From a virus (lineage: Duplodnaviria; Caudoviricetes), in the IMG/VR virus record IMGVR_UViG_3300044656_000027, positions 32,001 to 96,000 of that record: a stretch of 64,000 nt of DNA; one strand, 5' to 3'. The notes beneath the pieces are model-generated. The model did no database searches. It was not told the origin of the DNA and worked only from the letters and a program-made list of their open reading frames with translations. This document shows, piece by piece, positions 1 through 64,000 of this stretch. How positions within the stretch are numbered: the stretch's first letter is position 1; each line of letters begins with the position of its first letter. The position numbers and the translations under genes are program-made.

Positions 1-202
1 CTGGGAACCTTCCTGCCTTTGCCCGCTTCGCTGACACGTAGTGGTTAGTAAAGTTCTCTACGAAATTGCGCGCATTCGCGAGAGCCATCCTCCCAGTAGG
101 GTGCGGATGACTGTAGTCATCGAAACGCATTCCCCTGAACTTGATAGGGATTCGTGCACGGTCCCACTTGTTGACATAGAAATCATGGGGCATCTGATCC
201 AT
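1..202 (-). CDS. N-terminal part of probable DnaC/IstB-like ATPase (helicase loader), truncated by window edge
   Basis: Own translation MDQMPHDFYVNKWDRARIPIKFRGMRFDDY...; GGAG RBS; the IP.KF...FDDY motif is typical of DnaC-like N-termini; Walker A not in window. Confidence 0.55.
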   Translation of the reverse strand, partial: MDQMPHDFYVNKWDRARIPIKFRGMRFDDYSHPHPTGRMALANARNFVENFTNHYVSAKRAKAGRFP

Positions 203-560
203 ACTTCTCCATCCACTCCTTTTCAAGTGCTGCCCACTTGTCCTGTGGGGTAACTTCGTTGAGCTTAGCATGGATCTGTTCCAAGCGATAGAGGAAGTCC
301 TGCCAACCAGGATTCTTCCCGCGCAGCTCGGGATCGTCCATATACAGATCAATACAACTCTTGATCGTGTCAGAGTCTACCTTACCCTTCCAGCGATTGA
401 ACTGTGCTGCAAGAGCTGTAAGGTTTACCATACCGAACCCAGACCATATGGCTCTATCCAACTTCATCTTGAAGTATTTTGCAAGAGCCATTCCACTAAA
501 CGAAACTACGGGGATCTCCTCTTCTGGAGACCCCCATAGTTCCTTGTATAAATCACTCAC
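183..560 (-). CDS. hypothetical protein (possible replication-associated protein)
   Basis: ORF track 183..572; GTG at 560 overlaps upstream stop (GTGAGTGA coupling). Confidence 0.6.
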   Translation of the reverse strand: MSDLYKELWGSPEEEIPVVSFSGMALAKYFKMKLDRAIWSGFGMVNLTALAAQFNRWKGKVDSDTIKSCIDLYMDDPELRGKNPGWQDFLYRLEQIHAKLNEVTPQDKWAALEKEWMEKYGSDAP

Positions 561-657
561 CAGGATTACCACCTAGTACGATAAACACTCCAGCAAGCAA
601 ACACGCTGCGATGATACACATCGCGAATGGGAACAGAAGTCCCATGACTATCATCAT
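553..657 (-). CDS. 34-aa membrane microprotein
   Basis: Not in ORF track: MMIVMGLLFPFAMCIIAACLLAGVFIVLGGNPGE; TAATG coupling upstream and overlap with next gene. Confidence 0.6.
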   Translation of the reverse strand: MMIVMGLLFPFAMCIIAACLLAGVFIVLGGNPGE

Positions 658-902
658 TACTTGTCCTTACTATGAACGGGTCGCGCACGGCAAGTCAGAC
701 CAGTGGCAAGGCCATCCTCATAGAGGACAAAGAAGCCCTTGAGAATAGTCTCCCAAGTGAGAACACCATCAACAGCAAAGGCATCCATATAGTCTGACAT
801 ACCGCATTCCTTGGCATAAGGAACTGTATCATACAGCTCGTTACCGGGAAATCCTTCCCAAGTCTCGTGCCGAATCTCCCAGACGAAATCTTCCTTAGCC
901 AT
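657..902 (-). CDS. hypothetical protein
   Basis: ORF; start MAKEDF overlapping stop of upstream gene. Confidence 0.65.
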   Translation of the reverse strand: MAKEDFVWEIRHETWEGFPGNELYDTVPYAKECGMSDYMDAFAVDGVLTWETILKGFFVLYEDGLATGLTCRARPVHSKDK

Positions 903-1284
903 TCTGCTTAGCCCTCTCAATCATGCGCTCAAGGTAGTGCTTGGCCTTCTCAAGATCCTCAACACCATTCTTGTCTGGTGCTCGCAGGATGTACTTTATG
1001 GCGTTACCCGCATAAAAGTCAAGCCCATACTCATCAATGATGTCCCAAGGCATGATCTTGTGCTTGGTGTAATGGTCTCCACCAACCTGCTTCTTATCCT
1101 GAGTTTCTGGCATACCAATTATCCATCCGTAGTCTTCGAAGTCTGAATGAGTAATCCAAGATGTTGAATAGGACTTACCCTTTATGCGCATCCAAATGGA
1201 CTGAACACTAGTTTCATAAACTTCGTAAAACTTATCAGGATCAGTAGGATGCCAAATGATATCTCCCACCTTTGGCTCAGCCAT
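895..1284 (-). CDS. DUF3310 (T7 gp1.7-like nucleotide kinase) domain protein
   Basis: QVGGDHY...GLDFYAGNAIKYILRAPDKNGVEDLEKAKHYLE signature; start MAEPK with GGAGG RBS. Confidence 0.8.
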   Translation of the reverse strand: MAEPKVGDIIWHPTDPDKFYEVYETSVQSIWMRIKGKSYSTSWITHSDFEDYGWIIGMPETQDKKQVGGDHYTKHKIMPWDIIDEYGLDFYAGNAIKYILRAPDKNGVEDLEKAKHYLERMIERAKQNG

Positions 1285-2488
1285 TACGAATGTCCTCCAC
1301 AAGTGCGGCGTAAGTACGAATAGTCCGAGAGAACGCGTCACCCATAGCAGCGATGTCCTCTCCAAGCTGCATAACCAGCTCGTTACGAGTAGACTCTACA
1401 GCCTTCGGAGCGTTCTTGGCAACATCCGCCCAGATATCCTCAGACGAAACCACAGACAGGTTCTCGGGCATACCCTTGGCAGCACCCAGAGACTTCGGCA
1501 TCGGTCGCTCAAGAGCCACAGTGGCCTTAAGCTTAGTCTCAACCAGCTTGATCTCTTCGTCTACCTCAGCCTGAGTCATGACACCCATGTCAACAACAGT
1601 CTTACGCTGCTCAGGAGACAGACGATCCACGGTGGAGTGCTTGATTAGTTCAGCAGCACTCCAGAAATCCCTCTCGTCCATACCACAGTGCTCGCAGAAC
1701 GAACCATCCTTCCCATTCTCGTCGTCAAACCACACAAACTTGTGCTTGTGTGCAGGGTCCTTCGCAACTGCGTCAGAGATAAGCTTGTCGAGCCCTGCAA
1801 GGGGCTTCTCAGGCTCCTTCACAGGCTCAGCGGGCTTCTTTGCCACAGTCTTCTTTGCAGCCGTCTTACGGGGCGCTGCGGCCTTCTTAGCAGGCTTGGC
1901 AGCAGCCTTCTCCTCCGCTTCCTTCTTAGCGAATTCAGCCTCAAGCTTCTCACGCTTGATTCGGTCGTCAGTGGACTCGTAGTTGGGGAACGTGTCACCC
2001 ATGACCTCAGAGTTCAGAGTCTTGAGCCACGTGTAATTCTTTGCCTCGCACAGGATCTCAAGATCAGACATGGAGCTGTCACCCTGAGTGTAGATGGAAT
2101 CTTCGTTGTAGTGCATGAGGAAGACAGTCTCGTGACCATCCTTCTCCAGCTCAAGCAGTCGAGAGAAAGCCTTCTCCAGAGTCTCACGCTCGTTGTCAGA
2201 GACCTCAATGTCCGGAAGACCAGAGAGTTCCTTGGTCATAGGCTTGCCCTTGGTCTGAAAGACCTGAACATCCGCATCAACATCAATAGCCCAGTCCACC
2301 ATGAAGCGCATACCCGGAGAGGGCTTGTCCATGATCGGGAAGATGATGGTAACCTCTCGACTCTCCACCGAATTGGCAGCGTCAACAGGACCGAAGACCC
2401 AATCGTCCAGCTCTGCACGCAGGTTGCGCTTGTCCACAGGACCAGTACCCGTGACCATAATGGCGACAGGCTTAGTAAAGTCTCGCAT
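1277..2488 (-). CDS. hypothetical protein with Ala/Lys-rich linker and small Zn-binding motif
   Basis: 403-aa ORF with RBS; KKAAAPRKTAAKK linker; HKHKF...CEHC. Confidence 0.75.
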   Translation of the reverse strand: MRDFTKPVAIMVTGTGPVDKRNLRAELDDWVFGPVDAANSVESREVTIIFPIMDKPSPGMRFMVDWAIDVDADVQVFQTKGKPMTKELSGLPDIEVSDNERETLEKAFSRLLELEKDGHETVFLMHYNEDSIYTQGDSSMSDLEILCEAKNYTWLKTLNSEVMGDTFPNYESTDDRIKREKLEAEFAKKEAEEKAAAKPAKKAAAPRKTAAKKTVAKKPAEPVKEPEKPLAGLDKLISDAVAKDPAHKHKFVWFDDENGKDGSFCEHCGMDERDFWSAAELIKHSTVDRLSPEQRKTVVDMGVMTQAEVDEEIKLVETKLKATVALERPMPKSLGAAKGMPENLSVVSSEDIWADVAKNAPKAVESTRNELVMQLGEDIAAMGDAFSRTIRTYAALVEDIRNG

Positions 2489-2506
2489 GTAAATTCCCTT
2501 CGTTCG

Positions 2507-2773
2507 TTATGGCAACGGAGGTACCTTAGATTGGTACTTCGGTTGCTTCTGCCTCTTCGTTCGTTTCGGTGTCACCGTGGCGACGAGAAGAACTATGACA
2601 CAGGGAGCCAGTGTTGTCAACACAATCACTGGACAGAACCAGAGACCTAGCGACATCAGTGGGATCGCGAAGAAGTGTATCACCCAGTCTGGTAGTTCTG
2701 GGAACGATGTGTTAATGTAAGCCCACAGGTATGCGAGAGCCATGCCAACGAGTATCACGTGTATTAGAATCAT
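2507..2773 (-). CDS. small membrane protein
   Basis: Two to three hydrophobic segments, basic C-terminus; TAGCAT -10 box 6 nt before ATG (leaderless). Confidence 0.7.
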   Translation of the reverse strand: MILIHVILVGMALAYLWAYINTSFPELPDWVIHFFAIPLMSLGLWFCPVIVLTTLAPCVIVLLVATVTPKRTKRQKQPKYQSKVPPLP

Positions 2774-2791
2774 GAGGGGATGCTACCACAC

Positions 2792-2820
2792 TTGACAGCC
2801 GTTGGGTACCCTGCTACCCT
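2792..2820 (+). promoter_or_regulatory. sigma70/HrdB-like promoter TTGACA-N17-TACCCT
   Basis: Exact hexamers and 17-nt spacer; same pair recurs at 53523-53551 and 63223-63251. Confidence 0.55.
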
Positions 2821-2840
2821 AATCTTTAATATATGTATAT

Positions 2841-2880
2841 AAAGAAAAAGAGAGATATAGAAATTCTATATCTCTCTTTA
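2841..2880 (-). terminator. intrinsic terminator ending the morphogenesis operon
   Basis: Inverted repeat AAAGAGAGATATAGAA/TTCTATATCTCTCTTT with T-run on minus strand, just after 2886 stop. Confidence 0.65.
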
Positions 2881-2885
2881 ACTAT

Positions 2886-5294
2886 TTATGGAGTTATTGG
2901 TTGAGCAAATTGTAGATTATAAGTAGATCCTAAAGGCATTACAGAAGGTAGAGCTACATTCAATCTGTTTATCTTATTGGTGTAGTTCTTGTAGTAGTAG
3001 GATCTACCAGCATTAGCACTAGCTCCAGATTCCCAGAGGTAATCATTAGTGGCTGTATTTCCATCAAAGAAACTACCTGCGGTAGTAGATTCTTCCAACA
3101 GAATATCGTCTACCCAGAAAGAGAAGTTCTGTCCTGCTCCTATGTAGTCAATGTAGTTCACATAGAAGTACAATCCCATGTCTGGTAATCCATTAAACGG
3201 AACTGTGAATGTTCCAGAAATCTGAGTCCATCCATTAACAGTGTTACCTGCGGACTTCGCAGCATTTGTACTTACAGCGGATACACCATTACCAGAGGCG
3301 GCAAAGTTCTGATCAAGACAATTCATGAATACATCTGGACAGTTAGCGCCTTGCTTTACCCATGCTGAAATCGTATAGGTGTGTCCTACCTTTAGTCCTT
3401 GGATCACAGGAATAGCTCCACCAGATAATCTGAATGGAGTTCCGAATCCCATCTGGGAATTAGATCCTCCACTGAATGTACCTGAGGCTGTAACGAAGGT
3501 CATCTTTGCAGAGCCCAAAGAGTTATAGCCTGTGGTCCCATCCCATGAAAGTGTTGCTGGGCTAGGAGACCCTGTGGTATTTGTATTTACTGCGGAATAG
3601 TAATTAATGTTTGTATTGAATCCGCCATTCCATACATAATTCACACGATCAGCCTTGATATTGATATTCAAAGTATTTGGCTGATTGAAGGTTGTCGGTA
3701 CATCCAAGTTATAAACATCTGCGCCCACTACAGAGTGGCCACTGATGTAAACCGTTTCCACCAAGTTAGACGGATTAGCGATGAAAGGAACTACAGCTAC
3801 CCATGCTGTATTAGTTGGCGCGAACTGTGGAATGGTTGCGGCTGTTTGCCAAACTCCTCCACCAGGATGCGTCATGATGGAGTAAGATGCCACACCGCTT
3901 GTTGGGCTGTTCGTAATATTGAAGTTGGCATCGTAATAAATTAACTGCGCATACCAAGTGGTATTCGCTCTAGTTGTAGACAGAGATACATATCCTACGA
4001 ACTCTTCATAAATAGTTCCATTGTGTCTTACTGGAATCAATCCCACGGTGGATGGATACGGATAGTATCCATTGTACGCTCCACCGTTAATCGATACCGG
4101 AGAGCTGCTACTGGTTAGCGCACCTGAATACTGACCGCTCAATACTGTAGTAGTTGAACGAGTCAATGTCTGCGTACCTGGTCCAGGAACAAAGTACGTT
4201 CCGTTTACATAATTGGATACGTTAGCTGTATATCTATTACTAAACCCTGGAGTGAATTCCATCTGCGCATTAGCAATGAAGTTATTGGAGGTCTCAGGAT
4301 TAGTCATGGAGTAAGTTCCTAGAGCCACACGTGCTACTGGGAAGTACGAACCATCACGATAAGCAGTAGGTACGACATACGTATTGTTTGTGCGTCCCCA
4401 GGAAGTAACTGGATTAGATACAGGAACAGTAACCGGCTGCTGATATCCGCCAGTCTGAGTAGTGATCAGAGGATCAATGGGTGTGCTACCACTGGCTAGT
4501 TGGCTGTAAGAGAAGTCAGTTAAACCGCCCTCAGGCAGCCCTAGAGTGGCTGTGAACTTGGCAGCGACGTTGAACTTGTTAGTGGTTCTCGCAGCCAGCG
4601 AGAAGGGCACTGTAGCGCTTCCTAGACCCCATGCAGAGGCAGTGTTAACCGTCTTGGCAGAAAGCTGGAGAGTAGTACCTGGCAGATTTACATTAGAGAT
4701 GTAAGCATTCTGTCCAGAATTCTCACTGCCCGTGAATCCTGCAAAGAACATAACGGTTACATTTGTGGCGTCCCAAGAATAGGGAACATTACCTAGCTCT
4801 GTCCATGTGGAACCATCTGGTGAGGTATCGAAGTGGAATAGAATTCCATCATTACGAATACGCCAGAAGGCATGGGACGTAGGATTGTATGCAGGCATTG
4901 CAGAGCTTGGATAAACAATGTTGTTATTGTTTGATCCGAATGCGGAGAATACACCCTGTGGTCCTACAGCCATTTCTACATAGTTAATCGCGTCAAACTT
5001 AACCACAAGGGCAGTCTGAATATTACCCCCACCAAATGGGGCAGGGGTAACCTTTGCAAAGAAGCTGTCGTAAGAAATGTCGTAGCCCGAAGCACCCACA
5101 TAGCTAGGTGTAGAGGTGGCTTGTACGTAGCTGGCTCCAACGATTGGATCGAAGCCATAGGTACCGCTTACTGTATTCCATTGAGGATTCAGTAATTCGA
5201 AGGTACCACCATAGCCTCCCTGACCGAATTGGAAAGCTCCAAAACCGTCAGGGAGGAATACATCAATAAGTGTATGTGCTTTTGGTGTCGCCAT
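2886..5294 (-). CDS. tail fibre / minor tail protein with carbohydrate-binding-like (CBM_4_9-type) modules
   Basis: 802 aa, Gly/Ser/Thr/aromatic-rich; NYVWNGGFN...GHTYTISAWVK...WTQISGTFT...WVDDILLE pattern; last gene of tail operon. Confidence 0.7.
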   Translation of the reverse strand: MATPKAHTLIDVFLPDGFGAFQFGQGGYGGTFELLNPQWNTVSGTYGFDPIVGASYVQATSTPSYVGASGYDISYDSFFAKVTPAPFGGGNIQTALVVKFDAINYVEMAVGPQGVFSAFGSNNNNIVYPSSAMPAYNPTSHAFWRIRNDGILFHFDTSPDGSTWTELGNVPYSWDATNVTVMFFAGFTGSENSGQNAYISNVNLPGTTLQLSAKTVNTASAWGLGSATVPFSLAARTTNKFNVAAKFTATLGLPEGGLTDFSYSQLASGSTPIDPLITTQTGGYQQPVTVPVSNPVTSWGRTNNTYVVPTAYRDGSYFPVARVALGTYSMTNPETSNNFIANAQMEFTPGFSNRYTANVSNYVNGTYFVPGPGTQTLTRSTTTVLSGQYSGALTSSSSPVSINGGAYNGYYPYPSTVGLIPVRHNGTIYEEFVGYVSLSTTRANTTWYAQLIYYDANFNITNSPTSGVASYSIMTHPGGGVWQTAATIPQFAPTNTAWVAVVPFIANPSNLVETVYISGHSVVGADVYNLDVPTTFNQPNTLNINIKADRVNYVWNGGFNTNINYYSAVNTNTTGSPSPATLSWDGTTGYNSLGSAKMTFVTASGTFSGGSNSQMGFGTPFRLSGGAIPVIQGLKVGHTYTISAWVKQGANCPDVFMNCLDQNFAASGNGVSAVSTNAAKSAGNTVNGWTQISGTFTVPFNGLPDMGLYFYVNYIDYIGAGQNFSFWVDDILLEESTTAGSFFDGNTATNDYLWESGASANAGRSYYYKNYTNKINRLNVALPSVMPLGSTYNLQFAQPITP

Positions 5295-7670
5295 TTACAA
5301 TGCTCCTGTTGCTGAATACTTCTGAATAAGTCCGAACTGATTACCGGAGGTAGGACCAGTAGTTCCACCAGGATTCAGAGGAATCCATGTTCCCAAGCCG
5401 TCTCTGGCGTATGCATACACAAATACAACGTTGTTCGCTGCCACAAGGACCACCATGCGGTCACCAGTCTTCAAGCGTGACCAGGTGGCCATGGAGGTTT
5501 CTACTCCAGCCACTACCTTCCATAATGTAGTTCTTGTAGCGTACCAGAAGTTGTTAGCATCTACCCATGCGAATACAATTCCATGAGTCTTGTGTGCCGT
5601 ATCTACAAAGTCATTTGCGAAAGTTACACAGTAAAGACCTTGCTGTGCTCCGACTCCACCGTTATTCAGTAACGCATAACTGTACGTAGTGGTACCTACG
5701 ATAGACTGGTTAGCCGCAGCCATACCATACTTGGTGTACCAAGCACCGTTAGTCAAAGGCGTCTGAGCCCATGCACTAGAGTTTGCCAAGCTGTAATTAA
5801 GCAGGGCAGGCTCAGATGTCTGACCTAGACTAGCTACATCATTCTGGAATCTAGCGGTAAGGCCAACACCAATAGCAAAGACGTTTCCTCCACCTTGGAT
5901 AACATTTCTGGCCTGGTTAACAGAGCCGTCATAGAACAGCACGCTAGAGCTAGCTGTTGACGCTCCCTGAGCATTGGTGGACTTAGCCAAGTATGCAGAG
6001 ACATTGAGCATTTGCTGTACTGGACCAATGCAAATCCAATACTTAGTGGAATAGTAGTATCCAGAGGGCTGCTGATTGATGTGATTCAAAGCGGCTTGAT
6101 AAAGAATACCCTGATACTGAACCTGCTGACCTGCTACATAAGAAATAGTGGAACCCCAGGATACAGGTTGAATGAGTGGAGCTCCATCCTTAATATAGTT
6201 CGGCTGATCTGTTACAAGCGGTGCTGAATACTGGAAGGGTCTCCAATAAGCTTCATTAGTTCCAGGCGTAATAGCTCCTGCTGTTGTAGCAGGACCAGAT
6301 GCCTTAACGCACTGATAATAAATGCTGTTCAAAACTACATAATTATTGATCACATAGTTTGTACCGTTAGTCCATGTTGGTGTAGTAATTGAACTGGCAG
6401 AGTAGAAGGTCAATCCTGGTTGCGCTGAATTCGGTACAGCAGCGAGAGCATTCATAGTGTTATTACCAGGAACGGAAGGATTAGGTAGTCCCGTTGCAAT
6501 TCCGTTATAGGTAACAGCAATTGTAGAACTTGCAGCCCAAGTGGAATAGTGTGTGGTAGTTGGATTGTACAGCGTCGTGGTATCGAACGTTTGTATCTGT
6601 ACCTGCCACCAAGTATTACTGGAGTTAGTTCCAGTAGGAGCCTGAGCAGTACCGGTTGCCTGTACCAAACACTTGTAGTTGTAGTTTCCATACTGAACAA
6701 GTGCGTTCACCTGATAAGTGGTATTCGCATTCCATGTTGGATTCAGCGGATGCAGGAAGTTAGCCTGATCAGCAGAGACATACAGGTTGGAGGTCTCTGT
6801 GATAGTAGAATCCCATCCTGTAAGCTGCGCTACAAGGTTGTGAATGGACTGTGGTTCTCCACGTAGCTGATAGTTCGTCGTAGCTGTCTTAACGCGCTGA
6901 CGACGCTGCTGTGGCGTTGCCATGTAATCGGTAGCAAGACCCAACTGCTGCCCAAGAATATCTAGATCGGTAGCAGATACTACGTCTGGATTATTCAGGT
7001 TAAGGAAACTGTCGTATCTATTCTTCAAGGTATCCAAACCAAATCCCAGAACGTTCAAGTAGTTCTGTAGAGAAGGATTGTCTACTGCTGTATTGCCGAA
7101 AGTATCGGACCCCGCAATCTTATATGGTTGTGGGGTTCTGTTGTATAGCTGATTACCATAACCCTCATTGGCGAGAGCCAGGTTGGCAGCATATCCAGCA
7201 GGATTCCAGGTAGGCACATATGGACCCGTGGCCCACCACACACCACCCTGAACAGGCGTGTTGTTAGTGTTGGATGCCTGCAAGCTGGTCCAGTATTGTC
7301 CATTGTAAAGAACCTGATAGTTCGCAGGGTAAGTAGTTCCGGAATTCCATGCTGGCGCTTCGGCAGACAGGAAGATCGCGTAGTAATAGATCAGTCCGGG
7401 TGTCAAGCCAGTATCGTCATAAGACTTCTGAATCGTAGACGGAGTGAACTGCTGTAGCAGTGTTCCGTCTAATGGAGTAGTCGGATAACCATACTGGCTA
7501 CGAACCAGCTGCATGTACTTCCAGGAAGTTGCATTGGGGGCATTCCACGATAGCGTGATCTCCCCATAGTCTGCCTGTGTTGCAGTGAAGGGAGTTACGC
7601 TGTAGTCAATTGGCTGTGAGTATCCATAGAACGGAATTCCATAGATATCAACACCAAATCCTTGGCTCAT
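5295..7670 (-). CDS. baseplate wedge/tail protein (P2 gpI-like) with four CBM5/12-like repeats
   Basis: LDILGQQLG...QRRQRVK...YQLRG...LTGW gpI-like core; W....Y...V.Y.G..Y repeats. Confidence 0.75.
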   Translation of the reverse strand: MSQGFGVDIYGIPFYGYSQPIDYSVTPFTATQADYGEITLSWNAPNATSWKYMQLVRSQYGYPTTPLDGTLLQQFTPSTIQKSYDDTGLTPGLIYYYAIFLSAEAPAWNSGTTYPANYQVLYNGQYWTSLQASNTNNTPVQGGVWWATGPYVPTWNPAGYAANLALANEGYGNQLYNRTPQPYKIAGSDTFGNTAVDNPSLQNYLNVLGFGLDTLKNRYDSFLNLNNPDVVSATDLDILGQQLGLATDYMATPQQRRQRVKTATTNYQLRGEPQSIHNLVAQLTGWDSTITETSNLYVSADQANFLHPLNPTWNANTTYQVNALVQYGNYNYKCLVQATGTAQAPTGTNSSNTWWQVQIQTFDTTTLYNPTTTHYSTWAASSTIAVTYNGIATGLPNPSVPGNNTMNALAAVPNSAQPGLTFYSASSITTPTWTNGTNYVINNYVVLNSIYYQCVKASGPATTAGAITPGTNEAYWRPFQYSAPLVTDQPNYIKDGAPLIQPVSWGSTISYVAGQQVQYQGILYQAALNHINQQPSGYYYSTKYWICIGPVQQMLNVSAYLAKSTNAQGASTASSSVLFYDGSVNQARNVIQGGGNVFAIGVGLTARFQNDVASLGQTSEPALLNYSLANSSAWAQTPLTNGAWYTKYGMAAANQSIVGTTTYSYALLNNGGVGAQQGLYCVTFANDFVDTAHKTHGIVFAWVDANNFWYATRTTLWKVVAGVETSMATWSRLKTGDRMVVLVAANNVVFVYAYARDGLGTWIPLNPGGTTGPTSGNQFGLIQKYSATGAL

Positions 7671-7680
7671 GCGTTACTCC

Positions 7681-8358
7681 TTATAGGTTGTTAACAGTAG
7701 GTGCATCACGCTCGTAGGTGATAGACATGAATGCGGTTGCAGTAATTCCAGTAGTTAAGCAGTTCTGGTATGCCTGCATATTGACGGAGACTCCCTTGGT
7801 CCACGGGAAGGTAAGGGATGCGGCCTGGTGATTAGAACGCTGCCAACCCTGTGGGAAGAAGCCAATAGTGTCTACAATCTCCCAGTTCTGTCCAGCCTGT
7901 AGAGCCTTAATGCCAAGAGCACCAGAGCGATCGAAAGCAGGTTGCTGGTTATCAGCGGGAAGATTGTCCGCATGCCATCTGATATAAATATCAAAGCGGT
8001 ACACACCTGTTCTTGGACATGTAAGGTTTGGACCGCCTGTAAACATTCCGTGAGTGTCCCAGGTCACAGCAGACCAGTTCATTGTCTTTGACTGGTTGTA
8101 AGGAACTACTACATTGTGCAGGTGTGCATTTACATAAGGCTTCGATACCCCTTGGCGCACAGCAGTAATTCTATTACTAACTGAGGACCACTTGTTAACT
8201 TTGCCGTCAATGGTGTCCCACATTGGATTAGGACCCAGTGTGTTTTCCAGTGCGGTTACTTCATCATAAAGAACATTGACATCGGCTGCGTCTACGATAT
8301 TCGTAAAGTCCGTTCTGTAATTGAACTTCTTTATCGCTGCCGGATAAATCGCTACCAT
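7681..8358 (-). CDS. virion structural protein (baseplate region)
   Basis: YPAAI...NIVDAADVN.L..EV.ALE..LG N-terminal motif common in tail proteins; position in operon. Confidence 0.6.
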   Translation of the reverse strand: MVAIYPAAIKKFNYRTDFTNIVDAADVNVLYDEVTALENTLGPNPMWDTIDGKVNKWSSVSNRITAVRQGVSKPYVNAHLHNVVVPYNQSKTMNWSAVTWDTHGMFTGGPNLTCPRTGVYRFDIYIRWHADNLPADNQQPAFDRSGALGIKALQAGQNWEIVDTIGFFPQGWQRSNHQAASLTFPWTKGVSVNMQAYQNCLTTGITATAFMSITYERDAPTVNNL

Positions 8359-8367
8359 TAGGACTCC

Positions 8368-9903
8368 TTAGAATGGTGAGGCGCTGACGTTTACTACGAT
8401 AGTACCAGCGCTAGGTAGCTCATTCGGACGAAGGAGAATATCATTTGCACCAGTCTGAGAGGTGGCATCGTTTCTTACTAGCAGAGGAATATTCACATAC
8501 TGTACGCCTGGAATATTGTACAGAGCTGAGTAGAAAGCAGACAATGGAACACGTGCTCCAAGTGTTGCGTTCGCAGTAGAGAATAGATTCTGAATAGCCT
8601 GAACGGCTGCCGTCTGAATTGTTGAAGGTGTGTAGCGAGAACTACAAGTAATAACTACAGGTGAAGAGTTGTTGCCTACGTTAATTGGGATCAATGAACA
8701 TGGGGCAGCAGCCACTACAGTTCCCGCCAATGCTCTCGCTTGTAGATATGTGGTTACAGAATCCAAGATAGCCTGAGTAGGAATAGTGTTTCCTGTAGCA
8801 GCCACATAGCAGGTCACATTGGAATAGCTGTTAGCCACTGCGTTGGCCTGTGAGACAGCCGGAAGAGCCAGAGCAAGGTTTCCATAGTCCTGTAGCGTTA
8901 CGGCTCTCTGCTGGGCTGTGAAGCTCTTTGGTGCGTTGACTCTGATGTGGTCGATGGTTTCTGCGTTCGCTCCACCAGTCGTCTGGGAAGATCCAGAGAT
9001 GGTGATACCTAGGATTGGGGAAGCGATATCCACAATAGAGTTAGCGGTCAAGTTACCAATGGTTCCTCCACCCACACGATAGTTCGCATAGATAGCAAGA
9101 CCAGCAGGAGGGATGAACCCATTAATACCATCACCAAACTGAATCGTTACTACACCATTGGCGTTCGTAGAATCAGACCAAGCAAGATCAGATCCTAGAG
9201 AGGACTGTAGAGAATTCACCTGGTTCCATGGGACGATTGGATCTGATCCTGGAGTAGCAGGGTAGTTTGGATTCTGTACATAGATAGTGATAGAGCTCTG
9301 GATAACAGGATTGTTAGCCAGGTTGAATGTTTGTAGCGGAGCACCCGTAGAAGTACCCAGTAACTCTGTAGTAATAGAGGTAGGTGTGCTAGTTGAATTT
9401 CCGATAGTGAATACAGCAGAACCCTGAGTCACACCCTGAATAACGGGGATAGCAAGAGTTCCACCATTACCAGGAACAGTACCCGTAGCAGTAGTTTCGA
9501 ATACAAGTGGACCATTCAAGCTGGTGATGTAGTTAGTAGTTACCTGCGTAGCAGCCGGAACAACTACAGCGGCCCCACCAGGATTGGTTTGGAAAGTTAC
9601 TGTACCCGTAGCGGCTAAAGCTGGTCCCGGAGTATATCCGAGTAACTGAGCTAATAGGATTACAGACTCTAGTTGAGTAGCAGTACCAATATATGACTCT
9701 CCTACAATGCGATCACCGTAGTAGCTCAAGACATCAAGCTCTCGCGCCAAAGACTCCAAGAGCATGACTTCAAGAGCGCCTGGATTCTGATTGGTCCATT
9801 CAGGGAACGCCACCTTGGCGTACGCCATCATGGCATTGAGAAAGCCTGTGTAGTCCTTCCCGGTGTAATCAATAGCGGGAACTCCCGCACTAACTTGCGC
9901 CAT
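8368..9903 (-). CDS. baseplate J-like wedge protein
   Basis: IDYTGKDY, FPEWT, QFGDG..G.IP, YRVGGG..GN, RAVT.QDY motifs. Confidence 0.92.
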   Translation of the reverse strand: MAQVSAGVPAIDYTGKDYTGFLNAMMAYAKVAFPEWTNQNPGALEVMLLESLARELDVLSYYGDRIVGESYIGTATQLESVILLAQLLGYTPGPALAATGTVTFQTNPGGAAVVVPAATQVTTNYITSLNGPLVFETTATGTVPGNGGTLAIPVIQGVTQGSAVFTIGNSTSTPTSITTELLGTSTGAPLQTFNLANNPVIQSSITIYVQNPNYPATPGSDPIVPWNQVNSLQSSLGSDLAWSDSTNANGVVTIQFGDGINGFIPPAGLAIYANYRVGGGTIGNLTANSIVDIASPILGITISGSSQTTGGANAETIDHIRVNAPKSFTAQQRAVTLQDYGNLALALPAVSQANAVANSYSNVTCYVAATGNTIPTQAILDSVTTYLQARALAGTVVAAAPCSLIPINVGNNSSPVVITCSSRYTPSTIQTAAVQAIQNLFSTANATLGARVPLSAFYSALYNIPGVQYVNIPLLVRNDATSQTGANDILLRPNELPSAGTIVVNVSASPF

Positions 9904-10309
9904 TTAGTGTTACCTCCGTAACGGTTCCTCCAACCTCTACGGTCACCATGTGAGCCACAGAGCTAGTACGTGAAGCCTGGAGAATTGGTTGATAGTTTAC
10001 ATTGATGGAGGCAGACCCTCCGCCACTGTCCTGTACGTTTTGTGTCACGGAGACAGCCTTGATACCTGGCTCATATCTGGTGAGCTGAGCATCAACCAAG
10101 GTAGCCAGGTTAGAAGAGATTACATCGTTGCTAGGAGCAAAGAGCATCTGAGACAAAGGAAGCCCCAAGCCAGCACGCATAGCGCGCCCGCCTTGTTCGG
10201 TGGACACGAGTGCATTTACTCTCTGAGCTACCTGAGTATCAGGATCAGATTCCGTAGATACCGCTCCGTTCTGGAGAACTGTAAACGGTATTGTCATTTG
10301 AATTCCCAT
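9890..10309 (-). CDS. baseplate wedge protein (T4 gp25/GpW-like)
   Basis: PF...G.V....D......LVST..G.RAM...G...LF...RYEP.I pattern; start refined to MGIQM. Confidence 0.8.
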   Translation of the reverse strand: MGIQMTIPFTVLQNGAVSTESDPDTQVAQRVNALVSTEQGGRAMRAGLGLPLSQMLFAPSNDVISSNLATLVDAQLTRYEPGIKAVSVTQNVQDSGGGSASINVNYQPILQASRTSSVAHMVTVEVGGTVTEVTLNGAS

Positions 10310-10323
10310 AGCTATATTATCCC

Positions 10324-11076
10324 TTAGATTTGGTACGTGATATTCACGTTCATGACGGAACCAGCCACCCAAGAATACGCAGGAGTACCAGGAGTTACCC
10401 AACCAATGTCAGTCTGTCGAATAGCGAATACAGTCATATTGTTGCTGTTAGGTCCCAGCCAGGTATTGAGTGGATGCCAGGCATTACCACCAGTAGGATT
10501 GTATCTGCCATTACCAACCCAGCCGAAGTTTCCGTTAGGCACATTAGTGGAAGTAAACGGAATAGTTACAGTGATATTTCCCGTTCCAAGAGAAGTACCT
10601 GTTCCACCAATCAGCATAGCGGAAACAAATACAGTTCGTCCACTAAGCTGATAGTAACCTTGTGCGGTAAAACCAGTTCCTAGAGCAGACAGCCCAGACC
10701 ATGTTGGCGTGTAAGAGTACCAAGGAGTATACACAGACTGCCAGGCTGTCCCATCATATACTTCCAAATCATTGATATCAGTTGCAAAAGCTAGCTGTCC
10801 CGCATATGGCGTAGCTGGCAAAGTAGAGGATGTCACCGTTGCTGGCACAGCCTGATTGGTAAAGTACACAGGCTTGGTAATGTCCCCACCACTGAAAGCA
10901 ACCCAAACTGTAGAACCCACAGGAGGAATTGGCTCTTGAGGATTAGCCGGTTCGGCAGAACGAATCTCTGCGGTACCTGCAATTTGTGGACACTGGACCC
11001 TGATCAAACCCTTATTTGTTGGATCAGTATTACTAGTTACCAGTGATCTATATAGTGCATCATACTTAGGTTGCAT
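10324..11076 (-). CDS. baseplate spike (gp5/gpV OB-fold) with C-terminal extension
   Basis: YRSLVTSNTDP...GLIRVQCP...P.VG..VWVAFSGGD..KPVY. Confidence 0.85.
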   Translation of the reverse strand: MQPKYDALYRSLVTSNTDPTNKGLIRVQCPQIAGTAEIRSAEPANPQEPIPPVGSTVWVAFSGGDITKPVYFTNQAVPATVTSSTLPATPYAGQLAFATDINDLEVYDGTAWQSVYTPWYSYTPTWSGLSALGTGFTAQGYYQLSGRTVFVSAMLIGGTGTSLGTGNITVTIPFTSTNVPNGNFGWVGNGRYNPTGGNAWHPLNTWLGPNSNNMTVFAIRQTDIGWVTPGTPAYSWVAGSVMNVNITYQI

Positions 11077-12298
11077 AGATATTTGCTCCCATGTTACTTG
11101 AGACCCATACGCCGCCAATGAGCTTGGCAGGTACAGTCTGTGTTACGGAGGATGTTTCGGACAGTGCAGAATTCAATGTCGTGTAAACCTGATCTCTGCC
11201 CAAGCAAGTATACATTCTATAGTCTGCATTCTGCGGAACAAAACCAGGGAGCGGCATGGTCAGGCAATGCTCTACTTCTTCCACAATCCATGTACCCGCC
11301 TCGTTCTGTGGCAGAGCATTTCCAACTAGGTTCACGAGAGTATTTGGTTTTACTCGCGCGTCTCCATATAACTCAGCCTTAGCAGTATTCCAATATAGAT
11401 TTCTGTTGAAGTCCGCTTGAGCCTTCTGGCTTGCTTCGTAGTAAGACTCGGCAGGATGCTCATTGTAATACTGAGTAATTACTGGAGCAATGGTAGAGGA
11501 GTCAGTAGCGGAGACCGTTAGATTAGGACTGACCTGCGCCTGAGTAATCTGATTGGTTCTAGGATTCAGACCAACCACGTTACGGCTAGCGGAGATTCCA
11601 CCATCAGGAGTGATCGTTCCTACGACTGGCTGAAAGTCTCTGATGGTATCCCATACACCTGGCAGATTGTGTGACCAGAACTCTGGGATATTTCTGATGT
11701 TCCCTCTGTCGAGAATGAGATTAGGATTTACGAAATATAGATCAGTGTTGTCTACATAGAACTTGTAACCGATTTCATGTGCCAACTGGTTGAGGAACAT
11801 GAAGTCAGAAGAGTTCTGGAGACGATACTGAATGGCCGCAGGGTAGGAATGGATGATGGAACGCATACCATTCTTGATCGCGATGTTACCTGCGATTGTA
11901 GAAGGACTAGTGTTCTTCCATGCGATATTACGGGTACTCTGCATTACCTGAGAACTACCAATGATCGTGTACTGAACAGTAGTAGTTGTCAGGTTGTTGT
12001 ACCCGATGTCCTTACCCGTTCTGATCAACTTGTAGGAAGCTGTGTATCCCACGAAGGAAGACAGAAAGTGTGGACGCATCCCATAGTTGATCTGGATAGG
12101 AGTATGCTCCGGTAGATACTGCCAAGAGTTGTTCTTGGCGTTCTGCAAGTATTCACCCACATACATAACATCCAGAAAAGCAACAGCGTGAGCGTTGGTC
12201 TTCTGGATGATACGCACCTTAGGCGTGTACTGTGTGAGCTGCGTGTTTCCGTTATAGAACACCTCAAAGTACGGTACGGAAGGTAAGTTACTAAGCAC
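11066..12298 (-). CDS. baseplate hub (gp27/GpD/VgrG-like)
   Basis: QNSSDFMFLNQLAHEIGY, GDARVKP..LV...G.W.V.EVEH motifs; between tail X-like and spike genes. Confidence 0.8.
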   Translation of the reverse strand: MLSNLPSVPYFEVFYNGNTQLTQYTPKVRIIQKTNAHAVAFLDVMYVGEYLQNAKNNSWQYLPEHTPIQINYGMRPHFLSSFVGYTASYKLIRTGKDIGYNNLTTTTVQYTIIGSSQVMQSTRNIAWKNTSPSTIAGNIAIKNGMRSIIHSYPAAIQYRLQNSSDFMFLNQLAHEIGYKFYVDNTDLYFVNPNLILDRGNIRNIPEFWSHNLPGVWDTIRDFQPVVGTITPDGGISASRNVVGLNPRTNQITQAQVSPNLTVSATDSSTIAPVITQYYNEHPAESYYEASQKAQADFNRNLYWNTAKAELYGDARVKPNTLVNLVGNALPQNEAGTWIVEEVEHCLTMPLPGFVPQNADYRMYTCLGRDQVYTTLNSALSETSSVTQTVPAKLIGGVWVSSNMGANIYAT

Positions 12299-12572
12299 GT
12301 GGCACTCTTATCTGTTGTCCGGGCTGAACGGAATTCCAGAATAGAACTTCCGGATTCGCGTTAGCAATTCTCCACCACTGAGTTTCGTCTCCGTATGCAG
12401 AGAAGGCAAGATATTCTATTTGATCCCCAACCTTCCATGTGTAGATAGAGACGTTATACGTTACAGCTTGATCTACAGGTTCAATGATAATCGTAGGCTT
12501 CACTACGCCATTGCTTCCCTGGATAGCCACTACCGTGTTGTCGGCATAGCGACTGAATGGACTAATAGCCAC
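12291..12572 (-). CDS. LysM/tail X-like baseplate protein
   Basis: GD....LA...YGDETQWWRIANANP...PGQQIRVP; GTG start with AGGAG RBS. Confidence 0.85.
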   Translation of the reverse strand: MAISPFSRYADNTVVAIQGSNGVVKPTIIIEPVDQAVTYNVSIYTWKVGDQIEYLAFSAYGDETQWWRIANANPEVLFWNSVQPGQQIRVPRA

Positions 12573-12580
12573 GATAACTC

Positions 12581-13387
12581 CTATCCTACAGGGTTGAGCA
12601 AATTGGAATCGGTGATTGGAAGGATATTGAATTGAATATCGATACCACATCTCTGAGGGACCATTGCCGAAGTAAAGTGTGTCCACGTTACGTCAAAGCC
12701 AGTAATGAAACCATAGTAGGACAGTGACCACTGGTTGGTGGCTCCAAAGAACAGGTGGACAGGCTGCACAGACATTGGTCCTGCTTGCACAGTTACATTA
12801 GCTGATGCCTGAGCACCACCCGTACCAGCTCCGGTAGATGCAGTAGACGTAGCAGGAGCGTTAATACCTAAGAGGTTGTACATAGCTTCTACGTCTACAC
12901 GGACCCCATACTTACCGGCGTCAGTGCTGGCGTATCCACTATCCCATAGTTCAAAAGTTCTGTCGAACAATAGAGAGAATCCTAATGTTGCATTAAGAGG
13001 AACCTTGAACGCCCCGGGATCTCCCTGTACTCGATACTGAGATGGGAGTGGCGTATTGTTCAGGTCCAAGTTACGGGACTCAGCAATAGTGGAAGGATTG
13101 TATAGGAAGTTCACCTGGCGAATAATGCTATGTGTTTCCTTAGCTCCACTAGTAAGGGGAGCCAAGTCAGTAATGAGTCTTCCTCTTTGGAGATTGCCTC
13201 CAGAGTTATATCCGAAACCACTAGCCAAGGGGGGATCAACAGATCGGTTGGTCCCCGCCTTGTAGCTATTGGTTATATTCAAAATGTTTGGGTGGAACGG
13301 GGGATTACTAAAGATAGTAGTCCCCGGCGTTCCTGATAAAGCAGGATACGGAGTACCCTGAATTGGTGCATTAACTGGTGTTGACAT
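12581..13387 (-). CDS. tail tube initiator-like baseplate protein
   Basis: FLYNPSTI, FSLLFDRT, VTWTHFT..MVPQRC motifs; follows tape measure. Confidence 0.65.
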   Translation of the reverse strand: MSTPVNAPIQGTPYPALSGTPGTTIFSNPPFHPNILNITNSYKAGTNRSVDPPLASGFGYNSGGNLQRGRLITDLAPLTSGAKETHSIIRQVNFLYNPSTIAESRNLDLNNTPLPSQYRVQGDPGAFKVPLNATLGFSLLFDRTFELWDSGYASTDAGKYGVRVDVEAMYNLLGINAPATSTASTGAGTGGAQASANVTVQAGPMSVQPVHLFFGATNQWSLSYYGFITGFDVTWTHFTSAMVPQRCGIDIQFNILPITDSNLLNPVG

Positions 13388-16300
13388 TAGACTCCGACCT
13401 GTATGTTCTTTACTCGGGTGTACTCTTCGATTGCGTCAACGATAAGCTTACCAGTCGCCTTAGCTTCTGTTGGCGTACCAGAGTATCCCTCAGGTAGGTT
13501 TACATTTATATTGCCAATTGAGATGGTGCCGCCATTTCCACGAGAGCTAAGTCCTGGATTGAACTGGTTGTTCATAAGTACCTGACGAATTGATTCAGCC
13601 TGCTGAGCAGGAATGATCATCTCGCCCTTGTGGACAATAGCTTGCTGATCCTTATCAATGTTGTAAGCACCAGCAGCATACCAATTGTTCTTCTGGTGGA
13701 AGGACCATGCCTTAGTTGGATCTCCATAGCGGTCAGCAATGTAACCCATCATCCACTGGAGCTGTGTGTCTCCGTTGGTCTGCCAATCCTTACCAGCGCT
13801 AGCCATCTTGGAACCTGGTAGAGCCTGAGGAATTCCATAGGCCCCAGAGCTTGGGTTGGTAGCGTGGACATCCCAGCCAGACTCAGACATGACCAAAGCA
13901 TTGAAGTCATCCCACTCATTACCCCAACCCCTTGCATTAAGAAGCTGCTTGGCGTATGCCTGTAGAGACGCCTTGTCGTTTTGCCCATTACCAGTAGGTA
14001 TGTTTCCTGCACCCGCAGTTGCTCCCGTAGAAGCAGCAGATCCAGTAGAAGATCCAGCAACTACAGAAGTTCCGGCTGTTGAGGTAAGAGCAGCCATTAA
14101 GTTCTGCAACTCTGATGTGCCACCATATGCTCCACCATCTCCACCAGCACCCGGCATGCTGCCTAGAGTTTGTGGAGTCACCTGGTTGTTGGCTGACTGT
14201 CCTGTGCTGGTGTTGTTCAGGAATCTACCAGCATTGGTGAACTCACCAGGGTTCTTAGCGCGAATACGAACATCAGCACCAGTGTGCGGAGCCTCAATGA
14301 TCTGTCCGCCACCAATATCCATAACAACGTGGTGAGCAGGATTACCAACGAATAGCAAGTCACCAGGAAGAGTGTTGTTCAGATCAACACGCTGAGATGC
14401 AGACTGCTGGTCAGCAGCAACACGAGGAATCTTTACACCCGCCTGACCGTAAGCCCACTGAGTAAGACCAGAGCAGTCAAAGCCAACTCCAGGTGTTTCT
14501 CCACCCCAAACGTATGGAACACCAAGTTCTTTCTTAGCGAAACCAATAACAGTTCCCGCGCTTACTCCCATATTGGAAGCACCATTACCAGGAGTATTAC
14601 CTACTACAGAAGAGGAACCTCCACCAGAACGTCCAGTGGTTCCAGATCCTCGGTGAGTTGCGATGAAGTTATTAATCCACGCGTCTCTCTTCTTTTGATC
14701 CTTCCACCCAATCGGAGAGTTCAGACCGTATTGGTACTGGGACATGAAGTCTTCGAAGTTGCCCTTTGTCCAATCTGCTGGTCGAGGGATCTTGGAGAAT
14801 GGAATGTTCTTGGAGTGGTTGTACATCCAATCCCAGGTAACACGCTGAGTTGTATCTCCTGCACCAGCAGCAGCTAACAAAGTAAGACCAACTGGATTAG
14901 CAGCGGTCATAGCTGCTTCGGTTCCACCCGCAGCCGTAAGTCCGGGTTCCATAGACGTGATGTTGTAAGCGCCACCAGGACCGGGGGTCCCACCAATTGG
15001 ACCTGTTGGAAGTCCACGGCTAGCCGCCGCAGCGCCACCAGAACCAAACCCCATGTTCTTCATAAGCCCTGACAGGCTTCCTAAGCCACCGAAAAGTTTC
15101 ATGGCACCGAAGAGTCCGGCACCCATTCCAAAGGCTCCTGAGAAGCCACTGAGAGCGTTTGAGATAGGTGCTGCGATTCCAGCAGAAGTACCAACAAGCT
15201 TGTCCAATCCAGTGGTCTTCATCAAATCAGTAAGGGCCTGACTGAACTTGTTAACTACATCTGTTGTGTTCTTGAAGGCTGTAGCCATGGATTCATTGAT
15301 ATCTTCCTGGCGGTTCATTCTTGTGGAGTTCAAGTTACGTTGAGCTTCAAAGGCAGACTGGCCAACCCCAATGGACTTAAGCTGATTGCGTGCTGCTAAG
15401 CCTGCCTTGGAATTGGAGGACGCTTGATTCATCAGAGAGACATACTGGCTCTGGGACATTCCCTTGTTCTGAGCAAGAACCATTCCTTGTAGGTATCCCA
15501 TGTACTCTTGCTGAGTTTGTCCACTCCAACCCATCTGCGCACCAAGACTTCTCAAGGTTGTAGCCAAGGAACCGTTTTGAGTTATGGACTTACCAAATCC
15601 TTGAGAGGTGATCTTCTGATTTCCAAAGACATAACTATACAGACTTTGAGCAACATCTCCTACGTTCTGAGTATTGGGATTAATGTTCAGTCCGAATGCT
15701 TGTCCCATCATAATGCTTCGTGCAGAGAACGTCTGCTGTGCAGTAGTAGCCGCAGTGCTGAAACCTAGAGTTGGGTTAGCATATGCAAAACCACCAACAG
15801 CACTCATCTGCTGACGGTAGTAAGCATTCTGAGAACCATTAGCATTCATCGAAGGACCGAAAGTGTACTGCCCCGTGTACTGACCCTTGTAAAGATCCTG
15901 TGCGGATAGTGCTCCATAGGATTGCTGCATTGCATAACGCGCGGCATTGTTGATATTTGCTTGGGTTACATTACCAGCAAGTTGAGAAGCCTGGACACCG
16001 TAGTAATCCTGCTGCATCATGCCAGCCATGTTCTTGTTACCGTAATCAGCCGCAGCCGTTCCAATGGCAGCTAGAGCAGCAAATCCAGCAGACAGGCGAG
16101 ATCCAGAACCCAAAGCACCAAAGCTTCCGCCCCCACCATTAGCATTGCGGTTAAGCATTCCTCCAAGAGTGAACTTACCGCCGCCCCCATTAGCGGAGTA
16201 GTTAGCGCGATTAGATGACGAGTTCCAATTGTAGGAGCTAGTAGATCCAGTGGCACGGTTGTTGGAGCTGGTCAGTGCATTCATCGCACCAGCCAACTTC

Positions 16301-16410
16301 TCCACATTCATATTCAGTTTATCGATTTTGGCATCTAATGAATCAACCGCCTGTTGAAGACCATTGGTCCCCAACAAGCGGCTGGCTCCGATGTTGTTTT
16401 CCTCAGCCAC
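13387..16410 (-). CDS. tape measure protein with NlpC/P60 peptidase and lytic transglycosylase domains
   Basis: 1007 aa helical N-half; LGVPYVWGG...FDCSGL...HV; ESGW...ATNPSSGAYGIPQALP...YIADRYG. Confidence 0.9.
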   Translation of the reverse strand: MAEENNIGASRLLGTNGLQQAVDSLDAKIDKLNMNVEKLAGAMNALTSSNNRATGSTSSYNWNSSSNRANYSANGGGGKFTLGGMLNRNANGGGGSFGALGSGSRLSAGFAALAAIGTAAADYGNKNMAGMMQQDYYGVQASQLAGNVTQANINNAARYAMQQSYGALSAQDLYKGQYTGQYTFGPSMNANGSQNAYYRQQMSAVGGFAYANPTLGFSTAATTAQQTFSARSIMMGQAFGLNINPNTQNVGDVAQSLYSYVFGNQKITSQGFGKSITQNGSLATTLRSLGAQMGWSGQTQQEYMGYLQGMVLAQNKGMSQSQYVSLMNQASSNSKAGLAARNQLKSIGVGQSAFEAQRNLNSTRMNRQEDINESMATAFKNTTDVVNKFSQALTDLMKTTGLDKLVGTSAGIAAPISNALSGFSGAFGMGAGLFGAMKLFGGLGSLSGLMKNMGFGSGGAAAASRGLPTGPIGGTPGPGGAYNITSMEPGLTAAGGTEAAMTAANPVGLTLLAAAGAGDTTQRVTWDWMYNHSKNIPFSKIPRPADWTKGNFEDFMSQYQYGLNSPIGWKDQKKRDAWINNFIATHRGSGTTGRSGGGSSSVVGNTPGNGASNMGVSAGTVIGFAKKELGVPYVWGGETPGVGFDCSGLTQWAYGQAGVKIPRVAADQQSASQRVDLNNTLPGDLLFVGNPAHHVVMDIGGGQIIEAPHTGADVRIRAKNPGEFTNAGRFLNNTSTGQSANNQVTPQTLGSMPGAGGDGGAYGGTSELQNLMAALTSTAGTSVVAGSSTGSAASTGATAGAGNIPTGNGQNDKASLQAYAKQLLNARGWGNEWDDFNALVMSESGWDVHATNPSSGAYGIPQALPGSKMASAGKDWQTNGDTQLQWMMGYIADRYGDPTKAWSFHQKNNWYAAGAYNIDKDQQAIVHKGEMIIPAQQAESIRQVLMNNQFNPGLSSRGNGGTISIGNINVNLPEGYSGTPTEAKATGKLIVDAIEEYTRVKNIQVGV

Positions 16411-16431
16411 TTGGTCTCCTATGTTAAGTCG

Positions 16432-16692
16432 TTACCTTCCATTATACCTAAATGGCTTTCCGCTGAAAGTAACTCCCTGACCAATAGAGCCAGTGACGAC
16501 CTGAGGCGCGTTATTCTGTTGGTGCATTCTCTGGTATTTCTGTTCCAATTCCCAGAGCACTCTGTTAACCCAATGTAGGCGTTCTCTTCTATTAAGTCTT
16601 TTAATATCGGAGAGTGGCCAATTGTAATTATCTACTAATTGTTCATAATCTTTATAGAGTAATTCTAAATTAGATACCGCGAAATAGGGCAC
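16432..16692 (-). CDS. tail/baseplate assembly chaperone, downstream ORF (T4 gp51-like; possibly frameshift-expressed)
   Basis: LYKDYEQLV..YNWPLSDIKRL.RRER..W motif; overlaps upstream chaperone in +1 frame, no clear RBS. Confidence 0.7.
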   Translation of the reverse strand: MPYFAVSNLELLYKDYEQLVDNYNWPLSDIKRLNRRERLHWVNRVLWELEQKYQRMHQQNNAPQVVTGSIGQGVTFSGKPFRYNGR

Positions 16693-17542
16693 CCACGCTT
16701 AGAGGAATGGTTAGCTCCCCTTCGCAACTTGGGCAAGAACCTGAGACCTCATCATAGCGAGGACCAGGATTGATGTTGTAAATGAAATCCTGTACAGCTC
16801 TGCGGTCAGCTAGACCTAGCTTCTTCACATCATTCAACCCGTTGCATGGAGTCTCATTGCCTGTAGCGTCTACGAAAGACAGAATGCAATGGGCAAGAGT
16901 TACCGTATTCATTTCGGGAATGGTCAGTGGCTTCTTGAAAAGCTCCGTCTGTAGAGCACCCGTAGGCAGAGTAATACGAGCCTTGCGACCCTTACGCAGG
17001 TCAACAACATATTCTCTCTGCTCTGGATCTTCCAGCTTACGTACTGGGATATCAGAGAGATTAAGCTGGAGATCATTAGCCTCACCACAGTGAGGACACT
17101 CAAGACCATTAAGCTCAAAGTCTTCTCCGAAGGTAGCACGACGAATACCAAGGATCAGCATGTCTAGGTCTCCCTGTAGCATGCCGTCCAGAATGGCTGG
17201 AGTGGCCTTTACATCGCCGATCGATACCACGCCGCACTGGAGTAGCGTGCTGATGAACTTAGCAGGGTTAGGAGCCTGTCTGGCCTTTGCCAACAACTCT
17301 TCATGCTCTCCAGTAAGTTCCTGTACCTCAGCGTCCTGAAGAACTTCTCCGTCATCTGCTACAAGTCCACCAGGAAGCTGGACATAACATTCTGGATATG
17401 GCTCGATGACAGGGGCAGATTGCGGAGTAAGAGAACTCAGTACCTTCTTAGTCAATGCATTAAGGTCTGATGTTTCTGCCGTGTGAATCTGCCCCTGATC
17501 ATCATCAAAGGACATACTGTATTGTGGCTTCTCGTATTCCAT
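16670..17542 (-). CDS. tail/baseplate assembly chaperone (T4 gp26-like, CxxC)
   Basis: GD...LILGIRRATFG, CPHC and CPSC; between tube and tape measure. Confidence 0.75.
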   Translation of the reverse strand: MEYEKPQYSMSFDDDQGQIHTAETSDLNALTKKVLSSLTPQSAPVIEPYPECYVQLPGGLVADDGEVLQDAEVQELTGEHEELLAKARQAPNPAKFISTLLQCGVVSIGDVKATPAILDGMLQGDLDMLILGIRRATFGEDFELNGLECPHCGEANDLQLNLSDIPVRKLEDPEQREYVVDLRKGRKARITLPTGALQTELFKKPLTIPEMNTVTLAHCILSFVDATGNETPCNGLNDVKKLGLADRRAVQDFIYNINPGPRYDEVSGSCPSCEGELTIPLSVGALFRGI

Positions 17543-17580
17543 TTAAACTTCCTTTAGTAGTTCGATTTCAGACTAGCTCT

Positions 17581-18156
17581 TTAGAATGATACTCCATTTA
17601 GGCCCGTCTTAGAAGCGAGCTTGAAGTCGAATCCTTCGTGTGCCAAGGACATCTGCTGCATAAGAACTGCATTAGCTCCAGCGTCCAAGTCAGAGAAGGC
17701 GATGCTTGTTGGCCATGCGTTGTACACACGATAGATTGCCTTTACAGGAACCTGTGGTGTAGTAACAGGGTGATCAAGAACCATGATGTCAACCGTTGCG
17801 CGGAAGTCCGCACCTGGGAAACCGGTTCCTGTTCCCTGCATAACAGCGAACAATTCCTGCATCCATTGCCATAATGGACCAGAGCCGACAGCTACTCCTT
17901 GGCTCAACGTGATCGGGGCGAAGTCGCTCTGACCAGGCATCTTCTGAGTTGTCGTGTTCATTCCACCCTCACGGTACGGAATTACTTCCGTCGTGATGTT
18001 TAGTCCACTGACTGTCATGAATCCTAGGTTAGCGAAGCCGCTAATCTTAGGGTGCATGATATTTACGTTGAACTTAAAGTTTCTCAACGGATCAGTGGCA
18101 AGGTGGGCAATAGAGGGAGTCGCCTTTAGGATTGGCGCATTACCTACTGTAGCCAT
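17581..18156 (-). CDS. tail tube protein (T4 gp19 family)
   Basis: DPLRNFKF, GF..VSGL...TEVIPYREGG......KMPG, NAWP......LDA motifs. Confidence 0.95.
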   Translation of the reverse strand: MATVGNAPILKATPSIAHLATDPLRNFKFNVNIMHPKISGFANLGFMTVSGLNITTEVIPYREGGMNTTTQKMPGQSDFAPITLSQGVAVGSGPLWQWMQELFAVMQGTGTGFPGADFRATVDIMVLDHPVTTPQVPVKAIYRVYNAWPTSIAFSDLDAGANAVLMQQMSLAHEGFDFKLASKTGLNGVSF

Positions 18157-18169
18157 TTATCTATTCTCC

Positions 18170-20089
18170 TTAGGCTGAGGTGGTTGTGGAAGCAGCCATC
18201 TGGTTGATGTTAATGACGATGAACTCAGCAGGTGTATTCAAGGCAATACCAACCTGAACGTGAACTTCACCAGCGGCGATTGTGGTTGGGGTATTTACTC
18301 CAGAGTCACACTGTACGTAGTAAGCCTGCTGTGGAGTGTCACCCTGTAGAACTCCTGCCTGCCAAATTCCCTGTAGGTACTGAGCAACTACAGCAGACAG
18401 GCGAGCCCATAGCTGAGAGTTGTTGTTCTCGAATACCGCGAACTGAGTCAGGTTGTTCAAGTTGTAGGTGATGTTCAACAGCGTACGCTCAATAGATACA
18501 TAACGTGTTGGAAGATTTGTCAGGGTAGTACGTGCACCCATTACGCAATATCCATAGGAAGCTACGTTACGAATTACGTTGATACCCTGAACATTCAGTG
18601 TATCCAGGTTGGAGTTCTGGAATGTTAATTCTGTAGAAGCCACACGAAGAAGTGGAATGGTTACACCAGCAGGGGACTTCTGTACTCCGTAGAGAGCATC
18701 AGTCTGGCTGATCAAACCAAGTACAGCGCCACCAGGAGGCAGCGTACGCGTAGCACCAGGAGTCGTAGAGATTGGATCAGGTACATTCAACCAAGGACCA
18801 TAGATAGCGGCTCCAGAAGTCAATGGTGAGATTGAGTTGGAACCAACCACCATAGACAGGTAGTTGTTAACTGTGGAAGTTTCGTTAGGCGTTACACCAT
18901 CAGATCCAATTACTGCCTGAGGAGTATCCACAACCACAAACATGTTCGGAGTTGAGGAGGTGTAAGCAAGTAGAGGATTCAGTGTAGAGGTGGAACTGAT
19001 TCCTGGGAAGTTGATATCAAGCGTTCCCTGGATTGTTCCAAGCTGTTGTACCGCAGTTAGTAGAGAAGGTGAAGCTACACCATCAGAACCAGATGCCAGT
19101 GCTACACCGCTTTGAGCTTGTGGCGTCATAGCAGAGGTCCATGTGGTGTATGTTCCTAGGTCAACTGCACGAATGTACTTAGATCCCAGAAGTGTGGAGT
19201 TGATCATAGATACAGCGTATCTTTGGTCAGTGCGGTTCATGGACATATCTAGGAAACGCTCTACGATTGTGGCGTCTGTAGTTCCACCGTAGTGGACAAT
19301 TAAGTTGAAGCGCCCGGCTCCAGTGTTGGAGTCAACGATGTCAACGTAGATATTGTTTCCCCACGCACCAGCGGATACACAAGAAAGCTTTAGGATTGGA
19401 ACTGGAGTACCTGTGGTGTTGTACAGAGGAATAGCACCAAGAGGTGTGTAGGAACCATTGTCAGTAAAGGTTAAGGTTCCTGCTGCTACAGAGCTGAGCT
19501 TCAATGGTGTAGCAAGCGGTCCACCAGTAGTCAGGTTACGACGGTAGATGTTGTAACCCGTAATGGTTCCAGAGGTGGCAGTCCATGTCAGTACAACGTT
19601 GTTCGTGTTGGAAAGAGTCTGATTAGCCACAGCAGTTGCAACTACAGAGCCATTGGTCTCTCCACCAGCAGTGGTAGCTGTTACGGTGTACTCGTAAGTG
19701 TAAGAAGGAGTTACAGTTCCACCCGGAGTAGCTACAAGGTTAGTAGGCGGAAGAACAGCGCCAGCTCCAGCCTCACGGTCATTCATGGTTAGCGTTGCAG
19801 TTACAGCGTCAGAAGCAGTAGCGCGAACTACATAGCACTGGTTACCGTTGTTCTGGAAGTACTGCCATACCGCAAAAGGCAAGTAGTTGGTAGAGCTGGA
19901 AGCAGTAGCGTTTCCGAATCCACCAAAGAGGTTCTGGAAGTCATTCCAGCTCTTTAGAAGGGTAGGGGTGGTTGGTCCCTGTGTGTGAACTCCGACGAAG
20001 GCAGCGGTAGATTGTCCGGGTGATGTACTCCCCGTTGTAATCGGAGTCAAGAGCGTATTAACATATACGCCTGGACGAGAGTAAGGCAT
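18170..20089 (-). CDS. contractile tail sheath protein
   Basis: YSRPGVYV, TAAFVG...GP, PPGG.V.G, GARTT....RYV, VFENN...LW, PAEFIVI. Confidence 0.95.
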   Translation of the reverse strand: MPYSRPGVYVNTLLTPITTGSTSPGQSTAAFVGVHTQGPTTPTLLKSWNDFQNLFGGFGNATASSSTNYLPFAVWQYFQNNGNQCYVVRATASDAVTATLTMNDREAGAGAVLPPTNLVATPGGTVTPSYTYEYTVTATTAGGETNGSVVATAVANQTLSNTNNVVLTWTATSGTITGYNIYRRNLTTGGPLATPLKLSSVAAGTLTFTDNGSYTPLGAIPLYNTTGTPVPILKLSCVSAGAWGNNIYVDIVDSNTGAGRFNLIVHYGGTTDATIVERFLDMSMNRTDQRYAVSMINSTLLGSKYIRAVDLGTYTTWTSAMTPQAQSGVALASGSDGVASPSLLTAVQQLGTIQGTLDINFPGISSTSTLNPLLAYTSSTPNMFVVVDTPQAVIGSDGVTPNETSTVNNYLSMVVGSNSISPLTSGAAIYGPWLNVPDPISTTPGATRTLPPGGAVLGLISQTDALYGVQKSPAGVTIPLLRVASTELTFQNSNLDTLNVQGINVIRNVASYGYCVMGARTTLTNLPTRYVSIERTLLNITYNLNNLTQFAVFENNNSQLWARLSAVVAQYLQGIWQAGVLQGDTPQQAYYVQCDSGVNTPTTIAAGEVHVQVGIALNTPAEFIVININQMAASTTTSA

Positions 20090-20099
20090 TTAATATCTC

Positions 20100-20720
20100 C
20101 TAGTTTTGAGGCGGCAGGACAGTAATGTTGTTAACTGTCTTCTGGACCTGGTAGTAGGTATCGATCTCTACTGGCAATAGTTCAGTAGATACACGAACAG
20201 TGTATACATTGTGGAACAATCTCTTGCCATCGGCATCATGAGTGTTCTGTCTTTCTGGACCTGCCATCAGATCCATTCTGCGCACCGTGCCATCTTCGGG
20301 TATAGCTAGATAGCCATGACGTACGCTGAGGAAATCCGGACCGGACAATATTGCTGTAAGCAAAGTAGAGTGCTTATTGTTCTGGGATAGGACTTCTATT
20401 TGATAATCAATATTATACGGGATTGGCGTGAAAGCCCAGTACGGGCTATTAGTCACATCTAGATTACCATCATTGATCCATTGTGTGAAATTCTCCGGAG
20501 TATATGGTAATTGGTACCAACCTGACCCAGCTCTCTCTGCATCGAATGAGAGCCCAACATTACAGATAACGATGGATGGGTAGGTCAGGTTGACTAGTTC
20601 AACATCGGGGTCCAACCAAATAGCTTGGACTGGTCTACCCGTGTCTGGCGCGTTCACGTCCGGTACTACTAGGTTGGAGAACTTGTCCTTCATTGCTCTG
20701 TCTTCATTGAAGATAAACAT
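20100..20720 (-). CDS. tail terminator / sheath stabiliser-like protein
   Basis: YP.I......D.ER...PIPYNIDYQI motif; immediately upstream of sheath. Confidence 0.6.
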   Translation of the reverse strand: MFIFNEDRAMKDKFSNLVVPDVNAPDTGRPVQAIWLDPDVELVNLTYPSIVICNVGLSFDAERAGSGWYQLPYTPENFTQWINDGNLDVTNSPYWAFTPIPYNIDYQIEVLSQNNKHSTLLTAILSGPDFLSVRHGYLAIPEDGTVRRMDLMAGPERQNTHDADGKRLFHNVYTVRVSTELLPVEIDTYYQVQKTVNNITVLPPQN

Positions 20721-20736
20721 TGTTCTCCTTTAGGGA

Positions 20737-21012
20737 TTAGTAATTAGCAGAAACGTCAGTTTCAGTCTCAGTTATAAATTCTACTTGGAATAAGCTTAGA
20801 TGCGCACCAGTTCCATAAAGGCTTACCCAGTTAAAACTAGTTAAGTCAGCCTTTATAGCAGAGATCATTCTATTGAGTTGCGTAGATGTAGCAGAATATT
20901 GATTGATGTATATACCAACATTTTCTACTATACTGCCAGAACCGTCTTGTACCTGATATCCAATTAGATATACTGGATAATCAAATGTCTGACCATTTCT
21001 AAATAGAGACAT
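20737..21012 (-). CDS. hypothetical (possible fibre chaperone)
   Basis: AT-rich 91-aa ORF directly after fibre gene; start MSLFRN. Confidence 0.55.
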   Translation of the reverse strand: MSLFRNGQTFDYPVYLIGYQVQDGSGSIVENVGIYINQYSATSTQLNRMISAIKADLTSFNWVSLYGTGAHLSLFQVEFITETETDVSANY

Positions 21013-21013
21013 A

Positions 21014-23296
21014 TTAAGCCATTCTTCTAATGTCCCCACCCAACAAGCTTACAGTCTGAGCAGAACTCAGGTTGATCTGTACAGCTAGAGCAGATGTGGA
21101 CGTGGTTACGATGGTGACTGGTGCGCTTGATGTGATCAAGAATGGGGTAAGAGCACCTGTAGTTGATGAAGTTCCGATCTGGAATTCCAGAACACCTACA
21201 GCAGAAGTAGTGCTTCGGATGTTTACTACTCCTCTAAACGCAAATGGATACGTCAGAGAAGCAGTTAGAGAAGGAGCAGTACCTATAGTTGCCAACGCTG
21301 TACCTGCCCAGTACAATCCAAAGCCCATTGTAGTGGCCGTGGAGTTCGTAGTGATTGTTCCATATCCATTAATCTCGTATACAGCACCAGCAATAGCATC
21401 GTTAGCAGGAACATTGAAGGTGTATAACGCCTGCAAACCTGTAGTAGTTACGGAGGCCGTAGCCGTTACCTGGTTTGCTAGACCCGCCTCAGTAAGAACA
21501 AGACCATTTGAATTACGTGTCTTTAAGTTTCCACCTTGGCTATACAGCAAACCTCCACCAGTAGGATTGGTAGTTGGAACAGTCGTAGCGTTAGCTAGCT
21601 TAAGCTCACCAACACCATTATCTCCCAGATCCGTAGCCGTACCTACAAGAAGGTTGGGCTGAGCATAGAACACAGTTGCCGCTGCACGGCCCGTAAAGGC
21701 ATCTCTGGCGGCCGATCCTGACCCGTAAGCCTGAGAACCATCTCCGAGCAGTCTGTATCGGTCAAACGTGTCCGCACCGTTTACGTTGCTGGAGATAATA
21801 GTGTTTCCTACAACTGTTGGCTGCGAGGCAATCAGACCGTTGGTAATGATGGCGTTACCTGAGGCAGGCAGGAATCTAGTGGTAGTAGCAAAGGTGTACT
21901 GACCGCTGGTTGCCTCTAGCACTCCCAAGGGGGAATTAGTAAACCAGTTGGTAGAAGAAGCACCAGTTCCACCAAACGCACAGTTGAATACACGAACAGG
22001 AGCAGAAGCCGGGAAGTTGATAGTCTGCTGAACTCCAGCTACACCAGTGGAAACAATAGGAGAATCGAAACGACATCCACTGATGTACCCATTGGAAGAA
22101 CCAGACCAGTTGATGTCATAGTTCGTACCCGTTGCACCAGCACCAGAAGTGGAGAAGAACACGTCAGTGAAGTGAACTACAGCACCAGTACCCGTAATGG
22201 CAGCGCCATGTGTCTGGTTGTTGATGAAGCGCAAGGTATTGAAGCGAAGCTGTGTAGCTCCACCTGTTACATTCAAACCAATAAGACCCTGCTGAATAAC
22301 TCCACCATTGAGCTGAACGTTTTGCGGAGAACCATTGGGTCCGTCCTCAATCAATACACAGTTACCCGTGCTTGGTCCGAGACCGTCGAAGTTCTTGATG
22401 AACTGCGCTGCACAGTTTCCCTTAATGTGGAGTGACGCACCAGTTCCCAAAGAAGTCCAGACCAGGTTGTTGCTAGTCAGAACATCCCAAGAGTCTTCGA
22501 TGTGAATACCGTCAAGGTTGGCAGAAGCTCCCGTGGTGACACCACCAGAGATGATCTCGTTGTTCAGAATGAAGGAGTTGACAGCGAAACCTGATGCAGT
22601 GTTTCCGATGAATCTAATTCCCCCAGCAGAAGAGCGGATGATGTTGTGGGAGATCATCGTTCCGTCAGGGTTGTTGCTTGTTCCAGTTCCACCAATGATG
22701 TTGACTGCCCAACCGTTAATGAACCAGAACACACAACGAGAAACCTTACCTCTACGAACCGAGTTGACTTGGATAGCATCAGCCACAGGGTTGCTGGTGG
22801 TCGTAGAGTTGTTTCCCTGGATAGTCAAGTCAGTAACTTCACAGGTATTGGCTGTGATGTTGAAGACGGTAGAACCCGCGAAGGATGTACCAATAGTAAT
22901 CTTGGCGGCTTCGGCCCCAGCACCCATAATCTTGGTGCCCACATTGGAGACCGTTACGGCTGAGCTGTTGAACAGGTAGTTACCTGGTGGAACGTATACA
23001 GTTCCTCCCGCAGTGGCAGCATTACACGCAGCCTGGAAGGCAGCAGTGTCATCAGCGACACCATTACCTAAAGCGCCATAGTCCTTGACGTTGTAGTTGT
23101 TTACACCAGAGACGGCACCTGAGGAGATACCTAGATTCTGTCTGGCGAGAGGAACGTTAGTCAGGTCAGATAGATTGTTGGCAGCCTGTAGAGAGGACGC
23201 AATGGCACCAGTAGTATTCGCGTCCAATTGCGCCAAGATGGTATTAAGAGGTGCGTCCCAGTTAAGGGTTCCTCTTGCGATAGGAGTAATAGCCAT
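21014..23296 (-). CDS. fibre/spike protein with pectate-lyase-like beta-helix (putative depolymerase)
   Basis: NVKDYGALGNGVADDTAAFQAA...VYVPPGNY followed by beta-helix repeats. Confidence 0.85.
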   Translation of the reverse strand: MAITPIARGTLNWDAPLNTILAQLDANTTGAIASSLQAANNLSDLTNVPLARQNLGISSGAVSGVNNYNVKDYGALGNGVADDTAAFQAACNAATAGGTVYVPPGNYLFNSSAVTVSNVGTKIMGAGAEAAKITIGTSFAGSTVFNITANTCEVTDLTIQGNNSTTTSNPVADAIQVNSVRRGKVSRCVFWFINGWAVNIIGGTGTSNNPDGTMISHNIIRSSAGGIRFIGNTASGFAVNSFILNNEIISGGVTTGASANLDGIHIEDSWDVLTSNNLVWTSLGTGASLHIKGNCAAQFIKNFDGLGPSTGNCVLIEDGPNGSPQNVQLNGGVIQQGLIGLNVTGGATQLRFNTLRFINNQTHGAAITGTGAVVHFTDVFFSTSGAGATGTNYDINWSGSSNGYISGCRFDSPIVSTGVAGVQQTINFPASAPVRVFNCAFGGTGASSTNWFTNSPLGVLEATSGQYTFATTTRFLPASGNAIITNGLIASQPTVVGNTIISSNVNGADTFDRYRLLGDGSQAYGSGSAARDAFTGRAAATVFYAQPNLLVGTATDLGDNGVGELKLANATTVPTTNPTGGGLLYSQGGNLKTRNSNGLVLTEAGLANQVTATASVTTTGLQALYTFNVPANDAIAGAVYEINGYGTITTNSTATTMGFGLYWAGTALATIGTAPSLTASLTYPFAFRGVVNIRSTTSAVGVLEFQIGTSSTTGALTPFLITSSAPVTIVTTSTSALAVQINLSSAQTVSLLGGDIRRMA

Positions 23297-23305
23297 TAAA
23301 ACCTC

Positions 23306-25198
23306 TTATACAGTAAACCACTTAGTAGTATTGCCCCCGCCAGGAACAACCTTTACGTGCTGGTATTGGGTGGTTAGGGAAACAGTTGCAGCACCATCAA
23401 TAGTATCTCCTGCGTGTGCCGCAACGGTTACTGCGTTAGCGGTACTGTCGATCTTCTTAACTGTATACGTATTAGGAGTCCACGCTGCTGGAATCAATGT
23501 AATGGTTACAGGTCCAGCAGTAGCATCAACTAGGATCGTGTCATCTACTACGCTAACCGTGTAGTTAGCAGTCTTCGTAACGATCGGATAAGCACTCTGA
23601 CCATTGATGATCTTCAAACCTGTAGGGGAAGTTGTCACGTTGGCCACGGTGTACAGACCGGTCAGCTTGATAGTTCCCAAACAAGACTGCAAAGCTGCGC
23701 CACTTTGTCTGTCTACGAATGTAGGTGCACCAGCTTCAGTGTCTAGTTGAACAATGTCAATGAACGGACCAATACCAGCGGAACCCGCACCGAAAACATT
23801 CATGACATTAGTGCAAGCCTCAATGGAAAGCTGGGCTGCATAGAAAGCGTGTGTGGCACCAACTCCACCAAAGTAAGCCCCCGTTGGACAGTAACCAGAC
23901 CAGCAGTAAAGGATACGTGCTGAATCAATAACTGTGTGTTCAGTAGCCAGGAATCCGAAGGTGTACCCACCGTGACAGGTCAGGTTGCGAACCTCACACA
24001 GGTCATTGTTTCCATTGGCAGGCATAAGCCAACCGATAACCACACCGTTAGCCAGTAGTCCACCGACATTAAGCTCGTTGGATGGAACAGTCCCCGTGGT
24101 TCCATATCCGAAATCAATTAGAGTGCAGTTGGACATTCCACTCATGTCTCCCGCGCTGTATCCGATTCCATAAGCCGTGTACGCAGTAAGGATAGACATG
24201 TTGGTGAAGGTCACACCCATGTTGCTGAATACACCAGGGCTGACCCCATATCCACCTGGCTGAGACGGACCACCAATAACACACGCATTTCCGTTGTTAT
24301 TGATAGCAGTATTCTGTGCAGCAACGCTGGCAAAGGAACCGAAGGATACCCAGGTAGATCCAGAGAACTGTGGAATAGTCTGCTGCCAGTGCTCAAGCAG
24401 TGCACCGTTTCCAATTCCACGGAATGTGATGTTGGACTTGTTTCCAGTGGTTACAACAGGTGGCAAGTAAAGCTGAGCGTTCCCATTGTGGGAGGTGTTA
24501 AGCGGGCCAGCGATTACATAGAACAGCTTAGAGGGTGCAGGAGTGAATACCTCAGCGGCACCGTGCGATGCTGCGTAGCTCACAGCATTATTAATCGCCG
24601 TCTGAATAGCTAAAGTGTCGTCTGTTCCCCAGAAGAAGTTAACATTGGAAACTGTGGTAGACGCAGTAGCGCTAACGACAATTTGATTTGCGCTGTTAAC
24701 CGTAGTAATAGTTCCGGTCAAAACATACTGTGCTGTTGTGCCTGCCTTGTGGAGCATGAAGCTCTTGCCTTGGTCCGCAACAGTGAATGAACCTCCAGTG
24801 AAATTAATGACATTCTGTCCGGAGGTCATAGAGGCGGTACCAATGATCTGTCCATCACCGACAGCACCATAGGACTGAACGTTAAACTGATCTGTGCGCG
24901 CTGGGGCAAACGCACTAGCGGAAGCTGTTGCAGCGGTTCCTAGACCTAGGTTCGTACGTGCGGTGGATACATTGGTCAAGTCACTCAAGTTATTGGCTGC
25001 AACAAGGCTTCCAGGCGTTCCTGTGGTCCATGCGGCGGTAGCTGTACCTGTGGCAGCGAGAACTTGTCCAACCGCTGGTGCATTTGTGACAGAGACACCG
25101 TTGATTTGCCCTGTTTGAGCGTCTAGGTACAGCAAAGCATTATTCAGGGTCACATCCCAGCCGGGCTGCCCTGCTGTTGGTAATACAAATCCTGTCAT
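23306..25198 (-). CDS. second fibre/spike protein with pectate-lyase-3-type N-terminal motif
   Basis: FNVQSYGAVGDG...TDDTLAIQTAIN; shares ANNLSDLTNV..AR.NLG module with the adjacent fibre. Confidence 0.8.
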   Translation of the reverse strand: MTGFVLPTAGQPGWDVTLNNALLYLDAQTGQINGVSVTNAPAVGQVLAATGTATAAWTTGTPGSLVAANNLSDLTNVSTARTNLGLGTAATASASAFAPARTDQFNVQSYGAVGDGQIIGTASMTSGQNVINFTGGSFTVADQGKSFMLHKAGTTAQYVLTGTITTVNSANQIVVSATASTTVSNVNFFWGTDDTLAIQTAINNAVSYAASHGAAEVFTPAPSKLFYVIAGPLNTSHNGNAQLYLPPVVTTGNKSNITFRGIGNGALLEHWQQTIPQFSGSTWVSFGSFASVAAQNTAINNNGNACVIGGPSQPGGYGVSPGVFSNMGVTFTNMSILTAYTAYGIGYSAGDMSGMSNCTLIDFGYGTTGTVPSNELNVGGLLANGVVIGWLMPANGNNDLCEVRNLTCHGGYTFGFLATEHTVIDSARILYCWSGYCPTGAYFGGVGATHAFYAAQLSIEACTNVMNVFGAGSAGIGPFIDIVQLDTEAGAPTFVDRQSGAALQSCLGTIKLTGLYTVANVTTSPTGLKIINGQSAYPIVTKTANYTVSVVDDTILVDATAGPVTITLIPAAWTPNTYTVKKIDSTANAVTVAAHAGDTIDGAATVSLTTQYQHVKVVPGGGNTTKWFTV

Positions 25199-25207
25199 TT
25201 AAATTCC

Positions 25208-25987
25208 TTATGAGGTAGGTTGGTAGCCACCATAGCCACCCGCACCATATAGCCCAGAGCCATACGTACCGATTGGATATTGTAGATAGGCTCCATTCAA
25301 TCGGGGAGTTACCTGAGCCAACTGCTTAGCAAAATTAGCCGCAGGGGCAGGAGTCTTGTAAGTCAGTGGATAAACGTTCTGGCCTACATTAACTGGATCG
25401 TACTTGGCTACGTTTAGGTTCCACTGCTGCTCAAAGTTATCACCAGACTGAGATACATGAGGGATAGCGTACTGAGCGAATTGAACATCATTGACCATTT
25501 CACTAGGCTTTACCTGTGTAGCGTCAACAGCAACAATGATATCTCGCTGCTGGATCTGACCAAGGATCTGGAAGCTCGTTACTCTGAATACTTTACCATC
25601 ATAAACGAATCTATCCTTTAGGTAATTCTGAGTATTGATATCCATATTATTCAGACCAAGGCGCTTTAGCTGGTCGAAAGACATAGTGACATGGGCTCTG
25701 TCGTTGGAATAGAAACCATACTCAGTATTGTCGTTGTCACCCTCAACGTGGATGACATGGAGAGCGGGAATTAATCCCTGCTCAAAGTAAATACGCCCAA
25801 GGGGGGAGTCAGCTTCTCCATAGACGGGATCTACAGAGGACTGATCATAAGCGAATCTGTAGTAGTAGATTTGGTCGCCTGTCCATCTCTGCCAATCACG
25901 AAGACCCCCATAGATAGAGCCTGTCTCGAAATCGACAGAGAAGCGACCACCTTTCCAACCAGCACGGTCAATCAAGGGAATCACCAC
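25208..25987 (-). CDS. head closure / neck protein
   Basis: DPVYGE...DRFVYDGKVFRV; follows adaptor; start refined to GTG to avoid long overlap. Confidence 0.6.
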   Translation of the reverse strand: MVIPLIDRAGWKGGRFSVDFETGSIYGGLRDWQRWTGDQIYYYRFAYDQSSVDPVYGEADSPLGRIYFEQGLIPALHVIHVEGDNDNTEYGFYSNDRAHVTMSFDQLKRLGLNNMDINTQNYLKDRFVYDGKVFRVTSFQILGQIQQRDIIVAVDATQVKPSEMVNDVQFAQYAIPHVSQSGDNFEQQWNLNVAKYDPVNVGQNVYPLTYKTPAPAANFAKQLAQVTPRLNGAYLQYPIGTYGSGLYGAGGYGGYQPTS

Positions 25988-26024
25988 ACTCTTTCTATGA
26001 GGGTCTTCAAGTAGGATGGGGAGG

Positions 26025-26849
26025 TTATAGACCCCACATCCCTCCATAAATCGGGCTTTGTATATTTGATTCGTCTTCGTCTCTTGTAGAGATCGGAGGC
26101 AACTGACGGCGTGGTAGCTCGTAGTCGTCGTACTCTCTGTCTTCGAAGATCGGTACCAGACGGTTTGTGGTCTTGGATACGCGACGAATCTTAGATACTT
26201 CGATTGCGTCAAGTCCTACATTCAGCATTGCACAGAGATGGTTGTATCTCTCGGTCATTCCGTCAATCTGCTCACGGAGCTGCTGATAACGCTGGCTACG
26301 GGGCACTGTAGTCCCGTCAGCGGAGGAGATGTCAATATCTGTGGAAGCGTCCGTTGCAAGCGCCCAGAGGGCATCTATGGACGCTCTGATGGCCACTAGG
26401 GACTCTTCTATCGGAGGAAGGTTTGATAGATCCATAGGGACACGTACGTACTTGATAAATCCGTTATTGTCCTTGAATCTCGTCTCCACGTAACGCCCGT
26501 TGGTGTGCTGGAGAACTGCTCCATTGATGAACTGCGTTAGCTCATCATCAGAGAACATTCCACCTGCTTGCCCAGAAACTACTAAGGTGTCTCCCTGAGG
26601 CAAGGGTGAGGATGGTCCTTGTAGATAGACTCTTCCCTCTTGGGTGTTCAATGTGTAGTCCGTATTAAGGACCAGCACGATTGGAGACTGGTTGTGAATC
26701 CATGTGATAGTGACATTCCATACATTGAAATCAGTCAAGTCATACGTGGAGACCATTCCCGTACCCAAGAAAGTGTTTGAGAACGGGGCTCCAGTATCAC
26801 CTAACTCCATGCGGACTCTGTTAATGATGTCCTGAGTAGTGAAACCCAT
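26025..26849 (-). CDS. head-tail adaptor / neck protein
   Basis: RVRMELGD...FSDDELTQFI motif; downstream of capsid. Confidence 0.65.
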   Translation of the reverse strand: MGFTTQDIINRVRMELGDTGAPFSNTFLGTGMVSTYDLTDFNVWNVTITWIHNQSPIVLVLNTDYTLNTQEGRVYLQGPSSPLPQGDTLVVSGQAGGMFSDDELTQFINGAVLQHTNGRYVETRFKDNNGFIKYVRVPMDLSNLPPIEESLVAIRASIDALWALATDASTDIDISSADGTTVPRSQRYQQLREQIDGMTERYNHLCAMLNVGLDAIEVSKIRRVSKTTNRLVPIFEDREYDDYELPRRQLPPISTRDEDESNIQSPIYGGMWGL

Positions 26850-26857
26850 GGCACCCC

Positions 26858-27310
26858 TTACTGTAGCGTGAAGGTCAGGTTACCAATTGGAATAGTGATT
26901 GACTGATTCTGTGGAGCCAGAATTGGGGTGTCCCACTGCCAAGTAAGGATAACCTCACCAGTAGTACCAGATGCAGCGTTTACCAGCGCACCAAATGTAG
27001 TGGCTGTACCCGAACCATTGGCAGAGGTGAAGACACCAAAGCTGACAAGGTTGGCGTTCTGAATCTGTGAGACTCCACCAGTAGGAGTAGTAGCAGACGT
27101 AAAGGTAACCACCTGACGGGAGTACCCAGTTGCTACTAACTCAGTAAGCTCAGAGAGCTGAGGATTAGTAGGGATCGCAGCAGTAGTTGTTGGGTCAGCA
27201 GTCAAAAGCATGATGTATGCAGTTGATGGAGGAGTCCAACCACCAAGAGAGGTACCTGTAATCCAGTTGAGAATAGCGCGATCCGTCGCGTCGGTGCAAT
27301 TACCTGCCAT
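26858..27310 (-). CDS. small virion structural protein
   Basis: YI.L.TADP...GYSRQ.V.F...N...V.F pattern seen in phage virion proteins. Confidence 0.6.
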   Translation of the reverse strand: MAGNCTDATDRAILNWITGTSLGGWTPPSTAYIMLLTADPTTTAAIPTNPQLSELTELVATGYSRQVVTFTSATTPTGGVSQIQNANLVSFGVFTSANGSGTATTFGALVNAASGTTGEVILTWQWDTPILAPQNQSITIPIGNLTFTLQ

Positions 27311-27321
27311 TAGTTAGTTCC

Positions 27322-27702
27322 TTATCTAACGTATCCACCAGTCCATAGCAATCCCTTTGACTCAAGGTGCTTCGCCAATTCTACAGGAACAACGTACTTA
27401 CGTCCCTCTTCGAAATTGTAATGCTTACCTGCGCCGAAAGTCATGGACTCTAGAGTGGTGTTTGGAATGATGGTACGAGTAGGAGCCTCAAGCTCAATGT
27501 CCTTAAGGACAGTTAGGTCATCCTCTACTGGCTGAACGATAGGACCGTTTGAGTAATCAACTGGAGTAGCCGCTTCTTCATCGCGGACCTCCTGCATCAT
27601 GGAGATTTCCTTGGCGCGCTCCTTTAGCGCTTCCTGGTTCTCCTTCTGTAGACGCTCAGTCTCAATACCGGTCAAGTCTCCTGCACGCTTACGTGGTGGC
27701 AT
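27322..27702 (-). CDS. hypothetical head-region protein
   Basis: 126-aa ORF with AGGAG RBS after capsid terminator. Confidence 0.7.
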   Translation of the reverse strand: MPPRKRAGDLTGIETERLQKENQEALKERAKEISMMQEVRDEEAATPVDYSNGPIVQPVEDDLTVLKDIELEAPTRTIIPNTTLESMTFGAGKHYNFEEGRKYVVPVELAKHLESKGLLWTGGYVR

Positions 27703-27748
27703 TCTGTTCTCCTAATAAGTCACGATTGTTAGTTAGATTATATCAAGA

Positions 27749-27787
27749 AGAAAAGCCCCGCCCGAATATAGAAGGCAGGGCTTTTCT
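27749..27787 (-). terminator. intrinsic terminator after major capsid gene
   Basis: AAAAGCCC...GGGCTTTT inverted repeat with T-rich tails. Confidence 0.75.
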
Positions 27788-27796
27788 AAACAAGAA

Positions 27797-28834
27797 TTAG
27801 TTGGTGGATGCGATAACCACAGAGATGTCTGTGATCAAACCAAGTCCCCAGATAGCGTACCACGCCAAGGCGTGCTCTCTTCCGAAATCTAGGATACCAC
27901 CATCACGCAATTCTACTGGAAGAGAAATAGCGTGACCGAATGCATTATCTCCAATAAAGATGGAGTCATAACGGTTAGCGGAACCATTACCAGTGGTTAC
28001 TCCACCAGTTGTAGTATCAGCGGTCCAACCAGTTCCGGCACCACCGACTACATTTCTAACCTGAGTAGTTTCGATAAATACTACGTCATTCAATCTACCA
28101 ATTTCACCAAGCATGAAATTCCCTGGGGCCGCATACTTAGTCATTTCGATAAATTGAGGATCGTTTCTCAACCAACGGCTCTGGTGAGGGTGTACGAAAC
28201 ATACATATGTCTCGCCCAAACGTGGAACATTCTTCGTAGCCAAAGTTTCTACGGCATCGAATACAACCTGAGAAGTCAAGTTGAAGTCACCAGTCATAGA
28301 AGCGTTAGAAGTACCAGGAGTACCGATGTTGTAGTAAACCTGGTTGTTAAGTGCGCCAGTGTCCTTCTGGTATCCGAAGATTTGTGAAGAAGCCTGTAGA
28401 AGAGTGTTACGTGCACTAACGTCTAGGTAGGTGGCCATGTTACGCCCTAGAAGACGAGAAGCAGAAGCCATAACGTCATCGAAGGAAGCGTTAAGCAATA
28501 GCTCAGAAACAGCAACAGCGAATCCCTGCTCAGCCACGGTGATGGAGAACTGAGAAGCTGTCAATGGAGCAGTCTGCATACGAATACCTTCAACAAGCTG
28601 GCTAGCCTGTCCTAGGTTATTGTAACGCATAAAGTTAATTGTGAGACCAGGAGTTACCCCGAGCTCAGTCTTCTTTACGGCAAATTGCTCGAATCTTAGA
28701 ATCGGCATTGCCTGGAAGAGGATTTCCTTTGACCATATGGTCTGAATTGCTGGGGATAGCGCGGTGCTACCACCAGGGTAGGAAGTAGGGGCACCAGAGA
28801 TATTCGGAGTACCCGTGATGGCTGATCCTGCCAT
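27797..28834 (-). CDS. major capsid protein (N4 gp56 / HK97-fold family)
   Basis: LRFEQFA, G.TINF.RY..L, L.EG, YVCFVHP, GEIGRL..VVFIET, DFGR. Confidence 0.92.
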   Translation of the reverse strand: MAGSAITGTPNISGAPTSYPGGSTALSPAIQTIWSKEILFQAMPILRFEQFAVKKTELGVTPGLTINFMRYNNLGQASQLVEGIRMQTAPLTASQFSITVAEQGFAVAVSELLLNASFDDVMASASRLLGRNMATYLDVSARNTLLQASSQIFGYQKDTGALNNQVYYNIGTPGTSNASMTGDFNLTSQVVFDAVETLATKNVPRLGETYVCFVHPHQSRWLRNDPQFIEMTKYAAPGNFMLGEIGRLNDVVFIETTQVRNVVGGAGTGWTADTTTGGVTTGNGSANRYDSIFIGDNAFGHAISLPVELRDGGILDFGREHALAWYAIWGLGLITDISVVIASTN

Positions 28835-28892
28835 ATTTAGTCCTTATCATTTGTATGGGCTAGGCACCAGCCGCCCAGAGATGTTCTTAAAC

Positions 28893-29708
28893 TTAGCCTA
28901 GGATGCCACGGTCACTAGCTGCTGTACGGGCAGCCATTCCCGACTCCTGGCGGAACTTCGCATACTCACTCATGGACATGTTTGCAATGTCCTGTGGGGA
29001 GAGCTGCTTCTGTCCCATAGCCCCGTCCATTGGACCAAGGGCGGTATATCCCGTAGCTGATACTCCACGCATCTGGGACATCTGTTGTTGTCTAGCCGCA
29101 GCCACTTCATCGGCAATGGACTGAGTAGCAATCTTTGCCTGTGCTATAGCGTTATCGATCTGTTCCTTAGTTTCACCTGTGATGAAGTTATGGAACTGCG
29201 GTGCGATCTCGTTAGAGTTAGCCGATAGTGCCTGGCTTCTGTACTCTACAAGTTCATTATATGCTCTTTCCTTGGCAAGTAGTGCACGCTCATTCTCGCG
29301 CTCCATCTGGAGCTGATTAAAGCGGGATTCCCAAGTCTCGTTGGTCTCCTTAAGCTTGGCCTCTAGGAGAGCCTTTGCAGACATCTCTTCTTCCTTTTTG
29401 GCCTTCTTAGCGGATTCCTTTTCCTGACGTTCACGCTCTAAGACGCTGAGCTCTTCCTGGCGCTGCTTCTGTAGATCCTGCAATAGCTTCTGAGAGCTAC
29501 TGAACTGCTCCTTTAGGGAAGTGATCTCACTGTATAGCTTATCCTTCTCCTGCTTGCGTGCTGCGGCGATATCTGCCTCAGTGAATGTACGCTCTCCCGT
29601 AGCTCCATGCTGGAATGCTACTGGGGAAGGAGCTGGACTCTGTGCGCCGTTGTCTGGGGTTGGAGACCCAATTGCCGCGTCCAAACCCGGTTGTACTGGA
29701 GTGCCCAT
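28893..29708 (-). CDS. capsid scaffolding protein
   Basis: Coiled-coil, FTEADI..ARKQEKDKLY, C-terminal NMSMSEYAK helix; between portal and capsid. Confidence 0.85.
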   Translation of the reverse strand: MGTPVQPGLDAAIGSPTPDNGAQSPAPSPVAFQHGATGERTFTEADIAAARKQEKDKLYSEITSLKEQFSSSQKLLQDLQKQRQEELSVLERERQEKESAKKAKKEEEMSAKALLEAKLKETNETWESRFNQLQMERENERALLAKERAYNELVEYRSQALSANSNEIAPQFHNFITGETKEQIDNAIAQAKIATQSIADEVAAARQQQMSQMRGVSATGYTALGPMDGAMGQKQLSPQDIANMSMSEYAKFRQESGMAARTAASDRGILG

Positions 29709-29775
29709 TATATTATCTCCTGAATTCTCACTGTAAGTTTTCCGAATATATCCCGAATGAATTAACTTCTAAGTC

Positions 29776-31497
29776 TTACTTATTATCGTCTGTAGGAAGC
29801 TGACGTGAACCTAGCTTCGTACCGTAAGCGTCGTTTACCATTGCTCTAAGAGCTTCCATGGAACCCGCACCATCCATAGCCTGTAGGTTAGGGCTGTTGT
29901 CGATGGTTCCTGGTCCTCCGCCTGTTGGCTTCGGATTACCCTCAGAATCTAGCTGAGGTTGTGCGTTCGGGTTAGGCTCTGATCCGTCAGGACCAGGCAT
30001 AAGCCCAGTGGTCTCAACCACAATGGAATCAATCTGTGCTCTCAGCATACGTAGAGCACCGTCACGAATTGCATCCTCGTGTAGTTCGTCGTAAATTTCC
30101 TGTAGCTTGTCGTCTGGGAATTGCTCTCCCAGGTCCTTAAGCGCACCGCGACGTGATTCCAGATCCAGATTCATCATTGCCATAATCTCATTCAGCTTGA
30201 CAAGTCTGTCTACTGGCAGTGGAGATGGCCATGTGATATCTGAGAAATAAACTAGAGGGTCATTAGGATCTAATACTGGAGGCTGACCCTCTTGCATAAT
30301 TCCTTCTGTATCAGGATTATACACTAATGCTTCCGGCTCGAAGATAAATAGAGTTCTTAAAGCTAACTCATTAATCTTCTGTAGTCCCTTACCATATTGT
30401 ATCTTCTTTAATTCGAACTTTTGGATAAGGGGGAAGAATTGAATTGCTAGAGCTACACCTGATGTATTTGAAATAGGCTGGCTCTGTCCAAGTGCAGACT
30501 CAGGTACTCCAGTCATCTCGTGCATAGCACGCTTGATGGTGTTCAGTACCTCTAGTGGCCACTGTAGGTCTACACCGTTCTCAAGGTTCTGTACAGATAC
30601 TTCCTTGTTTCCGATGGACCATACTCGGTTGGTACCCTTCTCAAGCTGAGATGGCTTGGCACCGATAACCACAGTAATGGGAGCTGCGTGGTAATTAACA
30701 ATGTCAGCAATGTCCGTAGCAGTTTCATTGTACTGACGATTAAGCGTAATCAAGTCCTGCACATCGGACATTCCCCAAGGAGATCCGGAAGCAGGGTGAT
30801 TAGCAATGTGAACGATAGGAATAACGCCAAGTACGTTTGGACGCTCGTCAATAAGCTCGTCATTTACATACTCGCGAATAACATCAGAACGAATCAACTC
30901 AGTGTATGTGTAAACACTTCTGGTTCCCTCTGTGTTGGTTCCCCAAAAGCGATACTTTAGTTTGAACTCTAGCAAACGGTCACGGTCGTGTGGGTGCCAA
31001 GTGGGGAAGCAGAATGCAGAGTTAAGCGGGAGGATACGTACTCTACCCTCATGCATATTTCCTGCGTTGTCTTCCCAAGCTGGTTCGTAGGCCACCTTGA
31101 TAAACGTATCTCCAGAGACACCACCTTGCTGACCCATCTCCCAGATTACGGACTTCATATTGTTATCCTGCTGCCAAATGCGCTTTAGCAGTGCAGGAAC
31201 AATGTGGTCGTATTCCTTAACGGTGTCGAATGTGATGCCTCTGGAGAAACAGAAGTTATTGATATAGTCAGCAAAAGCCTTGATGTAATTGAAGACAAGT
31301 TGTGGATCACCAAATTCACGACGGGTTCCCCAGTGATGTCCAAGATACCAAGCCCAGTATTCTGCATAGCGATTGAGTCTTGGTCCGTGCATTTCAAATT
31401 CTTCATCGGAAAGCTCAACTAGACCTAGTGGCGAAATTGCAATCGCTAGGTCTGAGGCTGCTGCTCTCATTGATGGAGAGTAGAAAGATGTTGACAT
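29776..31497 (-). CDS. portal protein (SPP1 gp6-like)
   Basis: GD.FIKV, N.LG.IPIVHI.N, GMSD, SGVAL motifs. Confidence 0.92.
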   Translation of the reverse strand: MSTSFYSPSMRAAASDLAIAISPLGLVELSDEEFEMHGPRLNRYAEYWAWYLGHHWGTRREFGDPQLVFNYIKAFADYINNFCFSRGITFDTVKEYDHIVPALLKRIWQQDNNMKSVIWEMGQQGGVSGDTFIKVAYEPAWEDNAGNMHEGRVRILPLNSAFCFPTWHPHDRDRLLEFKLKYRFWGTNTEGTRSVYTYTELIRSDVIREYVNDELIDERPNVLGVIPIVHIANHPASGSPWGMSDVQDLITLNRQYNETATDIADIVNYHAAPITVVIGAKPSQLEKGTNRVWSIGNKEVSVQNLENGVDLQWPLEVLNTIKRAMHEMTGVPESALGQSQPISNTSGVALAIQFFPLIQKFELKKIQYGKGLQKINELALRTLFIFEPEALVYNPDTEGIMQEGQPPVLDPNDPLVYFSDITWPSPLPVDRLVKLNEIMAMMNLDLESRRGALKDLGEQFPDDKLQEIYDELHEDAIRDGALRMLRAQIDSIVVETTGLMPGPDGSEPNPNAQPQLDSEGNPKPTGGGPGTIDNSPNLQAMDGAGSMEALRAMVNDAYGTKLGSRQLPTDDNK

Positions 31498-31611
31498 GGA
31501 ATCCCATTCTACGAATTAGTGTCTCTTGGTGTAAATCTTATCACATATTAGTATTCGGCCCAGAGTATCTGTAGGTTCCAAACCTGATTAGTATTTCCTG
31601 CTGCTGTGCTA

Positions 31612-31911
31612 TTAGACACCTACCTGCACAGTGAAGTTAGCTGCTGCTGCGGAAATAAGTCTTACATCAGTGCTGGAGGTAATTCCAGATCCAACCTGTG
31701 GACTGACCTTAGGATTGTTAACAGAGAGAGCGCTGTTAGCTGCAATGAAGAAACAGTCATCTCCTGCAATAGTTGGATCAATTCCATCAAAGCGAGCCCA
31801 CATATCTCCTGTGGATCTGTTCTCTACTTCAATGCCACGGAACCAACCGAAGGTGAGGCGCGATACTGTGTTTGCCACAGTCGTACCGCTAGTGATGTGT
31901 ACACCAGCCAT
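31612..31911 (-). CDS. small beta-rich virion protein, paralog 1
   Basis: SGT.VANTV...W...I.V.N....W..DG..PT..GDD pattern shared with 31921 and 32495. Confidence 0.7.
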   Translation of the reverse strand: MAGVHITSGTTVANTVSRLTFGWFRGIEVENRSTGDMWARFDGIDPTIAGDDCFFIAANSALSVNNPKVSPQVGSGITSSTDVRLISAAAANFTVQVGV

Positions 31912-31920
31912 AGTTACTCC

Positions 31921-32259
31921 TTAGGAAGCATATACAGTGAAAGGAATGGCTGTATCAGATACAAGCAATACGCTAGTACCGTTTACGCTTCGGGTAATTG
32001 GTTCCTGAGTCAGGACACCATTCGGGAATGTCACAGCCTGTCCGGGAAGCACAGGATAGCTGTCATCTGTGTCTGTAGGAGAAGACGGATTCCAAATCTT
32101 AGGGTTATTACCGTCTGTACGGAGCCAGATGGTTCCTGTCGTTCCTCTGTGAATGACTGTGATGTTTGCAAAATACTGAGGGAAGTTCACAGGATATACA
32201 ACCTGATTGGTTACTATACTCGCTGTGAGAGTATCTGAGTGTGATCTACTTGCAGCCAT
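31921..32259 (-). CDS. small beta-rich virion protein, paralog 2
   Basis: ITV...GT.GTIW.RTDG..P...DD pattern. Confidence 0.7.
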   Translation of the reverse strand: MAASRSHSDTLTASIVTNQVVYPVNFPQYFANITVIHRGTTGTIWLRTDGNNPKIWNPSSPTDTDDSYPVLPGQAVTFPNGVLTQEPITRSVNGTSVLLVSDTAIPFTVYAS

Positions 32260-32266
32260 AGCTTTC

Positions 32267-32485
32267 CTATCTCATGTTAACGACCGCAGTAGTTTGGTCT
32301 AGAGGATACTTTACTGGAGACGCACCAGGTATCTGTCCTCCGCTGTATCCGAATTCGTTGAGCAGATGAGCATGCATTTGTGCGTCAGCATTAGATTGAC
32401 CGGGAATAGGAACGAACATGTAGTCGCCGCTATTCCCGGTCAGCTCTTCATATGCGGCGGTACGTCTATTATGAAATACCGTCAT
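32267..32485 (-). CDS. hypothetical protein
   Basis: 72-aa ORF in tightly packed operon. Confidence 0.65.
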   Translation of the reverse strand: MTVFHNRRTAAYEELTGNSGDYMFVPIPGQSNADAQMHAHLLNEFGYSGGQIPGASPVKYPLDQTTAVVNMR

Positions 32486-32494
32486 TAATCAACC

Positions 32495-32890
32495 TTAGGC
32501 TAGAACAGTTGCAGCACCAGGGCTGTTGGACAGTTCAATATTATAGGTTGGTGGATTGGTAGCAAATGTACCAATCAAAGACACCTTGGTCTGTGCAGTT
32601 GTAAACGCTGGCACAGCAGATGGGTCAGTTGCAGCAGGAGTAGTTGCGGACAACTCGGCAGCTGGCAATAGGTTCTTTAGAACTGCGGTAACAGAACCGG
32701 TTGCTGGTACAGAGATTGCAGTGCAGTCTGCTCCACCAACGGTTGGGGTAGATCCATCAACGGTTGCATAAACAATACCAGCAGTACCAGTACCGTTAAG
32801 GGTGATGGATACCCACTTCTGCCAAGAAGTTAAAGTATTTGCGGCCACAGTGTTAGACACAAGAGTACCGCTAACTGCGTGTACAGCCAT
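32495..32890 (-). CDS. small beta-rich virion protein, paralog 3
   Basis: SGTLVSNTV...VYATVDGSTPTVGGADC. Confidence 0.7.
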   Translation of the reverse strand: MAVHAVSGTLVSNTVAANTLTSWQKWVSITLNGTGTAGIVYATVDGSTPTVGGADCTAISVPATGSVTAVLKNLLPAAELSATTPAATDPSAVPAFTTAQTKVSLIGTFATNPPTYNIELSNSPGAATVLA

Positions 32891-32914
32891 ATTTCACGTC
32901 CAATAATAGAAGGA

Positions 32915-33187
32915 TTACTTAGCGGCTGAGTCCACTGCGGCATCCGCAGAATCAACAACCTTATCAACAGTGTCCACATCAGAACGCAGGGTATCTGCGA
33001 CCTTCTCTACGTGAGAGGCAGCGTCGTGGACCTTAGAAGCAATGTCCGCCTTTACAACGTCCTCAATTGGGGACTGGTGTACGCGCTGGAAAATTGCCTC
33101 AAGCTTTAGAGTCAGAGCGTGAAGGTCACCCTCCACCTTTCCCTTGACATCTGCAAGCTTCTTCTCTACATCAGCAAATACGCTCAT
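32915..33187 (-). CDS. hypothetical helical protein
   Basis: 90-aa ORF with AAGGA RBS. Confidence 0.7.
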   Translation of the reverse strand: MSVFADVEKKLADVKGKVEGDLHALTLKLEAIFQRVHQSPIEDVVKADIASKVHDAASHVEKVADTLRSDVDTVDKVVDSADAAVDSAAK

Positions 33188-33196
33188 TGTTATTCC

Positions 33197-33403
33197 TTAA
33201 GAGTTTCGTGCGACAGAGGCATTGAAATGCATGACCGCTTCATCTAACTTTGTAATTGCAGAGGATAATTCTCTGCTTGCCGGGGCGTGTTCGTCCATCC
33301 ACAAAGCGAACTCTAAGGCTCTTGAACGTGCCTCCTCATAGAGAAGACCCTGTTCCGGTGTAGCAGGATGGAAAGTAAATCTATTCTGGATATCGCTGTT
33401 CAT
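33197..33403 (-). CDS. Acb2/Tad1-like helical hairpin protein (putative cyclic-nucleotide sponge)
   Basis: NRFTFHP...RELSSAITKLDEAVMHFNASVAR matches family pattern RE.SLA.TKLEEA.MWAN..IAR. Confidence 0.7.
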   Translation of the reverse strand: MNSDIQNRFTFHPATPEQGLLYEEARSRALEFALWMDEHAPASRELSSAITKLDEAVMHFNASVARNS

Positions 33404-33427
33404 ATTATGCTCCGAATGGTTTTGGAA

Positions 33428-33865
33428 TTAGTCAGTTACGATAGCACCGTGTAGACGCTCGTAACGACCACCGGAGCGAGATACTTGCTCAAATCTCTTT
33501 GCTGCATTGGAGTCAACCTGTACTCCATGCATAAACTCACCATTCATACCAGCAGAGTCAATCCATGCAGCAGAACCAACGTGAGCACGCTCACGAAGGG
33601 TCTCAGCAGCAGGCTTGATGAATACTGGTAGATTGTGGTTTGGCTTGCCGGGAGCTGTGCGATAACCCTGCATTGCGCCAAGTTGGAAATCGTTAGGTAC
33701 ATCTGTATCTGTAGCGATTCCTTCCTCAAAGCGCAGAGGTCCACGACGCTCGCTATTAACGGCTGCCTTGCCCTCATAATTGACCGCTCCACGGTCTCTT
33801 TCTGGGAATCTAGGAGTAGGCGCTAGATTGGTTACGCGGCCTGCTTCCTGGTACATTTCTGCCAT
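33428..33865 (-). CDS. hypothetical protein (head region)
   Basis: 145-aa ORF with AAGGA RBS between terminase and portal. Confidence 0.7.
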   Translation of the reverse strand: MAEMYQEAGRVTNLAPTPRFPERDRGAVNYEGKAAVNSERRGPLRFEEGIATDTDVPNDFQLGAMQGYRTAPGKPNHNLPVFIKPAAETLRERAHVGSAAWIDSAGMNGEFMHGVQVDSNAAKRFEQVSRSGGRYERLHGAIVTD

Positions 33866-33907
33866 ATGGTTTCCTTAAGTCAGATATCTACTAGATATGA
33901 TACCGCA

Positions 33908-35485
33908 TTACGATCTGCGTCTATCATAGAACGGATTATTGCTGACTTCGATCTCCTCTTGTACTGACTCAGGAATGATACTGAGTGCAATAGCCAGAGA
34001 GTCACAATAGTCATCGTGAGCATTGGCTTCCTTCGGAGCCTCAGCCAACATGTATGGTCCTTCAAACTTCACCTGTAGGTCAGACATTTGCTGGATGAAG
34101 TTACGGTATGTACGCAGAGAACGTGTCTTAGCGTGAGCGGGCCAACCGATCTTGCCTCTATCGATTACTTCACGAAGGTACTTCCAACGATCAGACTGTG
34201 CCTGTCGCTGTGAGGATACATCGATAATTTCTATATGAGGCAATAATACCCTAAGTCTGTCAACAACTAGGTCACCCATTCCACCTGAGTCAACTCCAAT
34301 TGCGAATACATTGTATTTCGAAACGAATTCAACAATTCGGTGATACTGTGTTTCCCAATCTTGTCCCTGTAAATCAAGCCAATTAAGAACTCGGCAATTG
34401 TAATATCCGAATTCATCTCTGTGCTCCCAGTCAACAAACATAGCTGTGACAATAGTGGAGTCGATCTTACGTGCAGGGTCAATTCCAATAACGATAGGAG
34501 TAGTGTAGTAAGCCTTCACTGTCTCCATAGTCTTATCTCCAAGCTCATCAAGGCGCTCGGAGGTGGTAAACATTCCCTGTTCCAGAAGCCACATGAGGCG
34601 GTAGGACAGCTTGAATTCGTCTGAGTCGTAACCCATACGCAGCATGTCTCCCGCTACAGCCTTCTCATACTTCTTATTCCACTTGGATACTTCCCTGTAG
34701 TCAGCTTCGTAGTGGTTGGTACGAGCTCCGCGCTTAGTGGCATTACGCTTGTTCTGCTGAATCTGTCGGTAGAAAACACCCTTCTCATACGTGGGTGTTC
34801 CAGTCATGATGAAGGTACCGGCAGTAGAAGCAAGCATCGGGCGAATTGACTTGTCAACAACTCTCTGGTCGGCAACCTGTGCCTCATCCAAAAGAGCGAT
34901 GTGATAAGTCTTACCTTCAATAGATGCGCGAGGGTGAGCTGTCTGCCTGCGTACTAGAGAGCCACACTTCTCTAACTTGATCTCAGCTCCCTTACCCTTG
35001 ATACGATCATCAATACCAGGGTCCAGAAGAATTGCTTGCGCGCGCTCGGATGTCAGCATGGACACGATACGGCTAAAGAGGGTCTTAGCCATGTCGTCAA
35101 CGGGTGCGAAGGCTCCTACCCATACGCCTTCCTTGAAAGAGTCCAGAAGGTCTGCGTAGCGCTCCAGCTTCGCTAATCTGGGAAGCATGATCATCATCGT
35201 AGCAATGGCAGCCGATACTGTCTCAGTCTTGCCGCTCTGACGGCTAAAAAGGGCTGTCACAGTCGCGTTGTCGTTGATGATGACCGATTCCATGATGCGC
35301 GCTGCAAAGGGTCTCTGATAGCCATACAGAGGGTGTCCTGACAGCTCGTCGGCAAAGATCAGCAGCTTCTCCACCAAGAGATCCACGGATGCCTGAGACA
35401 TCGGGTCTAGTTCGATCTTGGTGGAGTTGAGGGCTTCCAGCTCTTCGGTTGTTAAATCTTCATACGTTTCGTCGTACATTGTCAT
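33908..35485 (-). CDS. terL: terminase large subunit
   Basis: Walker A SRQSGKT, Walker B LLDEAQ, TGTP, IGIDPA nuclease, HDDYCDS; start refined to MTMYD with AGGAG RBS. Confidence 0.93.
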   Translation of the reverse strand: MTMYDETYEDLTTEELEALNSTKIELDPMSQASVDLLVEKLLIFADELSGHPLYGYQRPFAARIMESVIINDNATVTALFSRQSGKTETVSAAIATMMIMLPRLAKLERYADLLDSFKEGVWVGAFAPVDDMAKTLFSRIVSMLTSERAQAILLDPGIDDRIKGKGAEIKLEKCGSLVRRQTAHPRASIEGKTYHIALLDEAQVADQRVVDKSIRPMLASTAGTFIMTGTPTYEKGVFYRQIQQNKRNATKRGARTNHYEADYREVSKWNKKYEKAVAGDMLRMGYDSDEFKLSYRLMWLLEQGMFTTSERLDELGDKTMETVKAYYTTPIVIGIDPARKIDSTIVTAMFVDWEHRDEFGYYNCRVLNWLDLQGQDWETQYHRIVEFVSKYNVFAIGVDSGGMGDLVVDRLRVLLPHIEIIDVSSQRQAQSDRWKYLREVIDRGKIGWPAHAKTRSLRTYRNFIQQMSDLQVKFEGPYMLAEAPKEANAHDDYCDSLAIALSIIPESVQEEIEVSNNPFYDRRRS

Positions 35486-35524
35486 GTCGTTCTCCTGATC
35501 AATATCTCGTTCCTCCATTGTACC

Positions 35525-35553
35525 TTGACAAAGGGTTGACCCTGCGGTACGTT
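35525..35553 (+). promoter_or_regulatory. sigma70/HrdB-like promoter for the lone plus-strand gene
   Basis: TTGACA-N17-TACGTT, 35 nt upstream of ATG 35588. Confidence 0.6.
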
Positions 35554-35587
35554 GGTGGTACCACAACTAAACACCAAGGAGATCATC

Positions 35588-35836
35588 ATGGACGAGTTCG
35601 ACCCTTTCGAGCAGATGTCTCAGCACGATCACTCTGGGGAGTTCATGAGACCCTTCGTGGGTGGAATGGTAGGCGGCTTCATTGGCCACCAGCTCTCCAA
35701 GACACGGTTGGGTCAGCGATTCGAGAACAGCCGCATCGTCGGTTGGATCATTGGTCTGATACTGCTCGGAGTTGCCGGGTACGCTGCATTCTGTTGCGTA
35801 GTCTTTCTAGGCTTCCTGATTCACGCGTTCCTCTAA
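35588..35836 (+). CDS. small membrane protein, opposite strand to operon
   Basis: AAGGAG RBS, own promoter, glycine-zipper segment plus C-terminal TM helix. Confidence 0.75.
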   Translation: MDEFDPFEQMSQHDHSGEFMRPFVGGMVGGFIGHQLSKTRLGQRFENSRIVGWIIGLILLGVAGYAAFCCVVFLGFLIHAFL

Positions 35837-36076
35837 GACTTGGATAGCAGCCAGCAATGATACTGCCCCTTGTCTCATATCCTCTAGATGCATAAGAGCC
35901 TGAGCCGGATCACTTCGGTTCAGGTTCTTTTGCGTTTCACGCATGTTCTGGCCAATGCCTGTGATCGTATTGTCAGCCCAACGAATGACTTCTCCTGTGG
36001 TGATGTTGCGAAGTCTGCTGACCACCTTACGTCTGATCTTGTCTCTGGGATTCTCATCCCTCTTGAAAATACTCAT
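35807..36076 (-). CDS. hypothetical protein
   Basis: 89 aa, ATGA-coupled to upstream gene. Confidence 0.7.
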   Translation of the reverse strand: MSIFKRDENPRDKIRRKVVSRLRNITTGEVIRWADNTITGIGQNMRETQKNLNRSDPAQALMHLEDMRQGAVSLLAAIQVLEERVNQEA

Positions 36077-36459
36077 AGGTCCAATACCTCTATTAGTGTC
36101 TCTTGTTGATCTGCGGAAAATTGCTTCTTGATAAGGTTTCTGCGGATGTGCACTTTCTCTGCTTCTGTAAACTCTTCATCGGTCATCTGACGGCCTTGCA
36201 TGGCGTCGATGAGCATCTGTTCCTCTGTGCGGTCAGTCGTGTGCCAGCGCCCCACTACAAGCCCGTATGGGGTCAGTGGGAGGTGGAGGATCAGTGAGTT
36301 GGACCAGCGGAACGGTTCCTCTGTCTCGTGAGAAGGAAAACGATGAGCAACAGAGGATAGAGGCTTCAATCGGATACTGTGCCAGAAGTAATCCTTGAGT
36401 CGGGGTAGTAGCTTGACTATGCGCGGATAGTCTGTCATTTCGTGAGTCGTATAGTGCAT
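36073..36459 (-). CDS. hypothetical protein
   Basis: 128-aa ORF in operon. Confidence 0.65.
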   Translation of the reverse strand: MHYTTHEMTDYPRIVKLLPRLKDYFWHSIRLKPLSSVAHRFPSHETEEPFRWSNSLILHLPLTPYGLVVGRWHTTDRTEEQMLIDAMQGRQMTDEEFTEAEKVHIRRNLIKKQFSADQQETLIEVLDL

Positions 36460-36460
36460 T

Positions 36461-36964
36461 CTAGTAAATACCTCTTGAGTACGGATAATTGTTCAATGTG
36501 CTGTTGATGTATCGGCCGGGTGACTGAGCACGCTGAAACTTCCACCATACTGACGGAGGTACCTGGTAATAGGTGTAGATTTCTCCTTCACGGAATTGAA
36601 TACGTAAAGTCATGGACTTCTCGTCATATCCGGCTCGTAGAGTTCTAGGTCTACCAGGATTGATGGTCGGGGTTGGATCGTATGGCAGAAGTTCATCGAG
36701 ATCCCCATTAATAGCCATAGCAATGGCATTCTGCATATAGTCATCAGTTAAGTCCTCTGCGCGTTGGCGAATCTGAGGAAGTTCAAACATTGACTGCTGA
36801 CTACGTAAAGGGACTCGACCGATACTGTCTCGCGTATTATATCGGTTATCCCCAGTGTATTGCTTATCCTGATCTGCACGATTTAGAAATACGTCATCCC
36901 AAGCACCCGCACGACGTGTTGTACGTTGCGGTGTAATTCTTGATGATGCCTTACGTCTCGCCAT
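36461..36964 (-). CDS. KTSC domain protein
   Basis: AGYD.....L.IQF..G..Y.YYQVP..VW..F..A.SPGRYIN. Confidence 0.85.
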   Translation of the reverse strand: MARRKASSRITPQRTTRRAGAWDDVFLNRADQDKQYTGDNRYNTRDSIGRVPLRSQQSMFELPQIRQRAEDLTDDYMQNAIAMAINGDLDELLPYDPTPTINPGRPRTLRAGYDEKSMTLRIQFREGEIYTYYQVPPSVWWKFQRAQSPGRYINSTLNNYPYSRGIY

Positions 36965-36981
36965 AATTTGCTCCTAAATAC

Positions 36982-37021
36982 AGAAAAGCCCCTACCAGTA
37001 TATAGGCAGGGGCTTTCTTTT
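36982..37021 (-). terminator. intrinsic terminator
   Basis: AAAGCCCCT...AGGGGCTTT, same design as 27749. Confidence 0.7.
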
Positions 37022-37211
37022 ACTCGTCTACTGGCTCATCCTCTTCAATCCAGAGACCATAGCCTGCACGGTAAAGGTCTGGATCAACCCCACCCTTTCG
37101 CTGCTGCTCTGGATCAGGAAGCTGATCCTTTGTGAATGTCTGTCCTACTGCGCCAGGATCTTCAATCCAAGCGCTCTGAGACTGTGCTGTCCAGCCATGA
37201 TTAGTATCCAT
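37020..37211 (-). CDS. hypothetical protein
   Basis: 63-aa ORF overlapping upstream gene end. Confidence 0.55.
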   Translation of the reverse strand: MDTNHGWTAQSQSAWIEDPGAVGQTFTKDQLPDPEQQRKGGVDPDLYRAGYGLWIEEDEPVDE

Positions 37212-37434
37212 CTACTGTCCTTTGCTGTTGTACTGTCCAGCCAGGAGTGATGTCTTCCGGCTGATTGTGAGGACAAGCATAACCCTCATAAATATGCACT
37301 CCATCATGGAAGACACATACGTCTACGTCCATAGGGAGATACTGTCCTGCATGAGAGCCAGTGTGGAAGGTCCAGCTTTCTTCCTCCCACACTTCGCCTT
37401 CGTCCCAAACTGGATGATTAAACTGTACGCTCAT
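37201..37434 (-). CDS. hypothetical protein
   Basis: 77-aa ORF in operon. Confidence 0.55.
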   Translation of the reverse strand: MSVQFNHPVWDEGEVWEEESWTFHTGSHAGQYLPMDVDVCVFHDGVHIYEGYACPHNQPEDITPGWTVQQQRTVDGY

Positions 37435-37840
37435 GGATAAAACTCAAATCTGGTGGGGAATAGGTGGGAGGCTTTAGAACCTTCCCAAGCTCATTTCTAT
37501 GAACCTCTCCATCATCCCATACCTTTGACATATTTGAGTTATGTACTGCTTCAAATACCTTATCCAAGGGGATCTGAAACTCATCAGCAGTTCCATACAC
37601 TACGTATAGTAGGTCAGCAAGCTCCTTAGCCAGATGCTCCTTGGACTTCTTGTAGTTGTCCCATTCATCTAACGTATGCCAATTACTATCAACAGTCTTA
37701 AGAGCCTCTATCGTCTCCTCAAATTCCTCAGTAATAAGAGCAATTCGACGCTTGGTTCTATCCGCATGTATATCCTGATATTGCTCAGGAGAGAAAGTCA
37801 CATGGAATATACGGACATCATTTTGTGGAGTATATGTCAT
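37418..37840 (-). CDS. MazG-like nucleoside triphosphate pyrophosphohydrolase
   Basis: LITEE..E...KELADLLYVVYG...VH.SNMSK...GKVLKPP.Y.PPDL. Confidence 0.88.
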   Translation of the reverse strand: MTYTPQNDVRIFHVTFSPEQYQDIHADRTKRRIALITEEFEETIEALKTVDSNWHTLDEWDNYKKSKEHLAKELADLLYVVYGTADEFQIPLDKVFEAVHNSNMSKVWDDGEVHRNELGKVLKPPTYSPPDLSFIHERTV

Positions 37841-38976
37841 CAGTATTCCACACCATCCACAGAGAATCGGCCATCCTGAACAGTAATGAGACGCGGGTAA
37901 ACACGGTCACCATGAACCTCAAGAATTCCGAATGCCTGCTGCCAGTTAGCCGCAACACCCTTCTTCTTCAGATAGTCAGCCTTGGTAAGATCCATGAAGT
38001 GTCCAACCTCAAGACCATAACGGGTGTCACGGATCTTGCCGTTGTAACCAGTGGACTCAGAAGTGACTCCAGCACGGTGGGTGTGACCACAAACAACGTT
38101 GGCACCGAACTTGTTCTTAGCCAGGTTGAATGCGGTACGTCCAGCGATACTGTTCAAAGATCCCTCATCACCATGCGCCATAAGCCAGGGCTTATCAATT
38201 CCAGGTGTAAGTTCAACGACCTCATCACGGATGAACTCCACATCGTACTCATCGAATCCAGCGAGATATTCGATGTTAAGTTCGTCGTCCATGAGGGATG
38301 CAAGTCCAGCGGCACAACCTTCGATGTAAAGTTCCAGCCTGTCATCGTGGTTGGAGCGGACGATTCGGAATCGTCCATCGAAGACGTTTCGAATGTCTCG
38401 AAGAATTGACTTAGCAGTGCGGAAGCCTCCTGCAAGGTCTCCTGCGTACTCAGTCTTCTTTCCGCGTACCCATCGAGAAATCTCTGTGGAATCCGTAAAG
38501 TCACCAACCTGTCCCAACTCTGTAGGCTCGAAGTCCCCAAGGAACTTGACGAACTTGTCAACCAACTCCTGATCGTGCAGTGGAGCCTGAACGTCTGGCA
38601 TGATGACAATCGTGTTCGCCTTACGCGTAGAAAGCAGGATCGGAGATACTGCCTTCTCTGGAGCAGGGTTAGTGGTATTCACCGTAATTGTCTTGCTGGT
38701 GTTTCCCAGTAGCCCATAAGGATCAGTTATCGGGAATGGCTCAAACGGATTATACTTCTTCAGTTCATTCAGACGACGCAGCGTCTCTGCATGCGCAGGC
38801 TCTACCGTCTTCTTGCGCCACGTACGAATCAGCTTCTCACTGACCTTGTAGCCCCACTCCGCAAGCATCATGGATGCTCGTGCTCGGCTGACATCCTCAT
38901 CGTCCAGAAGAGTCCAGATGTCATCGTGAATGTTCGCCAGAGCGTCAAGCTCCTTGAAACTTGTGATGTGCTTCAA
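37840..38976 (-). CDS. calcineurin-like metallophosphoesterase
   Basis: PDVQ, GDFTD, SNHD, HGD, GHTH motifs. Confidence 0.88.
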   Translation of the reverse strand: MKHITSFKELDALANIHDDIWTLLDDEDVSRARASMMLAEWGYKVSEKLIRTWRKKTVEPAHAETLRRLNELKKYNPFEPFPITDPYGLLGNTSKTITVNTTNPAPEKAVSPILLSTRKANTIVIMPDVQAPLHDQELVDKFVKFLGDFEPTELGQVGDFTDSTEISRWVRGKKTEYAGDLAGGFRTAKSILRDIRNVFDGRFRIVRSNHDDRLELYIEGCAAGLASLMDDELNIEYLAGFDEYDVEFIRDEVVELTPGIDKPWLMAHGDEGSLNSIAGRTAFNLAKNKFGANVVCGHTHRAGVTSESTGYNGKIRDTRYGLEVGHFMDLTKADYLKKKGVAANWQQAFGILEVHGDRVYPRLITVQDGRFSVDGVEY

Positions 38977-39041
38977 CTTGCCTCCTTAAAAAGAAACTGC
39001 ATAGTGTAGTACATCCTACACTATGCATCTTCTGTTGTCTA

Positions 39042-39458
39042 CTACTTGTGCTTCATTACAAGATCCACAATGGCAATACCAAGGGGAATCATGACCATGG
39101 ACACCAGCCAGCGGAACTGTGCTTTCTTTGCATCCAAGAATTCCTTAAAAGTCTTCTTACGATCGTCCGTTTCACTCGCTAACGCTGCTGTTAATTCGTG
39201 TCTTAATGCTGTAAGCGCTTCTCTTAGTTCATTGTGCACTCGCGCAATATCAGTCTCGTTGTCGTCAATCTTCTCGTTGATGCCTTGCATTTGAATTTCT
39301 GTAACGCGCTTATCTGCACGATATTCAGTTAGAGTCAAGAGCTTGTCCAGACGAGTGTAAATGTCCGCAAATCTTGCATCGACGCTTCTTTGCAAACCGT
39401 CCAACTCCCTCTGAACTGCCCCTGACCAGTTGTTCTCTGGCTGTGTAGTCATGGTCAA
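39042..39458 (-). CDS. coiled-coil protein with C-terminal TM helix (holin-like candidate)
   Basis: Heptad-rich body, C-terminal WLVSMVMIPLGIAIV. Confidence 0.6.
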   Translation of the reverse strand: MTMTTQPENNWSGAVQRELDGLQRSVDARFADIYTRLDKLLTLTEYRADKRVTEIQMQGINEKIDDNETDIARVHNELREALTALRHELTAALASETDDRKKTFKEFLDAKKAQFRWLVSMVMIPLGIAIVDLVMKHK

Positions 39459-39602
39459 CTCGCTTGGGGCTCGATATTTACGGGGGAAATGTAGCTCAGC
39501 CTCCCGTATTAGTTCTGCAAGTGAGTGTCCCTTTTATGAGTGGTGGCCTAGCTATCGTCTTTTAAGGATAGCATAGACCACCACTTGATTGACCACGCTC
39601 AG

Positions 39603-40739
39603 TTACTCTGCGGTAGGCTTGATGATATCCCAAATTGTACTTGAAATATCCTTACCATCTAGCAAAAGAAACATAATTCCAGGGTGCGTAAGGTTTGCGT
39701 CCTTGACTGCAAGAGCAAAATCCTTACGAGTAAAATCTCTAGGAAGAGAGCTTACGATGCCGTCATAAAACAAAGTCTTCAAGATGAAGACCTTACGGTC
39801 ATAGTGATCCTGCAATTCCTTGTAAGTCTCCTGCAACCACGCGTGCCACTCATCCGGAACGATCTCAAGCAAGTCCGCAAGAGTCTTACCATCCTTCATG
39901 TTCTCCCAGACGCGCCGCTTGGTCAAACCTGTGACAACACGGTGCAGAGCAACGTAATCATCCTGCTTCACCTTGATACGGTAGTCAAGGTTCGGAAAGT
40001 AGACCACGTAACCCTCTGCATTAGCCCGTGGAGGGCACTCCAGCGCCTCTCTAAGCGTCTTGTAGGGAAAGACCTTGGTCTGCTCCCCATACCACTCGTA
40101 TTGGCTCGGAGAGAGCCGTACAAGCCCTGTGGAAAGGTTACGCGCACCTAGCCACGTAAGTCCCTTACGGTCACCGTAGTTGACGACGATTCGGTTCTCA
40201 GGGTAGATGATCTCTACCATGTATGTCCAGTTAGGATCAAGCAGACCTGTGTGCTGCTCCGCAAGCTTGCGCCCCATTACAGCCTGATCCGAATCGTAGG
40301 AACCCCGAGTGATAAGGGTCCACTTAGGCTCCCAAGGAGCGTAGTAAACAGCCGGAACAGAACGAACTGGGGTAGGGTCATGCCATCGGTCCTCAGGGAA
40401 CTGCTGGTTGTAACAGAAGAGGATACCAAGAGACCCGTCCATCTTGTCAGAGACGTGGACTGGCTCATCCATAAGCTGCTTGTCATCCTCAGACAGGTTC
40501 ATGAACTTGTCGAAAGGACGAGCCAGGACATTCCAGTTCTCATCAATTACAAGACCACGGCACTGCTTAGTTACCTCGTTCCACAGGTTATCGAACTGCG
40601 CCTTCTCGGTATACCCCAAAATTCTAAAAGTCTTCTTGTGCAAGTAGCTTACTTCAAGAGTAAACTCATTAACCCGAATATACTTCTCTCGAACCATTTG
40701 ACGGTAAAGATCCATATCCATCAAGTCCCAGAGCTTCAC
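39603..40739 (-). CDS. RNA ligase (T4 Rnl1-like)
   Basis: CRGLV, ARPFDKF.N, motif I KMDGSLG, TRGS, EII.P.NRIVV.Y, EGYVV, RIKVK; GTG start after GAGGAGG. Confidence 0.9.
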   Translation of the reverse strand: MKLWDLMDMDLYRQMVREKYIRVNEFTLEVSYLHKKTFRILGYTEKAQFDNLWNEVTKQCRGLVIDENWNVLARPFDKFMNLSEDDKQLMDEPVHVSDKMDGSLGILFCYNQQFPEDRWHDPTPVRSVPAVYYAPWEPKWTLITRGSYDSDQAVMGRKLAEQHTGLLDPNWTYMVEIIYPENRIVVNYGDRKGLTWLGARNLSTGLVRLSPSQYEWYGEQTKVFPYKTLREALECPPRANAEGYVVYFPNLDYRIKVKQDDYVALHRVVTGLTKRRVWENMKDGKTLADLLEIVPDEWHAWLQETYKELQDHYDRKVFILKTLFYDGIVSSLPRDFTRKDFALAVKDANLTHPGIMFLLLDGKDISSTIWDIIKPTAE

Positions 40740-41151
40740 GATTTGCCTCCTCCTCATAGGTTTCTAGAATCTCACGCGCCCAAGCTACCAGGTCTTCAAC
40801 CCTTTGTCCAAGAGGTTGCTTAGTTACCCAAAGTTCTAGATTTTCAAGACGATTGTCGTCTCGTACGCCATTCTTATGGTGCACATTCTCCCCTTTTCGA
40901 AGGGGTCTGTCAAGGTGTCTAGACATCACTAGCACATGCTCTAAAATAGTTCCATTTGCTTGTGCATTTGGATGTTCAGGAGCGTATACACGTCTATAAC
41001 CTTGCTCAGTAGTTGTGCCAGCTCCGTTAGCCGCACGTCGTCTCACGGGGCGTAGTTCTTGACCTTTAGACTGTTGCCAATAGTGTGCCCCACACAGTCC
41101 GCGTCCTGTCACTTTGCCTCCACAATCAGGGAAGCTGCATGTCTTCTTCAT
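40669..41151 (-). CDS. HNH homing endonuclease
   Basis: N-terminal C..C...C..H, EHVLVM...VHHKNGVRDDNRLENLELW. Confidence 0.9.
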   Translation of the reverse strand: MKKTCSFPDCGGKVTGRGLCGAHYWQQSKGQELRPVRRRAANGAGTTTEQGYRRVYAPEHPNAQANGTILEHVLVMSRHLDRPLRKGENVHHKNGVRDDNRLENLELWVTKQPLGQRVEDLVAWAREILETYEEEANREALGLDGYGSLPSNGSREVYSG

Positions 41152-41158
41152 AAACTTA

Positions 41159-41188
41159 ATTGTAGCATAGTTTAGATTCTAGTGTAAA
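41159..41188 (-). promoter_or_regulatory. leaderless promoter of HNH gene
   Basis: TTTACA-N18-TACAAT with extended TG, 7 nt to ATG. Confidence 0.55.
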
Positions 41189-41219
41189 AGAAAACCCCTG
41201 TCAAGAGACAGAGGCTTTC
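41186..41219 (-). terminator. terminator at 3' end of tRNA array
   Basis: AAAGCCTCTGTC...GACAGGGGTTTTCTTTT. Confidence 0.65.
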
Positions 41220-41226
41220 AGTGGAG

Positions 41227-41308
41227 TGGGTAGAGAGGGACTTGAACCCCCAGATCCGAAGAACGGGTTTTACAGACCCGCGCGCTACCAATTACGCTTT
41301 ACCTACCC
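41227..41308 (-). tRNA. tRNA-Tyr(GTA)
   Basis: Cloverleaf; CGGGT-CTGTAAA-ACCCG; long variable arm. Confidence 0.9.
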
Positions 41309-41309
41309 A

Positions 41310-41384
41310 TGGGGTGACCAACGGGGATCGAACCCGCGATACTTGAGTCACAGTCAAGCGTGTTACCGCTACACCATGGCCACC
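41310..41384 (-). tRNA. tRNA-His(GTG), G-1 and CCA encoded
   Basis: CTTGA-CTGTGAC-TCAAG. Confidence 0.92.
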
Positions 41385-41393
41385 ATGTGAAAG

Positions 41394-41464
41394 AGGGAAG
41401 CTAGGGACTCGAACCCTAAATGGCGGGGACACAATCCGCTATGTTACCGTTACATTAGCGACCC
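41394..41464 (-). tRNA. degenerate tRNA-like gene, GTG anticodon
   Basis: D and T arms intact; two acceptor mismatches; loop TTGTGTC. Confidence 0.55.
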
Positions 41465-41470
41465 ATAGAC

Positions 41471-41500
41471 ACTATATCGGATTGGAACAGTAAGTGTCAA
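41471..41500 (-). promoter_or_regulatory. internal tRNA-array promoter
   Basis: TTGACA-N18-TATAGT just upstream of 41464. Confidence 0.6.
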
Positions 41501-41501
41501 G

Positions 41502-41573
41502 TACGAACACCAAGAATTGAACTTGAAATTAGACTTTATCAGAGTCTCGTGATAACCGTTTCACCATGCTCGC
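41502..41573 (-). tRNA. tRNA-Ile(GAT)
   Basis: AGACT-CTGATAA-AGTCT. Confidence 0.85.
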
Positions 41574-41578
41574 ATTAT

Positions 41579-41887
41579 TTAAATATCCTCTAGCATGCGC
41601 TTAATGAAGCTCTTTGGCTTAGCTCCAACTGCATACTTAATGATACTGCCTTCGCGGAACAAAAGCAAGGTTGGTATAGATGAGATGTCGTACTTCTTAG
41701 TGAGGTTAGGATTCTCATCTGCGTTTACCTTGATGACCTTGAGCCAGTCGTTCTCTTCTGAGATAGACTCTAGCACAGGTGCCATCATCTTGCAAGGACC
41801 ACACCACTCAGCCCAGAAGTCAACTAATACGTACTTGTTATCAGCAATTACTGAATCGAATGTTATTTCTGATACTGCCTGCATCAT
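41579..41887 (-). CDS. trxA: thioredoxin
   Basis: LVDFWAEWCGPCK...SIPTL. Confidence 0.95.
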   Translation of the reverse strand: MMQAVSEITFDSVIADNKYVLVDFWAEWCGPCKMMAPVLESISEENDWLKVIKVNADENPNLTKKYDISSIPTLLLFREGSIIKYAVGAKPKSFIKRMLEDI

Positions 41888-41899
41888 CTCTCCTTTACG

Positions 41900-41972
41900 T
41901 AGGGCATAGAGGAATTGAACCTCTTATCGTTGGGATATAAGCCCACTGCATCGACCGTTATGCTAATGCCCC
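41900..41972 (-). tRNA. tRNA-Ile(TAT)
   Basis: TGGG-CTTATAT-CCCA; acceptor GGGGCAT/ATGCCCT. Confidence 0.8.
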
Positions 41973-42084
41973 AAAGCCCTGTCGCACATTCTCCGACTCT
42001 CTATGTAACCTCATTCGGACTACTGTGAGACTTCTCTACTAACCCTCGTTACACAGGGTGTTTGATGGCTCGGACTAGCCAAAG

Positions 42085-42168
42085 CGGAGGATGAGGGATT
42101 CGAACCCCCACGGCTTTTACACCGTATTGTTTTCAAGACAACTCCACGCCACCGATGTTAGATCCTCC
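42085..42168 (-). tRNA. tRNA-Ser(TGA)
   Basis: GTTGT-CTTGAAA-ACAAT; long variable arm; weak D arm. Confidence 0.8.
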
Positions 42169-42214
42169 ATGTGATAAGCCTTTTGGTTAGTAGGGCGCTT
42201 ATCTAATCCCTAAG

Positions 42215-42302
42215 CGGAGATAGAGGGATTCGAACCCTCGGGGCGATTTGAATACCCGCTGCCTTTCCAAGACAGTGCACTAGACCTCTATGCGATATCT
42301 CC
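42215..42302 (-). tRNA. tRNA-Ser(GGA)
   Basis: CTGTC-TTGGAAA-GGCAG; long variable arm. Confidence 0.88.
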
Positions 42303-42311
42303 ATTATTTAA

Positions 42312-42416
42312 TTAGCGTGGATCAGGATTCTTTGTTCCACACTTTGGGCAATACAGATTTCTCTTATCAGAAGGCATATAGCACTTTGGACAATAGAAGA
42401 TACTTCCACCAGACAT
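42312..42416 (-). CDS. 34-aa zinc-ribbon microprotein
   Basis: MSGGSIFYCPKCYMPSDKRNLYCPKCGTKNPDPR; TAATG-coupled. Confidence 0.75.
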   Translation of the reverse strand: MSGGSIFYCPKCYMPSDKRNLYCPKCGTKNPDPR

Positions 42417-42499
42417 TATCGTGCCACCTTGCAGTTATAGCAGTGACCGTACTTGTCCATGTTGATGTGACCACAATACTTACACTTCCAAAAGCTCAC
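42416..42499 (-). CDS. 27-aa RanBP2-type zinc-finger microprotein
   Basis: MSFWKCKYCGHINMDKYGHCYNCKVAR; GTGA-coupled. Confidence 0.75.
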   Translation of the reverse strand: MSFWKCKYCGHINMDKYGHCYNCKVAR

Positions 42500-42588
42500 T
42501 TTGGCTTACCCTTCATCCATCGACAGTGCCAGCACTTTGCTTTTGCTTCATTGTTGTACGAGCCGCAGTTATTGCATTTCCAACCCAT
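42496..42588 (-). CDS. 30-aa RanBP2-type zinc-finger microprotein
   Basis: MGWKCNNCGSYNNEAKAKCWHCRWMKGKPK; GGAGG RBS. Confidence 0.8.
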   Translation of the reverse strand: MGWKCNNCGSYNNEAKAKCWHCRWMKGKPK

Positions 42589-42601
42589 AATATCCTCCAA
42601 G

Positions 42602-42681
42602 CGGAAGGAGGAGGATTCGAACCCCCAGCTATTCACTGAACGGTTTAGCAAACCGTCTGCCAGACCCCTGACTCACCTTCC
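42602..42681 (-). tRNA. tRNA-Ser(GCT)
   Basis: ACGGT-TTGCTAA-ACCGT. Confidence 0.82.
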
Positions 42682-42685
42682 AAAG

Positions 42686-42762
42686 AGCGCAGCAGGAGAA
42701 TCGAACTCCAAACCAATCGCTTTGCAGGCGATCCCCAGACCATCCGAGTTAGGACACTGCGC
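42686..42762 (-). tRNA. tRNA-Cys(GCA), atypical enlarged D region
   Basis: ATCGC-CTGCAAA-GCGAT; U73. Confidence 0.75.
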
Positions 42763-42767
42763 ATAAG

Positions 42768-42847
42768 TGGAGCTGCGGGGATTCGAACCCCGGTGCTGAT
42801 AACTTCCGACATGCGGTTTTAATCACCAGACGAAACCAACCAGCCCC
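42768..42847 (-). ncRNA. mini-tmRNA: tRNA-like domain only
   Basis: GGGGCTG-GTTGGTTTCGTC 5' end, G3:U70, A73, canonical T arm, short helix 2 capped by GCATGTCG; no tag reading frame. Confidence 0.75.
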
Positions 42848-42944
42848 ATTGTGTCTGGCCTCATACGGGCTATTACCAGACTTGAAGTGCCCAGAGCCCG
42901 CACTTAGGGCTACTGTCCCGTAAAGGAATCTCGTCAGATTCCAG

Positions 42945-43015
42945 TACCCAGTGAGGGAATCGAACCCCCGCATGTGGTGTGTAAAACCACTGGTCTCCCA
43001 TTAACCTAACCGGGC
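42945..43015 (-). tRNA. tRNA-Val(TAC)
   Basis: GTGGT-TTTACAC-ACCAC. Confidence 0.88.
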
Positions 43016-43047
43016 AGGTAGAAGAACCGAAGTTCTTCTAGTATAGC

Positions 43048-43254
43048 TTAACTGCGATAGGCGATAAAGTCAACCGGCACGCTTTCCTCAACTCCATCGT
43101 GCCATCTGACATCTACGCAAGTGGTTCCCATCCAGTCGTACTCAGGGCAAAGAGTAACGCCTGAGTGATTACGACGAGAACCATTCCTACCAACAACATT
43201 GATCCCTCGGAAGTTGGAAGGTGCTTCCTTCTTCTTACGACCAAACAGACCCAC
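43048..43254 (-). CDS. hypothetical protein
   Basis: 68 aa, GGGGG RBS, GTG start. Confidence 0.65.
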   Translation of the reverse strand: MGLFGRKKKEAPSNFRGINVVGRNGSRRNHSGVTLCPEYDWMGTTCVDVRWHDGVEESVPVDFIAYRS

Positions 43255-43286
43255 TGTGTTCCCCTTCGTTAGTTGGTGTGTCTATC

Positions 43287-43565
43287 TTAGACCAGGTAGG
43301 ACCAAGTGTCAACACTACCGTCAGTGCGCTTGAGGCTAATGGATCGATTGACCTCACCCTCCTCAAACGTCCAAGCCATCAGACGCAGGTGGTACTCAGT
43401 GTCAAGGTGCTGGGGAAGACCCATCTCCTCAAGCTCACACAGAGCCTCCATCGTCTTAGCCACGTTGTAAGCGGCAACGGCAAAGCTCTCAACAGGAACC
43501 GTAGAGCTCTTCTTAAAGCCGTCCTTGGACTCGACATCAATAGTGAGTGTAGCCATTTTGTGCAT
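43287..43565 (-). CDS. hypothetical protein
   Basis: 92-aa ORF between tRNAs. Confidence 0.65.
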   Translation of the reverse strand: MHKMATLTIDVESKDGFKKSSTVPVESFAVAAYNVAKTMEALCELEEMGLPQHLDTEYHLRLMAWTFEEGEVNRSISLKRTDGSVDTWSYLV

Positions 43566-43587
43566 CCCTTCGATTGATACTATGACG

Positions 43588-43660
43588 TACCCTAGACAGG
43601 ATTCGAACCTGCATTGAACAGCTTAGAAGGCTGGTGAGTTATCCGTTACTCTACTAGGGC
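43588..43660 (-). tRNA. tRNA-Arg(TCT)
   Basis: CAGC-CTTCTAA-GCTG. Confidence 0.88.
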
Positions 43661-43687
43661 AAGAGGGACCGAAGTCCCGGATACTGC

Positions 43688-44242
43688 TTAGTCCCACCAC
43701 ATAGCCTTAGCATATAGTGGATTCTCTTCTATGTCAACGTCCCACCAGTTATCAACCTCAGCCCAACGCCAGATCGTTCCCCAGTCGTCGTATCCATTAG
43801 GTACTTCGATAGCAGAATTTGGATCAGTGTCAGCATGGTGTCCCATGTAGTTAATAGCCTGCTTGAGTTGCTGCTTGACGTTGTGTCTGCGAGCCTGACT
43901 TACAGCCTTCTTAGCGCCGTGTCGTGGCCAACCGTAGCCTATATCAGTTGCGTAGTATTTGCAACCATCACGCCAACGATTGTGCGTATGTGTCATTGGC
44001 TCATCAATATTACAAGGAACTTCCTCAGTCCAACGATCCCAGACGTGAACGGATTCTTGACGCTCTGGAATCTTGTAGTAACGCATTTCATCCCAATCCC
44101 AAACATACTTGGAAGGGATGGTAGTTACATCCGTACGAACATACTCTCTTCGATGACGCAGATGATTATGGACAGCCTCACGGCGTTCCTTAGAGTCATT
44201 AGAGCGAACCCAGTAAGGACGATCCTTGCGAGTGCGGGACAT
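43688..44242 (-). CDS. hypothetical basic protein (MSRT-x-K N-terminus)
   Basis: 184 aa, AAGGAG RBS. Confidence 0.75.
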   Translation of the reverse strand: MSRTRKDRPYWVRSNDSKERREAVHNHLRHRREYVRTDVTTIPSKYVWDWDEMRYYKIPERQESVHVWDRWTEEVPCNIDEPMTHTHNRWRDGCKYYATDIGYGWPRHGAKKAVSQARRHNVKQQLKQAINYMGHHADTDPNSAIEVPNGYDDWGTIWRWAEVDNWWDVDIEENPLYAKAMWWD

Positions 44243-44353
44243 ATTTACTCCCTTGTTAGTGCTAAAGCAAATGCCAGTATTTAGAGGAACTGGCTGGCCT
44301 CCCGTTCATTGAGACTTTCTAGGGTGTGTTTCAGAACGGCTTAGATATCCCTG

Positions 44354-44429
44354 CACGGATGACAGGAGTTGAACCTGCATGTGTCCTTTAACCTTTCTAC
44401 GCGTTCGTAGCGCGAGGGTATACATCCGC
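44354..44429 (-). tRNA. atypical rewired tRNA-Arg(ACG)-like RNA
   Basis: Acceptor GCGGATG/CATCCGT and T arm intact, no D arm; CGCG-CTACGAA-CGCG hairpin followed by long linker with TAAAGG. Confidence 0.65.
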
Positions 44430-44840
44430 ATTAAGTTGCCACCAATTAAACTGTCTGGCAGTTCTGTATCTGTGACATTTGACACAACGAATATCGCACT
44501 TAGCGATCTCAGTTTGTAAAACTTCTAAACTAAGCTTTCGCTTAATACCATCCGCTATATTAAAACTTTTGGTTTCTGGATCTCGATGATCAAAGTCCAG
44601 AAGGACTATATCAGACTCGCCACAATCTATACAGGGATTCTGATCATAGTAATTTACTAAGTAAGTTCTAACCTTTACTAGGTACTTCTCATCATTACGC
44701 CGTGCCTTAGCCAAGTAGCTTTGCTTATTAGCTTGATAATGCTCACGAGTATACTTACGATGACAAGGCTTACACATTGCACTCTTAGTTGCGAACTCTT
44801 CTTTGGCCAACTCTTGGTTGCACCTACTACATGTTTTCAT
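44397..44840 (-). CDS. HNH homing endonuclease
   Basis: CSRC...CKPC; CIDCGE.D...LDFDH.D....EIAKCDIRC..CHR. Confidence 0.88.
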   Translation of the reverse strand: MKTCSRCNQELAKEEFATKSAMCKPCHRKYTREHYQANKQSYLAKARRNDEKYLVKVRTYLVNYYDQNPCIDCGESDIVLLDFDHRDPETKSFNIADGIKRKLSLEVLQTEIAKCDIRCVKCHRYRTARQFNWWQLNADVYPRATNA

Positions 44841-44860
44841 GCTACTAATTATAGCATAGG

Positions 44861-44898
44861 TTCGTAGGCAAGTGCTCTATCCGTTGAGCTATAGCACC
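44861..44898 (-). pseudogene. 5' half of conventional tRNA-Arg(ACG), truncated after the anticodon loop
   Basis: GGTGCTATAGCTCAACGGATAGAGCACTTGCCTACGAA then unrelated HNH promoter sequence. Confidence 0.75.
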
Positions 44899-44906
44899 AT
44901 ACTTTG

Positions 44907-45410
44907 TTACTTCTTTAAACTTAGCAGATAATCTCTTATAGCACCAGGACTTGTCAAGTATGCTGGCTTGTTAGACAGCTTGGAACCCGCCAAATCGTAA
45001 TCCTCAGCACAGAGTTGAGAGCAGATCAAGTGCTTGCTGTTAAGAACTCTAGCAGAGATCCAAGGAAGAGGCAAGTGCAGTCTCTTCGTGAAAATCGCAA
45101 AGTAATCCAGGAAACTGTATGGTGTGCCAATCTGATTGGTTGCTAGAGTAACGATAGTCACTCTTTGCTGAGCTGTCAAATCAATCAGACCAGAGGACCA
45201 CAGGATCTCTCGTCCATCGTACTTCGACAAGTTAGTTCTGATAGCACCACCAGGTTGAGCTTCTACGATCTCACCATTACCAATGTAAATGAAGGCATGC
45301 TCATAGTTGGAGAAGCCATCTCCGTTAAGCCACTGGCCTAAGCGAATCAGCTTGCCCACAGTACCGTTGATACTTACTAAGCCTACATCACCTGGTAATA
45401 GTTCCGCCAC
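44907..45410 (-). CDS. permuted papain-like NlpC/P60 (YiiX/YaeF-like) amidase
   Basis: PGD...HAFIY.GNG.IVEA...IGTPY...ICSQL. Confidence 0.82.
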   Translation of the reverse strand: MAELLPGDVGLVSINGTVGKLIRLGQWLNGDGFSNYEHAFIYIGNGEIVEAQPGGAIRTNLSKYDGREILWSSGLIDLTAQQRVTIVTLATNQIGTPYSFLDYFAIFTKRLHLPLPWISARVLNSKHLICSQLCAEDYDLAGSKLSNKPAYLTSPGAIRDYLLSLKK

Positions 45411-45540
45411 TACACTTCTCCTTGTGCTTAAAGAATGCTTTCTCTGCTTCACCCTCAGAGTCAAATGGACCCTCAGAATGCCTACCAGTAGCGCACTCGT
45501 GAGTAAACTTCCACTTACCTGGTCTATGTTGAATGACCAT
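45388..45540 (-). CDS. 50-aa hypothetical protein
   Basis: MVIQHRPGKW..., GGAGG RBS right after tRNA-Lys. Confidence 0.6.
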   Translation of the reverse strand: MVIQHRPGKWKFTHECATGRHSEGPFDSEGEAEKAFFKHKEKCSGGTITR

Positions 45541-45555
45541 CTTTCCTCCTTTACG

Positions 45556-45628
45556 TACCCCCAGTGGGACTCGAACCCACACCACGCGGATTAAAAGTCC
45601 GCTGCATTAACCGTTGTGCTATAGGGGC
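45556..45628 (-). tRNA. tRNA-Lys(TTT)
   Basis: GCGGA-CTTTTAA-TCCGC. Confidence 0.92.
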
Positions 45629-45652
45629 ATAGGGCCGAAGCCCTCTTTCGAA

Positions 45653-46087
45653 TTACTTACCAGTGCCAGCCTGAGCAGTAATGGTAGGAATACCACCCTG
45701 ACCAGAAGGAACGTAAACAACAGTGTTGTTCTTGCCAGACTCAGCGATACGCTCAAGAGCCTGAGTCATCTCGTACTGAACGTAGATGGGAGTCAGAGTC
45801 TTAGCGATCTCATCCTGAGCCTCACGGACACCAATGGCGTCCTGGAGACGAATCTCAGCCTGCTGCTTAGCAATCTGAACTCGCTGCGCCTGATTCTGGA
45901 TCTCAATGTTAGAGACCTCAACCTGGTTATTCGCAGCAATAATATTCGCCTGAGCCTTGTTCTTAGCATCCTGGATATTCTGGTATCGACCAAAAGCCTG
46001 GAAACCCGCAATGGCACCCATGAAGATACCGATTACAAGAGCCAGACCAAGAATCGCAGCAACACCCTTGCCCAGAATCTCAGACAT
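45653..46087 (-). CDS. membrane-anchored coiled-coil protein (SPFH/band-7 C-terminal-like)
   Basis: N-terminal TM, AEIR..AIG..AQ..I..TLTP.Y.QY...VVYVP...GIP. Confidence 0.7.
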   Translation of the reverse strand: MSEILGKGVAAILGLALVIGIFMGAIAGFQAFGRYQNIQDAKNKAQANIIAANNQVEVSNIEIQNQAQRVQIAKQQAEIRLQDAIGVREAQDEIAKTLTPIYVQYEMTQALERIAESGKNNTVVYVPSGQGGIPTITAQAGTGK

Positions 46088-46136
46088 TTAGTTATTCTCC
46101 TTCTTAATACTCCGAGTACCGATCTAATGATCGGAG

Positions 46137-46210
46137 AGCCCACTATGGGATTCGAACCCATGACCTCTTCATTACCAATGAAGTGCTCTGCCAGGCTGAG
46201 CTAAGAGGGC
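46137..46210 (-). tRNA. tRNA-Thr(GGT)
   Basis: CTTCA-TTGGTAA-TGAAG. Confidence 0.92.
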
Positions 46211-46317
46211 AAAACAAGATTGAGATCGGGACGCCGAACTTGTCACTTCCCAGCGATACTGCCTGCATACAGTTCAATCTCTGGAACTCATCTAAGCGCT
46301 TAGAGTGTTGTTCGTTG

Positions 46318-46389
46318 TACTCCGCCAGGGACTTGAACCCTGATCCATGGATTAAGAGTCCATTGCATCACCATTAATGCTTGCGAAGC
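46318..46389 (-). tRNA. tRNA-Lys(CTT)
   Basis: ATGGA-CTCTTAA-TCCAT. Confidence 0.88.
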
Positions 46390-46418
46390 ATAAGGCTCCT
46401 ATTGGAGCCCGTTTTACG

Positions 46419-46724
46419 TTACTTACCAAAGAGCCAACGTGCAAGACCCTTTGTCTCTCGATAAGGCTCGTTCTCCTGGTATCCTCCACCGAAAGTGCTC
46501 TCATACGCAAGACGCTCAGCAGAAACCTGTGCGTGACCCTCAGGAGTTAAAGGGGTACCACGAGAGAACTCCTTGCGCATACCGTCCTTGGAGGTATACT
46601 CGTTCACCTTGAAGTTAGGTGCTGGAGTATCGGAACCATCGTCCTTAAGATACTTATCGTAATAAGCATCGTAATGAACTCCGAGCTTCTTCTGCTCCTT
46701 AGGCGTAAGCCACTTCTCAGGCAT
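46419..46724 (-). CDS. hypothetical protein
   Basis: 101 aa, GGAGG RBS. Confidence 0.7.
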   Translation of the reverse strand: MPEKWLTPKEQKKLGVHYDAYYDKYLKDDGSDTPAPNFKVNEYTSKDGMRKEFSRGTPLTPEGHAQVSAERLAYESTFGGGYQENEPYRETKGLARWLFGK

Positions 46725-46758
46725 AAGGTTTTGCCTCCCTTATATTGGTTATAAAACG

Positions 46759-46830
46759 TGGAGCCACGGGGAATCGAACCCCGAACTTCGGATTGCAAAA
46801 CCGATGTGTTTCCGTTAGCACCATGGCCCC
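46759..46830 (-). tRNA. tRNA-Ala(TGC)
   Basis: G3:U70; loop TTTGCAA. Confidence 0.9.
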
Positions 46831-46892
46831 AGTGTTCTCATCTAGTGTACCACACTCTAGATGAAATAAAAAGCCCAACTTAATGGGCTAAG

Positions 46893-46964
46893 CTCTCACA
46901 GCTGGATTCGAACCAACAACCTTGGAGTTAACAGCTCCCTGCTCTGCCATTGAGCTATGCGAGA
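46893..46964 (-). tRNA. tRNA-Asn(GTT)
   Basis: GGAG-CTGTTAA-CTCC. Confidence 0.9.
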
Positions 46965-47035
46965 ATAAGCCTCAACCACTAGGGAAGAGGTGGTGTATGT
47001 TGTTTATCTTAGCAAACTCTCGTTAGAGAGTCAAG

Positions 47036-47106
47036 CAGGCCACCCAGGAGTCGAACCCGGCCGAATTGGGTTGGAACCAATCATGCTTCCGATACATCAG
47101 TGGCCT
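47036..47106 (-). tRNA. tRNA-Trp(CCA)
   Basis: ATTGG-TTCCAAC-CCAAT. Confidence 0.88.
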
Positions 47107-47152
47107 ATATGGTTCCGTTGTTTCCCACGCACAACGGTTTCCTAAAAGCTCG

Positions 47153-47225
47153 TAGCGCCCGTCGGATTCGAACCGACACTGATTAGTTCCTAAGACTAAT
47201 GCCTCTGCCATTGGGCTAGAGCGCC
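47153..47225 (-). tRNA. tRNA-Leu(TAG), short variable arm
   Basis: TTAGT-CTTAGGA-ACTAA. Confidence 0.88.
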
Positions 47226-47265
47226 ATACGCACTCAGTGGCCAAAGCGGGTGAGTGCTTGTGTTA

Positions 47266-47709
47266 CTAGCTTATCAGATTATGAACGTAATGGGAAGCTT
47301 CATAGTCTGACGCTGATGCATTGTGGATGCCTCCGTGTCCTCTGTGGTGCTTAGCACACAGGAACATGAAGTTCTCTTCTGATTCTACCCAAGCGCCCAC
47401 TTCATTAGGATCAGAGATCCCAGGGAAGTCCTGCTCTAGGTACTTCAAGTCTACACCCTGCTGCATGCTGAATTCAACATGGCTGTGGTGTAGCTCCAGA
47501 CCTCCAGCACACTCGGAAGTATCTCCGCCACGACGTAATGCGAATTCGCATACAGCGTCCTTGACGTGAGTCTTACGATAGTGCTCAAAGTCACGATAAT
47601 GTGGATCATCCTTTCTAGCTGGATGAGCCGGAAATGCTACTGTGTAATGCTTAGTTTCAGCTTGTGTATGCGCTTCTACTACCTTACCCATACTGGCCCT
47701 ATCTGTCAA
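47266..47709 (-). CDS. hypothetical protein with HNH-like Cys/His pattern
   Basis: C...C...LELHH...N...LCAKHH.....IH. Confidence 0.65.
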   Translation of the reverse strand: MTDRASMGKVVEAHTQAETKHYTVAFPAHPARKDDPHYRDFEHYRKTHVKDAVCEFALRRGGDTSECAGGLELHHSHVEFSMQQGVDLKYLEQDFPGISDPNEVGAWVESEENFMFLCAKHHRGHGGIHNASASDYEASHYVHNLIS

Positions 47710-48287
47710 TAGCCCTTAGGTGGGCGTGTTGGATCAAATTGCTGAACCTTGGCAGCTAGGTCATGTCCATCTCTGGATACTCCATAGAACTGTACCACAT
47801 AGTTCATAGCCGCACAAGTGTTGGCTACGGCATCGTAAATGTCATATGACGTTCCAAGTTGGTGATACTTTGCAAAGGTTGGTGGAATACATTGTAGAAC
47901 ACCACGAGAACAATTTGCAGGATGACCATCAGCAACGATAGGTCCAGTAGCGTTTAGATCATAAGTGTTTACTGCGTTAAAGTCATAACTGCTTTCACGG
48001 TTGGCCGCAGTAACAAGTCCAGTCTTCCAATAACTCTGTGCTGTCGGATCAGTAATAGACATGATCTCGAATACCTTTGGCAGCACAGTAGAGGTAAAGG
48101 ATACAGAGTTGTCTACTAGGCCGTAACTAACAGCACCTACACTAATAGGAGAAGGTGTAAATCCAGTGTCTACTGATATTTCGATACTGTTCTTAGTCAG
48201 CTTAGTCTTAGTTGTTATACCGTTAACAGTAATAATTGCAGTGGCCCCAAGAGGCAATGTGCCGGATGTAAATAAGTGCTCTATCAT
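47706..48287 (-). CDS. lytic transglycosylase (SLT) domain protein
   Basis: RESS...AVN..D.N...SRGVLQ.IPPTF..YH...IYD.VAN..AA.NY...YG. Confidence 0.85.
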   Translation of the reverse strand: MIEHLFTSGTLPLGATAIITVNGITTKTKLTKNSIEISVDTGFTPSPISVGAVSYGLVDNSVSFTSTVLPKVFEIMSITDPTAQSYWKTGLVTAANRESSYDFNAVNTYDLNATGPIVADGHPANCSRGVLQCIPPTFAKYHQLGTSYDIYDAVANTCAAMNYVVQFYGVSRDGHDLAAKVQQFDPTRPPKGY

Positions 48288-48288
48288 A

Positions 48289-48633
48289 TTATTCCAATTC
48301 AGTAATCGGTATCCAGCCCTTGCCCTCACGGCCCTCTACTAGAAGGTTACGAGGCTCCATGTCTCTGGCTACTCTGTCTTCAACCTTCTCAAGCCCATGA
48401 AGGGTCCTGTGTGTCCATATGCGGAACTTTGAGGACTCTGCCATACGTCTGAATGCCAAACGCTTGTTGATCAGCTGAGAGCGCTCCTCACGGCTTTCAC
48501 CTACAGCACCGGAAGGCTTATGAATTACTCTTACGCCCGTTTCGCGCTTATTCTGATTCTGACCACCCTTTCCTCCTGAACGGAAGGTTTGGACCTCACA
48601 ATCATGAATAGTCACGCTAAATGCTTTTTCCAT
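48289..48633 (-). CDS. stand-alone GGQ peptide chain release factor domain (RF-1/ArfB/PrfH-like)
   Basis: [26 protein letters not shown]......ERSQ..NK..A. Confidence 0.9.
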
Positions 48634-48634
48634 G

Positions 48635-48708
48635 TAGTCCTACTCGGATTCGAACCGAGAACCTTCACATTTTGAGTGTGACGCCTCTGCCAATTGGGCT
48701 ACAGGACC
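48635..48708 (-). tRNA. tRNA-Leu(CAA), short variable arm
   Basis: TCACA-CTCAAAA-TGTGA. Confidence 0.88.
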
Positions 48709-48761
48709 ATTTCTGCCCCCGATGGGCCTTGTGCACTGGAATTTCCAGGATCGGGGTAAAG

Positions 48762-48835
48762 TAGTCCTTGTCGGACTCGAACCGACACCTGAACAGGGTT
48801 TAAGCCTGTTGCCTCTTCCATTGGGCTAAAGGACC
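48762..48835 (-). tRNA. tRNA-Leu(TAA), short variable arm
   Basis: ACAGG-CTTAAAC-CCTGT. Confidence 0.88.
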
Positions 48836-48843
48836 ATAATGTG

Positions 48844-48914
48844 AGCCCTGCGAAGGAATTGAACCCTCATTTGCGCATTACGAAAGCGCTGTTCTGCCGT
48901 TTAACTAGCAGGGC
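48844..48914 (-). tRNA. tRNA-Thr(CGT)
   Basis: GCGC(T)-TTCGTAA-(T)GCGC. Confidence 0.85.
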
Positions 48915-48915
48915 A

Positions 48916-49081
48916 ATGTGGATAGTTGGATTCGATGATTACCAACAAGGCATTTCCTACGTCATACAGTAAATACCTACCATCCCTTTGGGTGCTACCC
49001 AAGACCGCTAAGTCAGGATGTGCGTTCGACCCATAGGCGAGTCTTTTCCGCCATATCCGGTCAGCATGATCAGTGCCGACT
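48916..49081 (-). ncRNA. candidate structured ncRNA between two tRNA-Thr genes
   Basis: Six or more short helices visible; no convincing ORF seen. Confidence 0.35.
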
Positions 49082-49084
49082 TTG

Positions 49085-49157
49085 AGCCCCCAGTCGGATT
49101 CGAACCGACGACCTACGCTTTACAAGAGCGTTGCTCTGGCCTCTGAGCTATAAGGGC
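49085..49157 (-). tRNA. tRNA-Thr(TGT)
   Basis: ACGCT-CTTGTAA-AGCGT. Confidence 0.92.
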
Positions 49158-49199
49158 ATAGGGAGTCTCCGGAAGGAGGAAACAGAGACTCCCAGTATA

Positions 49200-49493
49200 T
49201 TAGGCAGTTCCCGTAGCGGTAACTACCCAGTCTGTGTTTGCGTTCAGAGTAAAGTCAATTGGCTTGCTGAACGCGTTACCAGTTAGGTAAACAGTCCAAA
49301 GACCGTCAGTAGCACCAGCACCAGGAGCGTTAACTGCCTGCTGAATTGACGCAACTGTTGGATATCCCAGTCCAGAACCAGACGCAGGAGCGGTTTGCAC
49401 GTAGCAGTGACCATCTGCGGCTGCTGCAAGAACAACCTGAGTACCCACAGTCAAAGCATTAACTCTGATTGGAGCATTGTAAGTAATTGCCAT
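49200..49493 (-). CDS. hypothetical virion-like small protein
   Basis: MAITYNAP..., Ala/Gly/Thr-rich, composition like structural genes. Confidence 0.65.
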   Translation of the reverse strand: MAITYNAPIRVNALTVGTQVVLAAAADGHCYVQTAPASGSGLGYPTVASIQQAVNAPGAGATDGLWTVYLTGNAFSKPIDFTLNANTDWVVTATGTA

Positions 49494-49562
49494 AAGTGGC
49501 ACCTTTCATGAAAGGGATTGAGCGCTATAGCATTCTCAATAATATCATGAAAGATTATTGTG

Positions 49563-49636
49563 CACCGAAGACGAGATTTGAACCCGCAAATACCCAGCTT
49601 GAAAGGCTGGTGACTCTACCATTCGTCCACTCCGGC
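49563..49636 (-). tRNA. tRNA-Glu(TTC)
   Basis: CCAGC-CTTTCAA-GCTGG. Confidence 0.88.
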
Positions 49637-49644
49637 AAGCGCAG

Positions 49645-49783
49645 AGATGACACCAACCCCTGCGGTTATTACATAGTATTTAATAGGCAGCCTATCTCTT
49701 TTCGGCTAGCGGGAGGACAGGTAGCCCTTTAGCTCAGGCTTCCAACTCTTCCTTTATCCCTAGAGACCTATTATGGTGTCTTA
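49645..49783 (-). ncRNA. candidate structured ncRNA between two tRNA-Glu genes
   Basis: Closing helix GACACCA/TGGTGTC, inner TAATAGG/CCTATTA and hairpins. Confidence 0.35.
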
Positions 49784-49785
49784 CG

Positions 49786-49859
49786 TACTCCGTACGGGAT
49801 TCGAACCCGTATTCTCCCGGTTGAGAGCCGGGTGAGATGTCCTATTACTCTAACGGAGC
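49786..49859 (-). tRNA. tRNA-Glu(CTC)
   Basis: CCCGG-CTCTCAA-CCGGG. Confidence 0.88.
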
Positions 49860-49905
49860 ATACATCTCCTTGGTTGGCGAAGGAGATGGTTCCTCAATGT
49901 ACGCG

Positions 49906-49978
49906 CGCCCCTGACGGGATTCGAACCCGCCCTTGCACCTTGACAGGGTACCGTGCTACTCCCATACACTACAGGGGC
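49906..49978 (-). tRNA. tRNA-Asp(GTC)
   Basis: GTACC-CTGTCAA-GGTGC. Confidence 0.9.
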
Positions 49979-49984
49979 TTTTAT

Positions 49985-50443
49985 TTACACCATCTTAAAA
50001 GCTGCCGTACGCATGGCTTCTGCGAACTCCGTGTCAGGAAGTTTCTTGGCGTCTTGTGGTGCTTCTACATTACCAGTGAACACATCGTATGTCAACTCAC
50101 GTGTGTACTTGTTAGCGATCTTCTCCATCTGAACATACATGTCATTCAGCATGTTCATCATGTCGTTCTGCGCTCTCTGTGATAGAGACCTTATACCATC
50201 CTGGCGTCCTCTGTCAACAGCAGCCTTGGTGTCCGCAGCAAACTCAGGTGTGTGAATTAGCGCGTCATTTTCGTTGTAGAGCTCTCGAATCTTCTTCTCA
50301 GTCTCAGATAGCTTCTGACGTAGCGTAAGCGCCTCAGACTGCCATCTAGCCATGCCTAAGCGTGCTTCCTCAAGCTCCCACTTGGTGTCCTTGAGTTCAT
50401 CTGACACAAGGGACAACGCGTTTCTAATTGCGGACTTCTTCAT
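49985..50443 (-). CDS. coiled-coil hypothetical protein
   Basis: 152 aa, AGGAG RBS. Confidence 0.7.
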   Translation of the reverse strand: MKKSAIRNALSLVSDELKDTKWELEEARLGMARWQSEALTLRQKLSETEKKIRELYNENDALIHTPEFAADTKAAVDRGRQDGIRSLSQRAQNDMMNMLNDMYVQMEKIANKYTRELTYDVFTGNVEAPQDAKKLPDTEFAEAMRTAAFKMV

Positions 50444-50527
50444 TATATTCTCCTAGTTATTATCACAATGTAGTGACAGTATATCAGAGAATAGAAAAAG
50501 CCCCTGTAATACAACAGGGGCCTTAAG

Positions 50528-50818
50528 TTACTCAGCAGGCCAAGTAATGTTTGGTCGTTGAAACTTAACTCTGCCATTTCTTACAATGGCACGTTCAATA
50601 TCTGGGGATTCCTCACCATAGCGAATCATAATCAGATACTTATCTGGATACTGGTACGCGATCTGCTGTAAATCCTCGTCCCAGTTATACCACTTAGCGC
50701 TATACATGCAACCATCGTCATCCCAAGACGGACCATAATTGCCTGTATTAGCAGCAAGGACATCCTTAATATCAGGAATGTCCGTGTCTACAGTTTCAAA
50801 ATTTGAGTAATATCCCAT
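50528..50818 (-). CDS. hypothetical protein
   Basis: MGYYSNF...AKWY.W..D...YP......GEE; GGAGG RBS; hairpin terminator 50492-50524 follows. Confidence 0.75.
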   Translation of the reverse strand: MGYYSNFETVDTDIPDIKDVLAANTGNYGPSWDDDGCMYSAKWYNWDEDLQQIAYQYPDKYLIMIRYGEESPDIERAIVRNGRVKFQRPNITWPAE

Positions 50819-50941
50819 TCTTACCTCCTACGTAAGTGGTCTTCCCGTAGTCAGTGTGCACCTGACTTTTCCCGTACGTTCCTGCTGCTAGCTAGCGTTC
50901 ACGTCTGTAGAGTGTTGTATCCCAGTTAAGGGACGGGGGCG

Positions 50942-51012
50942 CTGGGGCGCAGAGATTCGAACTCCGATAGGCTGATCCAAAGTCAGCAGTCCTGCCATTA
51001 GACGAAACCCCA
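50942..51012 (-). tRNA. tRNA-Gln(TTG)
   Basis: GCTGA-CTTTGGA-TCAGC. Confidence 0.88.
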
Positions 51013-51028
51013 TTAAATTTGCTGCAAG

Positions 51029-51099
51029 CTCCCCGACATGGATTCGAACCACGATTTCTTCGTCCAGAGCGAAGCGTGCTGCCCTTACACCATCAGGGA
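51029..51099 (-). tRNA. tRNA-Gln(CTG)
   Basis: CTTCG-CTCTGGA-CGAAG. Confidence 0.9.
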
Positions 51100-51137
51100 A
51101 TAAGTGCCCTGCTATTGCTAGCTGTTTATGGGCTAAG

Positions 51138-51210
51138 TACCGTATAGGAGACTCGAACTCCTTCGTTCACTTTGGAAGAGTGACATGCTGCCATTAAACA
51201 TCAATACGGC
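51138..51210 (-). tRNA. tRNA-Gly(TCC)
   Basis: TCACT-CTTCCAA-AGTGA. Confidence 0.88.
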
Positions 51211-51287
51211 ATTGCTTGTAGTCAGGCGGTTCTTTCAGGTTCTACAAGCTCCTCTGTCGCTACATATCGCAGCAACCGCCAGGAAAC

Positions 51288-51683
51288 TTAGTAATCGTCG
51301 TGAGATTCGTCTTCATCCCATTCAGGAACACACCAACCGCAATCACACCAGTCTTCGTAGTATTCCTCTTCCTCTTCGTCCTCATAACCAATCAAAGTTA
51401 CTACAGGACCCGCAGAGGTTACATCTACGTCAACAATACGGTCAGAACCATCCTGAACCTCAGCAGATACTCCCCAACCCGTTTCAGAACCATATTCAGC
51501 CTTCATAAGCTCCTCAATGAGGATACGAGTCAGATATGGAGTATCGTACTTGCGATTAAGTGCTCTTCCGACGCTTAGACCTGTCATAACCATTGCTGGC
51601 AGGTCCGACCCATTCCAGTGAGTGTAAATGTACACACCTGGACGATTTCCTTCATGAATGTATACGTTAGCTCTATCTCCCAT
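51288..51683 (-). CDS. hypothetical protein with acidic tail
   Basis: MGDRANV...VYIYTHW.G motif; leaderless start. Confidence 0.75.
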   Translation of the reverse strand: MGDRANVYIHEGNRPGVYIYTHWNGSDLPAMVMTGLSVGRALNRKYDTPYLTRILIEELMKAEYGSETGWGVSAEVQDGSDRIVDVDVTSAGPVVTLIGYEDEEEEEYYEDWCDCGWCVPEWDEDESHDDY

Positions 51684-51690
51684 GTGAGAG

Positions 51691-51719
51691 ACTGTACTAC
51701 ATTCACTTGAAGATGTCAA
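51691..51719 (-). promoter_or_regulatory. leaderless promoter
   Basis: TTGACA-N17-TACAGT, 7 nt to ATG 51683. Confidence 0.65.
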
Positions 51720-51720
51720 G

Positions 51721-51804
51721 TGGTAGCGGAGGCGGGATTTGAACCTCTTTGTGCGATCTCTAGCTTATGAGGCTAGCGAGATGACCTAGCTTCTCTACTC
51801 CGCG
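51721..51804 (-). tRNA. initiator-like tRNA-Met(CAT) with T-stem insertion, CCA encoded
   Basis: C1:U72 mismatch, CTAGC-CTCATAA-GCTAG, extra ACAAAG in T stem. Confidence 0.7.
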
Positions 51805-51806
51805 AG

Positions 51807-51878
51807 TACCGGGAGTGGGAATCGAACCCACGACGACAAGGTTATGAATCTTGCGTTCTACCATTGAACTATCCCGGC
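51807..51878 (-). tRNA. tRNA-Met(CAT)
   Basis: CAAG(A)-TTCATAA-(C)CTTG. Confidence 0.85.
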
Positions 51879-51888
51879 AAAAGATATG

Positions 51889-51961
51889 TGCCGCCTGTAG
51901 GACTCGAACCTACGACCTGTCGGGCTTCAACCGACCGCTCTTCCAACTGAGCTAAAGCGGC
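51889..51961 (-). tRNA. tRNA-Phe(GAA)
   Basis: GTCGG-TTGAAGC-CCGAC. Confidence 0.92.
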
Positions 51962-52035
51962 AATACGAGTAATTACTATGTTTAGTACCCTAGTCCATTA
52001 TATTTAGCGGTATTTACTAGTCTATTACTCAAACT

Positions 52036-52110
52036 TGGTCGTCTTTGTGGGGCTGGACCCACTCCTCTGCCCTCCCACGGACAGTGTGCAACCGGTTACA
52101 CCATTAGACG
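52036..52110 (-). tRNA. atypical tRNA-Pro-like gene (8-nt anticodon loop, non-canonical T loop, CCA encoded)
   Basis: C1-G72, A73, CTGTC-CGTGGGAG-GGCAG, T loop TCCAGC. Confidence 0.55.
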
Positions 52111-52115
52111 ATAAG

Positions 52116-52187
52116 TCGGGTACCGGGGAATCGAACCCCGTTTATCCTGATCCCAAATCAGGCGGATTACCATCTTCCTCGTACCCG
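52116..52187 (-). tRNA. tRNA-Pro(TGG)
   Basis: CCTGA-TTTGGGA-TCAGG. Confidence 0.88.
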
Positions 52188-52244
52188 AGGGCTCATAGGA
52201 CGGAAGGGAAACATCCTATGAGCTTTTCGAAAGGAGGCAAGATC

Positions 52245-52273
52245 AGTATAACTCATCTTCTTCCTTAATGCAA
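52245..52273 (-). promoter_or_regulatory. promoter at head of tRNA array
   Basis: TTGCAT-N17-TATACT, followed by hairpin 52192-52224. Confidence 0.55.
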
Positions 52274-52274
52274 A

Positions 52275-52412
52275 TCAAGTCTTACGATACTGCTTAACGT
52301 GCTTATCGCACATCTTGCGCCATTCTCCTTTGAACCATACTAGCTCAGCCGCCTTGTTATGGCAAGCTCTGAACCAGCATTGCTTACCGACTGGATAGTA
52401 TTTAAAAGGCAT
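52275..52412 (-). CDS. 45-aa Cys/His microprotein
   Basis: Not in track: MPFKYYPVGKQCWFRACHNKAAELVWFKGEWRKMCDKHVKQYRKT. Confidence 0.55.
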   Translation of the reverse strand: MPFKYYPVGKQCWFRACHNKAAELVWFKGEWRKMCDKHVKQYRKT

Positions 52413-52415
52413 GAC

Positions 52416-52640
52416 TTACAGTAGCACGGTCGCCACATCGTTGTCAACGTGTGCGATAAGGATCTCACCAGAACGCAAGCTTAGTCTGATACCGATTTCG
52501 TCCTTGGTGGGCTCTACGTGCTCCCATACTATATTCCAGCCGCCTTGCTTGTCAAGCTGTTCCTCTGTGACGTACAGATGACCACCAAGTTGCTTGATAG
52601 CCGCTACAAGCATTCTAGCTAACTGTTGCTCCGTTGTCAC
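52416..52640 (-). CDS. hypothetical protein
   Basis: 74-aa ORF in operon. Confidence 0.6.
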   Translation of the reverse strand: MTTEQQLARMLVAAIKQLGGHLYVTEEQLDKQGGWNIVWEHVEPTKDEIGIRLSLRSGEILIAHVDNDVATVLL

Positions 52641-52827
52641 GCTTGCTCATCTCCCGAACTGTGCGGTTAAGGTGTTCGTTGGCCTCTAAGACCTCTGAGA
52701 AATGGCTCTGTGCCGCCTTACAGGCGATTTGAGCTACCTCATGGACGAATGTGTTCTCGTCTGGAGTATAGGGCTTTAGAGAGGCTGTCAGAGCATCTAG
52801 GATCTCTGTGAATAGTTCGTTCTTCAT
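52615..52827 (-). CDS. hypothetical protein
   Basis: 70-aa ORF in operon. Confidence 0.6.
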   Translation of the reverse strand: MKNELFTEILDALTASLKPYTPDENTFVHEVAQIACKAAQSHFSEVLEANEHLNRTVREMSKRDNGATVS

Positions 52828-52828
52828 A

Positions 52829-53017
52829 TTAAAGCTCCGGGTATCTCAACTTCTCGTCATCCGGAACCTCAAGGTTGTCAACTAGCTTCTCAAGCACAGT
52901 TCGGATGTAAACGGTAATTCCTAAGCCAAGCTTATCTGCTTCCTTCTGCAAACGCTCAAGAGTGTTCTTGTGCAACCGCAGAGAGCGGGATACCATGGCC
53001 TTGCTTTCCTGACTCAT
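52829..53017 (-). CDS. ribbon-helix-helix (CopG-like) DNA-binding protein
   Basis: SRSLRL....LERLQKEADKLGL..TVYIR.VLE. Confidence 0.75.
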   Translation of the reverse strand: MSQESKAMVSRSLRLHKNTLERLQKEADKLGLGITVYIRTVLEKLVDNLEVPDDEKLRYPEL

Positions 53018-53032
53018 TCTTCTCCTATCGAT

Positions 53033-53497
53033 TTATGAGGTTGGTGCAGGAAGAGCAAGTGTAGCACAGATTACCAGAGCTACTGCAACGATTGAGACAG
53101 CGAATGTCTGTACCAGAGCAGTCTTCCAACCCAGATCCTCCTTCTTCATGTACGCTACCACAAAGGTCATACCAATGTAAATACCAACAGCAGACCAGAG
53201 GGCTACTGTTCCTCCTATGAACGCAAAAGGTATCACAGGAGCGAAACAGCCTATAGCAGTAAAGATACCCATATAAGTAGCAGAACGTAGTCTAGTTCTC
53301 TTGGGTATAGACTTATCTGAGGATAGATATTCTCCTAGTCCCATAGAGATAGCTGAACTAACAGCTAATCCTATACAAGTAACAAAGACTAGTACATGAG
53401 AGAAAGCTAATAGAGGGATTAATACTCCTAGTAAAGAAGTTAATCCATCAAACATTCCAAATATAGAAGGCTTAAGTAAGTCTTTATCTATCTTCAT
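53033..53497 (-). CDS. VIT1/CCC1 family metal (Fe/Mn) transporter-like protein
   Basis: IFGMFDGL...G....A.SMGLGEYLS...G...PVIPF; start refined to MKIDK (the track's TTG is the -35 box). Confidence 0.82.
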   Translation of the reverse strand: MKIDKDLLKPSIFGMFDGLTSLLGVLIPLLAFSHVLVFVTCIGLAVSSAISMGLGEYLSSDKSIPKRTRLRSATYMGIFTAIGCFAPVIPFAFIGGTVALWSAVGIYIGMTFVVAYMKKEDLGWKTALVQTFAVSIVAVALVICATLALPAPTS

Positions 53498-53522
53498 AAC
53501 TATCTTTCTAATATAAATATTA

Positions 53523-53585
53523 AGGGTAGCAGAGAGTGGTACATCTGTCAAGTCCTTGACTTTGTACTACGATCTCTGGTAGAGT
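53523..53585. promoter_or_regulatory. back-to-back divergent promoters at strand switch
   Basis: Minus TTGACA-N17-TACCCT (53551-53523); plus TTGACT-N18-TAGAGT (53556-53585). Confidence 0.65.
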
Positions 53586-53635
53586 CTACCTAACGGGGGA
53601 AGTGGTGGGGGTACACCAATGATAGAAGGTCAACA

Positions 53636-53827
53636 ATGGCTCTTGGTAACTATCGTAGCGTAGAAGATTGCAGCTACGGAAAGATTGGTCCTTGTCTCTT
53701 GAAGAGTCATCCTCAAGAGCATAAGCTAGAGGCTACATGCCTTAATGCTATGTCTGGTTTCTTCTACAATCAGGGCAATTTCGGAAAGACATTCCAGCAA
53801 TTCTTGGATGCAGTAAGAAAGAAGTAA
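53636..53827 (+). CDS. hypothetical protein
   Basis: First ORF of plus-strand operon. Confidence 0.6.
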   Translation: MALGNYRSVEDCSYGKIGPCLLKSHPQEHKLEATCLNAMSGFFYNQGNFGKTFQQFLDAVRKK

Positions 53828-53829
53828 TA

Positions 53830-54249
53830 ATGGAACGCTTGGGACAGAAGAACCAAAGCTCCTATTATTCTAAACCGATTACACGGATACACGCTGACTT
53901 CAACGGTATCTGTGCTTTATGCGGTGGATATGTGGAGCTTAAGGATGCATCCCGAGACCATATCATCCCTCGCTCAGAAGGCGGGGGTAATGGCCGGGAT
54001 AACATTCAATTAACGCACAAGAAGTGCAATAACCTAAAGGGTAACGTCGTTTACCCGAAGAATTGGCAAGAACAGCTCCAGCGGGAGATGGTGATCCCAC
54101 AGGGATATCGCTGCCGTTACTGTGAAATGCCGATTACCAATCAGCATAAGAAGCACAAGTGGGTAGTCAAGGTTATGAGCCATAAGGGTCATGTAGAGGC
54201 GCTGCACTCTTGGTGTAACGAAGAGAGGATCAAGTATGGTAAGCGTTGA
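53830..54249 (+). CDS. HNH endonuclease
   Basis: CALCG...DHIIPRSEGG.....N.QLTH..CN..KG. Confidence 0.85.
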   Translation: MERLGQKNQSSYYSKPITRIHADFNGICALCGGYVELKDASRDHIIPRSEGGGNGRDNIQLTHKKCNNLKGNVVYPKNWQEQLQREMVIPQGYRCRYCEMPITNQHKKHKWVVKVMSHKGHVEALHSWCNEERIKYGKR

Positions 54250-54427
54250 TGAAATTCGCAATATGACCATGTCCGAGTATGCTATTTGGCGCAATACTGT
54301 GCTTATTCCTACTGGAGACTATACAGAAATCAAAGATTATGATTATTATCGTGAATTGTATGTCACCACAGGAGACTGGCGCTATTTCTATTCAATGCTA
54401 GAGAAAGTAGACCCAAATGGCTGGTAA
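54236..54427 (+). CDS. 63-aa protein with scaffold C-terminus-like N-terminal helix
   Basis: EIRNMTMSEYAIWR vs scaffold DIANMSMSEYAKFR. Confidence 0.7.
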   Translation: MVSVDEIRNMTMSEYAIWRNTVLIPTGDYTEIKDYDYYRELYVTTGDWRYFYSMLEKVDPNGW

Positions 54428-54956
54428 TACGCCAATAATGCTATTAGACGTTGACGGACCACTTAATCCTTATGCGGCTAAGGCAAATAAGCGTCCAGAG
54501 GGCTATACAGTCCATAGAATGACTCCAACCGGCTGGGAAGACAATCCTTTGCACGTTTGGCTCAATCATTCAATGGGTGCGCAGCTAAAAAGCCTTGGAT
54601 ATGAGATTATTTGGGCTACAACTTGGGCTAAGGATGCCAACGAGTGGATTTCTCCGCACATTGGCCTTCCTACGGACCTAGAGTGCATCGAATGGGGTCC
54701 ACATGGAGCAGAGATCGAGCAACCGGGTCTTAGAAAGCTCTATTGGAAGACTCCGCAGATCGCAGCCTGGATGCATGAGCATTATCCGGATCGTCCGTTC
54801 ATTTGGGTGGATGATGAGGCTTTCAAGAAGGATGAGAAATATTTGAAGTCAAAGCTAGGCCAGCCTTTGAAGGTTTTCACCATTAATCCTGCAAAGGGCA
54901 TTGATGATGACGATTTAAAGGACTTCAAGGACTGGAAGGACGATTTGGGTGGCTAG
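54417..54956 (+). CDS. HAD-family phosphatase (Swiss-army-knife RNA-repair-like HAD)
   Basis: LLDVDGPLNP, IIWATTW, WK, FIWVDD. Confidence 0.82.
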   Translation: MAGNTPIMLLDVDGPLNPYAAKANKRPEGYTVHRMTPTGWEDNPLHVWLNHSMGAQLKSLGYEIIWATTWAKDANEWISPHIGLPTDLECIEWGPHGAEIEQPGLRKLYWKTPQIAAWMHEHYPDRPFIWVDDEAFKKDEKYLKSKLGQPLKVFTINPAKGIDDDDLKDFKDWKDDLGG

Positions 54957-55140
54957 ATTCAGTGAGGAGGAGGTATTTACCCTCCTCCTTCTGGTTAATT
55001 ACGAGAAGAATCAGGTTTTGGACAACTCTCGGGAAGCTTACGTGCCTGAATATGTTGGCCATTTGACTAATCTCGGTGAAAAGTTGAACAGATATTACGA
55101 TAAGCACTATCCAGAGGACGAATACGATGGCGGACATTGA
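54949..55140 (+). CDS. hypothetical protein
   Basis: Coupled ORF. Confidence 0.6.
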   Translation: MARFSEEEVFTLLLLVNYEKNQVLDNSREAYVPEYVGHLTNLGEKLNRYYDKHYPEDEYDGGH

Positions 55141-55315
55141 CAGAAGAGCCTTTAGAAGTTTCACTTACCGCAAATGTCGTGCGGAATGGGACGCTGAGAA
55201 GGGTTTGTGGGTTACAGCAGACCCAAATGGCCATCATTTGATCAGTTCTTCTGACAAAGACGGCATTAAGAGTTATCTCGATGATTATTTGGAGGTATAT
55301 TATGAGCTTGTTTAA
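55127..55315 (+). CDS. small beta-beta-beta-alpha protein, paralog A
   Basis: FTYRK...W.....W.....G....S...GIKSYLD. Confidence 0.65.
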   Translation: MADIDRRAFRSFTYRKCRAEWDAEKGLWVTADPNGHHLISSSDKDGIKSYLDDYLEVYYELV

Positions 55316-55466
55316 CAAGGACGCGTTTAACTACAAGGGTTATAGCATTTACAAGGACCCTGAGAACGGTAAATGGATAATCCGTAAGGGTGGCCGCTAT
55401 GGTGTAAACGTCGATCAGGCGGATAGTAAGGACCAGGCCAAGCGTATTGTGGATAACTTGACGTAA
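55302..55466 (+). CDS. small beta-beta-beta-alpha protein, paralog B
   Basis: FNYKGYSI.....GKW....G....ADS..QAKRIVD; GGAGG RBS. Confidence 0.7.
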   Translation: MSLFNKDAFNYKGYSIYKDPENGKWIIRKGGRYGVNVDQADSKDQAKRIVDNLT

Positions 55467-55500
55467 ATTGGACTTATAAATCAAAGGATCGGAAGAGGCA

Positions 55501-55668
55501 ATGAGAAAGCCGGATATCCATTACAGAGGTTTTACTATGTCGTGGAACGAATATCAAGGTTACTGGGCTATCTATAAGGATGGCGAGAGTATGTCCTGGA
55601 AGTCAAAGCCTAATGAAGCTGACGCCAAGAGGGCAATCGATAAGTATTTGAAGGGTGAAGACGACTGA
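55501..55668 (+). CDS. small beta-beta-beta-alpha protein, paralog C
   Basis: Not in track: MRKPDIHYRGFTMSWNEYQGYWAIYKDG...DAKRAIDKYLKGEDD; TGATG-coupled to next gene. Confidence 0.7.
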   Translation: MRKPDIHYRGFTMSWNEYQGYWAIYKDGESMSWKSKPNEADAKRAIDKYLKGEDD

Positions 55669-56276
55669 TGAAGTATTTTATTGACACCGAGTTCCTTGAG
55701 AACGGCATTACTATTAAGCCGATCTCTATTGGAATCGTCCGAGAGGACGGCGAAGAGTATTATGCCGTTAATTCAGACCTTAGTTTGATGGAAAGAGCCT
55801 ATGAACACCCATGGCTCAATAAGAATGTCCTGTGTCATCTTCCGCTTTTCGTGGATTATGATGGTGATCTGGTCTGGGATCAGTCCCACGAGGACTTCAA
55901 GAACGTAAAGTCTCTTGCACAGATCGCGGATGATGTGAAGTATTTCATTAGCCAGGACGCTCAGCCAGAGCTCTGGTACTACTATGGTGCTTATGCCCAC
56001 GTTGTTCTTGCCCAGTTGTTCGGGACTATGGTACATATGCCTATGGGTATCCCACAGTGGGGACATGAGCTGATGCAGGAGATTGAGAAGGAGCGTGGAT
56101 TCACCCCCAAGGCGCAGCTTGAAGGGGCTCACAACGCTCTAGCAGACGCTCGGTGGACCAAGAGCGTATATGACGACATTGAGCACCGGAGAATGGCTTC
56201 TGCGGTCATGGGTGGAAAGGCTCTTCCTATTCCTGCTTTTCCAACCGCAAACCCCGGAAGAACACGAATGTGGTAG
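55668..56276 (+). CDS. DEDDh 3'-5' exoribonuclease (Rv2179c/DUF5051-like)
   Basis: FIDTEF...ISIGIV.EDG.EYYAV...QLFG.M..P...HNALADARW. Confidence 0.85.
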   Translation: MKYFIDTEFLENGITIKPISIGIVREDGEEYYAVNSDLSLMERAYEHPWLNKNVLCHLPLFVDYDGDLVWDQSHEDFKNVKSLAQIADDVKYFISQDAQPELWYYYGAYAHVVLAQLFGTMVHMPMGIPQWGHELMQEIEKERGFTPKAQLEGAHNALADARWTKSVYDDIEHRRMASAVMGGKALPIPAFPTANPGRTRMW

Positions 56277-56464
56277 ACGAAATAGAAGAGGAAAACATGG
56301 GTTACAAGGACAAAGGTAGACCTGAGCGTCTACAAGGTAAAGCTAATCCAAAGAAGGTCATGGTGGCGTGTAACCAGTGTATTCAGGGTTACCACGACGA
56401 ATGTCTGGGACTGGCAGCCAACTATGAGCTAAAGTGTCTGTGCGCATGGAATAAGCATAAGTAA
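56270..56464 (+). CDS. small Cys-rich protein
   Basis: C..C...H..C....C.C. Confidence 0.6.
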   Translation: MVDEIEEENMGYKDKGRPERLQGKANPKKVMVACNQCIQGYHDECLGLAANYELKCLCAWNKHK

Positions 56465-56721
56465 TGTACATAAAGCGAACAGTGAAAAACTGGCTGCTCG
56501 GGGGAACCGTTTGTAGAAACTGCTGGCGGTTCCCTTTCGCTTGTACACATATGCCCTGGACTAGAAAGCAGCGTAAAGAAATAACAGCCAAAGTAGCTAA
56601 AGATGGTCCTATGTTTCTCAGGGATGAGAATGGGCAGGCTTATCACAACCCTGCTTGGTTTTATGGAGATGATAGCCCTATTAAAGTTAGAAAGATGAGG
56701 AAACGTGAGCTGGGTGAATAA
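56464..56721 (+). CDS. hypothetical protein
   Basis: TAATG-coupled ORF. Confidence 0.6.
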   Translation: MYIKRTVKNWLLGGTVCRNCWRFPFACTHMPWTRKQRKEITAKVAKDGPMFLRDENGQAYHNPAWFYGDDSPIKVRKMRKRELGE

Positions 56722-57034
56722 CGCTGTAGTCTTCTACGGTATGGAAGAGAAGTACCGCATGGAAGAGGTCAATGACTATCTCCTTGAGCACGACCACAGA
56801 CAGCAGCAATTCCGTATGGGCGACGACTGGTACGGCGGAGTCAAGTTCATGGAAGGCCACGTGTGGGGAGCAGCATTCAACTATGTCAGCTTCGATACGG
56901 TTATGGAAGCCCTCCAAAGTGCCAAGTGGAGATATCCAGAGAAGGTCATTCTCGTCTGGAAGGGTCAAGATGACTTTGAGTGGCGCGTATATAAACTCGG
57001 AGACGAAGAGATCGTGGAAGAGTATTGGAGATAG
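56705..57034 (+). CDS. hypothetical protein
   Basis: GG.K.ME..VW.AAFNY...W.YPE.V motif. Confidence 0.7.
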   Translation: MSWVNNAVVFYGMEEKYRMEEVNDYLLEHDHRQQQFRMGDDWYGGVKFMEGHVWGAAFNYVSFDTVMEALQSAKWRYPEKVILVWKGQDDFEWRVYKLGDEEIVEEYWR

Positions 57035-57327
57035 TTATGTGCGGATTATGCAGTGACTATGTAGACTCCTGTGAGATCTGTAAAGAGCTAAGGCAGTCCA
57101 AGAGAAATGTAAACTTTTATATCTTAGATAACTTTTGTGATCATCTCGCTGAGAAATGGGGAACCAGAAGTGCCTCTATGTACTATCACGTACAGTACGA
57201 CCACGGCTGGGAATTCAAGGACGGTTCAGCGTACACATGTGAGGATGAGTGCCTTGAAAATGAGTGGTGGACATACGAAGAACTTGATAGGGTAATTCAG
57301 TCGATACGAAAGGAATACGAGGATTAA
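57025..57327 (+). CDS. hypothetical Cys-rich protein
   Basis: 100-aa ORF in operon. Confidence 0.6.
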   Translation: MEIVMCGLCSDYVDSCEICKELRQSKRNVNFYILDNFCDHLAEKWGTRSASMYYHVQYDHGWEFKDGSAYTCEDECLENEWWTYEELDRVIQSIRKEYED

Positions 57328-57529
57328 TGCCGGATAAGCGTGGAGAGAATCCCGTATACAAGAACTACTACACAGGGGATATAACAAGTGGGGAAGACCG
57401 ACACAGGAGAGATACGTAAAGCGGTTCGCAGAGTATCTTGACTATGAGGTAGTCTTTCTAGAGGACGGGCTCGTAACTATAACCCTTCCAAAGGCAGAAG
57501 GACGTAAATACACCTTTAAGAGGTACTAA
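57327..57529 (+). pseudogene. frameshifted small gene (one base short near codon 4)
   Basis: TAATG couplings at both ends; 203-nt span; long open frame AWRESRIQELL...TFKRY lacks an in-frame start. Confidence 0.5.
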
Positions 57530-57843
57530 TGGCAACTATCACATCTCTCACCAATCCCGATCTATTCCAGAACGCACAAGTACTCCCATCGGGCTTTATC
57601 TATGTACTGAGCCAGACATCCAACACCTATGCTTTCGGAATAAAGCAGCCTCTCTATCAGATCAGCATCGTCCGACAGAGCGACTCGGCGACGGTAAACG
57701 GAACTCCTTTCTATCCCTCCGATGCTTATCCAGATGCACAGACAATGATCACAGATGAATGTGATAACGTCTACGGCCCGTGGCAGACAGCATTCAACCA
57801 AGACGCAATGACAACGGCAGCAAAAGCCCTAATTGGTTTTTAA
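57529..57843 (+). CDS. hypothetical protein
   Basis: GAGG RBS, 104 aa. Confidence 0.7.
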   Translation: MATITSLTNPDLFQNAQVLPSGFIYVLSQTSNTYAFGIKQPLYQISIVRQSDSATVNGTPFYPSDAYPDAQTMITDECDNVYGPWQTAFNQDAMTTAAKALIGF

Positions 57844-57851
57844 GGAGAACT

Positions 57852-57995
57852 ATGGCTAAGAACGGCAAGGCAGAAGTAATAAACGGATGGACCATCAGTC
57901 AGTCCAATGGATACTGGCAGGCGGTAAAGAATGGCGTAGTCGGCTTTACAAGTGACAGCTACAACGTAGTAGTCGAATGGGCCAATAGAAGCTAA
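57852..57995 (+). CDS. 47-aa hypothetical protein
   Basis: AAGGAG RBS, MAKNGK... Confidence 0.65.
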   Translation: MAKNGKAEVINGWTISQSNGYWQAVKNGVVGFTSDSYNVVVEWANRS

Positions 57996-58039
57996 TAAAG
58001 AAAGACCCCCAATCCTAATCGGAAAGGGGGTCTTTCTTA
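57996..58039. terminator. bidirectional terminator between convergent genes
   Basis: AAGAAAGACCCCC...GGGGGTCTTTCTT. Confidence 0.8.
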
Positions 58040-58043
58040 TGTA

Positions 58044-58229
58044 TTACTTCGGTGGATTCAAAACGATCCAGTAACGGCGCTTGATAGAGACAACGGTAAG
58101 TGTGTATCCAAGCTTTCGGTGAGTATCAAACTTACCAGCGTTCCAAGGTCCCATGTACTTCTGCATCAGAACCTTCCAAGCCTCATCAGCACTATCAAAG
58201 GACTCCAACCCTACTTGTTCTTTCTTCAC
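58044..58229 (-). CDS. hypothetical protein
   Basis: GGAGGAG RBS, GTG start, ends at terminator. Confidence 0.65.
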   Translation of the reverse strand: MKKEQVGLESFDSADEAWKVLMQKYMGPWNAGKFDTHRKLGYTLTVVSIKRRYWIVLNPPK

Positions 58230-58270
58230 GTTGCTCCTCCCCTAGTTGGTGGTACGAGTCTACATGACCT

Positions 58271-58398
58271 CCGATACTGCGTCAAGTCCCCGGATACTGT
58301 ACTACGTAAAAATCATGAAGTCCATTCGTTTTACCGATACTGCTTCCAAATTAAAGATACTGTACTACGCGAAAAGTTGTAACTCTATTCGTTTTATC
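58271..58398. repeat. two imperfect 63-bp tandem units, each with two GATACTG boxes
   Basis: GATACTG at 58273, 58293, 58336, 58356; shared GATACTGTACTACG and ATTCGTTTTA. Confidence 0.75.
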
Positions 58399-58885
58399 AG
58401 GGGCCCCTTCCTACGTGCTCGAATCTTTTAAAGGTAGGGGGGTCTGTATTTCAACGAACTAACAACGGAATTCGTTGTCCTTCTCTAGGCCAACTAAACG
58501 AAATCCGCATAGTTAGGGCACATATTAGAGGGAATTAGTGGTGAATAGGCTCTGGAGTGCAATTACACACCATATTCGGGCATGAATAGGGGGATACTGC
58601 AATTCGTGGGCTATGTAGGGATCTATTCGTGTTGCCTGATATAGGACCAGGGGGAGGCTTAGATCAGTTGGTGCTCTGTATGTCAATCCATACTCATGGG
58701 TAATATAGAGCAGCACTCACAGTGATAACGGACATATGGTCTGGTATGGCGTCTATGGTGCATGGGTGTGAGTTGACATGTCATCCATGGGCAACCATTG
58801 CAGGTCAGAGGGCATACCAGTAGTGGTCTAGACAACATGGTCTGAGATTGGTCTAGTGGTCTATACCTCTACGGAGAGTGAAAAT

Positions 58886-58967
58886 CCTCTGTAAGCCACG
58901 ATCTCCCCTGTGTTGGATAGGGAGGACCAGAGAGGCTAAACGATCTCATTAGAGAGCCGTACAGAGC
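58886..58967. repeat. intergenic element related to 60214/61911/62546 repeats
   Basis: CTCTGTA...ACGATCTCATTAGAGAGCCGTACAGAG with inverted ends. Confidence 0.5.
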
Positions 58968-59241
58968 TTTTTGACGTATCTCTGTAGTGTGTGTTATACG
59001 CGTGTGCGTGTGTATGTTGAGCCCGTAGGTGTCATCCATGCTTCCCCCGCCGATTCCCTTCCCCCGCCTTCCCCGCTTGGGTGCCCGCCTGTGCGTTGGG
59101 CGCGCGGTTATCTCATGTGCCATGAGCCTGTGTCAAGAGAGTAGGACTGTCTTTTATGTCACACGAGAAATGGCGTTTGGAGTGTCAGGCATAGGGCAGG
59201 ATGGAGGCACAACGACAGAGCAACGCGAGAGGGCAGGGATC

Positions 59242-60216
59242 ATGATCAACGCGCTTGAGATGATGCAGACCACGCTTCCCGTTCAGTTCAACCGTTCCAA
59301 GATCATCCACGCTGGCACGGGTGAGGATGGCCACACGCTCTGTGGCCGTTCGGGAGGTTGGCAGGGGGGCTACTACGGTGAGCCCGTGATGATCACGTGC
59401 AAGCGTTGCCTTTCCATCAGTGAGCGTGTGGCGCGTGAGGCCAACACTGGGGAGATGATCAAGGAGTCTGACGCGCGTATCGCTGACGCCACACGTGGTG
59501 AGGTGACCGCTCCTAGCGTCGTCATGGACGTTGCCCCATGGGATGGTGAGAACGGTCCCGATCTTGCCAACCTGGATGAGTTCCCGCGTGACTGCTACTT
59601 CGGCGACACGGCCGATGTGGTGGGAGTGTTCTTCGACTACGTGGGGAACGTGGAGGGTGTCTGTGCTCGCCATGCCGCACTGGTTCAGCGTCCCGTGACC
59701 ATGTTCCCCGAGGACGCGGGTTTTCACGAGACAGATGTCTATGACCACATTCCGTTTGGCCGCATGCAGGTGGCTACCGTCTTCACTGAGTTCGCGGGTG
59801 AGCCTGTGAACCCTGACTTTCGTCAGCTTCGCCCGTTCAAGCCGATTCCGGGCATGTCGGATGAGTCCTCGTTCCACGCGGTCATTGACATGGCGCGTGC
59901 TGGTGAGTGCAACGCGTACCGCCTGCCCGATGGCACATGGGTGCTGGCTCATGTCACGGGTGAGGGTGAGGTGTTGGCGTGCTGGCTGATCGGTGACGCT
60001 CCCTTGGCTCCCTACGTCGTAGAGGGACGCGTCATGATCAAGATCCCCGGACTCAAGGGGGTTGAGCTTGACGAAGGGACGGAACAGTTCGTCATCACGC
60101 CTGGTTACTCGGACCTCTCGGACTGCGCGCACATGACCTCTATTAAGCGGTACGGGCGACGTAACCCGAACGTTCGCGTCACTCATCTCCGGTACATCGG
60201 TCTGTTGAACCGCTAG
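59242..60216 (+). CDS. hypothetical multi-module protein with Zn-finger-like motif
   Basis: GC-rich coding; H...TLCG...TCKRC; start refined to MINALE. Confidence 0.7.
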   Translation: MINALEMMQTTLPVQFNRSKIIHAGTGEDGHTLCGRSGGWQGGYYGEPVMITCKRCLSISERVAREANTGEMIKESDARIADATRGEVTAPSVVMDVAPWDGENGPDLANLDEFPRDCYFGDTADVVGVFFDYVGNVEGVCARHAALVQRPVTMFPEDAGFHETDVYDHIPFGRMQVATVFTEFAGEPVNPDFRQLRPFKPIPGMSDESSFHAVIDMARAGECNAYRLPDGTWVLAHVTGEGEVLACWLIGDAPLAPYVVEGRVMIKIPGLKGVELDEGTEQFVITPGYSDLSDCAHMTSIKRYGRRNPNVRVTHLRYIGLLNR

Positions 60217-60314
60217 GAAGCCCTGTAAGGGGGTATAGAGCGTCTGTACCCCCTTCCTAGGTCATAGTTATCCAACCAACCTGAATGATCTTGTCTGAGA
60301 GGCTTACAGCCATG
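60214..60314 (+). repeat. conserved intergenic element copy A
   Basis: TAGGAAGC..GGGGGT hairpin..CCTAGG..TCCAACCA..TGAA.GATCTTGT..GAGAGGC.TACAGCCATG. Confidence 0.75.
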
Positions 60315-60803
60315 CGCTCTGTCTACGCCTACACGTCCCACACGTACACGCTCACCTACGTCACTGAGTCAAGGAAGGTGTTTGAGTACACCAACATGAG
60401 CCGTTCGTGGGTGGCAGACCGACTCAAGATCGTTAAGGCCATGATTGAAGAGGGTTACGTCACTGGCTACACGCTGAACCACAAGGCCACCCACGTGGAG
60501 CCTTACGAGACTGACATCTGCTACGGCTGCAAGGCGCGTCCGTCCCTGTGGGACATGGACTGTGACGGTCCCTACGCGACCGCTCAATGTGGCGAGTGCG
60601 ATTGGTGGGCATGCGTCAACGCGCGTGAGCTGGTGTGGTGTAAGGCCATGCTGACCGCGTGGAGGAACGGAGCGTGTGACTACGTGTCCGACACCATTTC
60701 CTACGTGTGTGCCCGTTACGTGTGGCTCACTGAGGGGCACCAACCTGCGAACGACAACTTCCGTGCTCCGAGCGTGGTTTGGGAAGTGGCTAACCGGTTC
60801 TAA
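60312..60803 (+). CDS. hypothetical Cys-containing protein
   Basis: Start MRSVY after GAGAGG RBS in the repeat. Confidence 0.7.
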   Translation: MRSVYAYTSHTYTLTYVTESRKVFEYTNMSRSWVADRLKIVKAMIEEGYVTGYTLNHKATHVEPYETDICYGCKARPSLWDMDCDGPYATAQCGECDWWACVNARELVWCKAMLTAWRNGACDYVSDTISYVCARYVWLTEGHQPANDNFRAPSVVWEVANRF

Positions 60804-60884
60804 CCATCTTCTTACCGTGTGGGGGTCTTGACACTGAGACCCCCACATAAGAGGGTGTGAACGTTGGCAGTCACGAGAGGGGAA

Positions 60885-61913
60885 ATGATCATGATCACTG
60901 GAGCTCGCAAGGGTGGCGCAGTTCGCCACTACGCGCACAGTGCAGACGCGCACAGCCTGTGCGGCCGGTACATGATCCCTGGCATGGGTGAGGCTCTTCG
61001 TGACTGCCGTTCGTGCGTGCGTATCGGCAAGCTTGTTGGACAGGGTGCCAACGATCTTGAGCTGTTGGCCGCTACTCGTTACAACGGCAACGTTGCTCAC
61101 GTGCGTGAGGTAATCGCTAAGCCGCTCACGTCCTCCCGTCGCTCGTTCCTTCGTGAGATCTTGCGAGACACGTCCGGTGACCTTGACCCCGCTTGCCGTG
61201 CGCTTTACATCCTGTGGCTTGAGTACGCGCCGAATGCCGGTATCGACGCGGGCATGTACGCGGACCCTAAGCGTGTCTCTCGCTCTAACCCGAATGCGGG
61301 AATGATCGATCCGAAGAACGCTCGTCCGGCGCGTTCCATTCTCACGGACAATCAGCGCAACGCGCTCATCCGCATGAGCAACTTTGAGAATTCCCTCATT
61401 GCGCAGATTCGAGAGGCAGAGGGCAACGAGATTCCGGAGTTGTCTCCGGTCGGGGATGAGTTCTTCGCAAAGCTCGCCAATCGCACTGAGATTGACAAGG
61501 CTTTCACCACGATTTCCGCGAGCATTGACAAGCTCAAGGCGCGGTTGTCTGAGGTGAAGCGCGCCGCTCGTGTGGCCGCACCTGTTGCCCCTAAGGCTGC
61601 ATTCAAGGCAGGCGAAATGGTCAAGGGTGGCGTTTACGAAATGGATGGTGAGCTTTACCGCTACGCCATTGCACAGCGCTCCGGTTACGCCTACGCACTC
61701 AAGTGGAATGGCAGTGAATGGGATTACGACAGTGCGCGTGGCATTGTCCGCAAGCTCACTCCCGAAATGGCTATCAGTGCGGAGCGCGCTAAGGAATTTG
61801 GCCACACGCACCACTGCTGTGTCTTCTGCTCTCGCCCGCTGAACGACCCGCGTAGCGAGGATGCCGGTTACGGCTCCACCTGTGCGGACAACTATGGTCT
61901 TCCTTGGGGCTAG
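60885..61913 (+). CDS. DUF6011-type C-terminal Zn-finger protein
   Basis: C..C.RPL.D..S...GYG..CA; N-terminal H...SLCG...C..C. Confidence 0.75.
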   Translation: MIMITGARKGGAVRHYAHSADAHSLCGRYMIPGMGEALRDCRSCVRIGKLVGQGANDLELLAATRYNGNVAHVREVIAKPLTSSRRSFLREILRDTSGDLDPACRALYILWLEYAPNAGIDAGMYADPKRVSRSNPNAGMIDPKNARPARSILTDNQRNALIRMSNFENSLIAQIREAEGNEIPELSPVGDEFFAKLANRTEIDKAFTTISASIDKLKARLSEVKRAARVAAPVAPKAAFKAGEMVKGGVYEMDGELYRYAIAQRSGYAYALKWNGSEWDYDSARGIVRKLTPEMAISAERAKEFGHTHHCCVFCSRPLNDPRSEDAGYGSTCADNYGLPWG

Positions 61914-62011
61914 GAAGCTCTCCAGGGGGTCTAGGACACGCTTAGACCCCCTGCCCTAGGCAGTCAGTCCAACCACCATGAACGATCTTGTTAGAGAGGC
62001 ATACAGCCATG
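61911..62011 (+). repeat. conserved intergenic element copy B
   Basis: Collinear with copy A over about 100 bp. Confidence 0.75.
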
Positions 62012-62548
62012 ATCAACATTCTTGACGCTGCGATCACTGAGGCTCAGGACCGTGCACGGGAGGCTCAACGCGCAGCGCTTGGCAGTAGCAGTCTCATTCT
62101 GCGAGAGGCACGAGACCGCGCAGAGGATGAGTTTCACGCGCTGCTCACCTGCGCGGGTTACACCTTCCCGCACACGGACGCAGACGACAACGACGTGATG
62201 GTGTGGGACTACCACATGCGCGGAGTGTGGAGCTTCACTATCAACGACGCTCAGGCGTACGTCAGTTGGAACGGCTCAGGTCTGTGGTCATACGTGATCA
62301 TTGACATTTCCGCGCCTGGCACGCTCATGCGTGATGAGATCATGGAAATCGGGGAGCGTGTTGGTGATGGTTTGCTGCCCAGTTGGGCGCGTGGTCCTCT
62401 CGGGATTATCGCGTACAAAGCGGCTGACCATGACATGAGCATTGCCCAGGCCAACGAGGGTGAGCCGTACGAGGATTACGATGCGGTTGACGTGTCGTAT
62501 GACTACGACGATTACGACTTGCCGGACACGGGTTACTACGGCTACTAG
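62009..62548 (+). CDS. hypothetical protein
   Basis: Start MINIL after repeat RBS; acidic tail. Confidence 0.7.
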   Translation: MINILDAAITEAQDRAREAQRAALGSSSLILREARDRAEDEFHALLTCAGYTFPHTDADDNDVMVWDYHMRGVWSFTINDAQAYVSWNGSGLWSYVIIDISAPGTLMRDEIMEIGERVGDGLLPSWARGPLGIIAYKAADHDMSIAQANEGEPYEDYDAVDVSYDYDDYDLPDTGYYGY

Positions 62549-62651
62549 AGCCTGTCTCTTCTGGGGCACTGAGAGGCTGTGAGAGAGCCCTTCAGTACCT
62601 CAGTGGACACAGGGTCCAGACACCACAATTGATCTTGTTAGAGGTGCCATT

Positions 62652-62840
62652 ATGGAGCGTTACCAATGTCCTGGATGTGATTACGTGGTTCCGTGGCAGG
62701 GTCTTACGTGGGATCAAGAGACACAGCACGGGAAATGCCCTACCGGACATGCTGTCTGGCGTATCCGCGACACTGACCATGTGTCTGGCTATTCGTATTG
62801 GTTCCTTACCGATTTCATCATGGTCATTACGGAGGGGTAA
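62652..62840 (+). CDS. small Zn-ribbon protein
   Basis: CPGC...CPTGH; preceded by GATCTTGTTAGAGG. Confidence 0.65.
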   Translation: MERYQCPGCDYVVPWQGLTWDQETQHGKCPTGHAVWRIRDTDHVSGYSYWFLTDFIMVITEG

Positions 62841-63121
62841 TGTTCAAGAGTGCAGAACGCAAAGAGCGTAAGGCATTCTCTGACATCATCAGTGGTTTGG
62901 GAGATGTCAGAGCTACCGAGAGGTTTACTGTTCAGCTCTTCACCATAGGTGGACAGACAATGACTGTCTATGGGATGACCAGAGAGGAATTGGACAAGCT
63001 CCAAATTCTCTACGCGAATAAGAAAAAGCGTGGTATTTACTACTACGTTCTGAATAAGAAAGAGACTCAGATTGATCTGAGTATGGTTACCTCTATTCAT
63101 GCAGAATATGAGGAGAATTAG
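62840..63121 (+). CDS. hypothetical protein
   Basis: TAATG-coupled, GGAGG RBS, MFKSAE. Confidence 0.65.
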   Translation: MFKSAERKERKAFSDIISGLGDVRATERFTVQLFTIGGQTMTVYGMTREELDKLQILYANKKKRGIYYYVLNKKETQIDLSMVTSIHAEYEEN

Positions 63122-63251
63122 TAATTAATATTAAAGAGAAATAGTCACAGTAATACTAGATTATTTCTCTTTAATATTAGATATTAATTCTAATTAATAT
63201 CTATATAGTATATAAATACTAGAGGGTACACCCTGGATTGGAGTCTGTCAA
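63115..63251 (-). promoter_or_regulatory. AT-rich island with two inverted repeats and an antisense TTGACA-N17-TACCCT promoter
   Basis: AATATTAAAGAGAAATA/TATTTCTCTTTAATATT; GATATTAATT/AATTAATATC. Confidence 0.55.
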
Positions 63252-63560
63252 GTGCCTAGCTTTACCCTGAATCTTCCTGGTATTGTCCGTGTGGAAGACA
63301 CTCACACGTACAAGGGACACCCTGCTACCGTGCTTTACATTTTCGATCAAGCGGTAGCCTATTTCGTTGGTAAGGATAATTACCTTTCCAATCAGGATTG
63401 GGAGGAATGCATTCAATTGCATCTCGCCCGATTCTTTGCGGAAAAGGTAATGGAGCGATTCCCAGACGAGTGGGTAAGTGAGCACCCTTCTGGACGTGAA
63501 TTGTATTCTCAGCGCCCCCGTACTATTGAATTCATCGAAGAGAGGCCAGACAGTGAGTAA
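63252..63560 (+). CDS. hypothetical protein
   Basis: 102-aa ORF. Confidence 0.6.
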   Translation: MPSFTLNLPGIVRVEDTHTYKGHPATVLYIFDQAVAYFVGKDNYLSNQDWEECIQLHLARFFAEKVMERFPDEWVSEHPSGRELYSQRPRTIEFIEERPDSE

Positions 63561-63777
63561 GCTTGGTGACATTCCCGTTCCCGTTATGCTTACGCGTGAT
63601 CAAGTGCGTTTGATCCGTGGCATGATCTACACCGTTACTCATGATGGGGCAATCAGTATTCCCCTGTTTGATGAGTTGCGGCCTATTCTGGACAATGCAG
63701 AGGACACAGCCACTGTGGAGCACGCTAAGCGGCGTACGCCTGTCGTTGCTTGGTTGGCGACCACGCATAAGGAGTAA
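63553..63777 (+). CDS. hypothetical protein
   Basis: GTG start MSKLGD with GAGG RBS overlapping upstream stop. Confidence 0.6.
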   Translation: MSKLGDIPVPVMLTRDQVRLIRGMIYTVTHDGAISIPLFDELRPILDNAEDTATVEHAKRRTPVVAWLATTHKE

Positions 63778-63779
63778 TC

Positions 63780-64000
63780 ATGATCTCTGTCAGTAGTCAC
63801 AGAGAATCCCTTACTCTGTCATTGGAGGAGTGGGACACGTACCCTGTGGAGATAGCCAACAAGCGCGGGAGCAATTGGGTAACCATCACCCGTGTGGAGC
63901 TCAGCTATTCCATTGGAGTGATCAAGGGTCCCAAGCGAGTGACAGTGCACATTCATGGTTGGTACATGGGTGATGCTCGGAAAGTGTGTGAGTGCACCAA
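63780..64000 (+). CDS. hypothetical protein, truncated by window edge
   Basis: AAGGAG RBS, MISVSSHRESL..., open to end. Confidence 0.6.
   Translation, partial: MISVSSHRESLTLSLEEWDTYPVEIANKRGSNWVTITRVELSYSIGVIKGPKRVTVHIHGWYMGDARKVCECT

What the first reader, a model, noticed from the sequence alone, without database searches (positions are those of the whole stretch)
44354..44429. Rewired tRNA-Arg(ACG): anticodon hairpin first, D-loop-like segment after it
Reads GCGGATG TA TACCCT CGCG-CTACGAA-CGCG TAGAAAGGT TAAAGG ACACAT GCAGG-TTCAACT-CCTGT CATCCGT G (76 nt, normal tRNA length). Acceptor stem, U8-A9, 7-nt anticodon loop and T arm are canonical, but there is no D arm. ACC(C)T can extend the anticodon helix with AGGT, and a D-loop-like TAAAGG sits where the variable loop should be. 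It looks like a topologically permuted tRNA that could still form an L-shape. It is the only full-length CGN-reading candidate in the array.
Basis: partly seen in the sequence, partly recalled or inferred. Interest (0 to 1): 0.78.

Follow-up and report, generated by a model that had tools for sequence, protein, structure and literature searches.

The report
Rewired non-cloverleaf phage arginine tRNA
This 76-base phage gene is very probably a working arginine tRNA that lacks the usual D hairpin: the anticodon arm sits inside a short helix and the D-loop follows it, a plan shared by well over a hundred phage genes that gene finders miss.

Summary
The gene is not a chance look-alike or a decayed tRNA.

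All helices covary: acceptor, T stem, anticodon stem, and a 3-bp outer helix (ACC/GGU) that encloses the anticodon arm in place of a D stem. The GG after that helix covaries perfectly with T-loop positions 55-56. The next base tracks the anticodon (A in Arg, U in Ile). Only Arg and Ile anticodons (plus CAU) occur.

Rewired and ordinary genes for the same anticodon are nearly mutually exclusive in phage tRNA arrays. In this complete 111-kb phage the gene is the only CGN reader.

Locally, an HNH endonuclease gene has cut off the ordinary tRNA-Arg(ACG) after its anticodon loop, and its own end lies inside the rewired gene. Similar remnants recur with another nuclease lineage.

No RNA or charging data exist. 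I found no paper on this. This scan has noted the same family before on other DNA.

The parts
44423..44429 (-). acceptor stem, 5' strand (RNA positions 1-7)
   Evidence: Pairs 7/7 with 44355-44361. All 7 pairs covary in the family.
44420..44422 (-). U8 A9 U10, invariant linker
   Evidence: Invariant in 80 of 80 sequences of A1.
44417..44419 (-). outer (D-stem-like) helix, 5' strand ACC (positions 11-13)
   Evidence: Pairs with 44391-44393. All 3 pairs change on both sides in divergent members, 96% paired.
44399..44415 (-). anticodon arm (positions 15-31): U.U plus 4 Watson-Crick pairs, loop CUACGAA, anticodon ACG at 44406-44408
   Evidence: The 4 pairs covary. The U.U position is a standard pair in the 7 sequences where it differs. 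The loop has U33 and A37.
44394..44398 (-). linker N-GAAA (positions 32-36); GAAA is invariant in the main class
   Evidence: Its role (stacking or docking between the two helices) is inferred.
44391..44393 (-). outer helix, 3' strand GGU (positions 37-39)
   Evidence: See the 5' strand.
44379..44390 (-). relocated D-loop-like segment UAA-A-GG-A-C-ACAU (positions 40-51). GG at 44385-44386 is equivalent to G18 G19. A at 44384 is equivalent to A20.
   Evidence: GG with T-loop UC in 93 sequences, GA with UU in 6, AG with GC in 3. The base after GG is A in 57/58 Arg and U in 41/42 Ile members.
44362..44378 (-). T arm (positions 52-68), loop UUCAACU
   Evidence: 4 of 5 pairs covary; the loop matches the UUCRANY consensus.
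44354..44361 (-). acceptor stem 3' strand and discriminator G (positions 69-76); no encoded CCA
   Evidence: At most 3 of the 32 ordinary tRNAs of this phage show a CCA near the 3' end, so a missing CCA is normal here. About 30 of 80 family members elsewhere are followed by CCA.
44397..44840 (-). HNH homing-endonuclease gene (147 aa). Its last 11 codons and its stop codon lie inside the tRNA gene.
   Evidence: ORF. PHROG 2255 HNH endonuclease, E 9e-33. Homologues lie directly 5' of rewired tRNAs in other loci.
44861..44898 (-). orphan 5' part (38 nt) of an ordinary tRNA-Arg(ACG): acceptor strand, full D arm, anticodon-stem 5' strand and loop CUACGAA, then broken off
   Evidence: Read. The same remnant is present in the syntenic relative L097. 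Comparable remnants occur upstream of a different nuclease in L038 and L071.

Best explanation
The gene encodes a genuine tRNA-Arg(ACG) of a phage-specific family whose D domain is re-ordered. Shown by comparative analysis: a normal 7-bp acceptor stem and 5-bp T arm; a 5-position anticodon stem (U.U plus 4 pairs) with a normal 7-nt loop; that arm nested inside a 3-bp helix (11-13 with 37-39) in the place of the D stem; and, after that helix, a D-loop-like strand whose GG contacts T-loop positions 55-56 as G18 and G19 do in ordinary tRNAs. Inferred: the two stacked helices give an anticodon limb of about normal length, so the molecule forms an L-shape. Also inferred: RNase P cuts the RNA out, the host adds CCA, ArgRS charges it using the A that follows GG (equivalent to A20) and C35, TadA converts A34 to inosine, and it then reads CGU, CGC and CGA. 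Those codons are 65% of this phage's arginine codons. Locally, an HNH homing-endonuclease gene destroyed the ordinary tRNA-Arg(ACG) gene, and the rewired gene directly behind it is the surviving copy. In the family at large the rewired gene stands in for the ordinary gene of the same anticodon.
For: Structure. On 80 distinct members, 99.1% of cells are paired and 0 of 500 shuffles reach the observed covariation score; slid controls give 32-45% paired. On 48 members that include divergent ones, the outer helix shows AU 27/CG 16/UA 2/GC 1, CG 38/GC 5/AU 1/UA 1 and CG 37/GC 3/AU 1. RNAalifold predicts the same fold on its own.

Elbow. GG/UC 93, GA/UU 6, AG/GC 3, with no exceptions.

Identity. The base after GG is A in 57/58 Arg and U in 41/42 Ile members. 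The discriminator is A in 42/42 Ile members. A20 as the main ArgRS determinant and A73 in tRNA-Ile are established knowledge for E. coli. Mutual information ranks the anticodon against this base just below the helices.

tRNA-gene behaviour. 132 of 158 elements have an ordinary tRNA within 1 kb. About 30 of 80 are followed by CCA.

Slot-filling. In arrays with at least 5 ordinary tRNAs, an ordinary ACG gene is present in 2/43 loci that have a rewired ACG and in 22/54 loci that do not (p = 3e-5). For GAU the figures are 6/42 and 28/55 (p = 2e-4).

This genome. It is complete at 111 kb, with 32 ordinary tRNAs for all 20 amino acids. The only ordinary Arg tRNA is UCU. CGU, CGC and CGA make up 35%, 19% and 11% of Arg codons.

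Local history.
Against: The L-shape is inferred, not modelled. The loci are related to one another and partial, so the exclusivity p-values and covariation counts overstate independent events. Alignment A2 was fitted to the model. The main class was collected with a pattern that fixes the core, so its invariance is partly by construction; variation was seen only in members that the covariance model added. The host tRNA-Arg(ACG) could cover CGN codons, so the gene need not be essential.
Confidence: 0.72

Rival explanations
1. A tRNA-like RNA that is made but not used in translation, for example a decoy or sponge for host anticodon nucleases or other tRNA-targeting defences, or a processing signal for the nuclease mRNA.
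For: Phage tRNA arrays sit next to RNA-repair genes: RNA ligase and RtcB in A3Wally and Zooman, and an RlaP-family nucleotidyltransferase next to the Ile member in Streptomyces phages. Defences that cut tRNAs are documented (PMC10264068, PMC13096335). No charging data exist.
Against: A decoy needs only the nuclease's target. Here synthetase identity elements track the anticodon (A after GG in Arg, U plus A73 in Ile). The 12-bp acceptor/T branch needed by EF-Tu is intact. CCA is often encoded. The gene replaces rather than accompanies the ordinary gene of the same anticodon.
Confidence: 0.12
2. The conservation is at the DNA level only. The invariant core would be a homing site or immunity determinant of selfish endonuclease genes, and the RNA has no role.
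For: About a fifth of elements have a nuclease gene directly 5' (HNH, endonuclease VII, DUF559, SegE-like GIY-YIG, HTH type), often overlapping the tRNA gene. Truncated ordinary tRNA genes lie upstream.
Against: Compensatory changes in four helices and in a loop-loop contact are selection on RNA pairing, not on a protein-binding DNA site. Most elements have no adjacent nuclease gene.
Confidence: 0.05
3. The rewired gene is the 3' part of a split or intron-containing tRNA whose 5' part is the upstream remnant, with the HNH gene as intron cargo.
For: The upstream remnant stops right after the same anticodon loop sequence, and the nuclease gene lies between the two. Group I introns in bacterial tRNA-Arg and tRNA-Ile anticodon loops are known (established knowledge).
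Against: The remnant's acceptor strand is not complementary to the 3' end of the rewired gene, which pairs 7/7 with its own 5' strand. No intron family matched 40500-53000 even at E up to 10. Most family members stand alone between other tRNAs.
Confidence: 0.03
4. A decaying pseudogene of an ordinary tRNA-Arg.
For: It scores below Rfam's tRNA threshold and is missed by ARAGORN.
Against: The same layout occurs in more than 100 distinct sequences from unrelated phages, with 98-99% of helix cells paired.
Confidence: 0.02

Closest known systems
Ordinary class I bacterial and phage tRNA-Arg(ACG) (Rfam RF00005), e.g. the gene at L149 2018-2092 of Microbacterium phage A3Wally or E. coli tRNA-Arg2
   Same: 7-bp acceptor stem, U8 A9, 7-nt anticodon loop CUACGAA (identical to the E. 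coli tRNA-Arg2 loop as I recall it, not checked here), 5-bp T arm with a UUCRANY loop, GG to T-loop contact, an A after GG, overall length 76 nt.
   Different: There is no D hairpin between position 9 and the anticodon arm. The helix that replaces the D stem encloses the anticodon arm, so the strand order is reversed. The D-loop equivalent follows the anticodon arm where the variable loop should be. It scores under Rfam's gathering score.
D-armless mitochondrial tRNAs (e.g. mammalian mt-tRNA-Ser(AGY), nematode and mite mt-tRNAs; PMC4394434, PMC2797822)
   Same: No D hairpin, and an extended anticodon limb.
   Different: Those are shortened molecules that have lost the D-loop/T-loop contact and work with adapted organellar machinery. 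This one keeps full length, a consensus T loop and a covarying GG to 55-56 contact, and must work with ordinary bacterial machinery.
allo-tRNAs and (8/4) tRNA-Ser/His of bacteria and phages (Mukai et al., PMC5389517)
   Same: Unusual tRNA architectures found by mining genomes and metagenomes, some of them in phage tRNA clusters.
   Different: Those change the split of the 12-bp acceptor/T branch (8/4 or 9/3) but remain cloverleaves with a D hairpin. Here the branch is a normal 7/5 and the D domain is re-ordered.
Free-standing homing endonucleases in phage tRNA clusters (T4 SegB, PMC2330249)
   Same: A nuclease gene lies within a tRNA array, next to or inside tRNA genes, and drives inheritance of the neighbouring tRNA region.
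   Different: Here the nuclease gene has truncated an ordinary tRNA gene and is fused to a structurally different tRNA gene with the same anticodon. Cleavage specificity was not tested.

Membership tests
tRNA, canonical cloverleaf (Rfam RF00005) | 7-bp acceptor stem with unpaired discriminator | tested here: met
   7/7 pairs in the window gene. All 7 pairs covary.
tRNA, canonical cloverleaf (Rfam RF00005) | T arm: 5-bp stem and 7-nt UUCRANY loop | tested here: met
tRNA, canonical cloverleaf (Rfam RF00005) | Anticodon arm: 5-bp stem, 7-nt loop with U33 and purine 37 | tested here: met
   Four Watson-Crick pairs plus U.U at the 27:43 position. That position is a standard pair in the 7 sequences where it differs.
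tRNA, canonical cloverleaf (Rfam RF00005) | D hairpin between position 9 and the anticodon arm | tested here: not met
   Only 6 nt lie there. Rfam aligns 4 nt against 15 model positions.
tRNA, canonical cloverleaf (Rfam RF00005) | Score at or above Rfam's gathering threshold (29 bits) | tested here: not met
   27.1 bits.
tRNA, canonical cloverleaf (Rfam RF00005) | G18 G19 contact with T-loop 55-56 (elbow) | tested here: met
   Present, but from a relocated strand. Covariation holds in 102/102 sequences and in the column pair 46/63.
tRNA, canonical cloverleaf (Rfam RF00005) | Aminoacylation and use on the ribosome | not testable with these tools
   Only indirect evidence: identity nucleotides track the anticodon and the gene fills the isoacceptor slot.
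Rewired phage Arg/Ile tRNA family (model R1 built here) | Full-length match to the family covariance model, well separated from ordinary tRNAs | tested here: met
   85.8 bits, against at most 27.4 bits for ordinary tRNAs. The window sequence was in the training set, but its Streptomyces and Microbacterium phage relatives score alike.
Rewired phage Arg/Ile tRNA family (model R1 built here) | Outer helix 11-13:37-39 enclosing the anticodon arm, followed by UAA-N(0-2)-GG | tested here: met
D-armless mitochondrial tRNAs | Shortened molecule with loss of the D-loop/T-loop interaction, in an organelle genome | tested here: not met
   76 nt, consensus T loop, elbow contact kept, in a phage genome.
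Permuted tRNA genes (Cyanidioschyzon type) | The gene begins inside the tRNA, and the 3' and 5' halves are joined through a circular intermediate to give an ordinary tRNA | tested here: not met
   The acceptor 5' and 3' strands are at the two ends of the gene and pair directly.
Intron-containing bacterial tRNA (group I intron in the anticodon loop) | Group I intron core between two complementary tRNA halves | tested here: not met
   No intron family matched. The halves are not complementary.

The most novel reading that the evidence does not exclude
Phages that infect many bacterial phyla use a class of translationally active tRNAs that are not cloverleaves: the D stem is re-threaded around the anticodon arm and the D-loop is moved behind it. 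These genes would spread, at least in part, as the immune 'spare part' of homing-endonuclease cassettes that cut and destroy the ordinary tRNA gene of the same anticodon.
Probability: 0.45. Interest if true: 0.9.

Novelty: new variant of a known kind. Interest (0 to 1): 0.8.

Why it matters
tRNAs that work with bacterial ribosomes, synthetases, EF-Tu and RNase P are taken to be cloverleaves. A widespread natural class with a re-ordered D domain would show how much of that plan is really required. It would give a new scaffold for engineered or orthogonal tRNAs. It would also expose a blind spot in annotation: these genes are unannotated or misnamed in nearly all the Streptomyces and Microbacterium phage records I looked at, so tRNA counts and codon-coverage analyses of phages are biased for Arg and Ile. 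The link with nuclease genes suggests a way for a selfish element to destroy an essential small gene while carrying a replacement. Cultured phages carry the family (Mildred21, Persimmon, EGole, A3Wally, Zooman), so it can be tested directly.

Tried and rejected
ARAGORN in bacterial and mitochondrial mode does not call the gene, nor any family member in 150 loci.

Pfam gave nothing for the local nuclease ORF; PHROGs identified it as HNH.

Eight of the 23 pattern matches in prokaryote genomes were not tRNA-like, look like coding sequence, and were discarded.

A mutual-information scan for further tertiary contacts found only the helices and the link between the anticodon and the base after GG.

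The promoter and terminator scan of the locus was uninformative.

The intron or split-gene reading was rejected.

The 5' remnant in L097 is not independent evidence, because L097 is syntenic with the window.

Eight full-text searches for a description of such tRNAs in phages found nothing relevant. Subscription-only papers were not searched.

I ran no control for how often nuclease genes sit 5' of ordinary tRNAs in the same arrays, so enrichment at rewired genes is not established.

Full report
**The observation**

Its parts are a 7-bp acceptor stem, U8 A9, six bases (UACCCU), a 4-bp hairpin with the loop CUACGAA, 21 further bases, a 5-bp T stem with the loop UUCAACU, the acceptor 3' strand and a discriminator G.

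Rfam's tRNA model matches end to end at 27.1 bits, under its threshold of 29. It does so only by deleting the D arm and inserting 17 bases in the variable region. ARAGORN finds 32 ordinary tRNAs on the same strand at 41.2-52.2 kb but not this gene, and its mitochondrial mode misses it too.

**The gene has many relatives**

- blastn found the same element, unannotated, in Streptomyces phages Mildred21, Braelyn, Navo, Persimmon and WhereRU.
- A paralogue with anticodon GAU occurs in about 40 more Streptomyces phage genomes, directly behind a nucleotidyltransferase gene. It is annotated in one phage (EGole, two database records), and wrongly, as tRNA-Leu.
- A slightly looser pattern matched only 23 places in 596 Gb of prokaryote genomes. 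Fifteen of these are true members, all on MAG contigs.
- Microbacterium phages A3Wally and Zooman and a 462-kb uncultured phage also carry it.

The family is therefore essentially viral and spans phages of very different hosts.

**Structure**

I aligned 80 distinct members (A1).
- The acceptor, anticodon and T stems are paired in 99.1% of cells.
- 16 of the 20 tested pairs change on both sides.
- No shuffle out of 500 reaches the observed covariation score, and slid controls give 32-45% paired.

In this first set the segments flanking the anticodon hairpin are invariant, but the search pattern had fixed them. I therefore built a covariance model (R1) and searched all loci with it. It separates the family (74-95 bits) from ordinary tRNAs (under 28 bits in the window) and adds divergent members at 35-85 bits.

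In those divergent members the proposed helix 11-13 with 37-39 changes by compensation. ACC/GGU becomes CCC/GGG, CCG/CGG, CUC/GAG, CAC/GUG, CGG/CCG or CAG/CUG. On 48 sequences all three pairs change on both sides, with 96% paired. RNAalifold predicts the same fold unaided.

The position next to the 4-bp hairpin (U15 facing U31) is U.U in the main class. It is a standard pair in all 7 sequences where it differs. The anticodon stem therefore has the normal five positions.

**The relocated D-loop**

After the 3' strand of the outer helix comes an invariant UAA, up to two bases, then GG. Where the second G is A, T-loop position 56 is U (6 sequences). Where the first G is A, position 55 is G (3 sequences). 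Otherwise the pairing is GG with UC (93 sequences). There are no exceptions (also columns 46/63). This is the signature of the G18-55 and G19-56 elbow contact, made here from a strand that lies behind the anticodon arm.

The next base is A in 57 of 58 Arg members and U in 41 of 42 Ile members. The discriminator is A in all 42 Ile members. A20 is the classical ArgRS determinant and A73 is typical of tRNA-Ile; I take both from established knowledge of E. coli. Only Arg anticodons (ACG, UCG, UCU, CCU), Ile anticodons (GAU, UAU) and CAU were seen. The two CAU members have the Ile features.

**Does it behave as a tRNA gene?**

- 132 of 158 elements have an ordinary tRNA within 1 kb.
- About 30 of 80 are followed by CCA.
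- In arrays with at least five ordinary tRNAs, an ordinary ACG gene accompanies a rewired ACG gene in 2 of 43 loci, but is present in 22 of 54 loci without one (p = 3e-5).
- For GAU the figures are 6 of 42 against 28 of 55 (p = 2e-4).

These loci are related and partial, so the p-values are generous, but the direction is clear: the rewired gene takes the slot of the ordinary one.

**This phage**

The window is bases 32001-96000 of a complete 111,289-bp IMG/VR phage genome with terminal repeats. Its 32 ordinary tRNAs cover all 20 amino acids, but for arginine only UCU is present. CGU, CGC and CGA, which an inosine-modified ACG anticodon reads, make up 65% of arginine codons in its long ORFs. 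At most 3 of the phage's 32 ordinary tRNAs show a CCA near the 3' end, so the missing CCA here means nothing.

**Local history**

- At 44898-44861 lies the first 38 nt of an ordinary tRNA-Arg(ACG): acceptor strand, complete D arm, anticodon-stem strand and the loop CUACGAA. It is then broken off.
- Twenty bases later an HNH endonuclease gene starts (44840-44397; PHROG 2255, E 9e-33). Its last 11 codons and its stop codon lie inside the rewired tRNA gene.
- The syntenic relative L097 has the same arrangement.
- A3Wally has ordinary ACG, then HNH, then rewired ACG. Zooman has the ordinary and rewired genes side by side. These look like the undamaged state.

Independently, a different nuclease lineage in L071, L038 and L062 is preceded by ordinary tRNA-Arg(ACG) remnants of various lengths and followed by a rewired ACG gene. 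Among 42 distinct upstream ORFs there are HNH, endonuclease VII, DUF559, SegE-like GIY-YIG and HTH proteins, several of which run into the tRNA gene.

I infer that homing-type nucleases attack ordinary tRNA genes and that the rewired gene survives or travels with them. Cleavage specificity is untested, and I did not run the control for ordinary tRNAs.

One further inference follows. Cutting the tRNA out of a joint transcript would remove the stop codon of the nuclease mRNA, which would limit nuclease expression.

**Comparison with what is known**

The gene works like a class I tRNA-Arg but fails two defining features of the cloverleaf family as modelled: the D hairpin and Rfam's threshold. It differs from D-armless mitochondrial tRNAs, which are shortened and have lost the elbow contact. 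It differs from allo-tRNAs, which alter the acceptor/T split but keep a D hairpin (PMC5389517). It differs from permuted tRNA genes, whose mature product is ordinary.

Eight full-text searches found no description of such tRNAs. Nucleases in phage tRNA clusters are known (SegB, PMC2330249).

Earlier notes of this scan describe the same family on other DNA. They are not independent evidence, and one records that part of the claim fell on a later check, without saying which part.

**Verdict**

The most likely explanation is a working, non-cloverleaf tRNA-Arg(ACG) (0.72). What is missing is any direct sight of the RNA, its charging or its fold.

Noticed in passing
window 44861-44898 (-): Orphan 38-nt 5' part of an ordinary tRNA-Arg(ACG), ending exactly after the anticodon loop and followed by an HNH gene. 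The same remnant is present in the relative L097. Comparable remnants lie upstream of another nuclease lineage in L038 and L071.
   Followed up: yes
window 44397-44429 (-): The HNH ORF's last 11 codons and its TAG stop lie inside the tRNA gene. RNase P processing of a joint transcript would leave the nuclease mRNA without a stop codon, a possible brake on nuclease expression. In other loci, nuclease ORFs end inside the tRNA in other frames.
   Followed up: partly
window 42765-42847 (-): An 83-nt RNA between tRNA-Cys and tRNA-Val matches only the two ends of Rfam's tmRNA model (58.2 bits, threshold 47). It has an acceptor stem and T arm like a tmRNA tRNA-like domain but no coding part. It may be a miniature tmRNA-like or another odd tRNA-like gene.
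   Followed up: partly
window 48915-49080 (-): Near-threshold match to the manA RNA motif (52.6 bits, threshold 55.2) between two tRNA-Thr genes.
   Followed up: no
L005 595-671; L004 1149-1224; about 40 Streptomyces phage records: The rewired tRNA-Ile(GAU) behind the RlaP-family nucleotidyltransferase gene is annotated as tRNA-Leu in EGole and not annotated in the others. Mildred21's rewired tRNA-Arg(UCG) is annotated as tRNA-Phe.
   Followed up: partly
L149 (Microbacterium phage A3Wally): The record's tRNA product names disagree with ARAGORN throughout. For example, the Arg(acg) gene is labelled Thr(acg) and Arg(ccg) is labelled Pro(ccg), as if the anticodon had been read as a codon.
   Followed up: partly
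L149 2018-2092; L150 2339-2411: The ordinary tRNA-Arg(ACG) genes of A3Wally and Zooman have G at loop position 37 (CUACGGA). Nearly all rewired ACG members have A37.
   Followed up: no
window 42685-42762 and 51721-51804 (-): ARAGORN's tRNA-Cys (78 nt, anticodon at position 38) and one tRNA-Met (84 nt) have unusual lengths for class I tRNAs.
   Followed up: no

Follow-up and report, generated by a model that had tools for sequence, protein, structure and literature searches.

A 63-residue accessory protein encoded in a non-structural operon of a ~111-kb phage carries at its N-terminus a motif that it shares with a conserved block near the C-terminus of the phage's own scaffolding protein, and the motif is very probably common to both proteins by common descent or strong functional constraint. 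The reading preferred here, drawn by analogy with the scaffolds of other phages and held at a probability of about 0.4, is that the small protein binds where the scaffold does, most probably on the capsid protein, and there acts in procapsid assembly as a competitor of the scaffold or a supplement to it, with a C-terminal hairpin that would serve in pairing or as an effector.

The small gene and the head genes of its genome

The window is a 64-kb stretch (bases 32001–96000) of a 111,289-bp IMG/VR virus genome (GC ~48%) that has direct terminal repeats and encodes its own head genes. The host lineage of the small gene is a group of ~111-kb phages that are relatives of Streptomyces phage BRock. 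Within the window, the small gene is the second gene of a rightward operon, and the following features were assigned to it and its immediate neighbours:

53830–54249, plus: HNH endonuclease, upstream neighbour (Pfam HNH_5 and HNH; phrog_5718)
54224–54229, plus: Shine-Dalgarno-like AGAGGA, 6 nt ahead of the small gene's ATG, read from the sequence
54236–54427 including the stop codon, plus: small accessory gene, 63 aa (ORF list and homologues)
54239–54301, plus: N-terminal module of the small protein, residues 2–22 (BLASTP, HMMs, hhalign, AlphaFold2)
54302–54337, plus: linker, residues 23–34 (pLDDT below 50 at residues 27–30; family alignment)
54338–54424, plus: C-terminal module, residues 35–63 (family alignment, AlphaFold2)
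54417–54956, plus: HAD_SAK_2 phosphatase-like protein, downstream neighbour (Pfam PF18143, E = 5.1e-11)

The small gene shares 14 nt with the HNH gene at its start and 11 nt with the HAD gene at its end. Together with the Shine-Dalgarno site and the presence of syntenic homologues, these overlapping starts and stops mark the ORF as a real gene; a near-identical copy occurs in contig L002. The first-pass annotation had placed the gene among non-structural functions, and this agrees with the members of the operon, which include the HNH endonuclease, the HAD_SAK_2 protein and an Rv2179c-like exonuclease. Diverging from the operon, as the first leftward gene opposite it, is a gene for a VIT1/CCC1-like membrane protein (53033–53551, minus), and a gene of this kind lies at the same place in several relatives (L087, 8657–9130; L099, 1848–2315). 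In relatives, a TROVE-domain (Ro60-like) gene is also found, leftward of the slot by a few kb (L086, 2439–4049, minus; L087, 1031–2596, minus).

In composition the encoded protein is acidic, with a very high content of aromatic residues. Neither Pfam nor PHROGs holds a family for it, a Pfam/PHROG scan of 11 members of its family at E-values up to 10 gave scattered single hits only, and a tblastn search against GenBank phages returned noise only. A scan of the region for promoters and terminators gave weak consensus matches only, which were not used as evidence.

The head genes relevant to the comparison are encoded on the opposite strand:

33908–35566, minus: large terminase
29776–31497, minus: portal protein, 573 aa (phrog_64 portal protein, E = 7.4e-42)
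28893–29708, minus: scaffolding protein, 271 aa, between the portal and the major capsid protein
28947–29003, minus: scaffold motif block, residues 236–254, counterpart of the small protein's N-terminus
27797–28834, minus: major capsid protein, 345 aa (phrog_1357 major head protein, E = 3.4e-66)

The major capsid protein also matched Pfam Phage_capsid_3 and Phage_capsid_4. A scan of ten proteins of the head region and its surroundings (26,000–35,600, minus) gave no match to a prohead protease family, and this result combined with the portal–scaffold–capsid gene order suggests a protease-free assembly pathway of the P22/T7 type, with a free scaffold that docks via its C-terminal region. Between the terminase and portal genes, two neighbouring genes that are probably paralogues matched phrog_32632, which has no assigned function (31921–32259, minus, E = 5.8e-24; 32495–32890, minus, E = 4.4e-4). 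A 126-aa protein encoded directly downstream of the capsid protein gene (27322–27702, minus), with a sub-threshold match to Pfam PSF2_N only, may be a decoration or head-associated protein.

The 271-aa scaffold is 49–52% identical to the annotated scaffolding proteins of Streptomyces phages GiJojo, pSt2308, Alone3 and LuckySocke and, in the same range, to a hypothetical protein of BRock. A total of 133 scaffold relatives were found in viral contigs, of which 80 were fetched (identity down to 30%). Pfam and PHROGs hold no family for the scaffold, and a search with the scaffold-family profile against PDB sequences found no solved structure of any relative. Members are ~270 aa long and consist of four conserved blocks and a long helical middle (loci L004–L083), with the blocks located at residues 45–59, at 214–228 (R-G-V-S-x-T-G...G-P-x-D), at 239–253 (the motif) and at the terminus (R-G-(L/I)-F-G, reduced to R-G-R-F in distant members).

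The motif, D-I-x-N-M-S/T-M-x-E/Q-Y-x-K-x-R, was present near the C-terminus in all complete fetched scaffolds. Among 46 non-redundant scaffolds, residues 239–253 rank second in conservation among 15-residue windows (3.09 bits per column compared to a protein mean of 2.42), exceeded by residues 45–59, and the most informative positions in the block are I241, M244, M246, Y249 and R253. The motif is followed by 17 residues that end in the separately conserved R-G-(L/I)-(F/L)-G.

The motif shared with the scaffold

A BLASTP comparison aligned residues 2–19 of the small protein with residues 236–253 of the scaffold (10/18 identical; pairwise E = 1e-4), and within this alignment a 14-residue core encoded at 28950–28991 is identical at 9 positions, exactly as the first-pass annotation had it. 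An all-against-all comparison within a 64-kb window would yield about one pairwise E-value of 1e-4 by chance. As the value does not survive correction for a whole-window reading, the resemblance was tested at the level of families.

An HMM of 22 columns, built only from 46 scaffolds of other phages, recovered the small ORF from the six-frame translation of the window at E = 1.1e-7 (1128 frames; next match E ~3) and from that of the whole genome at E = 2.4e-7 (2523 frames; next match E ~4). When the HMM was built from distant scaffolds only (≤52% identity), the small ORF was still found at E = 5.5e-6. In the reciprocal direction, an HMM of the N-terminal module, made from the small family minus the window's copy, matched only the window's scaffold (E = 4.7e-8), and the small-family profile, applied to four complete relatives and to GiJojo, all of which lack the gene, recovered the scaffold motif only (E = 1.6e-7 to 5.6e-5). 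Across 555 kb of related loci (12,686 frames), both motif HMMs matched scaffolds and small-family members only. Alignment of the two family alignments with hhalign gave a probability of 96.8% (E = 2.5e-10) over 35 columns.

With these reciprocal matches the resemblance proposed by the first-pass annotation is genuine. Its extent is limited to a motif block of ~20–35 columns: the HMM of the scaffold tail scored the small ORF no better than the motif HMM, and the scaffold's N-terminal block, G-P-x-D block and terminal R-G-L-F-G are absent from the 63-aa protein. With the alignment confined to the motif block, the small protein does not belong to the scaffold family.

It is very improbable that the resemblance is a chance one, or that there is no gene at all. 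Such an explanation could draw on the pairwise BLASTP value, which is not significant after whole-window correction, and on the lack of a Pfam or PHROG family; it is countered by the reciprocal family-level tests (1e-7 to 1e-10), by open frames conserved in synteny at 28–48% identity and by the Shine-Dalgarno site.

No other carrier of the motif was found in the whole genome, in five related genomes or in the 555 kb of related loci, and a database search for the motif in longer proteins returned nothing at E ≤ 10, which is weak evidence. Strings of the form (L/M)-T-x-x-E-x-x-x-W were seen in other small ORFs of relatives' operons (L095, 1140–1319 and 1316–1474, minus; L098, 2156–2374, minus). 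None of these ORFs scored with either motif HMM, and the strings may represent an unrelated, common helix-turn-helix pattern.

Two modules in a variable slot

For the small protein, an exhaustive HMMER search of 1.84 billion representatives returned four real relatives, together with two repeat proteins that proved spurious. Profile searching raised the family to ~12 members, with one more read from genome G002, and identity to the window's protein ranges from 28 to 48%. The N-terminal module has the consensus (D/E)-I-x-N-M-(S/T)-M-x-E-Y-A-x-x-R, in which M10 and Y15 are invariant across the family and R19 is nearly so. Conservation among homologues had been named in advance as a check on the proposed resemblance, and the motif is kept in every one of them; in P0013 it is degenerate and lies ~28 residues from the N-terminus, compared to an N-terminal position in most members. 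The scaffold's most informative positions (I, M, M, Y and R) are all retained in the small family, and the scaffold's conserved K251 is replaced by a hydrophobic residue.

The C-terminal module carries the signature Y-x-Y-(Y/F)-R-x-x-Y-V-x-T-G-D-x-x-Y-L-x-x-M-L-E-K-V, with Y35, G46, Y50 and M54 invariant across the family. An HMM of this module matched nothing else in the genome or in the 555 kb of related loci. The linker between the modules is short in most members and holds insertions of ~35–90 residues in P0002, P0009 and P0013, and because its length varies the two modules are regarded as independent.

AlphaFold2, run on the family alignment, predicted helices at residues 4–8, 12–22, 35–45 and 48–58 of the small protein (mean pLDDT 76), the last two forming a hairpin, with block means of 82–83 over residues 1–20 and a low-confidence loop at 27–30. 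For the last 70 residues of the scaffold, helices were predicted at positions 37–41 and 45–54, exactly over the motif, and the motif block had the best local confidence (block mean 78; overall pLDDT 61). Both models are of moderate confidence, and they give the two proteins the same predicted layout of a helix (5 residues), a turn (3) and a second helix (~10). The scaffold would thus possess, at moderate confidence, a helix-turn-helix near its C-terminus as in P22. The shared motif had originally been described as a mimic of the scaffold's C-terminal helix. The sharing stands, and the description of the structure is revised, as the block lies 17 residues short of the C-terminus and is predicted to be a helix-turn-helix as opposed to a terminal single helix.

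Structural databases offered no relatives. Profiles of both families against PDB sequences (E up to 10) gave noise only, a Foldseek search of the model against the PDB had no match at E ≤ 0.001 (best E = 4), a wide fold search with VIA-align had none above Z = 3 (best Z 2.8) and the ESM Atlas had no usable match for the model. The C-terminal hairpin in particular was without a match in Pfam, PHROGs, PDB sequences, PDB folds or the ESM Atlas. A single TPR repeat was considered for this hairpin and rejected; the match of P0005 was spurious (a Cna_B adhesin with a beta fold) and no TPR family scored.

Wherever it could be read, the gene order was (VIT1-like, leftward), then (small ORF) HNH, the small gene, HAD_SAK_2, several small ORFs, the Rv2179c-like exonuclease and, further along, DUF6011, with one context variant that lacks the HNH gene. 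In four complete relatives the small gene is missing: the slot is empty in G001 and G005, where HNH abuts HAD, and is occupied by unrelated small ORFs of 65–72 aa in G003 and G004 (HNH–HAD interval read in L095–L098, corresponding to G005, G001, G004 and G003). The family profile also failed to find the gene in GiJojo, a cultured phage of the BRock group. G002 has an additional ~300 bases, containing one or two small ORFs, ahead of the motif-bearing gene. The small gene is an accessory gene in a variable slot, and since four complete relatives with the same scaffold family lack it, it is not needed for assembly. Members of the small family were found solely in the phage lineage with a motif-bearing scaffold.

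At the DNA level, the two motif stretches are identical at 32 of 57 positions and their Ser codons are not interconvertible by one change. An origin by recent duplication of, or gene conversion from, the scaffold gene was rejected on these grounds and because the small protein resembles its own scaffold no more closely than it does others. The motif copy is an old one, selectively maintained. Co-variation between the motif and the scaffold, which the first-pass annotation had proposed as a check, was not found: the three same-genome pairs available (two sure, one tentative) gave no signal.

The motif might also be a folding unit only, inherited or converged upon and put to unrelated uses, with the small protein serving the nucleic-acid or early functions of its operon. 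The neighbouring HNH, HAD_SAK_2 and Rv2179c-like exonuclease genes fit such a role, as do the protein's acidic, aromatic-rich composition and the presence in other small ORFs of relatives' operons of (L/M)-T-x-x-E-x-x-x-W strings with a loose similarity to the motif. We consider it rather unlikely, given that profile searches across 555 kb of related DNA placed the motif in scaffolds and the small family alone, that the small family is confined to the lineage with the motif-bearing scaffold and that precisely the scaffold's most constrained positions are kept.

Candidate partners and known systems

Contacts between scaffolds and capsid proteins are short and hard to see, and atomic detail exists for few phages only. 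The preferred reading of docking at the scaffold's site has separable parts. That the N-terminal module and the scaffold block have the same partner is slightly better than an even bet; that this partner is the capsid protein, by analogy with better-known phages, falls somewhat short of even. The N-terminal module would occupy the docking site of the scaffold block, most likely on the major capsid protein of assembly intermediates (its inner face or its N-arm), as the cases of P22, phi29 and 80alpha would suggest. There the small protein would compete with the scaffold, or sit beside it, and so modulate procapsid assembly, and the C-terminal hairpin on its variable linker would have a function of its own, for example the pairing of two copies in the manner of the CpmB dimerisation domain. 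The roles put forward by the first-pass annotation, namely timing of assembly, interference with competing phages or satellites and masking of the capsid from defences, are hypothetical.

Several observations bear on the strength of this reading. It is favoured because the small family has kept all five of the scaffold block's most informative positions. It is weakened because the scaffold's N-terminal block (45–59) is even more conserved than the motif, because K251 is replaced by a hydrophobic residue, because the motif of the small protein does not follow its own genome's scaffold and because the gene is dispensable in four complete relatives. The confidence of the models is moderate (pLDDT 76 and 61), and the apparently early or nucleic-acid-metabolism operon fits a role unrelated to the capsid as well, both of which weaken it further. 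The scaffold family being without a solved relative, a coat-contact role for the block is argued from P22, phi29 and 80alpha. The real hook might be the G-P-x-D block or the terminal R-G-(L/I)-F-G in place of the motif, and the latter, absent from the small protein, could correspond to RIIK in 80alpha, a further point against docking through the motif.

In P22, the scaffold's C-terminal helix-turn-helix binds the N-arm of the coat protein via Y292, R293, K296 and S285 (PMC9965877). The scaffold of the window resembles P22 gp8 in its predicted helix-turn-helix near the C-terminus of a free, apparently uncleaved scaffold and in the aromatic and basic residues of the second helix (Y, K and R here; Y292, R293 and K296 in P22). 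It differs in that there is no detectable sequence or fold match and in the 17 further residues, with their own conserved end, that follow the motif; coat binding is established for P22 gp8, and for the scaffold of the window it would follow by analogy. The phi29 scaffold has its capsid-binding helix-turn-helix near the N-terminus (PMC11922011), and gp7 of this phage, likewise a small helical protein, provides a precedent for the N-terminal placing of such a unit. Unlike gp7, which is an essential scaffold, the small protein is accessory and is encoded alongside a full-length scaffold, and no sequence or fold similarity between the two was detected.

The closest known case is that of CpmB and the 80alpha scaffold. 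The 80alpha scaffold binds the capsid protein through a C-terminal helix and an RIIK hook, and CpmB of SaPI1 (72 residues), which carries the C-terminal motif of that scaffold, makes the same capsid-protein contacts and competes with the scaffold (PMC5644958). CpmB is encoded by a satellite that parasitises the phage, redirects capsid size and has a dimerisation domain (PMC5644958). Like CpmB, the protein described here is small and helical, with a short scaffold-like stretch and a separate helical module. Unlike CpmB, its gene is owned by the phage and is syntenic in several related phages, as opposed to residing on a satellite or mobile island. Its motif is N-terminal and of different sequence, and it does not copy the scaffold hook, compared to a C-terminal RIIK helix and hook in CpmB. 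CpmB changes capsid size; the small protein is not known to affect capsids. No match to CpmB was found among PDB sequences (E up to 10) or folds (Z above 3), which does not exclude a relationship.

Contact with another partner is the first alternative to docking on the capsid protein. The shared block would bind the scaffold itself, the portal or a host factor, and by motif-to-motif pairing the small protein could cap the scaffold or act as a dominant-negative regulator of its oligomerisation or availability. Short helix-turn-helix units often pair, and the coat might be contacted by the G-P-x-D block, R-G-L-F-G or the more conserved N-terminal block in place of the motif. A partner surface conserved family-wide also fits the finding that the motif does not co-vary with the phage's own scaffold. 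Set against this is the fact that in P22, phi29 and 80alpha the terminal helix-turn-helix or helix-and-hook contacts the capsid protein, and contact with another partner is unlikely.

A second alternative takes its model from the internal proteins of T4, which are small, diverse and dispensable and reach the prohead interior through an N-terminal capsid targeting sequence that aims at the scaffolding core and is cut off by the prohead protease (PMC3012670). The N-terminal motif would then act as a capsid-targeting tag by which the small protein enters procapsids, at the inner wall or in the scaffold core, with the hairpin as cargo for packaging or for delivery to the next cell, as with T4 internal proteins or encapsulin cargo peptides. 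The likeness consists of a short conserved N-terminal element on a small dispensable protein; this element lies at the extreme N-terminus ahead of a flexible linker of variable length, the sharing of the motif is itself well supported and the gene is an accessory one in a variable slot, as for the diverse T4 internal proteins (PMC3012670). In contrast to T4, the tag-like motif copies a scaffold block, packaging is hypothetical and the ten proteins scanned included no recognisable protease for cutting a tag off. An acidic protein of 63 residues would probably exit with the scaffold, and the cargo would amount to just ~30 residues. This explanation is unlikely.

Docking on the capsid protein, contact with another partner and carriage into the procapsid all predict motif-dependent binding to an assembly component. 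The small protein is not demonstrably a relative of CpmB, P22 gp8 or the T4 internal proteins. Scaffold-motif mimicry is known from satellites (CpmB), and what is new here is a phage-encoded mimic with an N-terminal motif; a literature search, not exhaustive, found no description of a phage-encoded, stand-alone copy of a scaffold motif.

In its fullest form, the interpretation is that the phage keeps a portable copy of the scaffold's capsid-docking module, joined to an effector hairpin, in a hypervariable slot of a non-structural operon, as a scaffold decoy or capsid-address tag. This is offered tentatively and is doubtful as it stands. If true, such a device could disrupt assembly in co-infecting relatives with the same capsid–scaffold interface, could hide new capsid protein from capsid-sensing host immunity or could load a passenger into the procapsid, and it would be the first of its kind in a phage rather than a satellite.

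The lineage provides a natural experiment in which one module of 15–20 residues occurs in two unrelated protein contexts within the same phages. If the module docks on the capsid protein, it would define the docking element of a large scaffold family (133 relatives) without a solved structure and would be a ready-made, minimal capsid-targeting tag, and satellite-style mimicry of the CpmB kind would be used by phages too, possibly in phage–phage or host-defence conflicts. If it does not, the small proteins would still constitute an accessory family that is new, limited to one lineage and clearly built of two modules.
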